The notes below the pieces were generated by a model. The model was not told the DNA's origin. It made no database searches and saw nothing but the letters and a program-made list of their open reading frames with translations. The position numbers and the translations under genes were made by a program. A DNA stretch of 64,000 nt, taken from an uncultured Acidobacteriota bacterium. Lineage in GTDB: Bacteria; Acidobacteriota; Vicinamibacteria; Vicinamibacterales; CAVVIG01. Shown here one piece after another: positions 1 through 64,000 of the stretch; the stretch's first letter is position 1; every line of letters begins with the position of its first letter. Where the stretch lies: NCBI GenBank assembly GCA_963728825.1, contig CAVSLA010000005.1, positions 254,634 through 318,633 of the forward strand, read 5' to 3'.

Positions 1-2270
<2,270 letters not shown>

Positions 2271-2392
2271 TATCGTCCGGGTGCTATCCTAACATCCGCT
2301 TCCCGAACGCGAGGACGACGACCGCACGACGCGGAGGACGTTTTCCCGTCCTGTTCCCGATACACGCGAGCGCCACGGTGCGAGCGTGTCGC

Positions 2393-2414
2393 GCGCGGGG
2401 GTGGGGCCCCGCGC
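2393..2414 (+). repeat. GC hairpin element, copy at aroB (GCGCGGGG-GTGGGG-CCCCGCGC)
   Basis: The 14-nt core GGGGGTGGGGCCCC lies at 2397-2410 and ends 12 nt before the aroB ATG (2423). It forms an 8-bp stem with a 6-nt loop. Confidence 0.75.
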
Positions 2415-2422
2415 ATTCAAAC

Positions 2423-3499
2423 ATGACTCGCATCGACGTCGACACACCGTCCCGCCGCTACGCCGTCACGCTGGATGATGGGCTCCTCGAACGGCTGCCG
2501 CGGCTGCTCGAAGAAGTGAAGGCGCCGGCGCGCCGCTTCATCGTCTCGAGCCCGCTCGTCTGGCGCTTTCACGGTGCGCGGCTGGCCAAGGTCGGCATCG
2601 GCGAGCCAATCCTCGTGCCCGACGGCGAGCGATTCAAGAACCTTCAGAACGTCTCGCGCGTCTACGAGACGCTGATTCGCGCCAACGCCGATCGCGCCTC
2701 CACGCTGCTGACATTCGGCGGCGGCGTGATCGGCGACATGGCCGGATTCGCGGCGGCCACCTACCTGCGCGGCATCGCGCTGATCCACGTGCCCACGACG
2801 CTGCTCGCCCAGGTGGATGCGTCGATCGGCGGAAAAGTCGGCGTCAACCATGCGCTCGGAAAAAATCTGATCGGGGCGTTTTATCAGCCGGCTGCCGTGG
2901 CGATCGACCCCTCGGTGCTGAACACGCTGCCGCGCCGCGAGTTCCGGGCCGGACTCTACGAGGTGATCAAGTACGGCATGACCTCGAGCCGCGAGCTGTT
3001 CGAGCAGGTGGGACGCGAGCGAACCGCGATTTTCTCGAAGGAGCCCGGTCCGCTGACGTCGGTGATTGCCGCCTCGTGCCGCATCAAAGCGACGGTCGTG
3101 GCGGCCGACGAAAAGGAGGCCGGACCGCGCCGGGTGCTGAACTTCGGGCATACGGCGGGACACGCGCTGGAGGCGGTGACGAAGTACCGCCGCTATCGCC
3201 ACGGCGAGGCGGTTGCTTACGGGATGCTCGTCGCCGCCGAGCTCGGCGTGATGCGCGGCGCCCTTGCCGCCGCCGATCGGGCTGCCCTGGCCAGCCTGAT
3301 CGCCAGCCTCGGGCCCCTCCCACCGATTGCGGATGTCACCACACGGGAGATCCTCGAGGCGATGCAGCACGACAAGAAGATGGTTGCCGGCCGGCTCAAC
3401 TTCGTCCTGCCCACGGGCATCGGCAGCACGACGATCGTCGACGACATCACGGAGAAGGAAATGAAGGCGGCGTTGGTGAAGGTCGGATTAAAGAAATAA
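2423..3499 (+). CDS. aroB: 3-dehydroquinate synthase
   Basis: ORF track 2378..3499, with an in-frame ATG at 2423 (MTRIDVDT). Motifs: GGGVIGDMAGFAAATYLRG, PTTLLAQVDASIGGKVGVNH and NFGHTAGHALE. Confidence 0.9.
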   Translation: MTRIDVDTPSRRYAVTLDDGLLERLPRLLEEVKAPARRFIVSSPLVWRFHGARLAKVGIGEPILVPDGERFKNLQNVSRVYETLIRANADRASTLLTFGGGVIGDMAGFAAATYLRGIALIHVPTTLLAQVDASIGGKVGVNHALGKNLIGAFYQPAAVAIDPSVLNTLPRREFRAGLYEVIKYGMTSSRELFEQVGRERTAIFSKEPGPLTSVIAASCRIKATVVAADEKEAGPRRVLNFGHTAGHALEAVTKYRRYRHGEAVAYGMLVAAELGVMRGALAAADRAALASLIASLGPLPPIADVTTREILEAMQHDKKMVAGRLNFVLPTGIGSTTIVDDITEKEMKAALVKVGLKK

Positions 3500-3504
3500 C
3501 CCTA

Positions 3505-3551
3505 GAGATTTCAGGATTTGAGGATTTTAGGATTTGAGGATTTGAGGATTT
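3505..3551. repeat. array of six octamer words [G/C/T]AGGATTT (left arm)
   Basis: Reads gagattt caggattt gaggattt taggattt gaggattt gaggattt, starting right after the aroB stop. Confidence 0.8.
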
Positions 3552-3553
3552 AT

Positions 3554-3607
3554 GGCGGACCTAAGAGGTCCGCCCTACGTACGTAGGCCGGGCCTCTCAG
3601 GCCCGGC
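3554..3607. terminator. bidirectional terminator region between convergent genes
   Basis: Hairpin GGCGGACC-TAAGA-GGTCCGCC at 3554-3574. Perfect 14-nt palindrome CCTACGTACGTAGG at 3574-3587. Hairpin GCCGGGCC-TCTCA-GGCCCGGC at 3587-3607. Confidence 0.55.
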
Positions 3608-3634
3608 GTTCGCGGGCGGTCCGTTCCCGTTCTG

Positions 3635-3678
3635 AAATCCTCAAATCCTGAAATCCTGAAATCTCATTTGAGGATTTA
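3635..3678. repeat. array of complementary words AAATCCT[C/G] (right arm, inverted relative to 3505-3551)
   Basis: Reads aaatcctc aaatcctg aaatcctg aaatctca, then tttgaggattta. It pairs as an inverted repeat with the left arm. Confidence 0.8.
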
Positions 3679-5416
3679 TTCCCTCATTGCCTCGAGCGCC
3701 CGCACCCCCGAACGCATCGACAGCAGCCAGGTCGCGATGCTGAGCGTGGCGACGCCGACGAATGCCAGGCCGATGCGCAGCTGATCGCCGAGCGTCAGCG
3801 GCTGCTCCCGCACCATCCTGAACAGGTAGACCGCGGACGACCACCCCAGGGCCGCGATCGTCACGATGATGAAGAGGACCGCCAGGATCATGAAGGCCAC
3901 GCCGCCGTAGGAGCCGGCGACCTGATTGGTGTCGGCGCCGAACCGCGGATATTTCGCGCCGAGGCCGATCGCCAGGCCGACCAGCGCGAAGGTCATGAAC
4001 ACGATCCCGAACGCCGACACCAGCTTCAGGAACGGATCGACGCCGAGAAACTCGTTGGCGGTGATGGTGAGCCCTTCGGTCAGGACCAGAATCGGCAGAA
4101 TGCCGGTCCAGAACTTCGACCAGAGGAAATCGCGAAACGACACCGGCGATACGCGGATGATCCAGAACGCACTGCCTTCGGCGGATACCGCCGGGAATAC
4201 GAAGCGGACCGCCACCGTCGCCAGCACGAAGCCGGCGAGGCCGAGGTTCAGAAAGGCGTAGGCGTTCTTCAGCACGCCGCTCATGTAGGGAATGCGATTC
4301 AGATCGATCGCGCGGAAGTTGTAGAGATACAACAGCACGAGCGCCAGCAGCGGCAGGAGCTGCAGCCACTGGCTGACGTCGCGCAGAAAGACCTTGACGT
4401 CTTTCACGAACAGCTGCCGCCGCACGGTCGACAGCGGCAGCACGCCGGCCACCGCATCGACCACCTTCAAGGGAGTCGACACGCGCCTTGGCCGCTTCCT
4501 GGGAGCGGCTGTAGCCGACGAACTGCCAGCGCTCGTGCGCGGCGCCCAGCATCACCGTGAACGCCAGCGCCGTCGTCCACAACGCCGAGCCGTGCAGCGC
4601 GTCGACGCCGCCATGCAGCGCGGCAAACAGCGACTCGCCGGCCCAGAACGACGGCAGCATCGGCGTGATCGGCGATTGCAGCGTCGCGAAGAAGTCGGCG
4701 ATGTCGGGGAGCGATTCGACGCGCATCAGCCGCTCGGGCTGGATGAAACGAAACACCAGCACCAGGCCGACCCCGAAAATCAGGCCGGTCAACATCAACA
4801 CGTCCCGGGCGCGCCGCGCCGGAAAGACGTTGACGATGAGCAGCGTGACGGCGGCGCCGACCGCGACCGGGATGGCCGAGAACGGCGCGACGACGACCAC
4901 GGCCGTGACGTAGAACTGCCACGGGGCGCCGCGGGCGGCGCCGACCCCGAGCAGCACCGGCGTCAGAAAGACGACGACCATCCATGAGGCCTGGATGACG
5001 GTCCGCGAGAAGCGCGCGAGAAAGAGACGACGCGAGGCGACCGGTGCCACCAGAAGCAGCCGCAGGTCGTCGGCAAGAAAGAACGTCGACAGCGACGTCA
5101 CCACGCCGCTGAAGGCGAGAAAGGCGAGAAACGATGACGAACAGCCAGGACAGGCCCAGCCGGAGCAGGAAGTCGCCGAACTCCTCGTAGCCGAGCAGCT
5201 GACCGAGTGAGCCAGTAGGCGCCGCCGAACAGCGCGGCGAACACGCCGATGCCGATGCCGCCGAAGATGGCGACCCGCACGAAGATCGCCGCGGTCGGCG
5301 CGCCGGGCGCGATTGCGCGAGGCGAGCAGGTGCGGCGCGAGCAGAAACGGAAACGCCGGGCCCTGGACCGCGCTGACCCGAGGGCCGTGGCCCGAGGGGA
5401 GCCAAAGACCCGTCAT
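3676..5416 (-). pseudogene. ABC-2 type exporter permease; reading frame interrupted about 4 times (true decay or consensus indel errors)
   Basis: Good membrane-protein translation, but it is spread over ORFs 3641..5416, 5098..5280, 4467..5429 and 3676..4482. Frame hops lie near 5315, 5208, 5133 and 4485. The start ATG at 5416 overlaps the upstream ATPase stop (ATGA). Confidence 0.6.
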
Positions 5417-6171
5417 ACGGCCTCGTCAATCTCCTGCAGCGCAGACCCGCCGGTCAGCTTCAGGAACACCGATGTCAGCTGATCGTCCTCGCCGCCGGCG
5501 AGCGCGCGCACCTCGTCGACGGTGCCGCTGGCGACGATCCGCCCTTTGTTGATGATGCTCAGTCGATGGCAGACTTCCTGCGCCACTTCGAGCGTATGGG
5601 TGCTCATCAGGATCGCCACGCCGCTCTCGCTCATCCGGCGGAAGACGTCCTTGATCAGCCGCGCGCCTCGCGGATCGAGGCCCGACCATCGGTTCGTCGA
5701 CCGCGACGGCACGCGGCCGGTGAAGAAACGCGGCGCTCATCACCAGCCGCTGCTTCATGCCGTGTGAGAAGCTCTCGATCAGCTCGTTCTCCCAGCGCCG
5801 CAGCTCGAACAGGTCGAGCATCTCGTGAACGCGACTCATGACGCCGTTGCCGTTCAAGCCGTACAAGCCCGCCATGAAATCGGAGAAACTCGCCGGCGGT
5901 CAGCTTCTCGTAGATGAACGGGCCGATCGGGGATGAAGCCGAGTGAGCGCCTTGGCGGCTTCCGGCGCCGCCGCCAGATCGTGGCCGTTGACGATCACCC
6001 GGCCGGCCGTCGGTTTCAACAGGCCGGCAATCATCCGCAGCGTCGTCGTCTTGCCGGCGCCGTTCGGCCCGAGGAAGCCATGAATCTCCCCTTCGGTTCG
6101 ACGGTAATGTTGACGTGATCGACGGCCGTGAACCGGCCGTACTGTTTGACGAGATCGTGGACGGCAATCAT
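5413..6171 (-). pseudogene. ABC transporter ATP-binding protein; reading frame interrupted 5 times
   Basis: The frame-walk gives [14 protein letters not shown]...[23 protein letters not shown]...[20 protein letters not shown]...SHGMKQRLVMSAAF...VDEPMVGLDPRG...LMSTHTLEVA. Hops lie at mononucleotide runs near 6088-6091, 5950, 5921, 5878 and 5682. Confidence 0.65.
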
Positions 6172-7721
6172 GGTGCCCCTCGCCCGACGAGAATCGGCGT
6201 CGCCCCGGCGCTCGAGCTCGACGTCGAGCACGTCCATCCTCAGGCGGCCGATCATCGGCAGAATCGCCGCCTGCTTGTCGAGTCCTCCGCGCGCGAGGCG
6301 AACGTGCGTCGCATCCGCTGGGAACTGATTGAACGTCGGATCAACGGGCAGCCAGAGCCCGCGGCCGCCATCCTCGAGATACACCTCCGGCCAGGCGTGA
6401 TAGTAGAAGGCGCCCTGGATCCCGCGGACGTAGGCCAGTCCGACGGCGATCCGCGCCGGGATGCCAAGCGCGCGGGCCAGCGCGACATACAACGCCGTGT
6501 GCTCGTTGCAGTCGCCGACTTTCGTCCGCAGCACCTCGCGCGCGGACGGCAGGCTGACGGTCGGCTTCTTGTCGAGGATGGCATTGACGTGACGGGTCAG
6601 CCGCTCGGCTTCTCTCGAGCGGTTGCCGGCACGCCCGCCACCGCCGCTTCGGCTTCCGCGCGGATTTCGGGAGCATCACTTTCGATGAGCGGCTCCGGGA
6701 CGGAGGTGCTTCGCGCATCGGGATCCGGCGCGCCCGGCGACGAAGTGACCGGGCGTCGACGATATCGACGACGTCGCCGGCGATCGTCTGGCCCGACGCC
6801 CTGCAGCTCGGGGTGCGACAGATCGGCGCCGGTCAAGCGGAACCGCAGACGACGCACGTCGCGCGGCTCGTCAATCCGCTGCTTCATGATCGGCACGACC
6901 GCCGAGAGCCTGAGGAGGTCGGTCTGGACACGCTGCGGGACCGCCAAGCCGTCGGGCCGTCTCCGCCGGTTCCTGGATGGTCATCAGGCCGAGCGGACTC
7001 TCTTCTCGCACGACCTCTCCGGTGTCGGTGACCCACGCGGTCGTCTGCAATCCCTTGAACGATCATCTCGACGCGGAACGCCGGGCACGCTGGTATTGCC
7101 CGCCCTCACGATGGCGCGGCTGCCAACAATCGCTTCCACCGGTGCGTTGGTCAGCGTCGCCGGATCGAACATGCGTCCACTGGTGCCGCGCCCCAGGGAA
7201 CAAGTCCGCTGTTGGCAAGAATCCGCGAGAAGTTGAGGTTCATCGTCGGCGGTTCTGCCAGCTCGATCACTTGCTGCCGGGTGGCGCCGCCCGATGTGAT
7301 GTCGACCGTCAGGCGGCAGTGCGTCGCTCGACAGGCGACGGGCGTTCGACCGATCCGCGAATCGCAATCGCGCCGGTGCCGGGATCGAGCGAGAACTCGA
7401 ACGACCGCAGCGCGAAGTCTCGGTCGACTTCGCGCCGTCGTCTTCATCACCGCGGCGGTCGTCGCGCCGAGCAACGACATCTGGAGCTGACCGTCTTCTT
7501 GAATCCGGAACCCGTTCTCCGAATCCGGGTGGTCTGACGGACGGTGAATCCGATCTTCTCGCCGCGGTAGTAGACGCCGTGCCAGACGGCGGTCGGACCG
7601 TATTGCGCGAGGTTGGCCGACAGCGCGCCGGGCGAGGCCTGACAGGTACGCGCGGTTGATCGACGACCGCCATGCAGCCGACCCACGCCAACAGCATCGC
7701 GAAGGACAGCGGTCGGGTCAT
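6168..7721 (-). pseudogene. transglutaminase-like protein with an N-terminal signal/anchor; about a dozen frame interruptions
   Basis: MTRPLSFAMLLAWVGCMAVV at the start. The transglutaminase core is GDCNEHTALYVALARALGIPARIAVGLAYV...AFYYHAWPEVYLED...[21 protein letters not shown] counted about 13 hops by hand. The likely stop TGA at 6168-6170 overlaps the ATPase ATG. Confidence 0.5.
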
Positions 7722-7747
7722 CGAGCGCGGCAGCGGCCTGAGGAGCC

Positions 7748-9158
<1,411 letters not shown>

Positions 9159-9169
9159 CAGCGACCGCT

Positions 9170-9716
9170 TCAGCGCAACCAGCCAGCGGGCACGCCGGCC
9201 CGGCGCGCTTCTTCTTCCAGGTCGGCGATGGCTTTCTTGCCTGCTTCGATTTGCGCTTTCAGCCGCTCGAGCTCGGCCGTTGCCTTCTGGCGGTCATTGG
9301 CGATCACGGCTCTCTGCGCGGGATCGTCACGATTCACGAAGTCGGCAGAAAGGGAGTTGACCCGTGTCTGGAGCGCCTCGACATACGTCTGATCGCGTTG
9401 GAGCTGGGTGCGCAGCTCGTTCATGCGGCCCGACCAATAGGCCTGATCTTTCGCAGGCTCCTGGTCCGCTGGTTTTTGGGTTTCCTTCGCCGCCGCCGGA
9501 TCCGTCGGATCGGCCGGTTTGGGCGGGAGGCGGAGCGGCCGTCCCGGGCGGCAGCGTCCCGAGGTCTTTGTTCGTGTAGACCTTGCCCGTGGCCTTGACG
9601 GTCTTGCGCCGATCTTCTTCCTTTTTCGCCGCATCAGCCAGCGACTGCCCACGCAAGGCCGTACCGCAGAGCCCGACGATCGCGAGGGTGACGAGTGCGG
9701 GAATGTGCAGGCGCAT
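9170..9716 (-). pseudogene. secreted coiled-coil protein, one frame interruption near 9525
   Basis: ORF 9327..9716 gives the signal peptide MRLHIPALVTLAIVGLCGTALRGQS. ORF 9170..9652 gives a heptad-rich C-terminus (LRTQLQRDQTYVEALQTRVNSL...[22 protein letters not shown]). Confidence 0.45.
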
Positions 9717-9764
9717 GGCTACCCAGACGAGATATCGGTCCCAAACCCATTCTAGCGTAGGGGA

Positions 9765-10721
9765 TCAACGCCCTCGTGGCCCGGCGACGGTGCTACGAGC
9801 CCGGCGCCGGCGAGGCATTTGCGCGCCGGTTGCAGCGGTCAGGGCCTGGACGTGAGCCTTGACCTTGCCGGCATCGGGCGCATTTGGTTCCATCTTCAGA
9901 TAAGTCTCGAACGCCTTGCGCGCTTCGGGCAGCCGGCCAGCGGCCTGCAGGGTGTTGCCGAGGGCGAGGTGGAAACTGGCTTCGGCCGGGGCGAGCTGAA
10001 TCGCCGCTTCGAACGCGACGATGGCAGCCGGATAGTTGCCCACCCGATGAAGAGCGAGCGCCAGGTTGAACTGTGTGGCGTAGTCTTCCGGGAACAGCCG
10101 CGCGGCCTCCCGATACTCCTCGATCGCCCGTTCCCAGTCCCCCTGTCGGCCGACGGCGTGCGCCAGATTGAAGTGATAGGCCCAGCGGTCGGGGGCCAGC
10201 TTGATGGCCAGCTCGAATCGCTCGATCGCACCGGCGACGTCGCCCTGCCGGTCGAGGATCTGCCCGATGTTGTTCAGCGCCTCGGGATCGTCGGGCTTGC
10301 GTTCCAGGGCGCTTTCGAACTGCTGCCGAGCCTTTTGCAGATCGCCCGAAAGGTAGGCGGCGGTCGCGGACCGCGAAAGGTCGAGGAACTCACCGGGTGC
10401 GGCAACGCTGTTGCTTCGATCCGCCCCCGGCGCACTCGGCGCGGACGCCGGCGCGGCGGCGGTCTGCGACAGGCTCGGCGCCGGGCGATCGGCCTGCGCA
10501 TCGTCGTGAATACTCTCGGGACGGTTGAGCCACGCGAGCGCCCCCACCATCAGAATTGCGATCACCGCGGCACCCGCCATCAGGCGCTGTTGTATGCCGG
10601 TGAGCTTCTGGATGCGCGGCGGCTCCGGTGCCGCAACCAGAATCTGATTGCAGCGCAGACAGCGGTCCCGATCCGATTGAATCCGCGCGCCGCATGCGGC
10701 GCAGGTGACAAAGTTCGGCAC
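9765..10721 (-). CDS. membrane-anchored TPR-repeat protein with an N-terminal zinc-ribbon
   Basis: ORF track, 318 aa. CAACGARIQSDRDRCLRCN zinc-ribbon, one TM segment (AGAAVIAILMVGALAWL), then several TPR-like repeats. Confidence 0.6.
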   Translation of the reverse strand: MPNFVTCAACGARIQSDRDRCLRCNQILVAAPEPPRIQKLTGIQQRLMAGAAVIAILMVGALAWLNRPESIHDDAQADRPAPSLSQTAAAPASAPSAPGADRSNSVAAPGEFLDLSRSATAAYLSGDLQKARQQFESALERKPDDPEALNNIGQILDRQGDVAGAIERFELAIKLAPDRWAYHFNLAHAVGRQGDWERAIEEYREAARLFPEDYATQFNLALALHRVGNYPAAIVAFEAAIQLAPAEASFHLALGNTLQAAGRLPEARKAFETYLKMEPNAPDAGKVKAHVQALTAATGAQMPRRRRARSTVAGPRGR

Positions 10722-10727
10722 GCGTCG

Positions 10728-13700
10728 TTACCTTACTTCGCGCCAGGAGAGGATCCGGACTCCCGCCTGGCCGATGCCGTTGTTGTAGTCGGTCGAATCG
10801 CCGAACATCTGAACCTTCGAGCCGCCGGCGCCAAACACCAGATGCTGGTCGACGATGAACGGCGCCGTGGCGCGCTGCCCGGCGATGGTCTTGACGAGCG
10901 GCGTGTCCTGTTTCGAGTTGACGACGTTGTCGCCGGTGTTGTCGTAGGCCGGTCCGCCGATGAAAGTGAACGCGTAGAGCCGCGCATCCGGCGCCGAGCA
11001 CAGCTGGTTGAGCAAGGTCGTCGTGAAAAAGACGATGTCGCCGGCGACCGCCGGGAAGGCGGTCACCCGTTCGTCCGAGGTGATGGTCGTCCCGGCAGAC
11101 GTCTTGGCCAGCAGCTTCTCGAATGTCTTGCTGCCGCTCGCCCCACCGTCGAGGATGCCGAGCAGGCGATAAAAGGTGTTCTTGTCGGTCTGTGGCAACA
11201 GATCCGAGCCGGTACCGAAGAACACGTACTGGTTGGTGCTGACCGTCACGGTCGCCATCGAGTTGTAGATCGGCTGATCCGATCCGGCGGAGTACAGCCT
11301 GGTCGTGGTGTTGATGGTCGGCGTGGTGCCACTCAGCCCGACGTCGAAGCGCCACAAGTTGCCGTCGAGATCGCCGACATAAATTTTTGTCACGAAGCGT
11401 GAATCGCTTGGACCGGTCGCCACCGGATCGGTCTGCAGGGCATTTTTGCTGCGCAGGCATCCGGCTGCGCCGTTGTCGGTCGCGCAGTTGTTGTTGGTCT
11501 CGTTCACGCCGTCGCTGCCCACGTCCTTGCTGGCGTGAACGACGCCGGTTTTGGCGTCAACGATGTAAAACGTCGTGCCGGCGACCGTGCCGCCGCGATT
11601 GGCCTGCTGCTGCACCGAGAACGGCAGGAAACCCGAGCCGAGCATGACCGTGTAGGGGCCGGTCGGCCCGTAGATCTGGCCGACCGCGGGGTCGGACCAG
11701 GTCTGCCCGACGCTCTTCTCGACAGCGGTCGCGGTGGCCGACAGATCGCCGTAGGTCCCAATCGTCGGATCGAACTTGGTGTAGGACGGGAACGACCAGT
11801 TGAGCGTGATGCGGTTCGCGTTCGAGAAATAGTTGAGAACCTGATCGACTGTGGGTGTGACGTCGGCGTCGCCGCCCAGCACGTCTTCCATGTCGTCCAT
11901 CGTCACGTCGAAGGATTGATAGAACGTGCCACCGGGACCCTCACCGATGATCAGCGAGGTCCGCCATTTGTCGTCGTACTTCACGTCGGAAATCTTTGGC
12001 GAGCTGTCGACGAAATGGGCAAAGGCGCCGACCGGCTGGCCGTCGACGAGCGTCTTCAGCTTCGGCAGCAGGTTCAGCTGGAATGAAGCCCCACACTTCG
12101 ACGCCGAGCCGCGCGTCGATCGCTTCGAGCATGCCGCTGTTGGTCCCGACCCACACGATCGATCGCCGCTTCTCGTTGTCCGAGCGGAAAGCCGGATAGT
12201 CGGCATCGGGCGGCGGATCGAGCGACGGCGGATTCATCATCGCTGGCGTCGAGCTGACGATGGCGCCGAGCGGCATGGCCCGCACGGCGTTGATGACGGT
12301 GGTCGCATCGGCCACGCTCATGTTCATCATCGGCGCGAGGGTGGCGACGTTGTCGGTATGAAAAGCGATCATCGCGCCGGCCGCGGTCGTGGTGTAGAGG
12401 TTGCGGCGCGTGACGTCCGGCGCGGCGGCACAGGCCGAACCGGGCGCGCAGGCCTGCCAGAGCAGCGTTCCGTCGGACACGAATTTGTAGCCTGACGGCT
12501 GGCTGCCGTCGGTGACCGGCTTGTAGACCCGGAAGCCGCGCAGCAGGCCGTCGAATCCCGGCAGCGAAAAGCCCGCCGTGACGAGCAGATTCGAGCGGAG
12601 CGGAATCTTCACGCCCTGTTTGTCGAGGATGTTGGTCGAGTCCGGAACGAGCGCGGCGCCAGTGATGTCGCGCGCGGCGTCGAGGTTGACGCTGCCGATG
12701 ATCGGGCTGGTCACCTGATGTTCCGTCATGCGGCCGATCGGCGGGTAGATGGTCGGCAGCGTGTTGAAGTCGCTGGCGTCGGCAAAGGCGTGCTGAATCG
12801 CGATGTTCACCGCCTTGACGACCTCCGGCACGATCATCGTGCCCGCTGGCGCCGTGACGCCGGCGGTCGACAGCTGCGCCGGCGAGTTGAATGCGGCGTC
12901 GATCATCGCCTTGGTGATCTCGAAGTACTGCCCGCCGGTCCTGGTGGCGACGGCGCGCAGCCCGGCCACCTCGTTCATGGCCGGTGCAATGGCGATCACA
13001 TACACCGGCACGCGGCGGCCGCTGATGTTGAGAAAGCTGGCGGAGGCGGCGTCGAGGGCCGTGTTGTCCAGGCCGCTCGTCGTCCCCTCTCCGCCACCGG
13101 TGACGAGCACGACCACCGTGTTGCGGCACGTCGGATCGTTGTTGAGCGCAATCAGCCGCGCCGCTTCCGTCCGGGCGTCATCCAGCATCAGCTTGACCGG
13201 CGCGTCGATAGTGTTGAGGTCGTCGTTGCCGGCCGGCAGCAGCCCGCCGGCGGCCCTGGTGCTGCGACCGAGCATCGTCATCACATCAGCCGGCGTCTGA
13301 AGGTCGGCCCGCGCCATCACGACGCCGGTCGTGTTCGACGCGCCGTTGTTGGTCGCGCCGACGCTTGGTCGCGAAATCGGCCAACGGCCGAGGAGCGACC
13401 CGGACTCGGTAATGAGCTGCGCCATGTCAGCCACTGCGACCGGCCCGGCGTTGCCCTGCGTGGCGAGCGCGGGGTTGGTCTGACGCATCTTCAACAATCC
13501 GAAGCGCGCGACGGTCTTGTTCTCGTCGACGGCCTGGTAGAGGGCGGCACGGGCGACCGACATCCGCGTCTGCGCCTCGAACAGCGCATACATCAGCGGC
13601 AGCCGATCGCCGACGGTCTGAATCGTCGTCGCGTTGAACTTGTCGCCGCCGTTGTTCGAGTGCTCGAGGTTGTTGTAGCGGCGGCGATAGAAGAACTGCG

Positions 13701-13992
13701 TGTTGGCGTCGGTCACCCCGAGGTTCTGCTGCCACAGCGGATTCCCGGGGTTCTTGGCGTAGATGAACGGGTCGTAGTAGTGGCTGCTGGCGATCGACGT
13801 CGCCACGTTGGTCGGATTGGTCGGCGCGCTCCGCTGCATGCGGTGCGACGTGTCGACGACGAACAAGACGTTGGGCGGTGCGGTCTTCAGAAACAGCAGC
13901 GGATCGACCTGCGCCACGGCAGGCGAGGCCGCCGCCACCACGAATAGCGCGGACGCCACCGCCCGCACGGGAAAAGGCAGCCGGGGACTCAT
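10728..13992 (-). pseudogene. pilY1: PilY1-like type IV pilus tip-associated protein with an N-terminal vWA-like domain; one frame interruption near 12080
   Basis: ORF 11941..14400 from MSPRLPFPV (13992) supplies the signal peptide and a vWA-like region (VLFVVDTSHRM). It joins ORF 10728..12206 (PilY1 beta-propeller-like C-terminus, IYVGDLDGNLWRFD) across the junction ...GVEVWGFIP/LNLLPKLKTL. Confidence 0.6.
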
Positions 13993-14789
13993 TACGACAC
14001 TCCTCCTGAGCCCGACAGCGTTTGCATGTCGAGCTTCTTGCCGGGCGATTGCACGGCGGCCTTGCGCGCGCGACGATTCTGTTCGTCCTGGCCGCGCTGG
14101 CCGGTGTAGCCGCGTTCGAGCTCCGTCGTGTCCGTCTTGGCAATGGTCATTTCGATGACCTTGTAGGCGCCGCGCGGCCCGAACGCCTCCGCCCGCAGGG
14201 CGATGACCCCGCGACCCGGGTTCTTGTCCGCCGGCGCAACCGGCGCCCCGCCGTCGCCGAGCGGGTTGTCGTCGGTCTCGGACGGGTCGTCGCCGATCAG
14301 AACCACGACATAGAACGGTGAGTTGATGGTGTCGGTCGGCAGCAGGTCCGCCACGTTGCCGTAGGCGAAGAGCTGCCAGCGTGGATTGTTCACCGTCCAT
14401 GGCCGCATGTCGGTGTAGGTATCCATCTCCCCAGCCGAACAGGTGGTCGCTTTCTCGCAGTTGGCAAAGCTCAGAATCTGGCTGAGATCGACCTTGGTAC
14501 CGTCCGGCAGCGTCCGTTCACCGGACGGCGGACCGTCGATGAACCCTGACTGCAGCGAGCCGTCGAGCAGCTTGTTCCAGTCGGGAATCGTCAGCAGGTC
14601 GTCCATCGATCGCTCGAGGATCGCGTCGGCCGCGTATAGTGCTTCACCGCCGGCCCTGAAATTCCCCGAGATCATCGTCTCGGAGGACGTCGTCAGCACG
14701 AGCGACATTCCGAGAGCAGTCATCAGCATCATCGCCATCAGGGCGACGATGACCGCCATGCCGTCTTCACGCCGGAGTTGTCTGGTCAT
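13992..14789 (-). CDS. pilX: PilX-like minor pilus assembly protein (set 1)
   Basis: ORF track, 265 aa. Hydrophobic N-terminus GMAVIVALMAMMLMTALGMSLVL. It follows pilW with 4-nt coupling and has a paralog at 17301..17900. Confidence 0.55.
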   Translation of the reverse strand: MTRQLRREDGMAVIVALMAMMLMTALGMSLVLTTSSETMISGNFRAGGEALYAADAILERSMDDLLTIPDWNKLLDGSLQSGFIDGPPSGERTLPDGTKVDLSQILSFANCEKATTCSAGEMDTYTDMRPWTVNNPRWQLFAYGNVADLLPTDTINSPFYVVVLIGDDPSETDDNPLGDGGAPVAPADKNPGRGVIALRAEAFGPRGAYKVIEMTIAKTDTTELERGYTGQRGQDEQNRRARKAAVQSPGKKLDMQTLSGSGGVS

Positions 14790-15958
14790 CGGCCGAGATT
14801 CAGATTCCGCGGTGTGACCTGGAACCTGACCTCCTGATCGGGAAGATATTTGTTACCGCCGCGCGAGGTGCCGCCGTAAGTGAACAGCGCGCCGGCCGGT
14901 CCGCGCAGTGTCTCGTTGCCGGTCTGCAGCCTGATGCGAACGCCGATCTTGCGGATGCGCAGCAGGTCGGCATCGAACCGGTTCGGGTGGTTCTGGTCGG
15001 GACACCAGGGTCCATCGGTCATCTGTGCTGGAGTCAATCGAACAAGGGTCGTCGTCACGCCGCCAGGGCCGAGCACCGGAAGACGAGGAGCCGGAATCGG
15101 CGAGCCGTCGTTGATGAACACGCAGTTCTCGGCGCCGACTGCGGCCGGCTTGGGTCCATAAGTGGTCCATGGCCCAACCGGATCGGCGATCGCTTTTTTC
15201 ATGATCGGCGGCTGCGGATCGCCGAAATACTCGAACTCGAGCGCGACAATGTTGTCGACGATCGGGACGTCGTTCGCGCCGCCGTCGTAATGCATCAGCT
15301 GAAACGTCTTGGTCGCGACGTCGGTCCGCAGGTAATACGTGTTGGTTCTGATCTGGACGATTTTGGTGACATCCTTCTCGTACGTTTTCGAGAGGTCGTC
15401 CAGGTTGTGCTGCAGGTGCAGCGCCGGATCCTGTATTTGGGTAATGGTGAAGGTGTCGTACGAACCAGTGTCGTCGTAAATGAGCACCGACATGCCCTCT
15501 TCGAAGCCGCACAGTTGATTCTGTTTCCCGGGTGGGCAACCGGGATCGGCGTTGACCTTGAGCTCGGCGGACTGCGCCGGCATCGGGGCGCTGATGCTGG
15601 TCTGGGCGGTGGTCGGCGGAACGAACATCAACGTGATCGTGTCGCTCCGGAACGTTCCAGGTGGATCGTCCTGCAGCCGCCCCTGGCGATATGGCATGAC
15701 CGGGGCGAAGAAGTAGCTGAGCGCCATCGGGTTCTGGCCCGAGTACGAACCGGCGCCGGCCATCACCAGGTCCTTGTAGAGCGTGTCGCTCGCCAGACGC
15801 GAGCGCTGCTGGATGTCGGCGACCTCGGGTTCGGCCACGAAGTTGCCCTGGGACGGATTGACCAGCGAGAAGACCGACGCCGTGACGACGAGCATGAGGC
15901 CCATCGCCAGCGTCATTTCGAGCAAGGAGAAGCCGCGTTCGCGAGCATGGCGGTGCAT
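14786..15958 (-). CDS. pilW: PilW-like minor pilin (set 1)
   Basis: ORF track, 390 aa. Prepilin N-methylation motif RGFSLLEMTLAMGLMLVV. Confidence 0.6.
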   Translation of the reverse strand: MHRHARERGFSLLEMTLAMGLMLVVTASVFSLVNPSQGNFVAEPEVADIQQRSRLASDTLYKDLVMAGAGSYSGQNPMALSYFFAPVMPYRQGRLQDDPPGTFRSDTITLMFVPPTTAQTSISAPMPAQSAELKVNADPGCPPGKQNQLCGFEEGMSVLIYDDTGSYDTFTITQIQDPALHLQHNLDDLSKTYEKDVTKIVQIRTNTYYLRTDVATKTFQLMHYDGGANDVPIVDNIVALEFEYFGDPQPPIMKKAIADPVGPWTTYGPKPAAVGAENCVFINDGSPIPAPRLPVLGPGGVTTTLVRLTPAQMTDGPWCPDQNHPNRFDADLLRIRKIGVRIRLQTGNETLRGPAGALFTYGGTSRGGNKYLPDQEVRFQVTPRNLNLGR

Positions 15959-16536
15959 TAGCTTGCCTTTCGCGTTTTCACGCTGATGACTCGAGCCTCG
16001 TCCGGGAGCCGCCTGCCTCCGCCCGCCTCTTGCGTGTCGGCGTCACCGCGGGAGCGCCACCGCGACACCATCACCTGCAGGATGAGCGTGTTGTTCGGAT
16101 TGGTCGGCAGTGGTTCGACCGACCAGCGGCGGACGTAGACCGTGTTCGGCGGCGCGTTGGTGCCGCCGCCGAGCGACTGGCCGCCGCCGTCGAGGAAATC
16201 GCAGTAGCCGTCGACGTTCCGGCGAAGCGCGTCGCCGGGAGACGGGGTGAGGCCGGGGCCGCCGGTCGGGAGCTCCGGGACGACGCTCAGGTCGCTGGTC
16301 GTGTCGGACAGCGGTAACCCGATCGTGTCGAAGCCCCACGTCAGCCCGCGGAGCTGCTCCATCTTCTGCTGCGCCAGCACCGACGCGACGGTCGTGAGCC
16401 GCGCGCTCTGATTCGCCTTGGTCGAAATCAGGAAGAGCTGAGCGAGCGAGGCCAGCGCCACCGTCATGATGGTGGTGGCGACCAGCGTCTCGACCAGCGA
16501 GAACCCGCGTTCGTTACTGCAGCTGGATTTTGCCAA
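15958..16536 (-). CDS. pilV: PilV-like minor pilin (set 1)
   Basis: ORF track, 192 aa. Motif ERGFSLVETLVATTIMTVALASLAQLF. Confidence 0.6.
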   Translation of the reverse strand: MAKSSCSNERGFSLVETLVATTIMTVALASLAQLFLISTKANQSARLTTVASVLAQQKMEQLRGLTWGFDTIGLPLSDTTSDLSVVPELPTGGPGLTPSPGDALRRNVDGYCDFLDGGGQSLGGGTNAPPNTVYVRRWSVEPLPTNPNNTLILQVMVSRWRSRGDADTQEAGGGRRLPDEARVISVKTRKAS

Positions 16537-17104
16537 GTGAATTCACCGTAATGTTGCGAGTCTTGCCTTTGCGGCTCACCGTAATGGTCACGCCCGCGTT
16601 TGCGACTGTCGGCCACGGATCGCCCGTGCCGGCGTCGGCGTGAACGGTTCCGTCGGGCCAGAACTCCAGTGTCGGGAACGCTGCGAACGACGCCTGCGGC
16701 TGCAGTCGGCGCAGCGGGCCGTCGTTGTTCGGACGCGTCAGACGGCTGTTGTCGCCGCCGGTCGGGCGGTACGGATAGAGCGTTTCGTCGCACCGGTTGG
16801 CCGCACCGTCCGCCGCGGCCGGCACGCGCGGCGTGCCGATTAATTCGACGGCGCGGAACTGGCCGACGACCGGGCAGTTGAACCGCACACGCATCGGCCG
16901 GTTGACTGACACAGACTTCAGCCGCGCGAACTGCAGCTCGCGCTCGACGTCGCGCACCGTCATGCCGAGCCGCATACTGTCGACACCATCCACCATCTGT
17001 GGCGTCGCAATCGCCGCCATCGTCGCCAGAATGGCCATCGTGGCGATCAAGTCGACGAGGGTGAACCCGCCGCTGCCAGCTACGCGTGCCTTGTTGAACC
17101 TCAT
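16514..17104 (-). CDS. fimT: GspH/FimT-family minor pilin
   Basis: ORF track 16514..17143. In-frame ATGs at 17104 (MRFNKARVAGSGGFTLVDLIATMAILA) and 17113. It carries a prepilin-type N-terminus. Confidence 0.55.
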   Translation of the reverse strand: MRFNKARVAGSGGFTLVDLIATMAILATMAAIATPQMVDGVDSMRLGMTVRDVERELQFARLKSVSVNRPMRVRFNCPVVGQFRAVELIGTPRVPAAADGAANRCDETLYPYRPTGGDNSRLTRPNNDGPLRRLQPQASFAAFPTLEFWPDGTVHADAGTGDPWPTVANAGVTITVSRKGKTRNITVNSLGKIQLQ

Positions 17105-17123
17105 AACTTCCATTGCCTGACTG

Positions 17124-17139
17124 AGCAATGGCATTGCCA
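17124..17139 (-). promoter_or_regulatory. candidate sigma-54 promoter / 13-nt palindrome upstream of fimT
   Basis: Minus strand reads TGGCAATGCCATTGCT, which has the GG-N10-GC spacing. The same bases form the palindrome GCAATGgCATTGC. It lies only about 11-20 nt from the candidate start codons. Confidence 0.3.
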
Positions 17140-17300
17140 GCAACGGACTTTAGCGACATGTCCGCTGTTAACTACCTTTTGTACTTACCTTTAGACGGTG
17201 GACCAGGTCGCGAGCCAAGGCCTGGCCAAGCGTTTCGAACCGGCCGAATTGTTACTTCTCGTAACAGTGTTGGAAGGCGGTCCGGCGGACCGAGCGTGAA

Positions 17301-17900
17301 CTATTCGAAGACCGTCTTCACGATCCGCGGCGGCTCTGACGCTAATTTCGAAACCGTCAGGTCGATGGTGCTGTGCGCGCCTCGAGGGCCGAACGCTTCG
17401 CCCCGGACAATGACGACGATGCCGTCGGCCGTAAGGGACGCGGCGCGAACGAACGCCACTACATAAAACGGTGACTGAAGGCCGGACATCGAGAGCAGGT
17501 CGCGAAGGGGACCGTGGGCAAACAGCTGCCAGCGAGGGGCCCCAGCGCACGGCGTCGGCGCGTCACAGTTGGCAAGATTCAGGACCGTGCCGACGTCGAC
17601 CGGCGATCCGATCGGCAGATCGCGCACTCCGTCGGGAGGGCCATCGACGAAGCGTGAGCGTTGCCGGCCTTCGACAACGTCGGTCCAGTTCGCGATGGTC
17701 CGCAGGTCGGCCAGCGCGAGCTCGGCGATCGCTTCGGCGGCGTAGAGCGCCTGCCGGCTATGACGGAAATTTCCGGCGATGATCGTGTCGGTGGATGTCA
17801 ACAGGACCACCGCCGCTCCGAGCGCCAGCATGACCGTGAGTCCGATCAACGCGATCACGAGCGCGATGCCTTGTTCCGGTTTGGAAAGCCTGGGCTTCAT
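17301..17900 (-). CDS. pilX: PilX-like minor pilus assembly protein (set 2)
   Basis: ORF track, 199 aa. GIALVIALIGLTVMLALGAAVVL. It shares the blocks FYVVAFV / RGEAFGPRGA with the set-1 protein. Confidence 0.55.
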   Translation of the reverse strand: MKPRLSKPEQGIALVIALIGLTVMLALGAAVVLLTSTDTIIAGNFRHSRQALYAAEAIAELALADLRTIANWTDVVEGRQRSRFVDGPPDGVRDLPIGSPVDVGTVLNLANCDAPTPCAGAPRWQLFAHGPLRDLLSMSGLQSPFYVVAFVRAASLTADGIVVIVRGEAFGPRGAHSTIDLTVSKLASEPPRIVKTVFE

Positions 17901-18577
17901 CGCGATTGATTCAGGTTACGAGGAGCCACCGTGAACTGCAAGTCGCCTGACACTCCTGAGGCAGCGACCCTGACCACCACATGTCTGATTCGAAGGAGAT
18001 CGGCATCGAACAGCACACCGCCCTCGTCGAGAGGACACCAGGGACCATCGCTGAGCTCTGGCCCTGCAAGCGGCACAAGCGTTGAGCCACTACTCGTCGG
18101 CCCGCAGACTGGCGGGCTTGCCCCAGGATTCACATTCTGCTCGCCAAAGTAAGTGAAGGTGAGGTCGGTGACGTAGTCCACGACCGGAGCGTCAGGACCT
18201 GCGCCCTCTGCACGCATCAACTGGAAAACGCCGGGCGTTTCTCCCGCCTTCAAATAGTAGGTTCTGATCCTGTCCTCTTCCTGGTCCGGCTGTTCGACCA
18301 CCGCGGTGACGACGCGGTTTGTGAATGTGCCCGCGGGATCGGCGAACGGCCCGACCAATCGATACGGCAGCACCGCTCGGGCCATTGCGAGATCGCGGGT
18401 CAGTGTGTCGACGGCCACCCGTACTCGCTGCTGTCGGTCGGCGATTTCGGGCTCAGCGTCGAATCGGCGTCGTGCCCGACCCAGCAAATCGAAGATCGTC
18501 GCCATCACCGCCAGCGCGAGACCGAGCGCGACGATCAGCTCGACGATCGAAAATCCTGATTGGCGGTTGATTTTCAT
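17897..18577 (-). CDS. pilW: PilW-like minor pilin (set 2)
   Basis: In-frame ATG at 18577 within ORF 17897..19096: MKINRQSGFSIVELIVALGLALAV. It shares the C-terminal block FDADLLRIR with the set-1 PilW. Confidence 0.55.
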   Translation of the reverse strand: MKINRQSGFSIVELIVALGLALAVMATIFDLLGRARRRFDAEPEIADRQQRVRVAVDTLTRDLAMARAVLPYRLVGPFADPAGTFTNRVVTAVVEQPDQEEDRIRTYYLKAGETPGVFQLMRAEGAGPDAPVVDYVTDLTFTYFGEQNVNPGASPPVCGPTSSGSTLVPLAGPELSDGPWCPLDEGGVLFDADLLRIRHVVVRVAASGVSGDLQFTVAPRNLNQSR

Positions 18578-19038
18578 GATCCCGCCTTGCGCGATCTCAC
18601 GCTGACGAGATGGACCTCGCCGGCCGATCGCGGCGCCGTTACCCAGACCTGCAGCACGACGGCGTTGCCGGCAGCCGACGCCAGGGGATCGATCGACCAG
18701 CGGCGGACGTACTGCGTTCCGGGCGGCGCATCCCCGGAGGTGCCGATCGCCTGAGCGTTGCCGTCGAAGAAATCGCAGCAGCCGGCGCTGGCCTCCGCCG
18801 GCCAGACGATGGTTCGCAGCTGCTCCATCTGGTCCTGCGCGAGGATCGAGGCCGCGGTGGTGACCCAGGCCGCCTGGCCGCCGCTTCGCGCCAGGATCAT
18901 CAGCTGCGCAAGCGATACGAGGCCGACCGTGAGAACCGTCGCCGCCACCAGCGCCTCGACCAGCGAGAATCCGTCTTCGTATCGTGCGAGCGGGCGATTG
19001 AACACGCCATCTCGAAGTGCAAACCGTGCTCCGCGCAT
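18574..19038 (-). CDS. pilV: PilV-like minor pilin (set 2)
   Basis: ORF track, 154 aa. Motif EDGFSLVEALVAATVLTVGLVSLAQLM. Confidence 0.55.
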   Translation of the reverse strand: MRGARFALRDGVFNRPLARYEDGFSLVEALVAATVLTVGLVSLAQLMILARSGGQAAWVTTAASILAQDQMEQLRTIVWPAEASAGCCDFFDGNAQAIGTSGDAPPGTQYVRRWSIDPLASAAGNAVVLQVWVTAPRSAGEVHLVSVRSRKAGS

Positions 19039-19153
19039 CGTCCGATCGAAAATCGCTGGTTTTCCACCGTAATTTTGCGATAAGGCCTGGTGACACCTTC
19101 AGCAGGTACGCAGAAATTGCCGGTGCGAGGCGACGCGCAGGTATCAGAAAATG

Positions 19154-20413
19154 CTAGGCGCTGCGCGGCAGCGAGACTTGCAAGCTGGCACCGCCGAGCG
19201 GCGAGGATCCGACGGTGATGCGGCCGTTGTGAAAGACGATGATTTTCTGGACCAGCGCCAGTCCCAGGCCGGTGCCATTGCGTTTCGACGTGAAGAACGG
19301 CCGGAACACCTGCTCGCGCGCTCCAGGCTCGATGCCCGGCCCGTTGTCCTCGACGACGATTCTCATCAGAGACTGCGCCGGGTCGAGCTCTGACTGGATC
19401 ACGACGACCGGCGCGAGCGTGGCGCCCGCGCACGCCTCGACGGCGTTCCGCAGAAGATTACTGAACGCCTGGCGCAGCAGCACCTCGTCGCCTTCAATGG
19501 TCCCGAACTGGCCACGTACCGTGATGTCGCCGCCCAGCGAGCGCGCTTCGCCGCGCAGCTCCTCCGCGGCACGTTCGCAGATCGCGCCGAGATCCACCGG
19601 CGCGAGCGTGAGCTGGGCCGGCCGGGCGAAGTTCAGGAAATTGGTCACCACCTGACTGAGCGATTCCGCCTCAGCGCGAATGCCCTCGACATACGGCCGG
19701 TATGCCTCAGGCAGCGCCTTCAGGTCGAACAGCTTGCTGTAGCCGTGAATCGTCGCCAGCCCGTTCCGGAATTCGTGGGCGATGCCGGCCGTCAGCTCGC
19801 CGACCGTCGCCAGGCTCTCCTTGAGGCGCAATTGCTCTTCCAGGTTCTTGACGGCCGTCAGATCGGTGAACAGACAGATGACGCCGTGCAGCTCGCTGTT
19901 TTCATCGAACAGCGGGGACACGGTGACGCCAAGGTGAGTGGCGCCGTGACGCGACTCGGGGAGATGCACGGCCCGCCTCGAGATCGGGACGCGCGTAACC
20001 AGACACTCGTCGATCACTTCGGAGAGGGCGGGCTCGTCGAGCATCCGCCGATGATCGTCGGCAGACGCCGACTCGGGGATGTGCAGCATGCGCCGGCCGG
20101 CGGGATTGATGATGCGAACCTCCCGCTTCAGGCCGACGACCAGAAGACCGGCGGTCAAGCTTTCGACGATCTCCCCGCTCAGCCGCTCGGAGGCGTCGGC
20201 GCGGGCGGCGGTGGCGCGCTCCTGAGCCTTCAGCTTCTCCACAGCTTCCTGAAGTGCTGCCGACAGGAGCGTCGTTTCCCCCGAGCTCTCGCGCCGGTGC
20301 GTATCGCGCGCCGCCGCCCCGAGCCGCAGGACGGCAAACGTCAGCGCGGCGGCCAGGACGCCGACGATGGCGGTCAGCCCCAGGAGCGCGTAGGCATCTG
20401 AACTCAGCGGCAC
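19154..20413 (-). CDS. sensor histidine kinase (NtrB/PilS-like; one N-terminal TM, PAS-like region, HisKA, HATPase)
   Basis: ORF track, 419 aa. H-box AGIAHEFRNGLATIHGY, N-box LLRNAVEA, and G-boxes DNGPGI / GTGLGLALV. Confidence 0.8.
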   Translation of the reverse strand: MPLSSDAYALLGLTAIVGVLAAALTFAVLRLGAAARDTHRRESSGETTLLSAALQEAVEKLKAQERATAARADASERLSGEIVESLTAGLLVVGLKREVRIINPAGRRMLHIPESASADDHRRMLDEPALSEVIDECLVTRVPISRRAVHLPESRHGATHLGVTVSPLFDENSELHGVICLFTDLTAVKNLEEQLRLKESLATVGELTAGIAHEFRNGLATIHGYSKLFDLKALPEAYRPYVEGIRAEAESLSQVVTNFLNFARPAQLTLAPVDLGAICERAAEELRGEARSLGGDITVRGQFGTIEGDEVLLRQAFSNLLRNAVEACAGATLAPVVVIQSELDPAQSLMRIVVEDNGPGIEPGAREQVFRPFFTSKRNGTGLGLALVQKIIVFHNGRITVGSSPLGGASLQVSLPRSA

Positions 20414-20429
20414 GGCGGCTTGGGTTCGG

Positions 20430-21197
20430 TTACCACAGGCGGAGGTACCAATCCATCAGTGGATAGCCGACCGTTGCGGCGAGCGCGGCGCCGACCGCGA
20501 GAAAGGTGCCGAAGGGCAATGCGGTTTTCATCCCACCGCGGCGCATCAGGATGACCAGCCCGCCGATCAGCGACCCGGCGAACGATGCGAGCATCAGCGT
20601 CACGAACGTCAGCTGCCACCCGAGGAAGGCGCCGACCATCGCGAGCATCTTGACGTCGCCCATCCCGAGGCCTTCCTCTTCGCGGATGCGGTAGTAGGCC
20701 TCGGCCATCGCATACAGGACACCCCCGCCGAGCAGGATCCCGATCAAGGAGGCGATCCAGCCGGGCTCGGTCATGAAACTGAAGAGGAAGCCGACGACGA
20801 TGCCCGGCAGGGTAATCGCGTTGGGCAGCAGATGATGCTCGAGGTCGATCGCGAACAGCACGATCAGCGCCGAGCCAAAAATCAGCCGTGACGCGAGCAG
20901 CGGCGAGGGCCCGTAGAGCCACCACGCGCCGGCGAACATCACGGCCGTGATCGCTTCGATGATCGGGTAGCGAATCGAGATGCGCTCACGGCAGGTGCGG
21001 CAGCGACCGGCCAGGGCGAGATAGCTGACGAGCGGGAAGTTCTCGAACCAGGCCAGCGACCGCCCGCAGTTCGCGCAGGCCGATGCCGGCCACACCACGG
21101 ACGAGCCGCGCGGAAGACGGTAGATGCAGACGTTCAGAAAGCTGCCGACGATCGCTCCGAACATCCCGGCCACGACGACTGGTATCCATTCGATCAC
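20430..21197 (-). CDS. pilD: prepilin peptidase / N-methyltransferase (A24 family)
   Basis: ORF track, 255 aa. GSFLNVCIYRLP, a CxxC...CxxC pair (CANCGRSL...CRTCRERI) and multiple TM segments. Confidence 0.85.
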   Translation of the reverse strand: MIEWIPVVVAGMFGAIVGSFLNVCIYRLPRGSSVVWPASACANCGRSLAWFENFPLVSYLALAGRCRTCRERISIRYPIIEAITAVMFAGAWWLYGPSPLLASRLIFGSALIVLFAIDLEHHLLPNAITLPGIVVGFLFSFMTEPGWIASLIGILLGGGVLYAMAEAYYRIREEEGLGMGDVKMLAMVGAFLGWQLTFVTLMLASFAGSLIGGLVILMRRGGMKTALPFGTFLAVGAALAATVGYPLMDWYLRLW

Positions 21198-22147
21198 GGC
21201 TGGCTGACCATTCCCTGGGGCACCTGGGGAAGCGGAAACAGCATCGATTCGCGTGCCAGCTCCACGCCGGCCGCGGCATCGAGTGCATACGGGGTCCCGC
21301 TCGGATCGAGCGGAACACCGGGAAGCAATCCGGCCCTGATCAGCGATTCCCAGCCGGCCGGGGGAGTGCCCGTCTGCCTGGAAAAGCGGGCGACCAGCTC
21401 CCGGAGATTGTCGAGATGGTCGAGAGCCTGGAGCTGCGCCAGCGCGCGCTGGGCGTGGTTACGCTGATAGTCGACCGTCGCCGACTTCAGAATCTCCTCC
21501 CACATGAGCCGGGAAGACGTACGGTCGCCACCGTTAGCCACCGTGGTGGCAGCCATGGACTTCATCCACCACGGAGCCCCGGTGACCTCGCCCGCCTTGG
21601 CAAACCAGGCCCCGGCGGTTTGATAGTCCTGGTGCCACCAATAGTGGACGAACCCGATGTCGTACATGTATTCCCAGTTATCGGGCTCAACCTGTAATCC
21701 CTTTTCCAGCAGTGCAATCGCGAGATCCGGCCGCCCCGGACCGCCCGGATATGGCTCGGCGAGGAAGATCGACCCGAATCGGTAGGCCACCGCGAAGTAG
21801 GGATCGAGCGTCGTCGTGAGGTCGAGCAACGGAAACAGCAGCCGATACGGTTCGGTCCCTTCGGCGCGGGGCGCCCCACCGGGCCGGTCCGGTGTGTAGA
21901 TTTTCGTGCGCGTCCCGCCGAAGTGCTGAATCGCCCGAATCCAGTAAAGGTCTGCCGCCAGCGATCGATACCCGAGCGACATTCGCCGCAGGACCGGACC
22001 CGACGTCAGATACAAGGTTTCTTCGGTCGCCTCTGGCGGCGGATAACGCATATCCCTTTCGCGCTGGAGTCTGACGGCACCGGCCATCAGCACGGCGATC
22101 AAGCTGAGCGATATGCCGACTTCGTAGCGGGGCCGTGAACGTATCAC
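21194..22147 (-). CDS. hypothetical membrane-anchored protein with TPR-like helical repeats
   Basis: ORF track, 317 aa. One N-terminal TM segment. It is 4-nt coupled to both neighbours, and I recognise no family. Confidence 0.5.
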   Translation of the reverse strand: MIRSRPRYEVGISLSLIAVLMAGAVRLQRERDMRYPPPEATEETLYLTSGPVLRRMSLGYRSLAADLYWIRAIQHFGGTRTKIYTPDRPGGAPRAEGTEPYRLLFPLLDLTTTLDPYFAVAYRFGSIFLAEPYPGGPGRPDLAIALLEKGLQVEPDNWEYMYDIGFVHYWWHQDYQTAGAWFAKAGEVTGAPWWMKSMAATTVANGGDRTSSRLMWEEILKSATVDYQRNHAQRALAQLQALDHLDNLRELVARFSRQTGTPPAGWESLIRAGLLPGVPLDPSGTPYALDAAAGVELARESMLFPLPQVPQGMVSQP

Positions 22148-22950
22148 TTGAAGTCGCGGCGCGAGAAAATGGTGACCGAAGCAACCAGCAACACGGCGAT
22201 GTAGGTGACGCCGTAGAGCACGGCGAGCACGACGAGACCGCCTTCAATCGGTCGGCCATGCGCGACCTGGCTTCTGACGTCGAAGGTGGCCAGGTTGGGC
22301 AGCACCCAGTACAACCCGCGCGCGATGCTGGCCGCGACCGGCGATTCGACGACCTGCTCGAAGTTCCGGAGGTCGGCGCTGAAATGGCCGGCAATCCACA
22401 GCGCGAAGGTGAATGCCGCCGCCATGATCGGCGTGGAGAAGGTCGAAAAGAACAGCGCGATCGCCGTGACGACCGCCAGCTCCATCACGATCAGGCCGAC
22501 CGCCTTCAGGATGCGCGGATCGGAGGGCGGCACATCCCAGCTCGCCACCAGCTCCGGCGGGAACTGGGACGCGACGTAGTGCATCAACACGTACAGCCCG
22601 AGCGCCATCACCGAAATGTTGACGAGCAGGGTGAGGATGAGCCCGGCGTATTTGCCGAGCACCAGCTGGTAGCGGTGGATCGGCTTCGCCAGCAGGGCGT
22701 AAATGCTCTTGCGCTCCACCTCCTTCGACACGAGGCCGATGCCGATGAAGACCGCGATGAACAGCCCGAAGATCGACATCGCGCCGAGACCGAGATCGAT
22801 GACGATCTTGTAGTCCTGGCCGGCGGTGAGCTGTCCGAGCAGGTAGGACGCGCCCATCATCAGGATGGCGAACAACACCAGGTTGTAGAGCACCTTGTCG
22901 CGCACCGACTCGCGAAAGACGTTCAGGGCAATCCAGGCGAGGGTTCTCAC
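22144..22950 (-). CDS. ABC-2 family exporter permease
   Basis: ORF track, 268 aa. About six TM segments. 4-nt overlap with the upstream ATPase. Confidence 0.65.
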   Translation of the reverse strand: MRTLAWIALNVFRESVRDKVLYNLVLFAILMMGASYLLGQLTAGQDYKIVIDLGLGAMSIFGLFIAVFIGIGLVSKEVERKSIYALLAKPIHRYQLVLGKYAGLILTLLVNISVMALGLYVLMHYVASQFPPELVASWDVPPSDPRILKAVGLIVMELAVVTAIALFFSTFSTPIMAAAFTFALWIAGHFSADLRNFEQVVESPVAASIARGLYWVLPNLATFDVRSQVAHGRPIEGGLVVLAVLYGVTYIAVLLVASVTIFSRRDFK

Positions 22951-23889
22951 GGGCGCGCTCCGGACTTCGCCACCTGCTCGACGAAAATATCCTCGAGCGT
23001 CTCGCGGAGTGGATTCAGCGAGATGACGGTGGCGCCGGCCGCTGCCAGATCCGACACGAAGCGATCGGGTGGCGGGTCGAGCGGTAGTTCCACGGTGTAG
23101 CGCCCGTCGCTGATTCTCGTGATGCGCCGCGCCTTGGTTTCGAGCATCCGGGCGAGCGCCTCGTCGACCGAGCCGACCACCACTTCCCAGCCGTGCGCCT
23201 GCAGATCCAGCATGTCGGACAGCCGGCCGCTCTTCATGAGGCGGCCCTTGGCGAGAATCGCCACTCGGCTACAGAGCGCTTCGGCGTCGCTCAGCACGTG
23301 CGAGCTGAAGAAGACAGGTCCAGCCTCGATCGCGCAGCCGAAGAATCAGCGCGCGGACCTCGCGGCGGCCGATCGGGTCCAGACCGGACATCGGCTCGTC
23401 GAAGATCACGATCTCCGGATCGTTGATCAGCGCCTGCGCGATGCCGACGCGCTGGAGCATACCCTTGGAGAACTTCCGCAGCTGGAGCCGGCGCTCGCGG
23501 CCGATGCCCACCTCGTCGAGCAGACGCGAGACACGCGTTCGCCGGTCGGCGGCGTCGTAGCCGAACAGGCCGGCGAAGTACGACAGCAGCTCTTCGGCCG
23601 TCAGATAATCGTAGAAGTACGGATTTTCGGGAAGATATCCGAGCCGCCGCTTGATCGACAGGTCGCCGACCGGCCGGCCGAAAATCTCCGCCCGGCCCGA
23701 GGTCGGGAACACCAGCTGCATCAGCAGCTTCAGCGTGGTGGTTTTGCCCGCGCCGTTCGGGCCGAGAAATCCAAACACCTCACCCGCTTCGACCTCGATC
23801 GACAGGCGATCGAGCGCACGGTACGGCCGTTTCCGCCAGAAGCCGACCGCGTAGTCCTTGGTGAGATCGTAGGTCGCGAGCGCGGGCAT
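22947..23889 (-). pseudogene. ABC transporter ATP-binding protein, one frame interruption near 23330
   Basis: MPALATYDLTKDY...[15 protein letters not shown]...FSKGMLQRVGIAQAL...IFDEPMSGLDP comes from ORF 23269..24063. The protein continues as ...VFFSSHVLSDAEALCSRVAILAKG in ORF 22947..23297. Confidence 0.7.
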
Positions 23890-23899
23890 TTCTCTCAAG

Positions 23900-24006
23900 G
23901 GTGCCGGGGGCAGGGTGCCGGGGGCCGGGTGCTCGGTGCCGGGGGCCGGGTGCTCGGTGCCAGGTGCAGTGTGCTCGGTGCCGGGTGCCGCGCCGCGGGG
24001 TGCCAG
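23900..24006. repeat. GGTGCC-word array, including two 21-nt tandem units (left arm)
   Basis: Reads ggtgccgggggca gggtgccgggggcc, then gggtgctcggtgccgggggcc twice, then degenerate copies. Confidence 0.75.
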
Positions 24007-24115
24007 AACGACCGTGGCATGCACGACTTTGCATGAAATTGCGTTTTCAGGCCTCGCCGGCACGGCTCGAACGCCGAAAGCATCTCGCGACCTCGTTGCA
24101 CCTTCAATCTCTTAT

Positions 24116-24174
24116 CGGCACCCGGCACGCGGCACCTTGCACGCGGCACGCGGCACCCTGCACCCAGCACCCGG
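24116..24174. repeat. GGCAC-word array (right arm, inverted relative to 23900-24006)
   Basis: Reads ggcacccggcacgcggcaccttgcacgcggcacgcggcaccctgcacccagcacccggcc. Confidence 0.75.
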
Positions 24175-24184
24175 CCGACAGGCC

Positions 24185-25381
24185 CTATTTGGCCCGGGCG
24201 AGCTCGTAGGCAATCGCCTGATCGAAGTAGGCAGTCGGCAGAGACCCGTCGATCTTCACGCCGTTGATGAAAAACGTCGGCGTCGCGCCGATACCGAGCT
24301 GGCGCCCGTACGCCACGTCGGCCTTCACCTGCTCCAGCGTCGCTTGATAGCGGGCGTCGAAGTCGGTGACCTGGCCGACGTCGCGGGCGCCCTGGCGGAC
24401 CCGGTCCGGCGTCAGCCCGGCCTGGTTGGCGAACAGCCACTCCTCGAGGGCCTCGGCCCGCCCCTTGGCGCGTGCCAACCGGACTGCCACCGCCGCCTCA
24501 CAGGCGGCTTGATGCTGTCCGCCAGTGTTGCATTCCTGCTCGAGTGGATAGTCACGCGTGACGAGCCGGACCGCTCCGGGATGGCTCGACTCGTATTTCG
24601 CGAGCACGCTCTTGTAGGCCCGGAACGAATCCGCGCAGGCCGGACACTGATAGTCGTTGAACTTGACGACTAGGACTTTCGCGCCCTCGGCAGGAACATT
24701 CAGCGTCAGGCGTGGCTGCGCCGTGTAGAAGCGTTCGAATTCAGCGCGCCGGCTTTCCTCGAGCTCGGCCGAGGAAACCGGAGCGCTGCCCTCCGCGGCG
24801 GCGACCGTCGCACTGTCACGCGGGAACAACACCAGCGCCGAAACCGTCCCCACCACGAACAGCGCGGTCAGCACCATCGCCATCGGGCTCTGGCGCAGCG
24901 CCTTCAAGTCGGTGATGGCGCGCCCCGGCACACTGGTCATGGGAACCGAGGTCGCCGCGCCGGAAATCAGGAACAAGGCGATGACGGCCACGTAGGTGAT
25001 GACACAGAGCACGCAGACGAGACCGAGGATGAAAAACGAGGCGTAGCCGAGGTAGAGCACGATCGCGAGACCGATCGTCGACGCCGCAAACAAGTAGGCG
25101 GCCGCGCTGTCCCGGACCGTCGTGGGGCCTCGAAGCGCCGCCACCGTCAGGAGCGTCGCCAGGGCGAACCAGATCACCCCGAAGACCGCCACCGAGACGC
25201 CGGCGAACGTTCCATAGCGGCTCGCATATACCTGCGTGCAGCTGACGCTGGCGTTGACGTCGCAGAAGCTGATGTACGAAGGGTCGGCGAGGTGCTGGTA
25301 GTGAACGTAGGCGGCCGTCGCGGAGGCACCGAGTCCGACCAGCGCGGATACGAGAGCGAGTCGAGCAACCGTCTGGCTCAT
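24185..25381 (-). CDS. VKOR-domain / DsbA-like thioredoxin fusion protein (disulfide-bond formation)
   Basis: ORF track, 398 aa. The N-terminal multi-TM region has FCDVNASVSC and a CVLC pair, as in VKOR. The C-terminal thioredoxin fold carries the CPAC active site (FNDYQCPACADSF). Confidence 0.75.
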   Translation of the reverse strand: MSQTVARLALVSALVGLGASATAAYVHYQHLADPSYISFCDVNASVSCTQVYASRYGTFAGVSVAVFGVIWFALATLLTVAALRGPTTVRDSAAAYLFAASTIGLAIVLYLGYASFFILGLVCVLCVITYVAVIALFLISGAATSVPMTSVPGRAITDLKALRQSPMAMVLTALFVVGTVSALVLFPRDSATVAAAEGSAPVSSAELEESRRAEFERFYTAQPRLTLNVPAEGAKVLVVKFNDYQCPACADSFRAYKSVLAKYESSHPGAVRLVTRDYPLEQECNTGGQHQAACEAAVAVRLARAKGRAEALEEWLFANQAGLTPDRVRQGARDVGQVTDFDARYQATLEQVKADVAYGRQLGIGATPTFFINGVKIDGSLPTAYFDQAIAYELARAK

Positions 25382-25442
25382 TTCGGACGAATCTTACAGG
25401 AAACGCCCAGCGCCGTCCTGTTTCCCCGGTGTCCTCGCGGCC

Positions 25443-25476
25443 AAAAAGAAAACGGGATGCCGTGACCGGCATCCCG
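25443..25476 (-). terminator. rho-independent terminator of pilA
   Basis: Perfect 10-bp stem CGGGATGCCG / CGGCATCCCG with a 4-nt loop at 25453-25476. On the minus strand it is followed by TTTTCTTTTT (25443-25452). It lies 27 nt after the pilA stop. Confidence 0.75.
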
Positions 25477-25502
25477 TCGGAAGACACGTCGCGTCGCGCG
25501 CG

Positions 25503-26045
25503 TTACTGGAGAACGTTGGTCGCGCCCGGAATCGGGTTCGCGATCGCGGCGCCGGTGTTGTCGAAGTAAATCGTGCCGCGGGTATCGGTCGCGAACGACC
25601 GCTGACCCGTCTGGCCGACGGTCGCCGGAATCGCGCCCGCCCAGTAGGCCGAGGACGCGTCGTTCGCCGCCGTGTTGCAGGTGTTCTTCGCGAGCGTCTG
25701 CACGACCACGCCCGCCGTGGCGTCCTTCGCGAGCGAGACGTCGTAGCCGCTCTTACGCGACGGATCCGTCTGCAGGTCGGGGCTGATGAAGCCCTGGTTG
25801 CTGCCGGGCGCCGGCTTGGCGAGGTCGGCCAGCGTAATCGCGTAACCGTTGCTCGCGCAGCTCGACGCGTAGGTCGACTGCGAGCTGTTGATGGCGCGCA
25901 GCGAACCGATGGCCGAAGCCTCGTTGCCCGACATACGGGCGCGGAGCAGACCGGGCACCGCAATCGCGGCGATGATGCCGATGATCGCCACGACGATCAG
26001 CAGCTCGATGAGCGTGAAACCCTTGGCATTGCGACGCATCTTCAT
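25503..26045 (-). CDS. pilA: type IVa major pilin
   Basis: ORF track, 180 aa. MKMRRNAKGFTLIELLIVVAIIGIIAAIAVPGLL is the class III signal plus N-methyl-Phe motif. There are two Cys residues in the C-terminal half. Confidence 0.85.
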   Translation of the reverse strand: MKMRRNAKGFTLIELLIVVAIIGIIAAIAVPGLLRARMSGNEASAIGSLRAINSSQSTYASSCASNGYAITLADLAKPAPGSNQGFISPDLQTDPSRKSGYDVSLAKDATAGVVVQTLAKNTCNTAANDASSAYWAGAIPATVGQTGQRSFATDTRGTIYFDNTGAAIANPIPGATNVLQ

Positions 26046-26117
26046 TGTCTAGCTCTCCTTAAAAAGTAACGCTGATTGGCTGGCTTGTTCGGTGCCGTGC
26101 CCGTCGGACCGGTAAAG

Positions 26118-26133
26118 AGCAACCGTGGTGCCA
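26118..26133 (-). promoter_or_regulatory. sigma-54 (-24/-12) promoter of pilA
   Basis: Minus strand reads TGGCACCACGGTTGCT, an exact fit to TGGCAC-N5-TTGCW. Its -12 end lies 72 nt upstream of the pilA ATG. Confidence 0.75.
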
Positions 26134-26228
26134 GCCCATCCGGGTCGTCTGCAAGGCCACAACGTACTATAAACACGTCACTTACAGTTTCGACCGACCG
26201 TCGAGCTTGGGACAATTCTCGTCAGCCT

Positions 26229-26241
26229 GACAATTATTGTC
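26229..26241. promoter_or_regulatory. candidate enhancer (PilR-type) binding palindrome
   Basis: Perfect palindrome GACAATtATTGTC. Related half-sites occur at 26210-26222 (gacaattctcgtc) and about 26258 (attgtc), some 95-140 nt upstream of the sigma-54 promoter. Confidence 0.35.
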
Positions 26242-26262
26242 GCAGCCAGCCGACCCTGATTG

Positions 26263-27684
26263 TCAACGGAGGTTGTATTTCTTCACGTAATAGCGAAACG
26301 ACCGGAAACTCATGCCCAGCAGTTCCGCCGCCTTCACTTGTACGCCCCCTGCCCGCTCGAGCGCTTGCGCGATGTACGCGCGCTCTATCTCTTTGACGTG
26401 CGCTTCGAGATCAAAGCCGGTGGCTGGCAGCGCGTCCGATGCGCGAGGCGCCCCCCGCGCCGCTGCGGTCCGGACCGTGGGAGGCAGGCTCTCGGGAAGG
26501 ATGGTCGGCGACCGCTCGAGCGCCACTGCCCGTTCCATCACGTTCTCGAGCTCGCGGATATTGCCGGGCCAGTCGTACTGCTGCAGCAGATCGAGCGCCG
26601 CCCCGGCGATGCCGGTGATCGGCTTGGCCATCTGCTCGCCGTATTTCGCGAGGAAGTGGTCGGCCAGGAGCGGGATGTCCTCCCGGCGTTCGCGCAACGG
26701 CGGCAGCGCAATCGGAATCACATTGATGCGGTAGAAGAGATCCTCACGGAAACGCCCGTCACCGACCGCCTTGCCAAGATCCTGGTTGGTCGCCGCGATC
26801 ACCCGGATGTCGGCCTGAAGCTCTTCGAGGCCGCCGACCCGCCGGAAGCGGCGCTCCTGGAGGACGCGCAGGAACTTCACCTGCATCACGGCGCTCATCT
26901 CGCCGATCTCATCCAGGAAAATCGTCCCCTTTTCGGCGACTTCGAGCAGTCCCTTCTTGTTCGTCTCGGCGCCGGTGAACGCGCCGCGCATGTGTCCGAA
27001 CAGCTCCGACTCGAGCAGCGTTTCGGGCATCGCGCCGCAGTTCAGCGAGACCATCGGGCGGTCGCGCCGCAGCGAGTGGAAGTGAATCGCCTGCGCCACC
27101 AGCCCCTTGCCGGTGCCAGACTCCCCCGTCAGGAGGATCGTGCTGTTGGTGCGCGCGACGGTCTCGATCATCTTGAAGACGTCGAGCATCGACGCGCTGC
27201 GGCCGATGATGTTCGCGAACTGATGCGAGAGTCCGAGCGTCCGCTTCAGCAGGACGTTTTCCTGCTTCAGCTGCCGGTTGTCGATCTTCTCCCGCACTTT
27301 CATCTTGAGCAGATCGATATCGAACGGTTTGCTCAGGTAGTCGCAGGCGCCGAGTCGCATCGCCTCGACCGCCGTTTCGGTCGACGCGAAGGCGGTGATC
27401 ATGATGCCGAGAATGTCCTGGTCGACGCGCTTGGCGGCGCGCAGCACGTCCACGCCGCTCAGGTCGGGCATCTTGATGTCGGAAATCAACAGGTCGATTG
27501 GCTCCTTCTCGATGAGCGCGATCGCCTCGCGGCCGTTCTCGGCGAGGAGCACGTCGTAGCCCTCGCGGCGCAGGACGATCGCCAGCAGCTCGCGCATCGA
27601 GCGCTCATCGTCGGCGACAAGAATCCGCGGCCGGCGGCGTTCGGTCGTGCTCGAGGTCGGTTCTAACGTATCGGTCTGGCTCAT
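26263..27684 (-). CDS. pilR: sigma-54-dependent response regulator of pilin expression
   Basis: ORF track, 473 aa. Receiver domain (ILVADDE...DLLISDIKMP), AAA+ domain (LLTGESGTGKGLVA, GAFTGA) and a C-terminal HTH. Located next to pilS and pilA. Confidence 0.85.
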   Translation of the reverse strand: MSQTDTLEPTSSTTERRRPRILVADDERSMRELLAIVLRREGYDVLLAENGREAIALIEKEPIDLLISDIKMPDLSGVDVLRAAKRVDQDILGIMITAFASTETAVEAMRLGACDYLSKPFDIDLLKMKVREKIDNRQLKQENVLLKRTLGLSHQFANIIGRSASMLDVFKMIETVARTNSTILLTGESGTGKGLVAQAIHFHSLRRDRPMVSLNCGAMPETLLESELFGHMRGAFTGAETNKKGLLEVAEKGTIFLDEIGEMSAVMQVKFLRVLQERRFRRVGGLEELQADIRVIAATNQDLGKAVGDGRFREDLFYRINVIPIALPPLRERREDIPLLADHFLAKYGEQMAKPITGIAGAALDLLQQYDWPGNIRELENVMERAVALERSPTILPESLPPTVRTAAARGAPRASDALPATGFDLEAHVKEIERAYIAQALERAGGVQVKAAELLGMSFRSFRYYVKKYNLR

Positions 27685-29348
27685 GTTGTGACTTCCGCAC
27701 GGGCGGGCAGCCGCACCGACACCGCAGTGCCCTCCCCCTGCCGTGAGCTCACCTGAATCTCGCCGTTGTAATCGGTGACGATGCGGTGGACGATGGCGAG
27801 ACCCAGCCCGCTGCCCTTGGCAAAACTGCCGTGGAACGGCTGAAACAGGCCATCCAGCTCTTCCGGCGCGATCCCGATGCCCTCATCCCTGACCGTGATG
27901 ACGAGGCTGTCCGAGCCCGACTCAGACAAGCCGACCAGTTTCAAGCGGCCGCCCCCCGGCATCGCCCGGAGCCCATTGGTCGCCAGATTCCACACAATCT
28001 GCTTGATCTGCCCCTCGTCCGCTTCGAACCACAGCTCGCTGGATGGCACCTCCACCTCGATGAGGTGATCGTCCCTCACTTCCGCGCTGTTCCGCAGGAG
28101 CAGCGCCGTATCGTTGAGCGCCCGCCGCACGTCGAAGCGGGCGATCTCGAATCGCTGCGGCCGGGCGTAGGCGAGAAACGATCGGATGGTGCTGTTGAGT
28201 CGCTCCGACTCGCGCAGCACGATGTCCATCAGCTGCTCCTGCTCGGCGCTGAGCGGCAGCTCCTGCCGCAGAATCTGAATCGATCCGGACATCGACGCGA
28301 GCGGATTCCTGATCTCGTGGGCAATGCCGGCCGCCATCTCGCCGACGGCCGCCAGCCGCTGCTGCATCCGCGCATCGCGTTCGAGCTTCTTGATGTCGGT
28401 GACGTCCTGAAAGGTGATGAGATAGCCGGCGCGCCCGCCCGGCGTCTGAAGATGCGCGACGCCGAGTCCGAGATCGATTTCGCCGCGATCGTCGCCCCGC
28501 CGGAAACGGAACTCGAAGCGGCGGCCCGGGGCGGCGGTGTGTTGTAGCCCGTGATCGAGCGAGTCGGCCAGAAATTTCGGCAGCTGCAGGACCTCCGACA
28601 CATGACGCCCCACGACCGACGCGAACGGCAGGCCGGTGATCGCCTCGGCGCCGTGGTTGAACGTCAGGATGCGCTGCTGTCGATCGGTGGTGGCCAGTCC
28701 ACTCGGCAGGCTGTCGATGACGTGCTGGTTCAGCGCCTGCAGATCGGCGATCTCGGTCGACGCCTGCTCGAGACGGGCGCCGGCCGAGCGGACGCTCTCG
28801 GCAAGCGAGCCGCTCAGCAGCGCGACCGCAAAAAACCCGAACAGATTGATGGCCACGGTATATTGCGCCGTCGCGCCGGTCGGCAGGACGACACGGCCGG
28901 CCGACAGCCACGGGTCGATCAGAATGCCCGCCGCCGTGAGGTATTGCAGGAAGACCATCCCGACGTAGATCACCGCGCTGGCGCTCGCCACCAGCAGGGC
29001 GCCGCGGCGGAAGCGAACCACGCTGGCGGCGACGATCGGCAGCACATAGAGCGACGAGAAGTAGCTGGCCACGCCGCCCGTGATGTAGATGAACGCCGAC
29101 ACGATCAGCGCATCGGTCGCCAGCTGGATGTCGACCAGCCACCGGAAGCGATCCACGAAGCGCAGCGTCGACGCGTAGGCGATCGTGATCGCGTAGGTGC
29201 AACCCACCAGGAAGAAGAACGGGTTGACCGGAAACGATCCGGGAGAGGTGATCTGCGCGACGATCGCGCCGCCGAGCAGAATCGTGCTGATGATCGCCCG
29301 GATGGCGATCAGCCAGGCGACGCGGCGGCGCAGGTCAGTAGCGAGCAT
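27681..29348 (-). CDS. pilS: sensor histidine kinase with a multi-TM N-terminus and PAS domain
   Basis: ORF track, 555 aa. About six TM segments, H-box AAGIAHEIRNPLASM, and an HATPase domain (DEGIGI, GSGLGLAIV). 4-nt overlap with pilR. Confidence 0.8.
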   Translation of the reverse strand: MLATDLRRRVAWLIAIRAIISTILLGGAIVAQITSPGSFPVNPFFFLVGCTYAITIAYASTLRFVDRFRWLVDIQLATDALIVSAFIYITGGVASYFSSLYVLPIVAASVVRFRRGALLVASASAVIYVGMVFLQYLTAAGILIDPWLSAGRVVLPTGATAQYTVAINLFGFFAVALLSGSLAESVRSAGARLEQASTEIADLQALNQHVIDSLPSGLATTDRQQRILTFNHGAEAITGLPFASVVGRHVSEVLQLPKFLADSLDHGLQHTAAPGRRFEFRFRRGDDRGEIDLGLGVAHLQTPGGRAGYLITFQDVTDIKKLERDARMQQRLAAVGEMAAGIAHEIRNPLASMSGSIQILRQELPLSAEQEQLMDIVLRESERLNSTIRSFLAYARPQRFEIARFDVRRALNDTALLLRNSAEVRDDHLIEVEVPSSELWFEADEGQIKQIVWNLATNGLRAMPGGGRLKLVGLSESGSDSLVITVRDEGIGIAPEELDGLFQPFHGSFAKGSGLGLAIVHRIVTDYNGEIQVSSRQGEGTAVSVRLPARAEVTT

Positions 29349-29357
29349 CTTCTTTAC

Positions 29358-29446
29358 TGGCGCCGGGGCCCCACCCCCGGCGCGTTCTCACGCTGATGCC
29401 TCGCCTCGGACTCACTCGTCCTCGGCTCGGCATGGCCGCAGCCGCT
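29358..29446 (-). repeat. about 90-nt intergenic element carrying the GC hairpin (copy at pilS); near-identical to 52226-52318
   Basis: Hairpin GCGCCGGGG-CCCCAC-CCCCGGCGC (plus-strand reading) at 29360-29383, with the 14-nt core at 29365-29378. A second imperfect hairpin follows (gatgcctcgcctcgg ... cctcggctcggcatgg). Confidence 0.75.
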
Positions 29447-29483
29447 CGGCATCTTTTCCACCTGACTATCGGACCCACCTGTC

Positions 29484-30707
29484 CTACGTCAGCTTGGAGA
29501 TCAGGTCGAAGATCGGCAGGTACATCGCGATGACGATGCCGCCGACCACCACGCCGAGCACGGCGATCATGATCGGTTCGAGCAGCGTCAGCAGGCCGGC
29601 CACCGCCGTGTCGACCTCTTCCTCATAGAAGTCGGCGATCTTCGCGAGCATCGTGTCGAGCGCGCCGGTCGCTTCGCCGACGCCGATCATCTGGGTGACC
29701 ATCGACGGGAACACGTTGGTCTCTTTGAGCGGCGCCGAAATCGTCTCGCCGCGCTCGATGCTCTTCCGGGTCAGCATGATGGCGTCTTCGACGATCGCGT
29801 TGCCGGAGGTCCGCGCGGTAATCTCCAGGCCGTCGAGAATCGGCACGCCCGAGCTGATCAGCGTGGCGAGCGTCCGGCAGAAGCGCGCCACCGCGATCTT
29901 CCGCATGATGTCGCCGAGAATCGGCAGCTTGAGGACGATCCGATCGACGACGCGTCGGCCGTTGTCGGTGTCGTAGTAGCGCTTGAACCCGTAGCCGGCC
30001 GCGCCCATCACGACGATCAGCGGGATGAAGTATCTGACCAGGTTGTTGCTCAGCGCGATCACGAAGCGGGTCGCGAACGGCAGCTCAGCGCCCAGTCCGG
30101 AAAACAACGAGGCGAAGGTCGGAATGACCTTCCACAGGATCACGCCGACCACCAGCCCGGCGATCACCATGACGGCAATCGGGTAGATCATCGCCGACTT
30201 GACCTGGCCGGCGAGCTTGACCGCCTTCTCGATGTAGGTGGCCAGCCGCTTGAGAATCGTGTCGAGGATGCCGCCCGCCTCGCCGGCGGCAATCATGTTC
30301 GTGAACAGCGGATCGAAGGTCTTCGGATGCTTGCGCATCGCGTCGGCCAGCGACGCGCCCCCCTCGACGTCGGCGCGGGTCTGCAGAATGACCGCCGCGA
30401 AATTCTTGTCCTCTTCCTGCGTGCCGAGAATCTCGAGACACTGGACGAGTGGCAGGCCGGCGTCGATCATCACCGAGAACTGGCGGGTGAAGACCGCGAG
30501 GTTCTTCGCCGCCACTTTTTTCCCGAGCTTGCCAACCTTGGTCTTGGCGGGCGCGGCCGCGGCCCTCTCCTTGGATGGCGTGATGCGGGTGACCAGAATC
30601 TGGTCGCGCCTGAGCGCGGCCACCGCCGCGTCCATCGTGTCGGCGCTGCGCTCACCGCTGACCGTCTGCCCGGCACGGGTCCGTCCCGCATATGCGAAAG
30701 TCGGCAT
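29484..30707 (-). CDS. pilC: type IV pilus platform protein (GspF family)
   Basis: ORF track, 407 aa. Duplicated T2SF domains (FTRQFSVMIDAGLPLVQCLEIL / FCRTLATLISSGVPILDGLEI). Confidence 0.85.
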   Translation of the reverse strand: MPTFAYAGRTRAGQTVSGERSADTMDAAVAALRRDQILVTRITPSKERAAAAPAKTKVGKLGKKVAAKNLAVFTRQFSVMIDAGLPLVQCLEILGTQEEDKNFAAVILQTRADVEGGASLADAMRKHPKTFDPLFTNMIAAGEAGGILDTILKRLATYIEKAVKLAGQVKSAMIYPIAVMVIAGLVVGVILWKVIPTFASLFSGLGAELPFATRFVIALSNNLVRYFIPLIVVMGAAGYGFKRYYDTDNGRRVVDRIVLKLPILGDIMRKIAVARFCRTLATLISSGVPILDGLEITARTSGNAIVEDAIMLTRKSIERGETISAPLKETNVFPSMVTQMIGVGEATGALDTMLAKIADFYEEEVDTAVAGLLTLLEPIMIAVLGVVVGGIVIAMYLPIFDLISKLT

Positions 30708-30718
30708 GACCTACTCCA

Positions 30719-30770
30719 GAATTCCTAGTCTGCTCATTCCCAATTCCGAATTCCTAATTTCGAATTCCTA
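30719..30770. repeat. array of GGAATT-type words between pilT and pilC
   Basis: Plus strand reads gaattccta ... cattccca attccg aattccta atttcg aattccta. It includes three GAATTC palindromes. Confidence 0.65.
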
Positions 30771-31901
30771 CGTCCGTTGCACGGCCGGCCGCGGCAGGCC
30801 CGGCCGCTGGCCGAGGCCGGCGCCCTGTACCACGCCGACGCCGCGGTTGATCATTTCCTGCAGCTCGTCTTTCAGCGAGGAGGCCGAGAGCGCCGTCTCG
30901 AGCGTAATCTGCCGTTTCAAGTACAGGCTGGCCAGCGACTGATTCGCGGTCTGCATGCCGAGCTTTTCCTGTCCGGCCTGCATCGACCCGTAGATCTGAT
31001 GGATCTTGTCGTCGCGGATCAGGTTTCTGATCGCCGGCGTCGGCACCATGATTTCGAGCGACACCACCCGGCCCTTGCCGTCGGCGCGGGGCAGCAGCGC
31101 CTGACAGACGATCCCTTCCAGGACCAGCGAGAGCTGCGTGCGGATCTGCGCCTGCTGATTGGCCGGGAAGACATCGATGATGCGGTTGATGGTCTGCGCC
31201 GCCGAGTTGGTGTGCAGCGTGCCGAACGTCAGATGTCCGGTTTCGGCGATCTTGAGCGCCGCTTCAACCGTCTCGAGATCGCGCATCTCGCCGATCAGGA
31301 CGATGTCCGGATCCTCGCGCAGCGCGGCGCGGAGCGCGTTCGCGAAGCTGTCGGTGTCGGCGTGCACTTCGCGCTGATTCACCAGGCAGTTCTTGTGCGG
31401 GTGGATGTACTCGATCGGATCCTCGATGGTCAGGATGTGGTCGTGCCGCTCGGAGTTGATCTTGTCGAGCATCGCCGCGAGCGTCGTCGATTTGCCGCTG
31501 CCGGTCGGACCGGTGACCAGCACCAGGCCGCGCGGCCGCTCGGCGAGCGTCGCCAGGACCGCGGGCAGGCCGAGCTCGCCGAAGGCGCGAATCTTTTCGG
31601 GAATCAGCCGGTAAACGGCGCCGACCGCGCCGCGCTGGTTGAAGACGTTGCAGCGGAAGCGCGCCAGCCCCTTGATGCCGAACGAGAAGTCGAGCTCGTT
31701 GGTCTCCTCGAATCGCTTCTTCTGCGAGTCGGTCAACACGCTGTAGACCAGCTGCTTGGTCTCGTTCGGCTGCATGTCGCTGCCCGGCAGGCGCTGCAGG
31801 TGACCGTGCACCCGCACCTGGGGCGGCGTGTTGGTCGTGATATGCAGGTCAGAGCCCTCCATCTCGACCAACGTTTTCAACAGTTCAGGCAGTGTGGCCA
31901 T
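30768..31901 (-). CDS. pilT: twitching-motility retraction ATPase
   Basis: ORF track 30768..31904, with an ATG at 31901 (MATLPELLKTLVEMEGSDLHI). Walker A GPTGSGKSTTLAAM; PilT-type sequence throughout. Confidence 0.85.
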   Translation of the reverse strand: MATLPELLKTLVEMEGSDLHITTNTPPQVRVHGHLQRLPGSDMQPNETKQLVYSVLTDSQKKRFEETNELDFSFGIKGLARFRCNVFNQRGAVGAVYRLIPEKIRAFGELGLPAVLATLAERPRGLVLVTGPTGSGKSTTLAAMLDKINSERHDHILTIEDPIEYIHPHKNCLVNQREVHADTDSFANALRAALREDPDIVLIGEMRDLETVEAALKIAETGHLTFGTLHTNSAAQTINRIIDVFPANQQAQIRTQLSLVLEGIVCQALLPRADGKGRVVSLEIMVPTPAIRNLIRDDKIHQIYGSMQAGQEKLGMQTANQSLASLYLKRQITLETALSASSLKDELQEMINRGVGVVQGAGLGQRPGLPRPAVQRT

Positions 31902-31905
31902 CAAT

Positions 31906-31940
31906 CAGTCCTCAGTCCTCAGTCGTCAGTCATCAGTCGT
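31906..31940. repeat. five tandem heptamers CAGTC[C/G/A]T between pilB and pilT
   Basis: Reads cagtcct cagtcct cagtcgt cagtcat cagtcgt. On the mRNA strand the copies nearest the pilT start read GAGGACT. Confidence 0.8.
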
Positions 31941-31943
31941 CGA

Positions 31944-33725
<1,782 letters not shown>

Positions 33726-33774
33726 CGAAACTTCAACGGTACGCGACCTGACAAATATTGTCAATCACGATGAC

Positions 33775-34800
33775 TTAATAGGACAATCTAAGACTTAGAC
33801 CCCAACCTTCGCGCGTCTGATCTGAACCGGTCGTGTAGAACCCTTCCACGTAATAGCTGCTGCTGCCCACGCTGATCCCCATGCTGGTTGAGTTCGTGGT
33901 GTCCCCGATGATGTTCGCGCTGAAGCCGCCGCGTAGCCCGACGCGTCGCTGGAACAGCCACGCCTCGGCCCCCGCCGAGACGTGACGAACGACACCGAGC
34001 ACGGTGTCGAGCTCGGTGATGTCGTAATCCACTGCCGCCGTGATGGACGTCAGCGGCCCAGCGCCACCGCCGATCACCGCAACGCCCGCGCGTGACTGCC
34101 GCTCCAACGTCACCGCCGTTTCGCCTTCGCCGAACTCCGGCTCTCGCACGTTCTTCAGGCTGACCCCCAAACGCACCCGACCGATCGCGGCCATCGCGCC
34201 GATGTCCAGGTTGGTCTCGAACTCATCGTCCACGTCGGCCGACCCGGCGTCGTCGAGCCGATCCCGCGCCGTCGTCGCTCCGGACACCAACGAGACGGCT
34301 CGACCGCCGTGAATCAGCTTCAGCGTCGACCCGACAACCAGGTTGGTCCCCAGAGACTGACCGATCGTGACGCCGTACTCGTGCAGCGCAAACGTGCGCA
34401 GATCGACAGATGCGGCCCCTTCATCTTGTCGGCCCGACGTACCGGTGCCGTTAGAGGAAAGGGGCTGTATTTCACTGATTCGCAACCGGTAGTAGCTCAC
34501 ACCGAGTGCAGGAGTGGTGAGGGCAAATCCCGTCGTCTCACCGAGCCAGGCCGGACCGTCGGGAGGCGGGTCGACCGGGGCGTTGTTGGTCGACCGGTCG
34601 TAGGAGAGGTTCAATGTCGCGCTGGTGGCGAGACCTGCCGGGTTCCACCACGTGGCGGTGGCATCATCTGCGACGGCGACAAACGCCCCGCCCATCCCCT
34701 GCGCGCGGGTGCCTATCAGTTCATACATCTGCGCGGCCGCGGGCGCCGCCAACAGAAGAGTGAGGGCAGCGCTCAGCAGCCCCCGAATCACGATTGTCAT
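33775..34800 (-). CDS. putative outer-membrane beta-barrel protein (PorV/TraF_2-like N-terminal motif)
   Basis: ORF track, 341 aa. Signal peptide ending AAPAAAQ. Motif GMGGAFVAVADDATATWWNPAGLA, alternating beta-strand pattern and a C-terminal aromatic residue (LRLSY). Confidence 0.5.
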   Translation of the reverse strand: MTIVIRGLLSAALTLLLAAPAAAQMYELIGTRAQGMGGAFVAVADDATATWWNPAGLATSATLNLSYDRSTNNAPVDPPPDGPAWLGETTGFALTTPALGVSYYRLRISEIQPLSSNGTGTSGRQDEGAASVDLRTFALHEYGVTIGQSLGTNLVVGSTLKLIHGGRAVSLVSGATTARDRLDDAGSADVDDEFETNLDIGAMAAIGRVRLGVSLKNVREPEFGEGETAVTLERQSRAGVAVIGGGAGPLTSITAAVDYDITELDTVLGVVRHVSAGAEAWLFQRRVGLRGGFSANIIGDTTNSTSMGISVGSSSYYVEGFYTTGSDQTREGWGLSLRLSY

Positions 34801-34829
34801 GCTGACAGTATCGGTCGTAGCGGTCTCAG

Positions 34830-34961
34830 ATTGGTGTCAAAGCGGGGTCGGAGACCTGTCAGAACGGTATCGGAGCGGTGTCAGAGCAGTGTCGGAGGAG
34901 TGTCGGAGCAGTCTCAGACAGGTGTCAGAGCGGTGTCAGACCTATGTCGGAGCAGGGTCGG
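34830..34961. repeat. 12 strictly phased 11-bp units, consensus AGC[G/A]GTGTC[A/G]G, with degenerate copies back to about 34801
   Basis: Hand segmentation gives units ending at 34840, 34851, 34862 and so on to 34961, with no phase slip. It fills the spacer between the pdaD stop and the start of the barrel gene. Confidence 0.85.
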
Positions 34962-34971
34962 AGCCGCCTTG

Positions 34972-35523
34972 CTATCCGACCAGCACGGCGGCGGCGACGA
35001 CGGTCGTCCAGAGGCCCTTTTTGTCCCCGACAGCGGTCTGGGTGACGTTCTGCGTCCGGACGATCTGATTGGAGAGGCGATACACTTCTTTCTTCTCGTC
35101 CCAGCTCTTGTCCGGATCGAAATCCAGACCGAGCGTCGTCGCGAGCATCTCTGCCGCGAGCTCCTCAGCGTAGTCGCCCGCGATGTCTTCGCTCTCCCCG
35201 AAGCTGTGGTGCTCCGAGAGATACCCGTACAGGCTCTTGTCGCGGGGAATGGCCACGCCCACCGTCGCCGCAATCAGACGATGGGGTTCGCGCGTCGCGG
35301 CTTCCGACATGACGACGAACGTGACCTGACCGGGCTCCAGACGTTTCACACCCTGCGCGCGCGGAAGGATGCGGCACCCGGGCGGGAAGATGCTCGACAC
35401 GCGGACCAGATTGCACGCGGCAATGCCGGCTGAGCGCAGCGCCAACTCGAACGAGGTCAGCTTTTCGCGGTGTTTCCCCGCACCCTTCGTGAAAAACATC
35501 TCCTTCGGAACGAATCCGACCAC
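34972..35523 (-). CDS. pdaD: pyruvoyl-dependent arginine decarboxylase
   Basis: ORF track 34972..35679. In-frame GTG at 35523 is preceded by AAGGAG at 6 nt. Sequence VVGFVPKEMFFTKGAGKHREKLTSFELALRSAGIAACNLVRVSSIFPP, where the SS is the pyruvoyl cleavage site. Confidence 0.75.
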   Translation of the reverse strand: MVGFVPKEMFFTKGAGKHREKLTSFELALRSAGIAACNLVRVSSIFPPGCRILPRAQGVKRLEPGQVTFVVMSEAATREPHRLIAATVGVAIPRDKSLYGYLSEHHSFGESEDIAGDYAEELAAEMLATTLGLDFDPDKSWDEKKEVYRLSNQIVRTQNVTQTAVGDKKGLWTTVVAAAVLVG

Positions 35524-35666
35524 GTCACGCTCCTTGTCGAGGGAACGTGCATGGTAAACAGCAACTTCTCCACTGTCAAGGAAATGGGGCGTAAAATAGA
35601 GTAGTTCGAACGCCGACCGACGCCCGACCGTATATATCTGGGTACGGCCCTTCAGCGAGGATTCCC

Positions 35667-36407
35667 GTGACCGAAACACTGCCGTTACCTTCCGGGATCA
35701 GCGCCCCTGCGCCCAAGGGGCTCGTCGAACGAATCGTTGGCGTGATCTTCTCGCCGGGCGAGACGTACAGGTCCGTCGCGGCTCGCCCGAAAATCCTGGG
35801 GGCCCTCGCGGTCGTAGCGATCGCGATGGGAGCGACCTCTTTCGCATTTCTGTCGACCGAGGTTGGCCAGAATGCCCTGCTGGATCAGCAGGTCCGATTC
35901 ATGGAGTCGTTCCGCATCAATCTGCCCGACGAGGCGTACGCCCAGATGGAACGAGGCGCCTCGAGAACGAAGTACTTCGGGCTGCTTGGCGTGCTCGCCT
36001 GGGTCCCGCTCGGGTGCGCGGCGGTCGCCGGACTGATTTTGCTCATCTTCAACGTCGTCATGGGTGGCGAGGCATCGTTCAAGCAGGCGTATGCCATCAC
36101 GGCGCACTCTCAGATTCTGATCGCCCTGCAGCAGCTCTTCGTCACGCCGTTGAACTACGTGCGCGAGACAATGTCGAGCGCGACGAACCTCGGCGTCTTT
36201 CTGCCGATGCTCGACGAAACGAGCTTCCCGGCGCGCCTGTTGGGTGCCATCGACCTCTTCTGGATCTGGTGGATCGTCAGCCTGGCGATCGGCCTGGGCG
36301 CGTTGTACAAGCGCAAGACCGCGCCGATCGCGTGGTCGCTGCTCGCGGTCTATTTCAGCATTGCCCTCATCGTGGCGGCGGTGATGACCGCCTTCGCAGG
36401 AGCGTAG
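35667..36407 (+). CDS. YIP1-family integral membrane protein
   Basis: ORF track, 246 aa. Five predicted TM segments. Its stop abuts the start of the next gene. Confidence 0.55.
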   Translation: MTETLPLPSGISAPAPKGLVERIVGVIFSPGETYRSVAARPKILGALAVVAIAMGATSFAFLSTEVGQNALLDQQVRFMESFRINLPDEAYAQMERGASRTKYFGLLGVLAWVPLGCAAVAGLILLIFNVVMGGEASFKQAYAITAHSQILIALQQLFVTPLNYVRETMSSATNLGVFLPMLDETSFPARLLGAIDLFWIWWIVSLAIGLGALYKRKTAPIAWSLLAVYFSIALIVAAVMTAFAGA

Positions 36408-37769
36408 ATGACGACTGGCAAGAAAATCCTCATAACCGTGGGCGTGCTGCTGCTGGCGGCAGCAGTGGTGGCCGCCAATCTCTGGTTTGGACGCGAAACC
36501 GCGTTGGACGTCACCATCGAAGCGATCAAGGTTCGCGATCTCGAGTCGATTGTCTCGGCTTCCGGCCGGATTCAGCCCAAGCGCCTGGTGAATATCAGCG
36601 CCGAAACGTCCGGCCGTGTCGTCGAGCTCGCGGTCAACGAAGGTGACCGCGTGAAGCGCGGACAGTTTCTGCTGCAGATCGATCCCAAATCGCTCAGGAC
36701 CCGCGTCGACGGCGGCACCGCTTCTCTCGAGGCGGCCGCGGCCTCGTTGGAACAGACGCGTCAAGCCGTGCAGACGGCACGCGTCCAACTCGAGCAGGCG
36801 CAACGCAACCACGCCCGACAGCAGGAGCTCTGGAGTCAGCAGCTGACCACGCGGGAAGCGCTCGAACGGGCCGAGAACGACGTCCGCGGAGCGGAATCGG
36901 CGCTGCGCGAGCGTGAAAAGCAGGTGACCGCCCAGACCGCGCGCATCGATCAGGAGCGGGCCGGGCTCGAAAGCGCCCGCTACGACCTGAGCAAGGTCCG
37001 GCTCGAATCGCCGATCGACGGCATCGTGACGCGCCGCAACATTCAACAGGGCGAAACCGCGGTCATCGGCACCATGAACAATGCCGGCACGGTGCTGCTG
37101 ACCCTCGCCGACATGTCGGTGATTCAGGCCGAAGTCGAGGTCGACGAAACCAACATCCCGCACGTCTCGCTTGGCCAGTCGGCAAAAGTGATCATCGACG
37201 CCCTGCCGGAACGAACCTTTCACGGCAAGGTCACCGAAATCGGCAACAGCCCGATTCAGGCGACCGGGGCCGCCGCCGGATCGCGTCAGGCGACCAACTT
37301 CAAGGTGGTGGTCGCCATCGACGGCGACATTCCCGATGTCCGGCCGAGTTTCACCTGTACGGCCGATATCAACACCGCGGCGCGCAAGGGCGTCACGGCT
37401 GTTCCGATCGCGGCCGTGGCGGTTCGCGAGCTGGTCTACGACGACAAGACCGATCAAATCGTCAAGGAACCGCAGAACGATCGCCGCCGCCGCCGCCCGG
37501 CCGTCGAGCCGGTCGCGTCGGCTGCCGAGCTGCCGGCGGGCCAGACGCGCCGGGAGACCGAAGGCGTATTCGTCATCCGCGAGGGCCGCGCCGAGTTCGT
37601 GCCAATCAAGATGGGGATTGCCGGCGAGCAGTATTTTGAAGTGCTCGAGGGTCTCAAGCCCGGCGACGAGGTGATCACGGGCCCCTTCAGCTCGGTCAGA
37701 AATCTCACCGAAGGCGATCAGGTCCGGGCCGAAAATCCGCAGACGCGACCGGGCGGCAGGCGGCCGTAG
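36408..37769 (+). CDS. periplasmic adaptor (HlyD/MacA membrane-fusion family)
   Basis: ORF track, 453 aa. N-terminal TM, a long coiled-coil hairpin, and barrel-sandwich and beta-barrel segments. Confidence 0.75.
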   Translation: MTTGKKILITVGVLLLAAAVVAANLWFGRETALDVTIEAIKVRDLESIVSASGRIQPKRLVNISAETSGRVVELAVNEGDRVKRGQFLLQIDPKSLRTRVDGGTASLEAAAASLEQTRQAVQTARVQLEQAQRNHARQQELWSQQLTTREALERAENDVRGAESALREREKQVTAQTARIDQERAGLESARYDLSKVRLESPIDGIVTRRNIQQGETAVIGTMNNAGTVLLTLADMSVIQAEVEVDETNIPHVSLGQSAKVIIDALPERTFHGKVTEIGNSPIQATGAAAGSRQATNFKVVVAIDGDIPDVRPSFTCTADINTAARKGVTAVPIAAVAVRELVYDDKTDQIVKEPQNDRRRRRPAVEPVASAAELPAGQTRRETEGVFVIREGRAEFVPIKMGIAGEQYFEVLEGLKPGDEVITGPFSSVRNLTEGDQVRAENPQTRPGGRRP

Positions 37770-37780
37770 GTCGGCTGGAT

Positions 37781-39000
<1,220 letters not shown>

Positions 39001-39004
<4 letters not shown>

Positions 39005-40305
39005 GAAGCAGCCTGCTCGGCGAAGTCGTGCTGATGGCGCTCGATACGGTGCGCACCAACAAGCTGCGCTCGGCGCTGACCGTACTCGGCGTCGTGATCG
39101 GCATCACGTCGATCGTCGGCATGACGGCGATGATTCGCGGCTTCGACGAATCGCTGCGTGACTCGGTCCGTGAGATCGGCCCCAACATCATCTTCGTGCA
39201 GCGGTTCGGCCCGACCAGTTTCACGAGCGGCGACATCTTCAACCAGCTGATGAAGCGGCCCAACCTGACGATCTCCGACGCACGCGCCATCGAAGAAGAG
39301 GCGCCGACCATCCAGCTGGTCGACGTCCAGCTTGGCGCCGGCGGCTTCGGCCCGCCCACTCAGGAACGGATCTTCTACCGCGAACAGCGGACGCGTCCGA
39401 TCATCGTGTTCGGCACGACTGAAAACTTCGCGGTCGGCACGAGTCTCGAGCTGACCGCCGGACGTTTCTTCACCGGCACCGAGGTGCAGTATCGCAAGAA
39501 CGTCGTCGTCCTTGGCCAGACGCCGTTCCAGGCCTTGTTCGGGGAAACCGGCACCGACCCGGTGGGAAAGATCGTGCGGGTCGGGGCGGAGCGCTACACC
39601 GTGATCGGCGTGTTCGAAAAGCGCCCGGCGGTCGGCGGCTTCAACGCCGGACAGGACGACTTCGTCGTCATTCCCTACACGAGCTATCAGCGGCAGTTCG
39701 GTCTGGGCGGCATGTTCTTCAGGCAGGGCCGCAACTCGACCGAGATGGTACCGATTCAAATTGCCGCCGTACCGCGCGACGGGGTGCCGCAGGCCGAAGC
39801 CATCGCCGACGTCCAGCGGGTGATGCGGGTCCGGCATGGCCTCCGGCTCGACGAACCGGACGACTTCGACATCCTGACCCAGGACGCCATCCTGCAGCTC
39901 TGGGACCAGATCAGCCAGGCGACGTTTCTGGCACTGGTGGTGATCTCGTCAATCGCCCTGATGGTCGGCGGCATCGGCGTGATGGCGATCATGTCGATCT
40001 CGGTCACCGAGCGCACGCGCGAGATCGGCGTCCGCAAGGCGCTCGGCGCCAGGCGGGCCGAGATCCTCTTTCAGTTTCTGATGGAAGCGGCGTTTCTGAC
40101 GTCGCTCGGCGGCGTCCTCGGAATCGTGCTGGGCGCCGTGATCGGCTGGATCGTCCACCTGGTGTCCGGGTTTCCGATCTCGCTGCCGTGGTGGTCGTTC
40201 GCCCTCGGACTCGGGTTCTCTGCGTCGGTCGGCATCTTTTTCGGGATGTACCCGGCCTTCAAAGCGTCCAGGCTCGACCCTATCGAAGCGCTGCGCTACG
40301 AATAG
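39001..40305 (+). CDS. MacB-type (FtsX family) ABC permease without an ATPase domain, copy 2
   Basis: In-frame GTG at 39001 overlaps the upstream stop, with an alternative ATG at 39034, within ORF 38266..40305. Sequence LDTVRTNKLRSALTVLGVVIG...ERTREIGVRKALGARRAEI. Confidence 0.7.
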
Positions 40306-43300
40306 ACAGCCCGCTGTCCAGCGGCATTCCGGTCATCGCCAGGAATTCGTTCAACTCCCGGGTCGCCACCGCGAGACGGGTGTCGCCAGTTTCCGCGTAG
40401 CAGTCGCGGCGGAGCAATAGGAAGTCGCGCGCCCATGGGACGTTGGGCTCGAGCGTGCCGATCGCCTGCGCGCAGAGCCCCTTGAAGTCCACGTAGGTGG
40501 TCAAGAGCGCGAGGGCGCCGCGACGGCGGTGATCGGCGACCTTCACCGCGAACGGCTCGCGCAGCGCCTCGAACATCCGCCGGGCGAGGACGGGGTTCAC
40601 CGACCCGAGCGCCTGGGCCCGTGCCACGGCCTTGTGCGCAAATCTCGGCAGCGCCCAGGCATCGCGGCGGAAGGTCGCGAACGCGCTCTCCAGCGCCGCC
40701 GCCGAGGCCTCGTAGTCGCGCTGAACGAAGCGCAGTTCCGCCAGGAGCACATCGGCCTCGCCGGCGTGATACGGCCGGAGCCGATCGATCGTCTCGAGCG
40801 CGGCCGCGTCGCCGGCCGACGCCTGGAGGTCGGCCAGCATCGCGATCTCGTTCATGTCGGCGGGCGGCAGCGACTGCTGCGCCCAGGCGGCGCGAGCCGC
40901 GGGGATGTTGTCTTCGCGGAAATAGCGGATGAGCGCGAGCTGACGCGCCTGATCGCCGGCCGGCGATCCCGGATTCACCTGCAGCAAGCCTCCATCCGCG
41001 GACATCTGGCTGATCCGCGACATCTCGACGGCCGCCCAATCGATCGGTCCGTCGACCGCGGGACGCGTGGCGCCGATCGCCTGGGCTAGCAACCGAATCT
41101 GCGACACGATGTCGTATTCCCGTCCCAGCGAGCGGGCGAAGCCAAACTCCACGACATTGCGGTCGTCGGTATTGATCCGAACGCCGGGCGCGGCGGCAAT
41201 CGCCCGTGTCAGCTGATCGCCGGCGAGATAACGGGCCAAAAAGCCGTGCAGGTCGCTCGCGCGCCAGGCGACCCGCAACGCGGAGCGGTACGGCTCTTCG
41301 CGAAGCCGCGCGGCGAGCCGCGCGACATCGTAGACGGGTGCCCGTTTGGCCGCGACCAGCACGATGTCGCCGCCACGCGTCTGCCAGGTCTCGACCGACG
41401 GAAAGACCGATGCCACCGTTGCATAGACGGTCCGGACCGCGGCCGCATCGACGCCGTAGGCCTGCAGCCATTGCATGAAGATGCCGTCGTCGGTCAACCG
41501 ATCGTTGGCGGCGCGGTAGTAGTCCTGTGTGAACAGACTCGCCACCCCCGCGCGGAACGGATTGGAGGGCTCCGACGCAATCAGGTCGTAGCGCTCGCTG
41601 GTCGTCAAAAGGACTTCGCGCGCGTCGCCGACGCGGACATGCACTTTCGGGTTGTTGAGCACATCCTGGTTCACGGCGACCGACTTGCGCGCCACTTCGA
41701 GCACGATCGACTCGAGCTCGACGACGTCGACGTGTTCCATCGACGGGACGGCGCCGAGCCAGCCGGCGGAGCTGCCGGTGCCGAGCCCGATGACCAGTGA
41801 TCGTTTGGGATTCGGATGCAGGATGCTGCCGATCAGCGCGAGCATCACCTGCGTGCCGGCGTCGACGCGTGCGCTGCCGTCCGTCTTGCCGTTGACGATG
41901 AACGCGTAACCGCCGCTGCCGACCGACAGCGCGACGCTGCTTTCAAATCCATCTGCCTGCCACTCGACGTAGCCGCGCTGCGTATGGATCCAGCTGCGCA
42001 GGTCCTGTGGCGAGGTGATGGTGGTGATGCCGGACGTGCCCGAGGCGATCCCGCTGTGGCGCCAGACTGCCGTCGGCCCGATCGCTGTCAGGAACAGAAT
42101 CGTCACGCCGGCGAGCGCCAGGGCCGGAAGCGCGGGCTGCCAGCGCGTCGCCTGCGTCCTGACCGACATGACGGCCGCCGCGATGCCAAGCGCCACGAGA
42201 CAGAGCGCCGCGAACCGCCATGCGCCGGGTACCGTCATGAGCGGCAACACCAGGAATCCACCCGCCAGCGATCCGGCAATCGCACCAAGCGTGTTGGCAG
42301 CGTAGGCGAGACCGATCTGGCGGCCGACGTTCTCGCGGCCGCGGCCGAACAGCGCGATGAGCTGCGGAAACTGATAGCCGGCGATGATCGCGGCGGGCAG
42401 CACGACAATCGCGGCGACAATCGTCCAGCCCGCCACGAGGGCGCTGAACGCCGCCTGACCGAGCGGGATCAGGACCAGCGCGAGCAGCGCAATCCGATCG
42501 CCGAGCGCGAAGGCGAGGGCGATCGCGGCTGCCTCGAGCAGACAGGAGGTCGCCAGCCCCGCGAGCGACGCCGGCCGGTTGACGCCGATGAGCGAGTACA
42601 ACAGGCCGCCCACGCCGATCCCGACCAGCGCGACGGCGAGAATGAGCCCGAAGGTGAACACCGACCCGCCGAGCAGCGGACCAAGCATCCGGTACCAGAC
42701 CAGCTCCATCAGGAAGAACGCGAACCCGACCGTGCCCGACGCGACCAGCAGGAACCAGGTCGGCGCCTGGGCCCCGATTGCCGCCGTCGGCGCAGCCTCT
42801 TCGTCGCCGGCTTCCTCGGCGACGCTGGACGACCGATCGACCTGGCGGGCCAGGACGACGACGAGAATGTTCAGGCCGGCGGCCAGCCAGAGCGTCTGAC
42901 GCGTGCCGAAGATCTCGAGCATGTAAAAGGTCGAGGCCACGCAGCCGGCGACCGCGCCGAGCGTGTTCAATCCGTACAGCGTCGCGACATCCTGGCGCCG
43001 CGCATCGCTGCCGCGCGTCACGCCGCGGGCCGCCGCCGGCAGCGTGCCGCCCATGACGAAGGTCGGCACCGCGAGCACGATCGTGCTGAGGACCAGACGC
43101 AGCAGGGTTCCCGCCGCCGTCCCGAGCTGCAGCGTGCCGCCGAGCGAGAAATAGATGAACTGAACGGCGCTCAAGATGAACGGGGTCAGCGCCGCGGACA
43201 CGGCGACGATCGTTTCAAGCTGCGCGTAATAGAGAATCGGCCGCGGATGGCGGTCGGCGCGCGGGCCGAGGAAGAGGCCGCCCAGCCCGAGACCGCCGAC

Positions 43301-43480
43301 GAAGATCGCCAGCACCGCGGCCGATGCGGCGGTGGACGCGCCGAAGATCAGCCGGAACTCGCGCATCCAGGCGGTCTGATAGATGAGCGCCGAGCAGCCG
43401 GATCCGAAAAGGAGCAGCGCCACCCGCCATGCCTGAGCTCGCGGCGGAGCAGCCCCGACGGTCGTATCGAGAGCAGTCAT
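40280..43480 (-). CDS. fused multi-TM (MFS-like) / spermidine-synthase-like methyltransferase-fold protein with a long helical C-terminal domain
   Basis: ATG at 43480 (alternative 43510) within ORF 40280..44098. About 12-14 TM segments, then LVIGLGTGSSAGW...YDLIASEPSNPF (spermidine synthase / SAM-MTase fold), then a helical tail of about 350 aa. Confidence 0.65.
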   Translation of the reverse strand: MTALDTTVGAAPPRAQAWRVALLLFGSGCSALIYQTAWMREFRLIFGASTAASAAVLAIFVGGLGLGGLFLGPRADRHPRPILYYAQLETIVAVSAALTPFILSAVQFIYFSLGGTLQLGTAAGTLLRLVLSTIVLAVPTFVMGGTLPAAARGVTRGSDARRQDVATLYGLNTLGAVAGCVASTFYMLEIFGTRQTLWLAAGLNILVVVLARQVDRSSSVAEEAGDEEAAPTAAIGAQAPTWFLLVASGTVGFAFFLMELVWYRMLGPLLGGSVFTFGLILAVALVGIGVGGLLYSLIGVNRPASLAGLATSCLLEAAAIALAFALGDRIALLALVLIPLGQAAFSALVAGWTIVAAIVVLPAAIIAGYQFPQLIALFGRGRENVGRQIGLAYAANTLGAIAGSLAGGFLVLPLMTVPGAWRFAALCLVALGIAAAVMSVRTQATRWQPALPALALAGVTILFLTAIGPTAVWRHSGIASGTSGITTITSPQDLRSWIHTQRGYVEWQADGFESSVALSVGSGGYAFIVNGKTDGSARVDAGTQVMLALIGSILHPNPKRSLVIGLGTGSSAGWLGAVPSMEHVDVVELESIVLEVARKSVAVNQDVLNNPKVHVRVGDAREVLLTTSERYDLIASEPSNPFRAGVASLFTQDYYRAANDRLTDDGIFMQWLQAYGVDAAAVRTVYATVASVFPSVETWQTRGGDIVLVAAKRAPVYDVARLAARLREEPYRSALRVAWRASDLHGFLARYLAGDQLTRAIAAAPGVRINTDDRNVVEFGFARSLGREYDIVSQIRLLAQAIGATRPAVDGPIDWAAVEMSRISQMSADGGLLQVNPGSPAGDQARQLALIRYFREDNIPAARAAWAQQSLPPADMNEIAMLADLQASAGDAAALETIDRLRPYHAGEADVLLAELRFVQRDYEASAAALESAFATFRRDAWALPRFAHKAVARAQALGSVNPVLARRMFEALREPFAVKVADHRRRGALALLTTYVDFKGLCAQAIGTLEPNVPWARDFLLLRRDCYAETGDTRLAVATRELNEFLAMTGMPLDSGLSIRSAALR

Positions 43481-43583
43481 TCCGTCGAACGTTATCGGCC
43501 GGGACCACATCGGGCTATAGCCGCTGCCCCGTCCTTCGAATATGATCCGCCTTTGGACGTGGCTCTGAAATAGGCGGGCATGA

Positions 43584-43601
43584 GCGGGGGAGGGGCCCCG
43601 C
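43584..43601 (+). repeat. GC hairpin element, copy at the EF-G gene (GCGGGG-GAGGGG-CCCCGC)
   Basis: Core GGGGGAGGGGCCCC at 43586-43599 ends 13 nt before the ATG at 43613. The following GCGAGGGTAAACG resembles the rpsE copy (GCGAGAAAGTAAAA). Confidence 0.7.
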
Positions 43602-43612
43602 GAGGGTAAACG

Positions 43613-45709
43613 ATGAAGGTCTACGACGCCGCCAGCATCCGTAACGTCGCGCTTGTCGGACACACCGGTTCGGGAAAGACCCAGCTCGCCGCAGCCATTC
43701 TGTCGACCGCGGGCATGGTGAACCGGTTCGGCAAAGTGGACGAAGGAACGACCGTCACCGATTTCGACGAAGAAGAGATCGCCCGGAAACACACCTTGTC
43801 GGCCAGCCTCGCCTACGCCGAGTGGAACAAGCACAAGGTCAACCTGATTGACACGCCGGGCATCGGCAACTTCTTGAGCGACGCGCGCGCGGCCCTGACG
43901 GTCGCCGATGCCGCGCTGGTGGTGGTGGACGCGGTTGCCGGCGTGATGGTGCAGACCGAAAAGGTCTGGGCGGCGGCCGACGAGCTGCAGCTTCCCCGGC
44001 TCGTCGTCCTGAATCGGTTCGATCGCGATCGCGCCAGCCTCGATCGCGCGCTGCAGTCGCTGCGCGAGGCATGCGGCCGTACCGTCATTCCGATTCAACT
44101 GCCGATTGGCGAGGAGAAGTCGTTCCGCGGCGTGGTCGATCTCGTCACCAGGAAGGCGTACACCTACCAGACGGACGAGAGCGGCAAGTTCACCGAGGGC
44201 GCGGTATCCGGCGAGATGGCGCCCGCGGTCGAGGCGGCGCGCGAGGCCCTCGTCGAGATGGTGGCCGAAGCTGACGAAAAATTGATGGAAAAGTTTTTCG
44301 AGGCCGGCACGCTCACGGACGAGGAACTGGTCGCCGGTTTGCGCGGCGCCATCGCCACCGGCCGGGTGTTCCCGCTGCTGTGTGTCTCGAGCCTGCTAAA
44401 CATCGGCGTCCAGCCGCTGCTCGACGCCATCGTGGCCTACGTGCCATCACCGGTCGAGCGGCCCTTCAAGGGACTCGACAAGAGCGGCGCCGAAGTGCTC
44501 CGCAAGGCCGACGACAAGTCGCCGGTCGCGGCGTTCGTGTGGAAGACCGTTGCCGACCCGTTCGCCGGCCGCATCACGATGTTCCGCGTGGTGTCGGGCA
44601 CGCTCAAGTCGGACTCGACGGTCCACAACAAGACCAAAGACGTGCCGGAGCGGCTCGGTCACCTCCAGTTGCAGCAGGGCAAAACACCGTCGACGGTCCC
44701 GGACATTAAGGCCGGTGACCTCGGGGCCGTCGCCAAGTTGAAGGACACCCAAACCAACGACACCATCGGCGACAAGGCGGACCCGACCACCTTCCCGCCG
44801 CTCAAATTCCCTGAGCCGGTGCTGTCGTACGCCATCGAGCCGAAAACCCGCGGCGACGAGGACAAGATCAGCACGTCGATGCACCGGCTGGAAGAGGAAG
44901 ACCCGTCGATCAAGTACAGCCGCGATCCGCAGACCAAGGAGCTACTGCTGTCCGGACAGGGTCAGCTGCATATCGAGGTCACGGTCGCGAAGCTGAAGCG
45001 TCGCTTCGGCGTCGACGTCAACCTCAAGCCGCCGCGGATTCCGTACCGCGAGACGATCAAGGCCTCGACCGAAGCGCACGGCCGACACAAGAAGCAGACC
45101 GGCGGCCACGGGCAGTTCGGCGACTGCAAGATCAAGGTGGAGCCGCTGGCGCGCGGCGCCGATTTCGAGTTCGTCGACGATATCTTCGGCGGCTCGATTC
45201 CGCGGCAGTTCGTACCGGCGGTCGAAAAGGGGATCCAGGACGCGAGGACCCGGGGATATCTGGCCGGCTACCCGATGGTCGACTTCCGCGTGACCGTGTT
45301 CGACGGCTCGTACCACGACGTCGACTCGAACGAGCTCTCGTTCAAGCTCGCCGGCTCGCTCGCCTTCAAAGACGCGATGACCCGCGCGCGGCCGACGATT
45401 CTCGAGCCGATCATGAACGTCGAGGTCTACGCGCCGTCGGACTACGCCGGCGACCTGATGGGTGACCTCAACGGCCGGCGGGGCCGCATCGGCGGCATGG
45501 ACACGCGCGGCGGCACGACCGTCATCAAGGCGCAGGTGCCGATGTCGGAGATGCTCACCTACGAGCAGCATCTCACCTCCGCCACCGGCGGCCGCGGCTC
45601 GTACCACATGGAGTACTCGCACTACGACGAAGTGCCGACGCCGCTCCAGGCGAAGATCATCGCCGCGGCCAAGGCCGAACGCGCTGGCGTGGAAGTCGAA
45701 GAGGTCTGA
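43613..45709 (+). CDS. fusA: elongation factor G family GTPase (located outside an str operon)
   Basis: ORF track, 698 aa. G1 GHTGSGKT, G3 DTPG, and full-length EF-G domain order (…GGHGQFGDC…). Confidence 0.8.
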   Translation: MKVYDAASIRNVALVGHTGSGKTQLAAAILSTAGMVNRFGKVDEGTTVTDFDEEEIARKHTLSASLAYAEWNKHKVNLIDTPGIGNFLSDARAALTVADAALVVVDAVAGVMVQTEKVWAAADELQLPRLVVLNRFDRDRASLDRALQSLREACGRTVIPIQLPIGEEKSFRGVVDLVTRKAYTYQTDESGKFTEGAVSGEMAPAVEAAREALVEMVAEADEKLMEKFFEAGTLTDEELVAGLRGAIATGRVFPLLCVSSLLNIGVQPLLDAIVAYVPSPVERPFKGLDKSGAEVLRKADDKSPVAAFVWKTVADPFAGRITMFRVVSGTLKSDSTVHNKTKDVPERLGHLQLQQGKTPSTVPDIKAGDLGAVAKLKDTQTNDTIGDKADPTTFPPLKFPEPVLSYAIEPKTRGDEDKISTSMHRLEEEDPSIKYSRDPQTKELLLSGQGQLHIEVTVAKLKRRFGVDVNLKPPRIPYRETIKASTEAHGRHKKQTGGHGQFGDCKIKVEPLARGADFEFVDDIFGGSIPRQFVPAVEKGIQDARTRGYLAGYPMVDFRVTVFDGSYHDVDSNELSFKLAGSLAFKDAMTRARPTILEPIMNVEVYAPSDYAGDLMGDLNGRRGRIGGMDTRGGTTVIKAQVPMSEMLTYEQHLTSATGGRGSYHMEYSHYDEVPTPLQAKIIAAAKAERAGVEVEEV

Positions 45710-45716
45710 CCAGTCG

Positions 45717-48146
45717 TCAGGACTCTCGCAACGCCGCGAGCGGATCCAGACGGCTCGCCCGCACGGCCGGCACCAGTGCGGCCGCCAGGGCAACGGTCGC
45801 CAGCACCAGCGCCACGCCGCCGAACGTCAGCGGATCGGTCGGACTGACTCCGTACAGAAAGGCCTGAAGAAATCGGGTCGCAAGGGCTGCCGCCCCGCAG
45901 CCAATCGCGATGCCGACGACGGTCCACGTCACCGCCTGACGAATCACCAGCATCACGACTGAGGCCGGTGTCGCACCGATCGCGACGCGAAGACCGATTT
46001 CACGCGTGCGAGCGCGCACCAGGAACGACAGCACGCCGTACACGCCAAGCGCGGCCAGCGCGAGAACCACCAATCCCAGGGCGCCCAGCAGGCCGCCGGC
46101 AATCTGCGTCGGCAACAGCGACACCGACATGGCCTCGGATAATGTCTGGACGTTGAAGAGCGCCAGTGCGGGATCCAGCGCCTGAACCTCACGCGCAACC
46201 AGCGAGGTCACTGACGCTCGCGGGCCGGCCGATCGGATGAGCACGGTCACCAGGGGCGTGTACGCCTGCCCGAACGGGCGGTAGATGAAGGGCTTCGGCG
46301 CTTCCCCGACGGTCGCGTACTTGCTGTCCCGAACGACGCCGATGACCTCGATGGCCTCCTCACTCGCGCGCGCCCGCAGCGGCCGCAGCCGCTGACCTAG
46401 TGCGGCTTGTCCCGGCCAGAAGGTCCGGGCCAACGTTTCGTTCACGATCGCCACCCGCGGCGCCGCCGCGTCGTCCACATCGGTAAAATCGCGGCCAGCG
46501 ATCATCGCAATGCCGAGCGTCCGGAAATGTCCCGGCGTTACGGCGTTGGTATGAATCGGCGGCGTCGGAGGGGTCAGACCTGGTGCGGGTGGCTCATCAC
46601 GATCGCGCAGCAGATAGGTCGTCGAGTTCGAGAGTGTGACCGGCACGATGTCGACGAAGTTGACGGCGGCGACGCCGGGGGCTGCTTCCAACCTGCTGGT
46701 CAGGGACCTGATGAACTCGCGGCCGCGCTCCTCCGGATAGCCGCGCGTCTCGAGGTCGAAGGTCGCCGTCACGATGCCGGACGCCTCGAAACCGGGATCC
46801 GCGGACTGCAGCTGACGGAAGCTGCGGACGAAGAGTCCGGCTGCGACCAACAGCAACACCGACAGCGACACCTGGACGACGAGAAATGCTGACCGCAGGC
46901 GGGTCGACCCGCTGCTGCGCGTATCTTTGAGGGCGCGACCGAGATCGATCTGCGAGGCCGTCAACGCCGGCAGCAGGCCGAAAGCGAGAGTCGCGCCAAG
47001 CGTCACCACCGTCGTGAACGCCAGCACGCGCCCGTCGATCGACAGGTCCACCACGATCGGAACTGGCGTCGGTAGACGAATCGCCGACAGCAGGCGTGTA
47101 GACCAGAACGCCAACAGTGCGCCGGCGCTCGCCCCGGCCAGCGCGAGCAGCAGGTTCTCCGTCAGCGGCTGACGCGCCAATCGCCCGCGTCCGGCGCCAA
47201 GCGATCGCCGAATCGCCAGCTCGACCCGCCTCCCGGCGGCGCGCGCGAGCACGAGATTCGCCAGGTTGACGCAGATGATGAGCAGAACCACCCCGACGAG
47301 CGTCATGAGGACGCCGACGAACGCGGTCATTGGCGACGAGAACTCGGGAACCAGCACCCGGCTCCCGTAGACAGTGACTGCCTGCCGGTCGCCTGGCTCC
47401 CCGCGCGCCCTTTGCAGCTGGCGGCCGATGGTGTCGAGGTCGGCCTGGGCGCGCGCACGATCGACTCCTGGCTTGAGGCGTCCGATGAGATGGAGGCTGA
47501 TTGTGTCGAGCCGTGCTGCCGGATCCGCCACCGGCCGCAGCACGGCATCCGCTGCCAGCGGTACCCAGAACTCGCCGACCAGCGGATGAATCACGCCCGT
47601 GAAATTCCGCTCGGCAACGCCGACAATCGTGAACGGCTGGCCGTTGAGGGCGAGCGTTCGGCCCATGACATCCGGTGCCGAGGCGAAGCGTCGCGCCCAG
47701 AACGCGTGCGACAACACCACGACGGCAGGGGCGCCGGCGAGATCGTCGGCAGGCCCAAGCAGACGGCCGCGCGCCGCCGCGACACCCAGGATCGGAAAGT
47801 AGTCGCCGCTGACGATCGTGCCGAAGGCGTGTTCGGTCTCGGTGTCGATTCGGAGTGCAAGCGATTGCAGCTGCGAGGCGGCCAGCCCGACCAGTGTCGA
47901 GTTCCGGTCCCGATATTCGACGAACCAGCGATACGGCGTGTTCGAATAGCGGTTGGAATAGACGCGAACGATATTCTCGGGATCTGGCGCGGCGAGCGGG
48001 CGGAGGAAAAACGCGTTGGCGAGGCTGAACACCACGGAATTGGCGCCAATGCCGATGGCCAGAACGGTGACCGCGATCGCCGTGAAGCCAGGTGTTCGGA
48101 TGAGCGTTCGGAGACCGTAGCGGACGTCCTGCAGAAAACCCGACAT
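45717..48146 (-). CDS. ADOP-family duplicated FtsX/MacB-type permease
   Basis: ORF track, 809 aa. MSGFLQDVRYGLRTLIRTPGFTAIAVTVLAIGIGANS is the typical N-terminus. It has two FtsX modules. Confidence 0.8.
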   Translation of the reverse strand: MSGFLQDVRYGLRTLIRTPGFTAIAVTVLAIGIGANSVVFSLANAFFLRPLAAPDPENIVRVYSNRYSNTPYRWFVEYRDRNSTLVGLAASQLQSLALRIDTETEHAFGTIVSGDYFPILGVAAARGRLLGPADDLAGAPAVVVLSHAFWARRFASAPDVMGRTLALNGQPFTIVGVAERNFTGVIHPLVGEFWVPLAADAVLRPVADPAARLDTISLHLIGRLKPGVDRARAQADLDTIGRQLQRARGEPGDRQAVTVYGSRVLVPEFSSPMTAFVGVLMTLVGVVLLIICVNLANLVLARAAGRRVELAIRRSLGAGRGRLARQPLTENLLLALAGASAGALLAFWSTRLLSAIRLPTPVPIVVDLSIDGRVLAFTTVVTLGATLAFGLLPALTASQIDLGRALKDTRSSGSTRLRSAFLVVQVSLSVLLLVAAGLFVRSFRQLQSADPGFEASGIVTATFDLETRGYPEERGREFIRSLTSRLEAAPGVAAVNFVDIVPVTLSNSTTYLLRDRDEPPAPGLTPPTPPIHTNAVTPGHFRTLGIAMIAGRDFTDVDDAAAPRVAIVNETLARTFWPGQAALGQRLRPLRARASEEAIEVIGVVRDSKYATVGEAPKPFIYRPFGQAYTPLVTVLIRSAGPRASVTSLVAREVQALDPALALFNVQTLSEAMSVSLLPTQIAGGLLGALGLVVLALAALGVYGVLSFLVRARTREIGLRVAIGATPASVVMLVIRQAVTWTVVGIAIGCGAAALATRFLQAFLYGVSPTDPLTFGGVALVLATVALAAALVPAVRASRLDPLAALRES

Positions 48147-48206
48147 ACCTGATCAACGTGCGGAACGTCGCAGAGGTTAACCCCGCTGACCTGGCGCGCC
48201 GCTGAC

Positions 48207-49004
48207 CTACTTTCTGCCGGCGGCGCGCAACGCGGTGAGCTGGCGCGCGGCGGCATCGATCTGCAGCTCGAGAATGCGCCGCCCGTACTCGACGGTCGAT
48301 CGCGCCGGGTTGCCGACCACCCCGCTGCCATCGCCGGATTTGCCGAGGGCGGCTCTGTTCATGCGCAGCATCGACGGGTTGAGCACCATCAGGCTTGCCG
48401 TGTCGTGAATGCTCGCGTGCGATCCGACGACCTCGTCGGACTCACCCTGCGCTTTCAGCCAGTCATCGCCTGGACCGGGGTAGTAGTCGGAGAGGTGATG
48501 GACCCTCACGGCGCTGGTGGCCCACTCCTTGTTCAGCGCGTCGGCGACCAGCCTCTGACCAGCCTGGTTGCCGCCGCTGTCGCCGAGGAAGGCGATGTCC
48601 AGAAAGCCATGCTGCCGGAAGCTTCTCGCCGCAAACTCCAGCACCTTGACGAACACATCCTGCGGGGTAGTGATCGTGCCCGCAAAGCGCATGTGCCCGG
48701 TCGGTGGACTGATTTCACCTTCGGGGACGTACGCCATCACCGGTGCGACCACGGTCCGCCCCAGTCGCCTGGCGATTTCGCCTGCCTTGTACTTGACGAG
48801 GTAGTTGTGCTTGCCGAGGACCATGTGCGGGCCGTTCTGCTCGGTTCCTCCGGTCGGAATGATCACCGTCGTCGTGCCCGCGGCGATCGCGTCGCGCAGC
48901 TCGGTCCAGGTGAGCTCTTCGAGGAATACCGTGTCGGGGTTCTGAGCGGTGGGACGCGTGCTGGACAGGAACACACAAGCGACTGCGGCAATCAGGCGTC
49001 GCAT
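48207..49004 (-). CDS. creatininase-family amidohydrolase with a signal peptide
   Basis: In-frame ATG at 49004 (MRRLIAAVACVFLSS) within ORF 48207..49100. Motif IIPTGGTEQNGPHMVLGKH. Confidence 0.6.
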   Translation of the reverse strand: MRRLIAAVACVFLSSTRPTAQNPDTVFLEELTWTELRDAIAAGTTTVIIPTGGTEQNGPHMVLGKHNYLVKYKAGEIARRLGRTVVAPVMAYVPEGEISPPTGHMRFAGTITTPQDVFVKVLEFAARSFRQHGFLDIAFLGDSGGNQAGQRLVADALNKEWATSAVRVHHLSDYYPGPGDDWLKAQGESDEVVGSHASIHDTASLMVLNPSMLRMNRAALGKSGDGSGVVGNPARSTVEYGRRILELQIDAAARQLTALRAAGRK

Positions 49005-49071
49005 AGGCTGTCTCCGGAGGCGATTATAGTGACTTCGAACGCGGACCGGCGTTCGGCTGACGAGGTGACGC

Positions 49072-49578
49072 GTGCACGACGTGATGACTTCAGTGATCAA
49101 ACAAGTGGACGAGACTCATGCGGGGGATCCCTGGTACGGGACGTCGCGGACCGCGCTTCTTGCCGGCCTGAGCGCGCTCGATGCAGCGGCACACCCGATC
49201 GCGAACGGCCACTCGATCTGGGAGCTGGTGCTGCACATGACGGCCTGGACCCGCGAAGCGACGCGGCGGCTGAACGGCACCAAGCCAGGAGTGCCGGCTG
49301 AAGGAGACTGGCCGGCGGTCGCGGCGGTGACCGACGAGGCGTGGCAGCAGGCTCAGGATGCGCTGGCCCGGGCGCACGCGGAGCTGGTCGCCGCGGCGCG
49401 TGCGCTTCCCGCGCCGCAATGGCAGCAGCCGGAGCGCGAACTGCGCGACGCCGCGCTCGGCACCGGCGTCGACCGAACTGGACTGATCGTCGGCCTCGCG
49501 CAGCACGATGCGTATCACATCGGGCAGCTCGCGGTCGTGCGCCAGGCGCTCGGCAAGTCACGCACGATCACCGGCTGA
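49072..49578 (+). CDS. DinB-superfamily protein
   Basis: ORF track, 168 aa. Four-helix pattern with conserved His residues (HSIWELVLHMTAW ... DAYHIGQ). Confidence 0.5.
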   Translation: MHDVMTSVIKQVDETHAGDPWYGTSRTALLAGLSALDAAAHPIANGHSIWELVLHMTAWTREATRRLNGTKPGVPAEGDWPAVAAVTDEAWQQAQDALARAHAELVAAARALPAPQWQQPERELRDAALGTGVDRTGLIVGLAQHDAYHIGQLAVVRQALGKSRTITG

Positions 49579-49599
49579 TCCGGAATGTCCTGCCCGGCC

Positions 49600-50436
49600 T
49601 CAATGGGTCAGCGCGTAGAGCAGCGCATTGATCCCGAAGGCATAGCCATCGACCGAGAAGTTGATGAAATATTCGTGGCTGAGACCCTCGCGCTCCCACG
49701 AATCCCCGAAATCGGTGTTGTGCGTGACGAGCACCATGATTCGATCGCGTTCATCGGTAATGACGCGGAAGTGTGCGGGGCGGCTGTCCGCGAAACGCTC
49801 CGAGGTATCACGGTAGGCAAGCCAGTGATTGATCGACGGGATCTGCGCTTTTTTGGTTACCTCGAAGAACTGGTGGAAGATGGCGTGATTCAGTTCCAGC
49901 TCCTTGAACGGATATTCGCCGGTCGGTAACGCCTTGCGAATCTGGCTCTCCCAGACGTTCCAGGCATAGGTTCCCCAGAAGTCATCGACCCACAGAAAGC
50001 CGCCCTTCTGCAGGTACTCTCGCAACAACCTGGCTTCGGTGTCGTCGATGAAGAAATTGCCGACCTCGAACATCATGATGAACGGACAGCGGAAGAGCAT
50101 CGGGTCGGTGATTGGCACGATCAGATGATTCGGCTCGCCGGTCCGCGGGTTCTTGCTGATCGGCGTTTTGGTGAGCTCGCCGAGCCGCGTGGAGAGGTTC
50201 AGATCGGCGTCGGGATAGTCGGTCGACCAGCCGCCGCCGTCGCCGCCCTGAATGCCGCGGTAGGCGGCCCGGCAATATTGAAACGCGCCGTCGAATGATT
50301 CCGGGGTGGCGATCGGCAGCTGCGCGCTGCGAAACTGCGCGGACGCGGCCGAAGCGGCCAGCGCCGCCGCCACCACCACCGCCGCCAGCCTGCGGGCCTG
50401 CACGGCGCCTAGTCTACGGCAGCCCGGGATTAACAT
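49600..50436 (-). CDS. DUF4159-like secreted protein
   Basis: ORF track 49600..50514. The start at 50436 is tentative. It has a signal peptide and the block KGGFLWVDDFWG. Confidence 0.5.
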   Translation of the reverse strand: MLIPGCRRLGAVQARRLAAVVVAAALAASAASAQFRSAQLPIATPESFDGAFQYCRAAYRGIQGGDGGGWSTDYPDADLNLSTRLGELTKTPISKNPRTGEPNHLIVPITDPMLFRCPFIMMFEVGNFFIDDTEARLLREYLQKGGFLWVDDFWGTYAWNVWESQIRKALPTGEYPFKELELNHAIFHQFFEVTKKAQIPSINHWLAYRDTSERFADSRPAHFRVITDERDRIMVLVTHNTDFGDSWEREGLSHEYFINFSVDGYAFGINALLYALTH

Positions 50437-50443
50437 CACGCCA

Positions 50444-50965
50444 ATGGGCGCTGCCAATCCCTCGCCAATTGTCAGTTTCCATCGAGGTAGCGGCCGCGAC
50501 GCGCGCGGTCGCACGCTGGATGAGATCCTCGCCTGGGACGACGAGCGTCTCGAGGCCGTGCACGACTACATCCAGTGGCTGTTCCCTCTGATGGAGCCCA
50601 GTCGATTCAATCCGTACGCGCCGCTGCTCACGCCGGCCGACCGCGCCGCCTTTCACGAGGATGCCGGCCTGGCGGCGAACCTGCGGCGCGCGTTCGAACG
50701 GATGCTGACCTTTTACGGGTTCGTGCTCGACCGATCGGAGGTGGGCGTGCGCGTCAGCCGATCCGCAGCCTGGACAGAACGCTCAGCGGAGTGGCTGCAT
50801 CCCGGCAATCACAACCTCCTCCGGCTCACGCGGATTCTGAAGAGCCTGATGCTGCTCGGCCAGCCTGAACTGGCGCATGCTCTGCACGTCGCCTTGCACA
50901 GCGCGGCGAAGGGACGGATAGCCGGTGAGACGCTGGTGTTCTGGGAGAACGCCGTACAAGAATAA
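50444..50965 (+). CDS. opioid-growth-factor-receptor (OGFr) conserved-domain-like protein
   Basis: In-frame ATG at 50444 within ORF 50306..50965. The blocks HDYIQWLFPL and NHNLLRLTRILKSL resemble the OGFr N-terminal domain. Confidence 0.5.
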   Translation: MGAANPSPIVSFHRGSGRDARGRTLDEILAWDDERLEAVHDYIQWLFPLMEPSRFNPYAPLLTPADRAAFHEDAGLAANLRRAFERMLTFYGFVLDRSEVGVRVSRSAAWTERSAEWLHPGNHNLLRLTRILKSLMLLGQPELAHALHVALHSAAKGRIAGETLVFWENAVQE

Positions 50966-50970
50966 GGCCG

Positions 50971-51453
50971 TTACCCGCAGGTCTTTCCAGAATCGCGCCA
51001 GCCGACGCTGAACTTCCCGGCGCGCTCGGGAATCGGCGGCCAGGTGGCCTTGAACTCACCTTTGTAGGTGCCGTCGGCGCCGCGTGGTTCGAGTGTCACA
51101 ACGCCTTTTTCGGCCGGGACGCATTCACCGACAACCGGGCACGAGACGATGCGGCCCGGACCCGCCGGATCTTTCGACAGCGGGACGTCCTTTTTGCCCG
51201 CGATGGCGTCGGGGCTTCCCGGGAGAATCACCGCCAACGACGGCCGCGGCGCGGACGCCGGCAGCGCGGGCGGCACGACGCCCTGCATCAGCACCAGCCT
51301 GACCGCCGGTGCATTGGTGGCCGTGCACTCGACAAAGGCGTACCCGCCATACTGCGCTGCCCCGCCGCCGCCGAACTGCGGCCCGCCCTGCTGGGCGATG
51401 CCCGCCGGGCCGGCCAACAACACGAACGCGAAGATGAAGACTGCAACCCGCAT
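50971..51453 (-). CDS. hypothetical secreted protein
   Basis: ORF track 50971..51456. Signal peptide MRVAVFIFAFVLLAGPAGIAQ. I recognise no family. Confidence 0.45.
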   Translation of the reverse strand: MRVAVFIFAFVLLAGPAGIAQQGGPQFGGGGAAQYGGYAFVECTATNAPAVRLVLMQGVVPPALPASAPRPSLAVILPGSPDAIAGKKDVPLSKDPAGPGRIVSCPVVGECVPAEKGVVTLEPRGADGTYKGEFKATWPPIPERAGKFSVGWRDSGKTCG

Positions 51454-51472
51454 CACAGTTGTCCTCTGGAAC

Positions 51473-51559
51473 TTACAATGTGAAATTTACAATGCAAAAT
51501 TCCGGAAACTTTGGGCCATTCTATCCGTAATTTCCAATTGTAAATTCCCAATTGTAAAT
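51473..51559. repeat. AT-rich inverted word arms (TTACAATG x2 / CAATTGTAAAT x2) downstream of rplQ
   Basis: Reads ttacaatgtgaaatttacaatg ... ccaattgtaaattcccaattgtaaat. It is the only clearly AT-rich stretch in this part of the window. Confidence 0.7.
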
Positions 51560-51561
51560 CG

Positions 51562-52167
51562 CTAGCTGCCGCCCGCCTTCCGCGGCGTCGTCACCTTGCG
51601 GGATCCGCCGCCCTTCGGGGCGGTGCGCTTGGGCGCCTTCTCGTCCTGGCCTCCGCCCTGTTCTTTCTTGCCGCGGAGCCGCTCGGCCGCGGCCTTGAGC
51701 CGGCCGCCGACGCCCTTTGATTTCTTCGGCTGTTCGGTGCCCTCCGCTTTGGCGGCCGATTCGGCTTTGGCGCGGGGGTTGTACTCGCTGCCGACCAGCT
51801 CGACCTGCGCGATTTCGGCAGCGTCGCCCCTTCGGAAGCCGAGCCGCAGCAGGCGGGTGTAGCCGCCGGGCCAATCGGCAAACCGCGGCGCCAGCGTTTC
51901 GAACAGTTTCGAAACGACCTCGCGATCCTGCAGGTCGTGCATCACCAGGCGTCGGGCGTGCAGCGCCTTGCCGTTCTCGGCTCCGTCAACGACCCCTCGC
52001 TTGGCGATCGTAATCAGACGCTCCACGAACGGCCGCAGCTCCTTCGCGCGCGGCACCGTCGTCGTCAGGTGCTCGTGGCGGAGAAGCGCGGTCGCCTGGT
52101 TCCGGAGCATCGAGATACGATGCTCGGTGACGCGGCCCAATTTTCTGTGTGCTACTCGGTGTCTCAT
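51562..52167 (-). CDS. rplQ: 50S ribosomal protein L17 with a Lys/Ala/Gly-rich C-terminal tail of about 75 aa
   Basis: ORF track, 201 aa. MRHRVAHRKLGRVTEHRISMLRNQATALL. Confidence 0.9.
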   Translation of the reverse strand: MRHRVAHRKLGRVTEHRISMLRNQATALLRHEHLTTTVPRAKELRPFVERLITIAKRGVVDGAENGKALHARRLVMHDLQDREVVSKLFETLAPRFADWPGGYTRLLRLGFRRGDAAEIAQVELVGSEYNPRAKAESAAKAEGTEQPKKSKGVGGRLKAAAERLRGKKEQGGGQDEKAPKRTAPKGGGSRKVTTPRKAGGS

Positions 52168-52225
52168 GACCGTTCTCTAGCGAGTCGACCGCTAGCGGCC
52201 TCTCTCGCTGTCAACTTTTTTCCAG

Positions 52226-52318
52226 TGGCGCCGGGGCCCCACCCCCGGCGCGTTCCTACGCTGATGCCGCGCCTCGGACCAAGAACCGGTTCCTCGGCTC
52301 GGCATGGCCGCAGGCGCT
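52226..52318 (-). repeat. about 90-nt intergenic element carrying the GC hairpin (copy at rplQ); near-identical to 29358-29446
   Basis: Hairpin at 52228-52251, with the core at 52233-52246. It shares ggcgccggggccccacccccggcgcgttc..acgctgatgcc.cgcctcgg...cctcggctcggcatggccgcag.cgct with the pilS copy. Confidence 0.75.
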
Positions 52319-52337
52319 GCTGCCGCGACCGTCCCTA

Positions 52338-53324
52338 CTATTCCTGTGATGCCGCCGCCGGCTGATCGACGCGCATGCCGAGGCTCAGCCCCATCGTGTG
52401 CAGGATTTCCTTGATCTCGTTCAGGCTCTTCCTGCCGAAATTCTTCGTCTTGAGCATCTCGCCTTCGGTCTTCTGCACCAGCTCGCGGATCGTGCGGATA
52501 TTCGCGTTCTTGAGGCAGTTGTACGAGCGGACGGACAGCTCGAGCTCCTCGACCGACTTGTCGAGGTTCTCGTTGCCGACGCCGGCGCGCGGCTGATCGC
52601 CGACCGCCTCGGTCTGCGGCTCGGCGCCTTCCTCGAGATTGATGAAGATGTTCAGGTGGTCGCGAATCAGCTTCGCGGCCAGCGACACCGCGTCGCGCGC
52701 ACTGATCGATCCGTTGGTCCAGACGTCGACGGTCAGCTTGTCGTAGTCGGTCGTCTGTCCGAGACGCGCCGCCTCGACCAGGTAGTTCACTTTCTTGATC
52801 GGCGAGTGCACCGAGTCAATCGGGATCCAGCCGATGCCGAGGTCCTCGTCGAAGTTCTTGTCGGCCGACACATAGCCGCGGCCGCGCTTCATGCGCATTT
52901 CCATGTGGAGCTTGCCGCCCTCGGCAATGGTCGCGATGTGCGCATCCGGCTCGAGGATCTCGACGTCGGCGTCAGCCTGAATATCGCGCGCGCGCACTTC
53001 ACCGGCCTTGTCGACCCGCAGCGTGAGCGTCTTGGTGTGATCGACGTGCAGCTTCAACGGGATCTGCTTCAGGTTGAGGATGATGTCGGTCGCATCCTCG
53101 ACGACCCCCGGGATCGGCGAGAACTCGTGCAGCACGCCATCGATCTTCACCGCGGTAATCGCCGCCCCCTCGATCGAAGAGAGCAGCACGCGCCGCAGCG
53201 CGTTGCCAATCGTCGTCCCGAATCCGCGCTCGAACGGCTGCGCGTAGAACCGACCGAAGCGGTCGGTCAGCGTCTCGCGCTCGAACTCCAGCCGCTTGGG
53301 TCGCTGAAAACCTTTCCAGAGCAT
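52338..53324 (-). CDS. rpoA: DNA-directed RNA polymerase alpha subunit
   Basis: In-frame ATG at 53324 ([15 protein letters not shown]) within ORF 52338..53555. Sequence [21 protein letters not shown], plus a C-terminal domain. Confidence 0.9.
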
Positions 53325-53440
53325 TGCTTGCTTCCTTTCGCTGACGGGCCCGCAGACGGGCCTCCGGACCTGTAAGTGACCGCCGGCCTCACGCCACAGG
53401 TCCGTGTAAGGCTGCGGGACGGCGGGTAGCGACGAGAGAA

Positions 53441-54070
53441 CTACTTCGAGTACAGCTCGACGATCAGCTGTTCCTGCACGGGCAGATTGATCTGCTCGCG
53501 CGTCGGCATCGAGACGATGCGCCCGGTGCTCGAGTTCGCATCGAACGACAGCCATCCGGGAATGCCGCGACCCTTCACTTCCTCCATCGCATGCTCGATG
53601 GTCGGGTTCTTCTGGCTGCGCCCCAGCACCGTGACGAGGTCGCCTTGCCTGACCGAATAGGACGGGATATCCACCTTCTTGCCGTTCACCAGGAAGTGTC
53701 CATGCCGGACCAGCTGACGCGCCTGCGGCCGTGATGTCGCCAGACCCAGCCGGTAGACGACGTTGTCGAGCCGTCGCTCGAGCAGCTGCAGCAGCGTCTC
53801 GCCGGTGATGCCGCGGGTCCGCTCCGCAGCCTCGAAGTAGCGGCGGAACTGATCCTCGAGCACGCCGTAGATGCGCTTCACTTTCTGTTTCTCACGCAGC
53901 TGCAGGCCGTATCCCGCGAGCTTCGCCTTGCGCGACTTGCCGTGCTGCCCCGGCGCGAAGTTGCGCTTCTCGATCGCACACTTCTCGGTATAGCAACGCT
54001 CACCCTTGAGGAACAGCTTCATGCCCTCGCGGCGGCACAGGCGGCAGACGGGTCCGATGTAACGAGCCAT
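53441..54070 (-). CDS. rpsD: 30S ribosomal protein S4
   Basis: ORF track, 209 aa. [26 protein letters not shown]. Confidence 0.9.
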
Positions 54071-54083
54071 ACTTCCTTTCGGT

Positions 54084-54222
54084 GAGATTTGAGGATCTGG
54101 GATTTCAGGAGTTTAGGATTTGGGATCTCAGTCCTCAGACCGAAATCCGGATCCAAAACCTCACATCCAAACCCCTCAACTCCAAATCCTCAATTCCTGA
54201 GATCCTAAAATCCTGAAATCTC
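54084..54222. repeat. inverted arrays of GAGGATTT-family words between rpsK and rpsD
   Basis: Forward words at about 54084-54130 (gagattt gaggatct gggattt caggagtt taggattt gggatct). Complementary words at about 54150-54222 (aaatcc...aaatcctc aattcctg agatccta aaatcctg aaatctcc). Confidence 0.8.
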
Positions 54223-54225
54223 CGA

Positions 54226-54678
54226 CTACACTCGTCTCCGCTTCGGAGGCCGGCAGCCGTTGTGCGGGATCGGCGTCACGTCGCGGATCGATTTCACTTC
54301 CAGTCCGACCGTCTGCAGCGCCCGGATCGCCGATTCGCGCCCCGAGCCCGGCCCCTTCACCCGCACGTCCAGCGAGCGCATCCCGACCGCCTTCGCGGCG
54401 TTGCCGGCATTGAGCGCCGCCTGGGTCGCGGCAAACGGCGTCCCCTTGCGCGATCCCTTGAAGCCGATGCCGCCGGCGCTCGACCACGCGACGACGTTGC
54501 CTTCGGTGTCGGTGATGGTCACCACGGTGTTGTTGAACGACGCCTGAATGTGCGCCAGACCGTGATGAACGACCCGTTTCTCGCCGCGCTTCTTGAAGGT
54601 CTTCTTGGGCCGTCCGGCCCGCCCTTCTTTTTTCTCTGGTGTTGCGCCCTCGGGCGCCGCCGCGTCAGTCTTTGCCAT
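54226..54678 (-). CDS. rpsK: 30S ribosomal protein S11 (N-terminal extension of about 20 aa)
   Basis: ORF track, 150 aa. [18 protein letters not shown]...[13 protein letters not shown]. Confidence 0.9.
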
Positions 54679-54679
54679 T

Positions 54680-54702
54680 CCCTTAGCCTTTGGCTGTCAG
54701 CC
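54680..54702. repeat. short AGGGCT-family word cluster between rpsM and rpsK
   Basis: Reads cccttagcctttggctgtcagccctaa. Confidence 0.5.
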
Positions 54703-55077
54703 CTAAACCGTTTTCTTCTTCGCGATGGCGCCCTTGCGCGGCCCTTTACGGGTTCGCGCGTTGGTGCGGGTGCGCTGACCGTGGACCGGCAGCCCGCGGC
54801 GGTGCCGCATGCCGCGGTAGCAGCCAATTTCCATCAGCCGCTTGATGTTCATCGAGATCTCTTTGCGGAGGTCCCCCTCGACGCCACCCTGCTCCTCGAG
54901 CACGCGGCTGATCTTGCGCACGTCGTCTTCGGAGAGATCTTTTACTCGAAGGTCGGGGCTGACCCCCGCATCCTTGAGGATGACGTTCGAGCGCACCCGG
55001 CCGATGCCGAAGATGTAAGTGAGCCCAATCTCGATCCGCTTCGTGCGCGGAAGGTCGACGCCTGCTATTCGTGCCAT
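54703..55077 (-). CDS. rpsM: 30S ribosomal protein S13
   Basis: ORF track, 124 aa. [26 protein letters not shown]. Confidence 0.9.
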
Positions 55078-55101
55078 ATGCCCTCAGCCTTAGCCCTTAG
55101 C
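55078..55101. repeat. AGGGCT-family heptamer words spanning the rpmJ stop
   Basis: Reads atgccc tcagcct tagccct tagccct ga. Confidence 0.55.
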
Positions 55102-55210
55102 CCTGACGCTGTTTATGCTTTTGATTTGGACAGATCACCCGCACCACACCGCGGCGGCGGACGATCTTGCACTTGTCGCAAATCCGTCGAACCGATGCTC
55201 GAACTTTCAT
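55097..55210 (-). CDS. rpmJ: 50S ribosomal protein L36
   Basis: Own translation gives [37 protein letters not shown]. It is too short for the ORF track. ATGA overlap with the infA stop. Confidence 0.9.
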
Positions 55211-55437
55211 AGCTTCTCTACTATCCTTCCGCGGCCCGTATCGACCGGCGACAGCTCGAGTCGCACGCGATCGCCGACCAGCACCCGGATGAAATTGCGG
55301 TCCATGCGATCGGCGATGTGCGCCGTCACCTGGGTTCCGCCGTCGAGCTTCACGCGATACAGCGCACTCGGCAACTGCTCGGTCACGGTGCCGGTTACCG
55401 GACCGGAACCGGAACTTCTCGCGCGGTCAGTATCCAC
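55207..55437 (-). CDS. infA: translation initiation factor IF-1
   Basis: ORF track, 76 aa. [43 protein letters not shown]. The start is uncertain, because the ORF overlaps the map 3' end by 43 nt. Confidence 0.8.
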
Positions 55438-56165
55438 GGCTCACCAGCCGTCACCGCCACCGTGTGCTCGAAGTGGGCCGACAAACTCCGGTCACGCGTG
55501 ACCGCCGTCCAGCCGTCTGCGAGCACCTTCACCGCCGGACTGCCGGCATTGACCATCGGCTCGATCGCCAGCACCATGCCTTCGGAGAGCCGCGGCCCCC
55601 GACCGACCTCACCGTAGTTGGGCACCTGCGGCTCCTCATGCATCTGCTGGCCGATGCCATGTCCGACGAACTCGCGCACCACCGAAAACCCGTTGGCCTC
55701 GACGTGCTGCTGTACTGCGTGACCGATGTCGTACAACCGGCCGCCCGGCCGCACCCGCTCGATCGCCTTGTAGAGCGACTCCTCGGTCACCCGCAGCAGA
55801 AGCGCCGCCTCCTCCGAGACGCGGCCGACCGGCAGCGTGACGGCGCTGTCGCCGAAATAGCCACCGAGCGAGGCGCCGACGTCGATCGAGACGACGTCGC
55901 CCTCCATCAACACCCGCCGGCCGGACGGGATGCCATGAATAACCTCTTCGTTCACTGACGCGCAAATCGTCGCCGGGTAGCCGTGATAGCCCTTGAACGC
56001 GGCGGTCGCACCCGCGTCGGCAATCAGCTTCTCAGCCACCGCGTCGAGATCCGCCGTCGTCACGCCCGGCACGACCATCGCGGTCAGGCGGGTCAGAACC
56101 TCACCAACCAGACGACCGGCCGCCCGCATCTTCTCGAGCTCGGCGGCCGACCGGCAGATGATCAC
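55395..56165 (-). CDS. map: type I methionine aminopeptidase
   Basis: ORF track, 256 aa. [24 protein letters not shown] and LAIEPM metal-site blocks. Confidence 0.9.
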
Positions 56166-56830
56166 GGCCGTGCTCCCCCGGCGCTGCCGTTGCCGGCCGC
56201 GTGGATGGCCGCGGCCAGCAGCTGGGCCACCCGCTCGGGCGGCTGAGCGCCGTCGATCGAGCGGAAGGTCGGGCGCGCGCGATAGTAGTCGACGAGCGGC
56301 TCGGTGTTGCGGTGATACACCTTGAGGCGTTCACGCACCACGGATTCGCCGTCGTCGCCGCGCTGCTTGAGCCGCCCGCCGCAGCGCTGGCAGGTCTGCT
56401 GCGCCGCCGCTTCCCCTTCCGCGTTCAGACCACACGACTCACAGATGCGGCGCGATGCCAGCCGCCGCACGAGCTCCGCTTCCGGGACGGTGATGTCGAC
56501 GACGATCAGCGGGTCGCGCCCCGTCATGATGGCATCGAGCGCCGCCGCCTGCGCGACCGTCCGTGGGAACCCGTCGAGGATGAAGCCGGCCCGCGCATCC
56601 TGTCGATCGAGCCGCTCGCGAACGATGCCGATCATGATGTCGTCGCCGACCAGTTCGCCGCGATCCATGATCGTCTTGGCCTGAAGACCGAGCGGCGTCC
56701 CGTTCTTGACCGCGTCGCGCAGGATGTCACCGGTCGAGATCTTCGGGATGCCCTGGCTCTCGGCGAAGCGCTCGGCCTGCGTCCCCTTGCCCGCCCCCGG
56801 CGGCCCCAGCATGATCAGATTTAGCGCCAT
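56162..56830 (-). CDS. adk: adenylate kinase (zinc-lid type)
   Basis: ORF track, 222 aa. LGPPGAGKGTQA and the lid CESCG...CQRCGG. Confidence 0.9.
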   Translation of the reverse strand: MALNLIMLGPPGAGKGTQAERFAESQGIPKISTGDILRDAVKNGTPLGLQAKTIMDRGELVGDDIMIGIVRERLDRQDARAGFILDGFPRTVAQAAALDAIMTGRDPLIVVDITVPEAELVRRLASRRICESCGLNAEGEAAAQQTCQRCGGRLKQRGDDGESVVRERLKVYHRNTEPLVDYYRARPTFRSIDGAQPPERVAQLLAAAIHAAGNGSAGGARP

Positions 56831-56845
56831 CAGCCTCTGCGTGCG

Positions 56846-58231
<1,386 letters not shown>

Positions 58232-58237
58232 AACAAC

Positions 58238-58684
58238 TCAGGCAATGATTTCGGTTGCGCCGCCGGCGGCCGCGATTTTCTCCGCGGCTTTGCCGCTGAA
58301 CTTGTGCGCGTGGACCGTGAGGTTCTTCGTGACCTCGCCCCGTGCGAGGATCTTCACCGGACGGTTACGGCCCCCCACCAGGCCGCGCTCTCGGAGCATA
58401 TCCGGTGTCACGATGGTGCCGGCATCGAACTTCTGCGCGAGCGTGTCGAGGTTCACGACTTCGTACTGCACGCGGAACGGATTGTGGAAGCCGCGCTTCG
58501 GCACGCGGCGGTGCAGCGGCATCTGGCCGCCCTCGAAGCCGCGCTTGAACTTGAAGCCGGACCGCGACTTGGCACCCTTGTGCCCGCGCCCCGCCGTCTT
58601 CCCCTGCCCCGACCCCTGGCCGCGCCCGACCCGCTTCTTGGAATGCTTGGCGCCCTTCGGGGGTTTCAGATTCCCTAAATCCAT
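58238..58684 (-). CDS. rplO: 50S ribosomal protein L15
   Basis: In-frame ATG at 58684 ([26 protein letters not shown]) within ORF 58238..58738. Confidence 0.85.
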
Positions 58685-58734
58685 AAATCCCAAATCCTCA
58701 AATCCTGAAATCCTCAAATCCTGAAATTTCAGGA
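58685..58734. repeat. GAGGATTT-family word array between rpmD and rplO
   Basis: Plus strand reads aaatccc aaatcctc aaatcctg aaatcctc aaatcctg aaatttcaggatc. A 14-nt palindrome CCTGAAATTTCAGG lies at 58720-58733. The words continue into the first rplO codons. Confidence 0.8.
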
Positions 58735-58935
58735 TCACTCCACCGTGACGAGATGACGGACCTTGTGGATCATGCCCCGGGTCGCCGGCGTGTCTTTCAA
58801 CTCCACGGTGTGCCGGATGCGCCGCAATCCGAGGCCGCGGACCACCGTCTCCTGGTTCTTGTTGAACCCGATCGGGCTCTTGACGAGCGTCACCTTCACG
58901 GTGCCGCCTTTCGCGTCAGTTCGTTGATTGGCCAT
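58735..58935 (-). CDS. rpmD: 50S ribosomal protein L30
   Basis: ORF track, 66 aa. [28 protein letters not shown]. Confidence 0.85.
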
Positions 58936-58955
58936 GGTCTTTTTCCACGGGCGCG

Positions 58956-59474
58956 CTACGCCGTTTTGCGCGACAGCTCCTCGATGTCCTTGCCCCGCAT
59001 CCGCGCAATCGTCACCGGATCCTTCAGGGAATCGAGCCCGGCGATCGTCGCCCGGACGACATTGTGCGGGTTTGCCGATCCCAGCGACTTGGTCAGGATG
59101 TTGGTAATCCCGGCCGATTCGACCACCGCCCGCACCGCGCCGCCGGCGATGATGCCGGTCCCGTCGGGAGCCGGCTTCAGCAGCACGCTGCCGGCGCCGA
59201 ACTGTCCGACGATCGGATGGGGAATCGTCGTTCCCTGCAACGGCACCCGGATCAGGTTCTTCTTGGCGGCCTCAATCCCCTTCTTGATGGCCGACGGCAC
59301 TTCCTTGGCCTTGCCCACGCCGAAGCCAACGACGCCGTGGCCGTCACCGACCACGACCAGCGCGCTGAAGCTCAGGTTCTTGCCGCCCTTGACGACCTTC
59401 GTGACGCGGTTGATCGAAACGACCGTGTCCTTGATGTCGAGCTGGCTGGCGTCGATTCGTTCGCGTGTTCGCAT
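58956..59474 (-). CDS. rpsE: 30S ribosomal protein S5
   Basis: In-frame ATG at 59474 ([36 protein letters not shown]) within ORF 58956..59630. Confidence 0.9.
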
Positions 59475-59486
59475 TTTTACTTTCTC

Positions 59487-59598
59487 GCGGGGCCCCACCC
59501 CCGCTCGTGCTTCGACGTTGCTCAGCACGACCCTGAGCCTGTCGAAGGGTCGCAGACGCGCTCGCACCGTGGTGCTCGCGCGTATCCAGAACCGGACG
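59487..59598 (-). repeat. intergenic element with the GC hairpin (59487-59504) and a tail shared with the 63-bp repeat
   Basis: Core at 59489-59502, 14 nt from the rpsE ATG. The tail gcgcgtatccagaaccggacgtc (about 59578-59600) matches ggcgtatccagaacaggacgtc of the units at 63602-63775. Confidence 0.7.
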
Positions 59599-59973
59599 TC
59601 AGAACTCCAATCCAGCTTTCCGCGCGGCATCCGCCACGGCGCGGATGCGACCGTGATACAGGAAGCCGCTCCGGTCGAAAACCACCCGCTTGATCCCTTT
59701 TTCGATCGACCGCTCGGCGATCGCCTTGCCGATGGCCTCGGCTCCCTTGACGTTGCCGCCGCTGATGCCCTGGCTGAACGTGCCTTTCAGGGCCGGATCG
59801 ACGCTCGACGCGGCCACCAGGGTCCGGCCGCTCAGATCATCGATCACCTGCGCGTAGATGTGAGACACGCTACGGAACACGCTCAAGCGCGGCCGCTCGT
59901 CCGTGCCGGCAATGCGCTTGCGCTGCCGCAGCTGTATGCGATGCCGGCGATCGTCCTTCGTCTGAATCTTCAT
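59599..59973 (-). CDS. rplR: 50S ribosomal protein L18
   Basis: ORF track, 124 aa. [20 protein letters not shown]. Confidence 0.9.
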
Positions 59974-60030
59974 AAACCCTTAGCCCTGAACCCGAGCCCC
60001 TTGAGCCCTGAGCCCTTTAGCCCTGAGCCC
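59974..60030. repeat. array of about 8 AGGGCT-family words filling the rplF-rplR spacer
   Basis: Reads aaaccct tagccct gaacccg agcccct tgagccct gagccct ttagccct gagccct. Confidence 0.8.
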
Positions 60031-60566
60031 TACTTGGCCCCTGTCTTCCCGGCCTTCTTCTTGAGAACCTCGCCGGTGTAGCGGACACCCTTCTGCTTGT
60101 AGGGGTCCGGCTTGCGCAGCCGGCGGATGTTCGCGGCGACCTGGCCGACCAGCTGGCGGTCGACGCCGGTCACCGTGATGTGCGTCTGCTTCTCGATCGC
60201 GACGTCGATGCCCACCGGGATGTCGAAGACCACCGCGTGCGAATAGCCGAGCGCGAAGATTACCTGCTTGCCCTTGACCTCGGCGCGGTAGCCGACGCCG
60301 ACGATGTCGAGCTCTTTCTTGAATCCATCGGTGACGCCGGACACCGCGTTCGCCACCAGGCTGCGCGCCAGCCCGTGGAACTTCGCGAGCTCAGGGCTGT
60401 CGCCGCGCTTCGCGACCAGGTGACCATCGGACAGCTCGAAGTTGATGCCACTCGGGAAACCCTGCTTCAACTTCCCCTTGGGGCCCTGTACTTCCACGGC
60501 GCCGTCCAGCACCTTGACGGTGACACCTTTCGGGATCGTGATTGGCTTCTTACCGATACGAGACAT
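60030..60566 (-). CDS. rplF: 50S ribosomal protein L6
   Basis: ORF track, 178 aa. [17 protein letters not shown]. Confidence 0.9.
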
Positions 60567-60606
60567 TTCGTGATCCTTGTGGCCTCGGGCCGAGACCCGT
60601 CGGCCC

Positions 60607-61014
60607 TCACCAGATATTACAGAGCACCTCTCCGCCCACGCCGGCTTTCACGGCGTTGCGGCCGGTCATCACCCCGCGCGAGGTGGTCAGGATGCTGGTG
60701 CCGAGCCCGGCCAGCACCTCGGGCACGTCGTCGCGTCCGAAGTAGACCCGGCGTCCCGGGCGGCTGATCCGCTGCACGCCGGTAATCAACCGTTCGCCAT
60801 GCGGTCCGTACTTCAGGAAGAGGCGCAGCGTCTTCGAAAGCGCGGTCGTCCCCTCGGCGTTCTCCAGCAGCTTGAAGCCCTGGATGTAGCCTTCGTCCTG
60901 CAGGATCCGCGCGATGTCGGCCTTGATGCGCGAGGCCGGCATGTCGACCCGCGTGTGCTTGGCGGTCACCGCGTTCCGGATCCGCGTGAGCATGTCTGCA
61001 ATAGGGTCTGTCAT
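60607..61014 (-). CDS. rpsH: 30S ribosomal protein S8
   Basis: In-frame ATG at 61014 ([15 protein letters not shown]) within ORF 60607..61047. Confidence 0.9.
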
Positions 61015-61033
61015 AGCTCTCTCAATCTTGACC

Positions 61034-61100
61034 GTGCCTGGTGCCATCCGCGTGCCGCAGTGCCGAGTACCGCACGCAGCACCGCGGCACCCTGCACCCG
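61034..61100. repeat. inverted GTGCC / GGCAC word arms between rpsN and rpsH
   Basis: Reads cgtgcct ggtgcca ..cgtgccg cagtgccg | gcacgcagcaccgcggcaccctgcacccggcc. Same word family as at 23900-24174. Confidence 0.7.
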
Positions 61101-61111
61101 GCCCCCTGGCC

Positions 61112-61297
61112 TCACCAACTGCTCTTGGTCACCCCTGTGACATCGCCCTCGAGCGCCAGCTTGCGGAAGCACAGGCGGCACAGTGCGAACTTACGCATGT
61201 AGGCGCGCGGCCGGCCACAGAGGTGGCAGCGGTTGCGCAGGCGAATCTTGTACTTCGGCGTCTTCTGCTCTTTGGCGATCTTTGCTGTCGTTGCCAT
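61112..61297 (-). CDS. rpsN: 30S ribosomal protein S14, zinc-binding type Z
   Basis: ORF track, 61 aa. [22 protein letters not shown]. Confidence 0.9.
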
Positions 61298-61321
61298 AAG
61301 CGGTGTCTACTTCTTTCAATG

Positions 61322-61345
61322 GCGGCGGGGCCCCACCCCCGGCGC
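61322..61345 (-). repeat. GC hairpin element, copy at rpsN (one stem mismatch)
   Basis: Core at 61327-61340, 29 nt from the rpsN ATG. It is followed by agtgagccgcaggcgctactgctgcc, which resembles the 3' part of the element at 52226-52318. Confidence 0.7.
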
Positions 61346-61369
61346 ATTTCTCACAGTGAGCCGCAGGCG

Positions 61370-61912
61370 CTACTGCTGCCGGAACGGCATGCCGACGAAC
61401 TGCAGGAGCTTGCGCGCCTCCTGATCGGTCTTCGCCGTCGTCACCACCGAGACGTTCATGCCACGCGCCTTGTCGACCTTCATGTAGTCGATCTCGGGAA
61501 ACAGCAGCTGATCGCGCAGGCCGAGCGTGTAGTTGCCGCGGCCATCGAAGCCGCGCGGCGACACGCCCTTGAAGTCGCGGACACGCGGCAGCGCAATGTT
61601 CATCAGCCGGTCGAGGAATTCCCACATCCGCTCCCCGCGCAGCGTGACCATCGTCCCGATCGGCATGCCTTTTCGAACCTTGAACGCGGCAATCGACTTC
61701 TTCGCGCGGCGCGTCACCGGCTTCTGCCCAGTGATGCGCGACACCTCGTCGGCGCCGGTGTCGACGATCTTGGCGTTCGAGGTTGCCTCGCCCAGCCCCA
61801 TGTTGACGACCACCTTCGTGATCTTGGGGACGGCCATCACGTTCTTGTAGCCGAACTCCTTGGTGAGTGCGGCGATGACTTCCTGCTGGTATTTCTCTTT
61901 CAGCCGGCTCAT
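61370..61912 (-). CDS. rplE: 50S ribosomal protein L5
   Basis: In-frame ATG at 61912 ([31 protein letters not shown]) within ORF 61370..62002. Confidence 0.9.
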
Positions 61913-62241
61913 TTGTCGACGACTCCCTCGCACTTGCGGCAGATCCTGACCTTGCGGCCATCGCCGAGAATCTTGTGGCCGATGCGCGTCTGGGCACTGC
62001 ATTCGGGGCAGACCAGCTGGACGTTGCTGGCGTGCACCGGCGCCTCGCGCTCGACGATGCCGCCCTTCACGTTGCGGCCGGGGTTCGGTTTGGTGTGGCG
62101 CTTGATCACGTTGACGCCCTCGACGACGAGCCGGTTCTTGTCCGGCACGACGCGCAGCACGCGACCGCGCTTACCGCGGTCCTTGCCGGTGACTACCAGC
62201 ACGTTGTCGTTCTTGCGAATTGGCGTAGCGAGGCGACTCAT
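61909..62241 (-). CDS. rplX: 50S ribosomal protein L24
   Basis: In-frame ATG at 62241 ([29 protein letters not shown]) within ORF 61909..62871. It has a C-terminal CPEC...CRKC ribbon. Confidence 0.9.
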
Positions 62242-62609
62242 TACAGAACCTCTGGAGCCAGCGAAATAATCTTCATGAACCGACGCTCGCGCAGCTCGCG
62301 GGCCACCGGACCGAAGACCCGGGTGCCGATCGGCTCGTTCTGATCGTTGATCAGCACGGCGGCATTGCGATCGAAGCGGATGTAGGTGCCATCGCGCCGC
62401 CGCTGTTCTTTGACGGTCCGCACGATGACCGCCTTCACGACCTGCCCCTTCTTGACGTTCGATTCGGGCGTCGCTTCCTTCACCGAGGCGGTCACGATGT
62501 CGCCGAGCCGCGCGTAGCGCCCGGTCGAGCCGCCGATCGGATTGATGATCGCGATCTTGCGGGCGCCGGAGTTGTCGGCGACGTCCAGGATCGATCGCAT
62601 CTGAATCAT
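62241..62609 (-). CDS. rplN: 50S ribosomal protein L14
   Basis: In-frame ATG at 62609 ([18 protein letters not shown]) within ORF 62241..62621. Confidence 0.9.
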
Positions 62610-62630
62610 GACTGTCTCCACACCGTCCGG

Positions 62631-62689
62631 CGTTCGTCGTGCGTCGTTCGCCGGGCCGCCGACGAACCTCGAACGTCGAACGACGAATG
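62631..62689. repeat. long imperfect hairpin built from CGTTCG / CGAACG words between rpsQ and rplN
   Basis: Left arm cgttcgtcgtgcgtcgttcg (62631-62650) pairs at 16 of 20 positions with cgaacgtcgaacgacgaatg (62670-62689). The loop is 19 nt. Confidence 0.7.
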
Positions 62690-62690
62690 T

Positions 62691-62945
62691 CTAGACTTCT
62701 ACCGCCTGCCGCACAATCCGCTTGAGCGCCCACCGCTTGCGGCGGCTGAGCGGCCGCGTTTCGACGATCTCGACGATGTCGCCCGGCTTCGCCTGGTTGG
62801 TCTCGTCGTGCACCATGAACTTCGACGTGCGCCGCTCGGTCTTGCCGTAGAGCCCGTGCCGCACCTGCCACTCGACCGCGACGACGATGCTCTTCTGCAT
62901 GCTGTTGCTGACGACGACGCCGGTCTTTTCTGATTTGTCGGCCAT
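62691..62945 (-). CDS. rpsQ: 30S ribosomal protein S17
   Basis: ORF track, 84 aa. KTGVVVSNSMQKSIVVAVE. Confidence 0.9.
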   Translation of the reverse strand: MADKSEKTGVVVSNSMQKSIVVAVEWQVRHGLYGKTERRTSKFMVHDETNQAKPGDIVEIVETRPLSRRKRWALKRIVRQAVEV

Positions 62946-62948
62946 GTG

Positions 62949-63140
62949 CTAGTCAGCTCTCTTCTGCCGCAACACCGTTTTCACGCGCGCCAGGTCGCGG
63001 CGGATGATGCGGATTTTCTCCGGCGACTCGAGCTGCCCCATCGACTTCTGAATCCGCATCCGGAACAGCTGATCGGTCAAGTCGCGTTCGCGCGCACCCA
63101 GCTCGTCGGCCCCCAGATCGCGAAGTTCGGCGGCCTTCAT
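62949..63140 (-). CDS. rpmC: 50S ribosomal protein L29
   Basis: In-frame ATG at 63140 ([31 protein letters not shown]) within ORF 62949..63287. ATGA overlap with the rplP stop. Confidence 0.85.
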
Positions 63141-63562
63141 AGCATCTTCTCCTGCGCGAAGCGCGTGGCGAACTTGGTGAGGATCGGCAGCTTCGACGCG
63201 GCCAGCTTCATCGCTTCGCGCGCCTCCGTCTCGGTGACCCCTTCCATCTCGAACAGCACCCGTCCGGGACGGATGACCGCCACCCACTGCTCCGGCGCGC
63301 CCTTGCCCTTGCCCATCCGCGTTTCCTGCGGCTTCTTGGTGATCGGCTTGTCGGGAAACACGCGGACCCAGATCTTGCCACCGCGCTTGATGAACCGGGT
63401 CATCGCGACGCGCGCCGCCTCAATCTGCCGATCCGTCAGCCAGCACGGCTCCAGCGCCTTGATGCCGTAGTCTCCGAACGAGACGTCACCGCCGCGCCAC
63501 GCCTTGCCGCGCATCCGGCCGCGCTGCTGCTTCCGGTATTTCACCTTCTTGGGCATCAACAT
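63137..63562 (-). CDS. rplP: 50S ribosomal protein L16
   Basis: ORF track, 141 aa. [19 protein letters not shown]. Confidence 0.9.
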
Positions 63563-63575
63563 CGTTTTATCTCTC

Positions 63576-63593
63576 GTGGGGCCCCACCCCCAC
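63576..63593 (-). repeat. GC hairpin element, copy at rplP (GTGGGG-loop-CCCCAC)
   Basis: Core at 63578-63591, 15 nt from the rplP ATG. Confidence 0.7.
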
Positions 63594-63601
63594 TCGCCGA
63601 C

Positions 63602-63775
63602 GCCTTCGCGCCGTAGCGCTCGGCGTATCCAGAACAGGACGTCGCCGCGCTTCCATACTCCGATGCCTTCGCGCCGTAGCGCTCGGCGTATCCAGAATAG
63701 GACGTCGCCGCGCTTCCATACTCCGATGCCTTCGCGCCGCAGCGCTCGGCGTATCTAGAACCGGACGCTAGGCGG
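63602..63775. repeat. 63-bp tandem repeat, about 2.75 copies, between rpsC and rplP
   Basis: Units start at 63602, 63665 and 63728 (gccttcgcgccgtagcgctcggcgtatccagaacaggacgtcgccgcgcttccatactccgat), with 1-3 substitutions between copies. The period also shows as a 21-aa repeat in the spurious ORF 63504..63758. Confidence 0.9.
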
Positions 63776-63792
63776 TCGGCTCCGCACGTCTC

Positions 63793-64000
63793 CTAGGCTC
63801 GCGGCGGCGGCCGCCGCGGTGCTCGTTCCCTGTACTCTTCCTCTCGTCCACGCTGCGGGACGAGGCGCTCACCCTTGTAGAGCCACACCTTGATCCCGAT
63901 CTGGCCGTAGGTCGTGTTCGCCTCGGCAAAGCCGTAGTCGATGTCGGCCCGCAGCGTCTGCAACGGCAGCTGGCCGTGCAGGTACCACTCGGACCGCGCG
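63793..64000 (-). CDS. rpsC: 30S ribosomal protein S3, C-terminal part (the gene continues past the window end)
   Basis: Own translation gives ...[68 protein letters not shown], with stop TAG at 63793-63795. Confidence 0.85.

Follow-up and report, generated by a model that had tools for sequence, protein, structure and literature searches.

The stretch of DNA considered here, 64,000 nucleotides long and referred to as the window, derives from a member of the Acidobacteriota, order Vicinamibacterales. It carries a ribosomal-protein gene cluster that includes rplQ, rpsD, rpsK, rpsM, rpmJ, rplO, rpmD, rplR, rplF, rpsH, rpsN, rplN and rpsQ, as well as pilB, pilT and pilC, aroB, an ABC_tran_2 gene, a VKOR-DsbA gene and an ABC ATPase gene. 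Mostly in the spacers between genes lie about 18 arrays of 7-8 nt words repeated head to tail (Table 1). Every array that an earlier note on this DNA had named was found again by sequence reading and TRF, its ends displaced by a few bases at most. The arrays are real, and they are fast-evolving tandem repeats that for the most part do not serve as additional ribosome-binding sites.

Table 1. Repeat arrays and palindromic modules of the window
Feature	Positions	Strand	Units and arms	Setting	Fold
Family 1 solo array	58677..58734	-	(C/G)AGGATTT x ~6.5	fills rpmD-rplO spacer (TRF; genes from Pfam)	weak, z -1.8
Family 1 palindromic module	3505..3665	.	5' arm (GAGGATTT)n at 3505-3551; core 3552-3631 with two GC-rich hairpins; 3' arm (AAATCCTC)n at 3632-3665; arms 91% complementary	between convergent aroB (2423-3499, +) and ABC_tran_2 gene (3676-4470, -)	RNA fold -97.7 kcal/mol, z -9.3
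Family 1 palindromic module	54084..54222	-	arms 54151-54222 and 54084-54130	rpsK-rpsD spacer	-62.9 kcal/mol, z -3.4
Family 2 solo array	59974..60031	-	(N)AGGGCT x ~7.6; rplF stop codon part of first unit (TAGGGCT)	fills rplF-rplR spacer	
Family 2 solo array	55078..55104	-	overlaps rpmJ stop (CAGGGCTAA)	rpmJ-rpsM spacer, ends at rpsM ATG	unstructured, z 0.08
Degenerate family 2 remnant	54680..54702	-	TAGGGCTGACAGCCAAAGGCTAAGGGA; one match, 2 mismatches	rpsM-rpsK spacer	
Family 2 array	1016..1043	-	four exact-length heptamers	in frame inside nadB/sdhA-like ORF (651-2270), between FAD_binding_2 and Succ_DH_flav_C domains	
Family 3 palindromic module	23899..24175	-	(GGGTGCC) x 13 and (GGCACCC) x 8.6 flanking 125-nt core; pairing possible in several 7-nt registers	spacer between VKOR-DsbA gene (24185-25381) and ABC ATPase gene (23269-23889)	-170 kcal/mol, z -6.1
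Family 3 palindromic module	61033..61108	-		rpsN-rpsH spacer	z -2.3
(CGTTCGT)n / (CGAACGN)n hairpin	62622..62690	-		rpsQ-rplN spacer	
A/T-rich inverted pair TTACAAT.. / ..ATTGTAA	51473..51559	-	14-nt super-unit	just after rplQ	z -4.3
Solo array	31902..31943	-	(N)GACTGA x ~5; two start-nearest copies read GAGGACTGA	fills pilB-pilT spacer	less structured than shuffles, z +1.4
Solo array	30719..30770	-	(N)GGAATT; pilT stop part of first unit (TAGGAATT)	pilT-pilC spacer; separate GGAG site of pilC 6 nt before ATG	z -0.6

Three of the word families recur at distant loci, and their abundance was compared with that in 100 dinucleotide-preserving shuffles. With up to two mismatches, the family 1 word, AGGATTTNAGGATTT, has 18 matches against 0.04 expected, lying at 3505-3665, 54099-54222 and 58677-58722; the family 2 word, AGGGCTNAGGGCT, has 14 against 3.7, a count that none of the shuffles reaches, and the family 3 word, GGTGCCNGGTGCC, has 32 against 10.5. 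The segment 54680-54702, previously assigned to family 2, does belong there, but only as a weak and degenerate member. The segment 54084-54222, described as one array, is in fact an inverted pair, and several other entries that hold as repeats likewise turn out to be inverted pairs (23899-23990 with 24116-24175, 51473-51506 with 51524-51557, 61033-61108 and 62622-62690). The array before rplO extends 8 nt into the coding sequence, over the rplO start (ATGGATTT), and a short 18-nt palindrome, ATCCTGAAATTTCAGGAT, lies at the rpmD stop.

The arrays are strongly confined to spacers, as had been claimed, with 955 of their 996 bases (96%) in non-coding DNA, although coding sequence makes up 84.5% of the window; the array at 1016-1043 lies inside an ORF and not in a spacer. 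Sorted by spacer type, 15 arrays are co-directional and 2 convergent, and none falls in the 6 divergent spacers, a type of which there are few. A CRISPR was ruled out from the sequence because unique spacers are absent between the units. The ribosomal cluster has no terminator-like site on its mRNA strand, Rfam 15 gave no match at gathering score over the whole window and only chance-level matches in 53400-55200 at E <= 1, and the REP-like GC-hairpin pattern of relatives is not enriched in the window.

Repeats of this class are abundant in many Vicinamibacterales, though not in all: among 61 loci, 22 hold at least 10 arrays and 19 hold none. TRF rows in 80 loci comprise 368 of period 7, 162 of period 14 and 81 of period 8, and the shuffled loci gave no period-7 or period-8 array. 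A survey of 513 ribosomal-operon spacers from 81 genomes, containing 331 arrays, gave an autocorrelation of 0.397 at lag 7, 0.36 at lag 14 and 0.326 at lag 21 over a baseline of about 0.27; coding sequence has a 3-nt periodicity only. Arms of inverted pairs make up 271 of the 331 arrays (82%), solo arrays being the minority, and the layout of a module is a stop codon, (word)n, an optional GC hairpin, (reverse-complement word)n, some 18 nt with an ordinary Shine-Dalgarno (SD) site, and a start codon. Arms are about 32 nt long, with about 4-5 copies of the word each, a tightly clustered number whose lower bound is the detection threshold, and the lengths of the two arms are correlated (r = 0.34, p = 0.001). 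Folds with z < -2 were obtained for 154 of 208 periodic spacers versus 116 of 305 non-periodic ones, and the window modules at 3505, 23899, 51473 and 54084 reach z -3.4 to -9.3. Such repeats occupy up to hundreds of bases within the most conserved operons of the cell.

Within this layout, the arrays are anchored to the end of the preceding gene. The 5' arms lie a median of 3 nt from its stop codon, 33 of 173 including the stop itself, and 52% of 5' arms and solo arrays together begin between -3 and +4 nt from it. The median distance from the end of a 3' arm to the next start is 18 nt, which leaves the ordinary SD site free, and of 218 arrays that are 3' arms or solo, only 40 come within 6 nt of a start. 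In the rpsN-rpsH spacer (median 96 nt, minimum 18) a hairpin is present in nearly all genomes, and its near-universal occurrence hints at a role specific to that position.

The earlier note read these words as iterated ribosome-binding modules or stand-by landing pads running up to the start codon, with paired arms sequestering the SD-like words. On such a reading, 30S subunits would be recruited and translation raised or buffered. Single loci do fit this description. Arrays abut the start codon at rplO, rplR, rpsM, rpsK and pilT; in the pilT array, as had been noticed, the copies nearest the start keep GAGGA and the distal copies have drifted, which sets GAGGA 7 nt before the ATG. The last GAGGA before rplO stands at the position of the native SD site of relatives, where a CAGGATTG array is also found in L047. 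Leaders with solo arrays lack structure (z +1.4, -0.6 and 0.1), and solo words pair with the anti-SD sequence better than their complements do (-4.6 versus -1.1 kcal/mol, Wilcoxon p = 5e-8). In other bacteria, the TAACTGA arrays of Beggiatoaceae lie just upstream of starts, including those in ribosomal-protein operons (PMC4679880), and Nostoc heptamer repeats changed reporter expression (bioRxiv 10.1101/2022.06.06.494920).

As a general rule, however, the ribosome-binding reading is quite improbable. Of the 331 arrays, only 21 are solo and at the same time no more than 12 nt from a start; 82% are hairpin arms, the 3' arm being A/C-rich and followed by a separate SD site. In such modules the array ends about 13-25 nt upstream of the start rather than reaching it, as at rpsD, where the stem of 54084..54222 does not include the ordinary SD site, AAGGAAG, which is free, contrary to the proposed sequestration. 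A G-rich sense strand is the rule for solo arrays (44:5), near to starts and far from them alike. The affinity of their words for the anti-SD is no different from that of letter-permuted words (-4.53 versus -4.33 kcal/mol, p = 0.78), and a core SD motif occurs in 15.5% of solo words versus 14.9% of permuted ones, so the SD look is compositional. The words of relatives at equivalent spacers are mostly not SD-like (CTGATTG, GGTCATTT, CAGTTTC), and the same spacer can lack an array in close relatives. Arrays also occur between convergent genes (3505-3665) and within an ORF. Stop codons are elevated only in the words of solo arrays (42%, versus 20% on the complement), with values of 27% on both strands for 5' arms and 29% versus 23% for 3' arms.

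The words themselves vary by species (TTGGTGA, CTGATTG and GGAAGCT are examples), and one genome uses six or more unrelated words in 64 kb. Among unlinked sites in the 81 genomes, 35% of within-genome pairs share a word versus 9% of between-genome pairs and 1.8% of random 7-mers; sharing within a genome is about four to seven times the between-genome level. Each genome or clade thus prefers a few words of its own at unrelated sites, and purely independent local slippage is not enough to account for this, as the earlier note had argued from the recurrence of the same words at distant loci.

Comparison of orthologous spacers, which that note had proposed, does reveal differences in copy number, and it shows how quickly the arrays turn over. 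Genomes L032 and L139, with 99.1% secY nucleotide identity, differ by one TGATTAG unit. At 96% identity, L132 differs from L032 by one additional TTAGGGG unit and by a hairpin grown from 3+3 to 5+5 units, and modules are present or absent (119 versus 28 nt; 19 versus 64 nt) or swapped for unrelated words. Between rpmD and rplO the window has 50 nt and L088 has 2 nt, and L085 has a 113-nt hairpin made of different words; the CGTTCGT hairpin between rpsQ and rplN is orthologous in L085, with a different copy pattern, and has no counterpart in L088. At rplF-rplR, L012 and L016 carry GGCTCAN, a family 2 word that forms a two-armed hairpin there. Units are therefore gained and lost singly, in the manner of replication slippage, a change in one arm is accompanied by a change in the other, and whole modules are gained, lost or replaced much faster than coding sequence diverges.

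These comparisons also bear on whether the arrays could be an artefact of a metagenome-assembled genome, an explanation that we consider very improbable. Exact-protein look-ups with RplO and SecY placed the window organism in no second assembly, so that copy numbers come from one assembly; an L14 look-up returned an identical protein in many species but only relatives at 85.5% nucleotide identity or less, and the best metagenome match has 93% SecY identity. In L034, an N-gap falls within such an array. Against this, the same architecture is present in about 50 species-level genomes, including chromosome-titled and manually curated scaffold records, in assemblies whose contig names (NODE_, k141_) point to different assemblers, and in metagenome contigs. 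Many independent assemblies of this kind, together with orthologous arrays of the same word in L085, L012 and L016, make an artefact unlikely.

The genome-specific vocabularies (35% versus 9%) and the replacement of modules by unrelated ones at 96% identity are also what mobile palindromic elements would produce, whether REP/BIME-like or MITE-like, if dispersed by a trans-acting enzyme such as a RAYT-type Y1 transposase and modified later by slippage. By alignment, all four family 1 arms in the window share the variant end unit GAGATTTCAGGATTT, and the module at 61033..61108 opens directly after the rpsN stop with GGCCnnnnGGCCGGGTGC..AGGGTGCCGCG, a lead-in with which the other family 3 module, at 24184, also begins, again directly after a stop codon. 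A REP-like hairpin, ACAGGGTAGGGGCGGGTCTTCAGACCCGCCC, occurs at one site in L032 and two in L132, and REP elements favor the same locations, in co-directional and convergent spacers but not in divergent ones. We nevertheless judge such elements unlikely. Cores and loops of same-word modules are not conserved, no target-site duplication is evident between filled and empty sites, the native stop codon is often incorporated in the array, and a Pfam scan of roughly 60 ORFs of the window gave no transposase, RAYT or reverse transcriptase. Arrays of one word resemble each other hardly more when they come from the same genome than when they come from different genomes (longest common substring 15.5 versus 14.9 nt), an effect so small that recent whole-module copying was rejected, and a MITE was discarded in view of unrelated internal sequences and the lack of target duplication, despite the shared family 1 end units.

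Within units, one position takes 54% of the mismatches versus 44% expected (p ~ 1e-14), a pattern that could reflect constraint on the remaining six positions, which would favor a binding site over neutrality. Arrays that bind a lineage-specific RNA- or DNA-binding protein, or that form G-quadruplexes, and regulate neighboring genes would also be consistent with the restricted, clade-specific vocabulary and with the tight clustering of copy number around 4-5, as reported for Xanthomonas; every family 2 and family 3 unit contains GGG, which makes a G-quadruplex possible, as for GGGAATC (PMC4692102). Regulation of this kind is nonetheless unlikely. One genome has at least six unrelated words per 64 kb, super-units of 14 or 16 nt would also give a hypervariable position, the lower bound of the copy number is set by the detection threshold, and presence or absence among close relatives counts against site-specific regulation. 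Runs of GGG or CCC occur in only 112 of 540 arrays (21%; 16% when at least four copies are also required), and in the window only families 2 and 3 have a run of at least three G per unit and at least four units. As most words have no G-runs, G-quadruplex formation is not general here. In a test for selection at the RNA level, stems had no preference for G.U pairs over A.C mismatches on the sense strand (126 versus 173), and hence no wobble signature.

We regard the repeats as probably belonging to the long simple-sequence repeats (LSSR), an intergenic class with units of 7 nt or, less often, 8 nt. The window has head-to-tail units within 5-11 nt beyond chance, the heptamer is the dominant unit length, non-coding DNA and aligned ORFs are favored with divergent spacers rarely used, and copy number differs among close relatives; the convergent inverted pairs typical of the Xanthomonas subtype are frequent too. 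The arrays may grow by slipped-strand mispairing, and what keeps their arms alike may be either selection for self-pairing or a copying templated by the hairpin, with template switching at quasi-palindromes; the vocabulary of a genome may arise from a copying process between sites or from a word-specific factor; slippage alone fails to explain the genome-specific words and the replacement by unrelated words at 96% identity. Persistence would be possible only where arrays are harmless, after stops in co-directional or convergent spacers, in the form of self-folding inserts that loop out and keep the stop and the next ribosome-binding site close, or of unstructured tracts G-rich on the sense strand; judging from their turnover, the arrays would be neutral. 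For the period of 7, the sole published idea is a polymerase footprint, offered as speculation.

The resemblance to SD sites in families 1 and 2, and in the words at pilT and pilC, would then stem from the sense-strand G bias and from seeding at gene ends, either by a stop followed by G (TAGG...) or, at rplO, by the native SD region, and not from selection for multiple ribosome-binding sites. When seeding from gene ends was tried on the unit beyond the array edge, its identity with the array was at background (25%), but this test is biased because TRF already extends arrays to the limit of matches. The histogram of array starts is more informative on seeding than the edge-unit test.

It is also conceivable, though improbable, that the modules form an actively propagated class of elements, in which an enzyme writes genome-specific words at gene boundaries, by copying between sites or by templated repeat addition, or in which a co-evolving binding protein reads them. 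Compatible with this are the sharing of words within genomes, the replacement of modules at 96% identity, the shared end units and the hypervariable position. If true, the modules would constitute a lineage-specific layer of control or parasitism over intercistronic spacers in essential operons, those of the ribosomal-protein operons included.

Few long simple repeats of large bacterial genomes are as common as those with heptamer units, and the Vicinamibacterales (soil Acidobacteria of subdivision 6) offer a rich natural experiment, with array-rich beside array-free species. Near-identical genomes that differ by whole modules, with both arms growing jointly, make comparative tests possible. 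For annotation there is a warning that G-rich arrays should not be read as multiple ribosome-binding sites, and the arrays explain wrong start-codon calls in the spacers that hold them, such as a 166-aa rplO ORF from an upstream GTG, as well as faulty short-read assemblies.

Repeats of this kind have already been described, as the heptameric LSSR of Nostoc, Beggiatoaceae and Xanthomonas, the last with GGGAATC, where inverted pairs occur too; our search of the literature found no report of heptanucleotide or tandem repeats for Acidobacteria or Vicinamibacter. REP/BIME elements and MITEs resemble the modules in that they are palindromes scattered between genes, follow genes in spacers of the co-directional or convergent type, and form stem-loops in mRNA. 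They differ in that no conserved GTAG-type head, conserved core or target duplication was seen in the modules and no transposase in the window, and the arms consist of tandem 7-8 nt units and change by whole units. In the STRR of cyanobacteria (Calothrix, Anabaena), tandem heptamers form families that are scattered through intergenic DNA and whose words are specific to a lineage; hairpin pairing is not known as a defining feature of them. The STRR1 word CCCCAGT, the complement of ACTGGGG, presumably resembles the ACTGGNA words common in our genomes; the window arrays belong to a different phylum.

The LSSR of Mrazek et al. 2007, as summarized in later papers (PMC4692102, PMC4679880), have units of 5-11 nt, most often heptamers, and typically occur in large, high-G+C genomes of non-pathogens, with polymerase slippage as their proposed origin; the groups named are Burkholderia, Cyanobacteria, Actinobacteria and Xanthomonas. 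The present arrays depart from that definition in their palindromic pairing and in vocabularies specific to each genome, as far as these summaries give it. The TAACTGA heptamers of Beggiatoaceae, for which a translational role has been proposed, similarly lie a few nucleotides upstream of starts, ribosomal-protein operons included, and the (N)GACTGA word at pilT resembles them (MacGregor 2015, PMC4679880). There, however, one word dominates, in 2-6 copies and nearly always as direct repeats, with one indirect set among 170 (PMC4679880), whereas our genomes use many words, mostly in inverted pairs anchored at the preceding stop and not at the start.

The closest resemblance is to the GGGAATC repeats of Xanthomonas and the GGGGA(C/T)T repeats of Nostoc PCC 7120 (Rehm et al. 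2015, PMC4692102), which are also 7-nt, head-to-tail and strongly intergenic. Xanthomonas has 70-75 inverted pairs of GGGAATC arrays, favoring aligned ORFs, under-represented between divergent ones and differing in length by species (PMC4692102). As there, most of our arrays form convergent inverted pairs capable of a stem-loop, with about four units typical and lengths that vary among related species at the same gene pair. Heptamer VNTR loci vary among strains of X. euvesicatoria, including GGGATTT with 6-18 copies (PMC8002079), and words near those of Xanthomonas and Nostoc (GGGATTT, GGGAATT and GGGGATC) occur in our material. Unlike either, the Acidobacteriota studied here use several unrelated words per genome, 79% of them without G-runs, 8-nt units are common, and the spacers of the S10-spc-alpha ribosomal-protein operons are saturated with arrays.

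TRF called period-7 or period-8 arrays at each of the loci named in an earlier note on this DNA, with sequences as described there, confirming the presence of repeated-word arrays in the window. Against dinucleotide-preserving shuffles, family 1 (AGGATTT-type words) has 18 matches where 0.04 are expected, family 2 (AGGGCT-type) 14 against 3.7, and family 3 (GGTGCC/GGCACC-type) 32 against 10.5. Although 84.5% of the window is coding, 955 of the 996 array bases are non-coding, bearing out an intergenic enrichment, and the arrays take up roughly a tenth of its non-coding DNA. Co-directional spacers contain fifteen of the arrays, convergent spacers two, and the six divergent ones none. One array of four heptamer units (CAGCCCT) runs in frame within a nadB/sdhA-like gene, between two Pfam domains. 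A further array, with a period unlike all others and no inverted partner, repeats an 11-nt unit (GTGTCAGAGCG-like, 68-75% matches) about 13 times and takes up the whole spacer that separates a pyruvoyl arginine decarboxylase gene from a TraF_2-like gene.

SecY relatives assign the window (65% G+C) to the order Vicinamibacterales of the Acidobacteriota; at species level the best match reaches 85% amino-acid identity. Its closest DNA is the contig L085 (85.5% across the ribosomal cluster), and the metagenome contig L088 encodes a SecY 93% identical to that of the window. Pfam matches delineate a ribosomal-protein cluster and a type IV pilus cluster with pilB, pilT, pilC, pilS/R, prepilin peptidase and minor pilins. 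One region holds several split- or truncated-looking genes, for which pseudogenes or indel errors could be the cause: an ABC_tran_2 gene with a match limited to profile positions 292-540, an adjacent ORF without a Pfam match, an ABC_tran fragment, and a sigma-54 activator matching only the second half of the domain. An ARAGORN call of tRNA-Gly inside that ORF may be spurious; AT skew at 4-6 kb is 0.27.

Most arrays of the window are organized as palindromes rather than as simple direct repeats, with (word)n forming one arm and (reverse-complement word)n the other. These modules are the largest inverted repeats of the window and can pair in several 7-nt registers. One-armed (solo) arrays precede rplO, rplR, rpsM, rpsK, pilT and pilC; the pilT, pilC and rpsM leaders are unstructured (fold z +1.4 to -0.6), the rplO leader folds weakly (-1.8), and the rplR leader folds (-2.8). 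The idea that Shine-Dalgarno (SD) sequences are sequestered in the hairpins is not supported: the real SD of the hairpin modules lies outside the stem, as with AAGGAAG before rpsD.

Table. Features of the window, with strand and fold z where available
Feature	Position	Fold z
aroB 3' module	3505-3665	-9.3
VKOR-ABC spacer module	23899-24175	-6.1
Module after rplQ	51473-51559	-4.3
rpsK-rpsD spacer module	54084-54222	-3.4
rpsN-rpsH module	61033-61108	-2.3
rpsQ-rplN module	62622-62690	-1.6
In-frame array in nadB/sdhA-like gene	1016-1043	
11-nt-unit array	34814-34964	
GGGGGTGGGGCCCC copies	2397-2410(+), 29365-29378(-), 43586-43599(+), 52233-52246(-), 59489-59502(-), 61327-61340(-), 63578-63591(-)	
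63-nt-unit tandem array, rpsC-rplP spacer	63597-63767(-)	
Type IV pilus cluster	~10-34 kb	
S10-spc-alpha ribosomal-protein cluster	~51.5 kb to window end (-)	
Split- or truncated-looking genes	3676-8555	
ORF adjacent to ABC_tran_2 gene	4467-5429	
tRNA-Gly call	4569-4653	
ABC_tran fragment	5426-5875	

The lineage was sampled through 80 species-representative loci around secY, which gave 368 TRF rows of period 7, 162 of period 14 and 81 of period 8. Orthologous spacers of the ribosomal operon range from -4 to >200 nt in length. In aggregate, the 513 spacers of at least 40 nt show autocorrelation peaks at lags 7, 14 and 21 (0.397, 0.36 and 0.326 vs ~0.27); coding sequence carries a 3-nt signal only. 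Fold z falls below -2 in 154 of 208 periodic spacers, compared with 116 of 305 non-periodic ones. Arms of inverted pairs make up 271 (82%) of the 331 arrays in ribosomal-operon spacers, the other 60 being solo. The 5' arms start at a median of 3 nt past the stop codon, and the 3' arms end at a median of 18 nt ahead of the start; 52% of the 173 5' arms and solo arrays begin at -3 to +4 nt from the stop codon, and 33 include it. Arms contain ~4.4 units (~32 nt), and the lengths of paired arms correlate (r = 0.34, p = 0.001). Inverted pairs in r-protein spacers of 81 genomes have a fixed polarity that reads the same on both strands, with a T-rich 5' arm (65:23) and an A-rich 3' arm (106:20), perhaps because a hairpin with a U-tract behind it is avoided. 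The words at one spacer vary by species (TTGGTGA, CTGATTG, GGTCATTT, CAGTTTC, GGCTCAA, GGAAGCT), and the arrays are unevenly distributed among genomes: 19 of the 61 loci with a length of 15 kb or more lack them, and 22 have at least 10. In the relative's locus L034, a scaffold gap (run of N) is located within the heptamer hairpin of the rplF-rplR spacer; such arrays can break short-read assemblies.

Comparison of orthologous spacers for copy-number variation revealed both single-unit and whole-module differences between relatives. The window and its two closest relatives, L085 and L088, already diverge markedly. Between rpmD and rplO, the window has 50 nt, L085 a 113-nt hairpin of GAGTTGG-type words, and L088 2 nt; all three carry a hairpin between rpsN and rpsH, each built from a different word; and the rpsQ-rplN hairpin (CGTTCGT) is common to the window and L085 and missing in L088. 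Two genomes with 99.1% secY nucleotide identity differ by one TGATTAG unit. A pair at 96% secY identity differs by one extra TTAGGGG unit, by module presence or absence (119 vs 28 nt; 19 vs 64 nt), by unrelated words replacing modules at three spacers, and by a CGGGAYT hairpin of 3+3 versus 5+5 units, in which both arms therefore changed together. Such differences between near-identical genomes imply that turnover greatly outpaces coding divergence. Tandem duplications of longer units are present in these spacers as well, as in rplP-rpmC of the loci L032 and L132, where a 25-nt unit (GAATGGCGCAGGAGACAGCGTCATGA) has two copies in one genome and three in the other.

The earlier note had read the arrays as iterated ribosome-binding modules or stand-by landing pads. 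On the sense strand, G exceeds C in 44 solo arrays and the reverse is true in 5, and in duplex with the anti-SD tail these arrays reach -4.6 kcal/mol, compared with -1.1 for the complement (Wilcoxon p = 5e-8). This G bias is unchanged >12 nt from a start, and it is absent from hairpin arms. Words are as SD-like as permutations of their own letters (-4.53 vs -4.33 kcal/mol, p = 0.78); a core SD motif occurs in 15.5% of the words and 14.9% of the permutations. From the distance-independent bias, the parity with permuted words and the unbiased hairpin arms together we infer that the SD look is a by-product of G-rich sense-strand composition. Stand-by binding of ribosomes may be what maintains this composition, or else a need to keep the RNA from being C-rich (anti-SD-like or Rho-loading). 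Multiple ribosome-binding sites fail as a rule; locally, at pilT and rplO, the picture fits. The pilT-proximal units are GAGGACTGA, spaced 7 nt from the ATG. A native SD region may be the origin of the rplO array: at that position relatives have ..TTTCAGGA.., and L047, another relative's locus, has a CAGGATTG array. In several window arrays the first unit instead contains the upstream stop codon (TAGGGCT after rplF and rpsM, TAAGGGC at rpmJ, TAGGAATT after pilT), which would offer another source of the AGG core.

Recurrence of words beyond the local scale was upheld: unlinked sites share a word, with at most one mismatch, in 35% of within-genome and 9% of between-genome pairs, and exactly in 17% and 2.5% (random 7-mers, 1.8%). 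A spreading process, or a factor specific to the word, may lie behind this. The interpretation of the earlier note is thus partly supported, in its non-local recurrence and not, as a rule, in its ribosome-binding sites. In the window, the variant unit GAGATTTCAGGATTT ends all four family 1 arms, and both family 3 modules begin with GGCCnnnnGGCCGGGTGC..AGGGTGCCGCG right behind a stop codon. These common ends and lead-ins and the within-genome excess would fit copying of modules between sites. Evidence against recent copying is that the unit order of same-word arrays is hardly more alike within a genome (15.5 nt) than between genomes (14.9 nt), same-word modules have differing cores, no target duplications were seen, and no transposase was found among the window ORFs scanned with Pfam. 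An element system that is actively written, or read by a protein, is in our view an improbable reading of the arrays. A REP-like GC hairpin, ACAGGGTAGGGGCGGGTCTTCAGACCCGCCC, occurs at rpsM-rpsK in both L032 and L132 (96% secY identity) and at rplF-rplR in L132 only, a distribution suggestive of spacer-to-spacer copying of small hairpins within the lineage.

The window also contains another dispersed element, with a GGGGGTGGGGCCCC core and no relation to the heptamers; it is present seven times, against 0.03 expected. All copies are in the sense orientation of the gene that follows and have an A-rich tail behind the core. Six end 12-25 nt ahead of a start codon (aroB, a pilS-like kinase, an EF-G paralogue, rpsE, rpsN and rplP); that of rplQ ends ~90 nt upstream. 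Longer versions of ~100 nt form two subfamilies (alignment A3), copies are present in the relatives L085, L041, L063 and L064, and the element has no Rfam match. Its 5' part is the 63-nt unit repeated in 2.7 tandem copies (94% identical) in the rpsC-rplP spacer, making a ~230-nt spacer upstream of rplP.

Single stem mismatches flanked by Watson-Crick pairs comprise 126 G.U, 173 A.C and 391 of transversion type. With G.U no more frequent than A.C, the stems show no wobble preference on the sense strand, and this mismatch test gave no sign that RNA helices are under selection; no module resembles an intrinsic terminator. The symmetry of the arms may instead arise by DNA-level hairpin-templated copying, a process established for quasi-palindromes in E. 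coli.

The arrays of the window belong to a known but unexplained kind of repeat. They share all tested defining features of heptameric long simple-sequence repeats save G-quadruplex potential, as only 21% of arrays have G-runs. In many large genomes of high G+C content, heptamers are the commonest class of long simple-sequence repeat (Mrazek et al. 2007, as summarized in PMC4692102 and PMC4679880). The GGGAATC arrays of Xanthomonas are intergenic, favor aligned ORFs, are rare between divergent ORFs, form 70-75 convergent inverted pairs per genome and differ in length between species (PMC4692102). Typing loci of X. euvesicatoria are mostly heptamers, including GGGATTT at 6-18 copies among strains (PMC8002079), and in Beggiatoaceae TAACTGA arrays closely precede start codons, some of them within ribosomal-protein operons (PMC4679880). 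We found no published report of such repeats in Acidobacteria. Compared with the known repeats, those described here belong to another phylum, use many words per genome, and are dense inside ribosomal operons.

Follow-up and report, generated by a model that had tools for sequence, protein, structure and literature searches.

Seven intergenic copies of a conserved hairpin

The window, meaning the whole 64-kb stretch of DNA analysed, contains seven intergenic sites at which a 14 nt core, GGGGGWGGGGCCCC (that is, GGGGG[T/A]GGGGCCCC), lies shortly upstream of a start codon. The downstream genes, whose identities were confirmed by Pfam, and the distances from the end of the core to their start codons are aroB (12 nt), an EF-G-family gene (13 nt), rpsE (14 nt), rplP (15 nt), a pilS-like kinase gene (16 nt), rpsN (29 nt) and rplQ (65 nt). 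All seven copies are in the sense orientation relative to the downstream gene. Five are flanked by co-directional gene pairs, while the aroB and EF-G-family copies are found in divergent intergenic regions, bordered on the other side by minus-strand genes encoding an FAD flavoprotein and a spermidine-synthase-domain protein, respectively.

A sequence-only reading of this DNA had listed these seven cores by position and strand, and had described them as intergenic, of one polarity relative to the downstream gene and 12-65 nt before the starts. All of this was reproduced, including the start codons, and none of the cores is expected by chance: the seven exact matches to GGGGGWGGGGCCCC compare with none in 100 dinucleotide-preserving shuffles, and allowing two mismatches added only matches at the chance level. 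A covariance model of the hairpin, constructed from 77 copies and run against the window without filters, returned the same seven cores with scores of 32.6-43.6 bits, the next match scoring 13.9 bits; this unfiltered search found no degenerate or antisense copies in the window, and no core inside its coding sequence. The subsequence GGGGCCCC occurs at eight sites in the window, seven of them inside cores.

Each window copy is predicted to fold into a GGGG/CCCC stem with an extension, capped by a GUGGGG loop (-13 to -22.7 kcal/mol), which agrees with the earlier proposal that the first G run pairs with the CCCC run to leave a G[T/A]GGGG loop. The tail and AUG are unpaired in these predicted folds. 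The accompanying claim that the bases extending the stem remain complementary was right as regards covariation, described below, but does not apply in full to every copy, as the rpsN stem includes one C-C mismatch and stems of the GAGC...GCGA type (rpsE, EF-G and rplP) extend the core by 2 bp only, followed by tandem G.A/A.G mismatches. Similarly, the purine-rich ribosome-binding stretch said to begin directly after the 3' arm exists as a purine-rich tail, but it partly overlaps the stem extension.

Table 1. Positions of the seven composite repeats and their modules in the 64-kb window
Feature	Position	Strand	Remarks
rplR-rpsE composite repeat	59472..59598	-	fills entire spacer
rpsE copy, 5' module: CGTCCGGTTCTGGATAC + hairpin ACGCGC-GA-GCAC-CACG-GUGC-GA-GCGCGU	59555-59598	-	
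rpsE copy, second hairpin module	59510-59547	-	
rpsE copy, core hairpin	59484-59506	-	core 59489-59502
rpsE copy, tail AAAGTAAAA + rpsE ATG	59472-59483	-	
Composite repeat upstream of rplP	63560..63767	-	
rplP copy, three tandem 63-nt units of GTTCTGGATACGCC...GGCGTC hairpin module	63597-63767	-	79-100% identity between units (repeat detected over 63581-63769)
rplP copy, core hairpin	63573-63595	-	
rplP copy, tail AGATAAAACG + rplP ATG	63560-63572	-	
rplE-rpsN spacer repeat	61295..61370	-	
rpsN copy, 5' module GCGCCTGCGGCTCACTGTGAGAAAT	61346-61370	-	adjoins rplE TAG stop
rpsN copy, core hairpin	61322-61345	-	
rpsN copy, tail CATTGAAAGA, then AGTAGACACCGCTT + rpsN ATG	61295-61321	-	
rpoA-rplQ spacer repeat	52208..52317	-	rplQ ATG 65 nt past core
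rplQ copy, 5' module GCGCCTGCGGCCATGCC-GA-GCC-GA-GGAAC...GTCC-GA-GGC-GC-GGCAT...	52252-52317	-	
rplQ copy, core hairpin	52228-52251	-	
rplQ copy, tail CACTGGAAAAAAGTTGACAG	52208-52227	-	
Repeat between pilC (T2SSF domain) and pilS-like kinase gene	29346..29445	-	
pilS copy, 5' module	29384-29445	-	subfamily shared with rplQ copy
pilS copy, core hairpin	29360-29383	-	
pilS copy, tail CAGTAAAGAAG + ATG	29346-29359	-	
Composite repeat, aroB 5' leader	2333..2425	+	divergent intergenic region
aroB copy, hairpin	2333-2352	+	
aroB copy, GTTCCCGATAC...hairpin module	2353-2390	+	
aroB copy, core hairpin	2393-2414	+	
aroB copy, tail ATTCAAAC + ATG	2415-2425	+	
Minimal copy before EF-G-family gene	43582..43615	+	divergent intergenic region; upstream module not recognisable
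EF-G copy, core hairpin	43582-43604	+	loop variant GAGGGG
EF-G copy, tail GGTAAACG + ATG	up to 43615	+	

Composite structure of the repeat

The core hairpin is the invariant 3' module of a mosaic repeat 35-210 nt in length. Full units run from variable GC-rich hairpin modules through the core hairpin to an A/purine-rich tail of around 10 nt that often ends in ATG. In the window, GTTCTGGATACGCC plus a hairpin module occurs at aroB and rpsE and, as three tandem units, at rplP; a GCGCCTGCGGCC... module is found at pilS, rplQ and rpsN; and a CTTCGACAGGCTCAGG... hairpin module is found at rpsE. Such upstream modules are always attached to a core and never occur alone in the window, and many comprise helices broken by tandem G.A/A.G mismatches. 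The boundary A/GCGCCTGCGGCC marks the start of the unit in 32 of 84 copies, at discrete distances of 47, 49, 56, 67 or 68 nt from the core.

The consensus of the tail is GCGAGC-A-K-T-R-A-N-A-A-A followed by TG or AG, and it often either ends in ATG or directly precedes a Shine-Dalgarno (SD) sequence. One subfamily has a tail that continues ...ATGCNGACAG (consensus ...GAAATGCNGACAG) and places an ATG at +14, even where there is no gene. Native SD sequences can be retained: comparing the rpsK-rpsD spacers of L184 and L188, for instance, the unit ends just 5' of the SD. The foot of the hairpin is often around 8 nt before the AUG.

Compensatory change in the stem, originally inferred from the seven window copies, is also seen in a set of 77 distinct copies. 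At pair 10-25, 36 copies have CG and 33 UA; at pair 9-26, 52 have GC, 12 CG and 5 AU; and at pair 6-29, 38 have CG and 30 GC. At least 15 complementary variants of the stem are represented. The stem obtains a covariation score of 0.342, whereas shuffles give 0.113 and slid partners no more than 0.133; as the copies are related by descent, however, this statistic and those on orientation overstate the independence of the observations.

Distribution across the Vicinamibacterales

A first scan for the family, using the core as the query against one genome per species, identified at least 119 loci. About half among the matches listed are in Acidobacteriota/Vicinamibacterales MAGs, and all of these have variable upstream modules, the covarying stem, the core and the A-rich tail; the other listed matches, in Streptomyces and elsewhere, look like chance occurrences or poly-G. 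A second scan kept the stem fixed and left the loop free (GAGCGGGG-N6-CCCCGCGAGC). The loop was GTGGGG in 104 of 127 matches, the rest being either single-base variants in genuine elements or unrelated; this amounts to 104 of approximately 112 genuine copies (93%). The loop is far more constant than the remainder of the unit. The sample of distinct copies, drawn from many Vicinamibacterales genomes, numbered 196, and the loci of this order contain hundreds of copies in all.

The element had initially not been recognised as one already described, and it is without a match in Rfam or the literature: Rfam returned nothing at gathering thresholds, and nothing on the elements at E < 5, while the literature yielded no paper containing the core string and none describing repeats in Vicinamibacteria. 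These units constitute a real and undescribed family of dispersed repeats that extends throughout the order Vicinamibacterales.

Insertion into ribosomal operons

The ribosomal junctions were compared in the S5 locus of 80 related species (67-92% S5 identity), with 20 operon genes mapped. The core is present at rplR-rpsE in one of 80 loci and at rplE-rpsN in none of 75, which does not support a selected structure at cistron starts, as earlier proposed, in the sense of one conserved at specific genes. Upstream of rplP there are two exact and two decayed copies among 69 loci, and the core is sporadic at the other ribosomal-operon junctions of the 80 species. The ribosomal junctions of close relatives have spacers of 3-7 nt. 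At rplR-rpsE the closest relatives have TAGgacATG or TAGgagcggtATG, with the A-rich tail also missing, and their rplE-rpsN spacers are 2-20 nt long. The rpsE spacer of around 120 nt, including the A-rich tail, is therefore an insertion, because the closest relatives are without it. Different subfamilies are found upstream of rplP in L149/L158, L168 and L167, which, together with the decayed copies, indicates independent insertions and later decay. Filled and empty orthologous sites were observed at the species level only; no strain-level empty or filled alleles emerged from exact look-ups of the S5 and L18 proteins or from a metagenome scan using the 5' 24-mer of rpsE.

The ancestral rpsE SD overlapped the rplR stop codon (TAGGAG in relatives) and is now about 130 nt from the rpsE AUG. 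This essential gene, encoding S5, is now preceded only by the hairpin, GAGAAAGUAAAA and the AUG. The native SD region of essential genes, rpsE among them, was replaced by these insertions.

Other repeats also occur in and around these operons. A second family in the window consists of arrays of the 8-mer AGGATTT[C/G/T] (sense strand) at 3506-3545 and 3632-3680, 54075-54225, and 58680-58738, the three sites being past aroB, within the rpsK-rpsD spacer and right before the rplO ATG. The arrays are inverted and would form long hairpins, and each unit includes an SD-like AGGA. Similarly, species-specific inverted arrays of 7-8 nt units, such as GGTGAATT, CAGCTGG, TTCAAAG and GGATTCAG, are found in the rpsK-rpsD and rpsC-rplP spacers of many Vicinamibacterales (L123, L132, L135, L164, L172, L176, L191 and others). 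The same ribosomal-operon junctions seem to collect hairpin-forming repeats in general. Elsewhere in the window are a tandem array with 11 nt periodicity (34814-34967; around 14 GTCRGAGCNGT-like units) and a G-rich 7/21 nt tandem repeat (23899-23996; GGGTGCCGGGGGC...). Three pairs of paralogous blocks of 73-80% identity (8285-8953 and 26784-27448; 38657-38843 and 39958-40144; 16349-16514 and 18815-18980) are presumably duplicated genes.

Proliferation within genomes

Tandem duplications of the repeat are common and include the three 63 nt units in the window, a six-copy array of a 102 nt unit in L026 (6740-7261) and a 173 nt duplication in L073 (cores at 6974-6987 and 7147-7160, minus strand). 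The last comprises the element together with the initial ~96 nt of a Ser/Thr kinase gene, creating pseudo-5' gene segments. Of 90 copies, 29 have their nearest neighbour in their own genome, where 3.2 would be expected, and neighbouring pairs within 300 nt are arranged head-to-tail in 21 instances and inverted in two. The units are polar insertions that multiply within genomes.

No terminal inverted repeats of the kind that characterise a MITE are evident, the 5' (A)GCGCCTGCGGCC not being complementary to the 3' ...CAKTRANAAA(TG). The flanks of a few copies match over 4-7 bp (AGTAG at rpsN, AAGATGC at pilS and GACAAGG in L050), and the mean longest flank match is 4.6, compared with 4.06 in controls; this excess is driven by tandem copies, and target site duplication is not significant once these are discounted. 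A crude six-frame scan of around 2.3 Mb of element-bearing loci for the HUH...Y..NP motif, using a regular expression, gave no candidate ORF.

Orientation and proximity to start codons

Ribosomal loci chosen independently of the motif and totalling 908 kb gave 16 covariance-model matches, all on the sense strand of the operon. For the 196 distinct copies, coding sequence was called by a crude GC3 heuristic 60-270 nt downstream of the core, giving 124 sense, 22 antisense and 42 absent calls. Of the 22 antisense calls, seven are artefactual and at most 15 real; in these 15, an opposite-strand gene ends 7-59 nt past the core, on the tail side. Approximately 85-89% of callable copies are in sense and upstream of the next gene, and around 11% point towards the 3' end of a gene on the opposite strand. 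The first ATG is 13-18 nt past the core in 93 of the 196 copies (47%), and at exactly 14 nt in 48. It is in frame with the downstream sense coding signal in 44 of 65 cases, against an expectation of one third, and some copies have no gene at their own ATG.

The sense bias and start proximity noted in the window thus recur in related genomes, and the description of the element as non-random, strand-specific and start-proximal is supported. The fixed distance that had been proposed is partly intrinsic, since the ~10 nt tail, and in one subfamily the ATG itself, is repeat sequence. The aroB and EF-G-family copies adjoin the ATG despite the length of their divergent intergenic regions, an arrangement better accounted for by targeting or function than by passive selection.

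In this sequence of 65% GC, spurious open frames of great length extend across elements and neighbouring genes on the minus strand at 40280-44098 and 58956-59630 of the window. One such frame, of 1272 codons, matches a spermidine-synthase domain only over residues ~750-900. The ATGs of the elements add to the risk of wrong start calls.

Several further features were looked for in the units. A MIRU-type embedded ORF does not fit, as the unit lengths (47, 49, 56, 67, 68 and 71 nt) preserve no frame and tail stop codons fall in frames 0, 1 and 2 in 18, 17 and 7 copies, with no frame preference. Leader uORFs starting at the element ATG and coupled through ATGA include several attractive examples but are not in excess (13 of 37, compared with 38 of 126 control frames). 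The unit is not an intrinsic terminator, given that the hairpin is followed by an A-rich tail, that the T-run precedes it on the other strand and that a terminator scan flagged no core. No sigma-70-type promoter was found in or near any window copy, though acidobacterial promoters may differ.

Comparison with known elements

Intercistronic or 5' stem-loops that stabilise mRNA include the ompA 5' hairpin, the malE-malF REP and the puf operon hairpins. The element described here resembles these in being, by prediction, a stable GC hairpin in polycistronic mRNAs adjoining a cistron boundary, but they are locus-specific or act as 3' protectors. REP/BIME/REPIN sequences are likewise short, GC-rich, extragenic, co-transcribed and abundant hairpins, and their stems vary in a compensatory way. 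REPs bear a GTAG or CGTC tag and are mostly organised as inverted dimers downstream of genes (PMC3733652); by contrast, the present units are untagged, single or head-to-tail, upstream of genes and in sense.

The Neisseria REP2 and Borrelia IR-A/IR-B sequences are dispersed 120-150 bp repeats immediately upstream of ORFs, with stem-loops, a ribosome-binding site (RBS) and an ATG (Delihas review, PMC3184786). The present repeat shares the location immediately upstream of ORFs and the internal stem-loops, and its RBS and ATG are part of the repeat, as the tail is conserved and is absent from empty sites. It differs from REP2 in that REP2 has a promoter, of which a scan for the sigma-70 consensus gave no sign in or near the window copies; in that REP2 numbers some 25 copies in one genus, while the present family is found in many species of an order; and in that many present copies are inside operons, between cistrons. 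There is no apparent sequence relationship. MIRUs, which are 40-100 bp long, are found inside operons, co-oriented with genes, and insert at start codons; relatives lack them at orthologous sites, and their tandem copy number varies (PMC12548453, PMC3184786). Again the present units are alike in their co-oriented location at start codons within operons and in their tandem copy variation. However, MIRUs sustain translation by means of an internal ORF that overlaps both flanking codons, stop and start (-4 coupling), whereas no conserved ORF or coupling was found in the present family, whose units end in a conserved GC hairpin and A-rich tail. REP2/Borrelia IR sequences and MIRUs are the functionally closest known elements, and neither is homologous to the present family, which is a new variant within the gene-proximal, polar intergenic repeats.

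Possible origins and functions

The core contains the palindrome GGGGCCCC and is invariant across species, as might be anticipated of a double-stranded DNA signal, whether a regulator or nucleoid-protein site, a methylation palindrome, an uptake sequence or a KOPS- or Chi-like motif; the EF-G variant also contains GGGNAGGG, which resembles the E. coli KOPS motif. Such a signal is highly improbable: GGGGCCCC is rare outside the elements, the core is always within a hairpin whose covariation disfavours this reading and never in the coding sequence of the window, its flanks are asymmetric, and its polarity tracks individual genes and not the replichore. A HIP-like palindrome, an uptake sequence, KOPS and Chi can be discarded on the confinement of GGGGCCCC to the elements and the per-gene polarity. 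It has greater plausibility, while still being quite unlikely, that the family is a classical REP/BIME, or a single-stranded DNA hairpin derived from IS200/IS605 and mobilised by an HUH tyrosine transposase (RAYT/TnpA), with the strand bias reflecting integration into single-stranded DNA and not constraints on RNA. In favour of this, the element is extragenic and present in many copies, as an imperfect GC-rich palindrome whose core is conserved and whose stem covaries; its hairpin is strand-specific and has tandem G.A mismatches, and, followed by a linker of ~10 nt, it resembles the right end of IS200/IS605. RAYT-like transposases exist in Acidobacteria (PMC3733652), yet the crude motif scan of element-bearing loci gave no candidate, and REPs are mostly downstream of genes (PMC3733652), not upstream. 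Fewer than 10% of copies have either GTAG or CGTC as a tag no more than 14 nt from the core (among 195, GTAG is upstream in 7 and downstream in 5, and CGTC upstream in 16 and downstream in 5). These tag counts and the scarcity of inverted pairs bear out the earlier view that this is not a randomly scattered REP, at least in the sense of a classical one. The orientation of the units, moreover, follows the gene strand even where that strand flips within the 64-kb window.

A host-selected, cis-acting RNA, serving as a 5' stabiliser, processing barrier, translational insulator or standby/platform-docking site and spread by function instead of selfishly, is a minority possibility. It would explain the strong bias in orientation and position, including the copies abutting an ATG in long divergent regions, the repeated acquisition of different subfamilies upstream of rplP, and the placing of the hairpin foot where an SD helix would sit. 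The constancy of the loop across an order, while the stems covary, also fits, and 74 of 83 copies have a more stable fold on the sense strand than on the antisense. Against this, nearly all of the 80 related species are without the element at the same junctions and some copies have decayed; a minority face the 3' ends of opposite-strand genes, and some ATGs are without a gene; and the tandem duplications and genome-specific clusters resemble proliferation at the DNA level. Signatures that might distinguish RNA from DNA were uninformative, G.U pairs not exceeding A.C pairs (11 and 10) and the asymmetry of GNRA/YNCG tetraloops being mixed.

The explanation preferred here, with a probability of roughly 0.6, is that these are proliferating, co-transcribed intergenic repeats, probably tolerated because their 3' end would supply an unstructured translation-initiation region. 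The unit would be transcribed together with the downstream gene, its GC-rich modules folding on themselves and the terminal hairpin fencing them off, so that the unpaired A/purine-rich tail could act as the ribosome-binding region. An insertion could then survive between tightly coupled essential cistrons, in this orientation and position only; in reverse, structured GC-rich RNA would be set against the start codon and the insertion presumably purged. The invariant loop and inner stem may be what the copying machinery, or else a host factor, recognises. Less favourable to this explanation, the scanned loci gave no mobilising enzyme, the search for terminal inverted repeats and a convincing target site duplication yielded neither, and the look-ups returned no polymorphism between strains.

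A stronger proposal, itself unlikely, is that the hairpin and ~8-10 nt A-rich tail form a self-contained, SD-independent initiation module carried by a mobile repeat, with the hairpin docking at the usual site of the SD helix, protecting a processed 5' end, or both. Were this true, the Vicinamibacterales would re-wire single cistrons, including those of essential ribosomal-protein operons, through a portable ribosome-binding site.

Implications

The built-in ATG and open GC-rich frames of these repeats will mislead gene-calling programs, and so represent a risk to annotation, while their tandem arrays are potential strain markers. Should the tail truly drive translation, the hairpin and tail together would be a natural, compact RBS insulator. 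The family adds an abundant, order-wide repeat to a poorly studied group of globally dominant soil bacteria, in which a selfish-looking element is found between tightly coupled, essential ribosomal-protein cistrons, apparently bringing its own initiation region.
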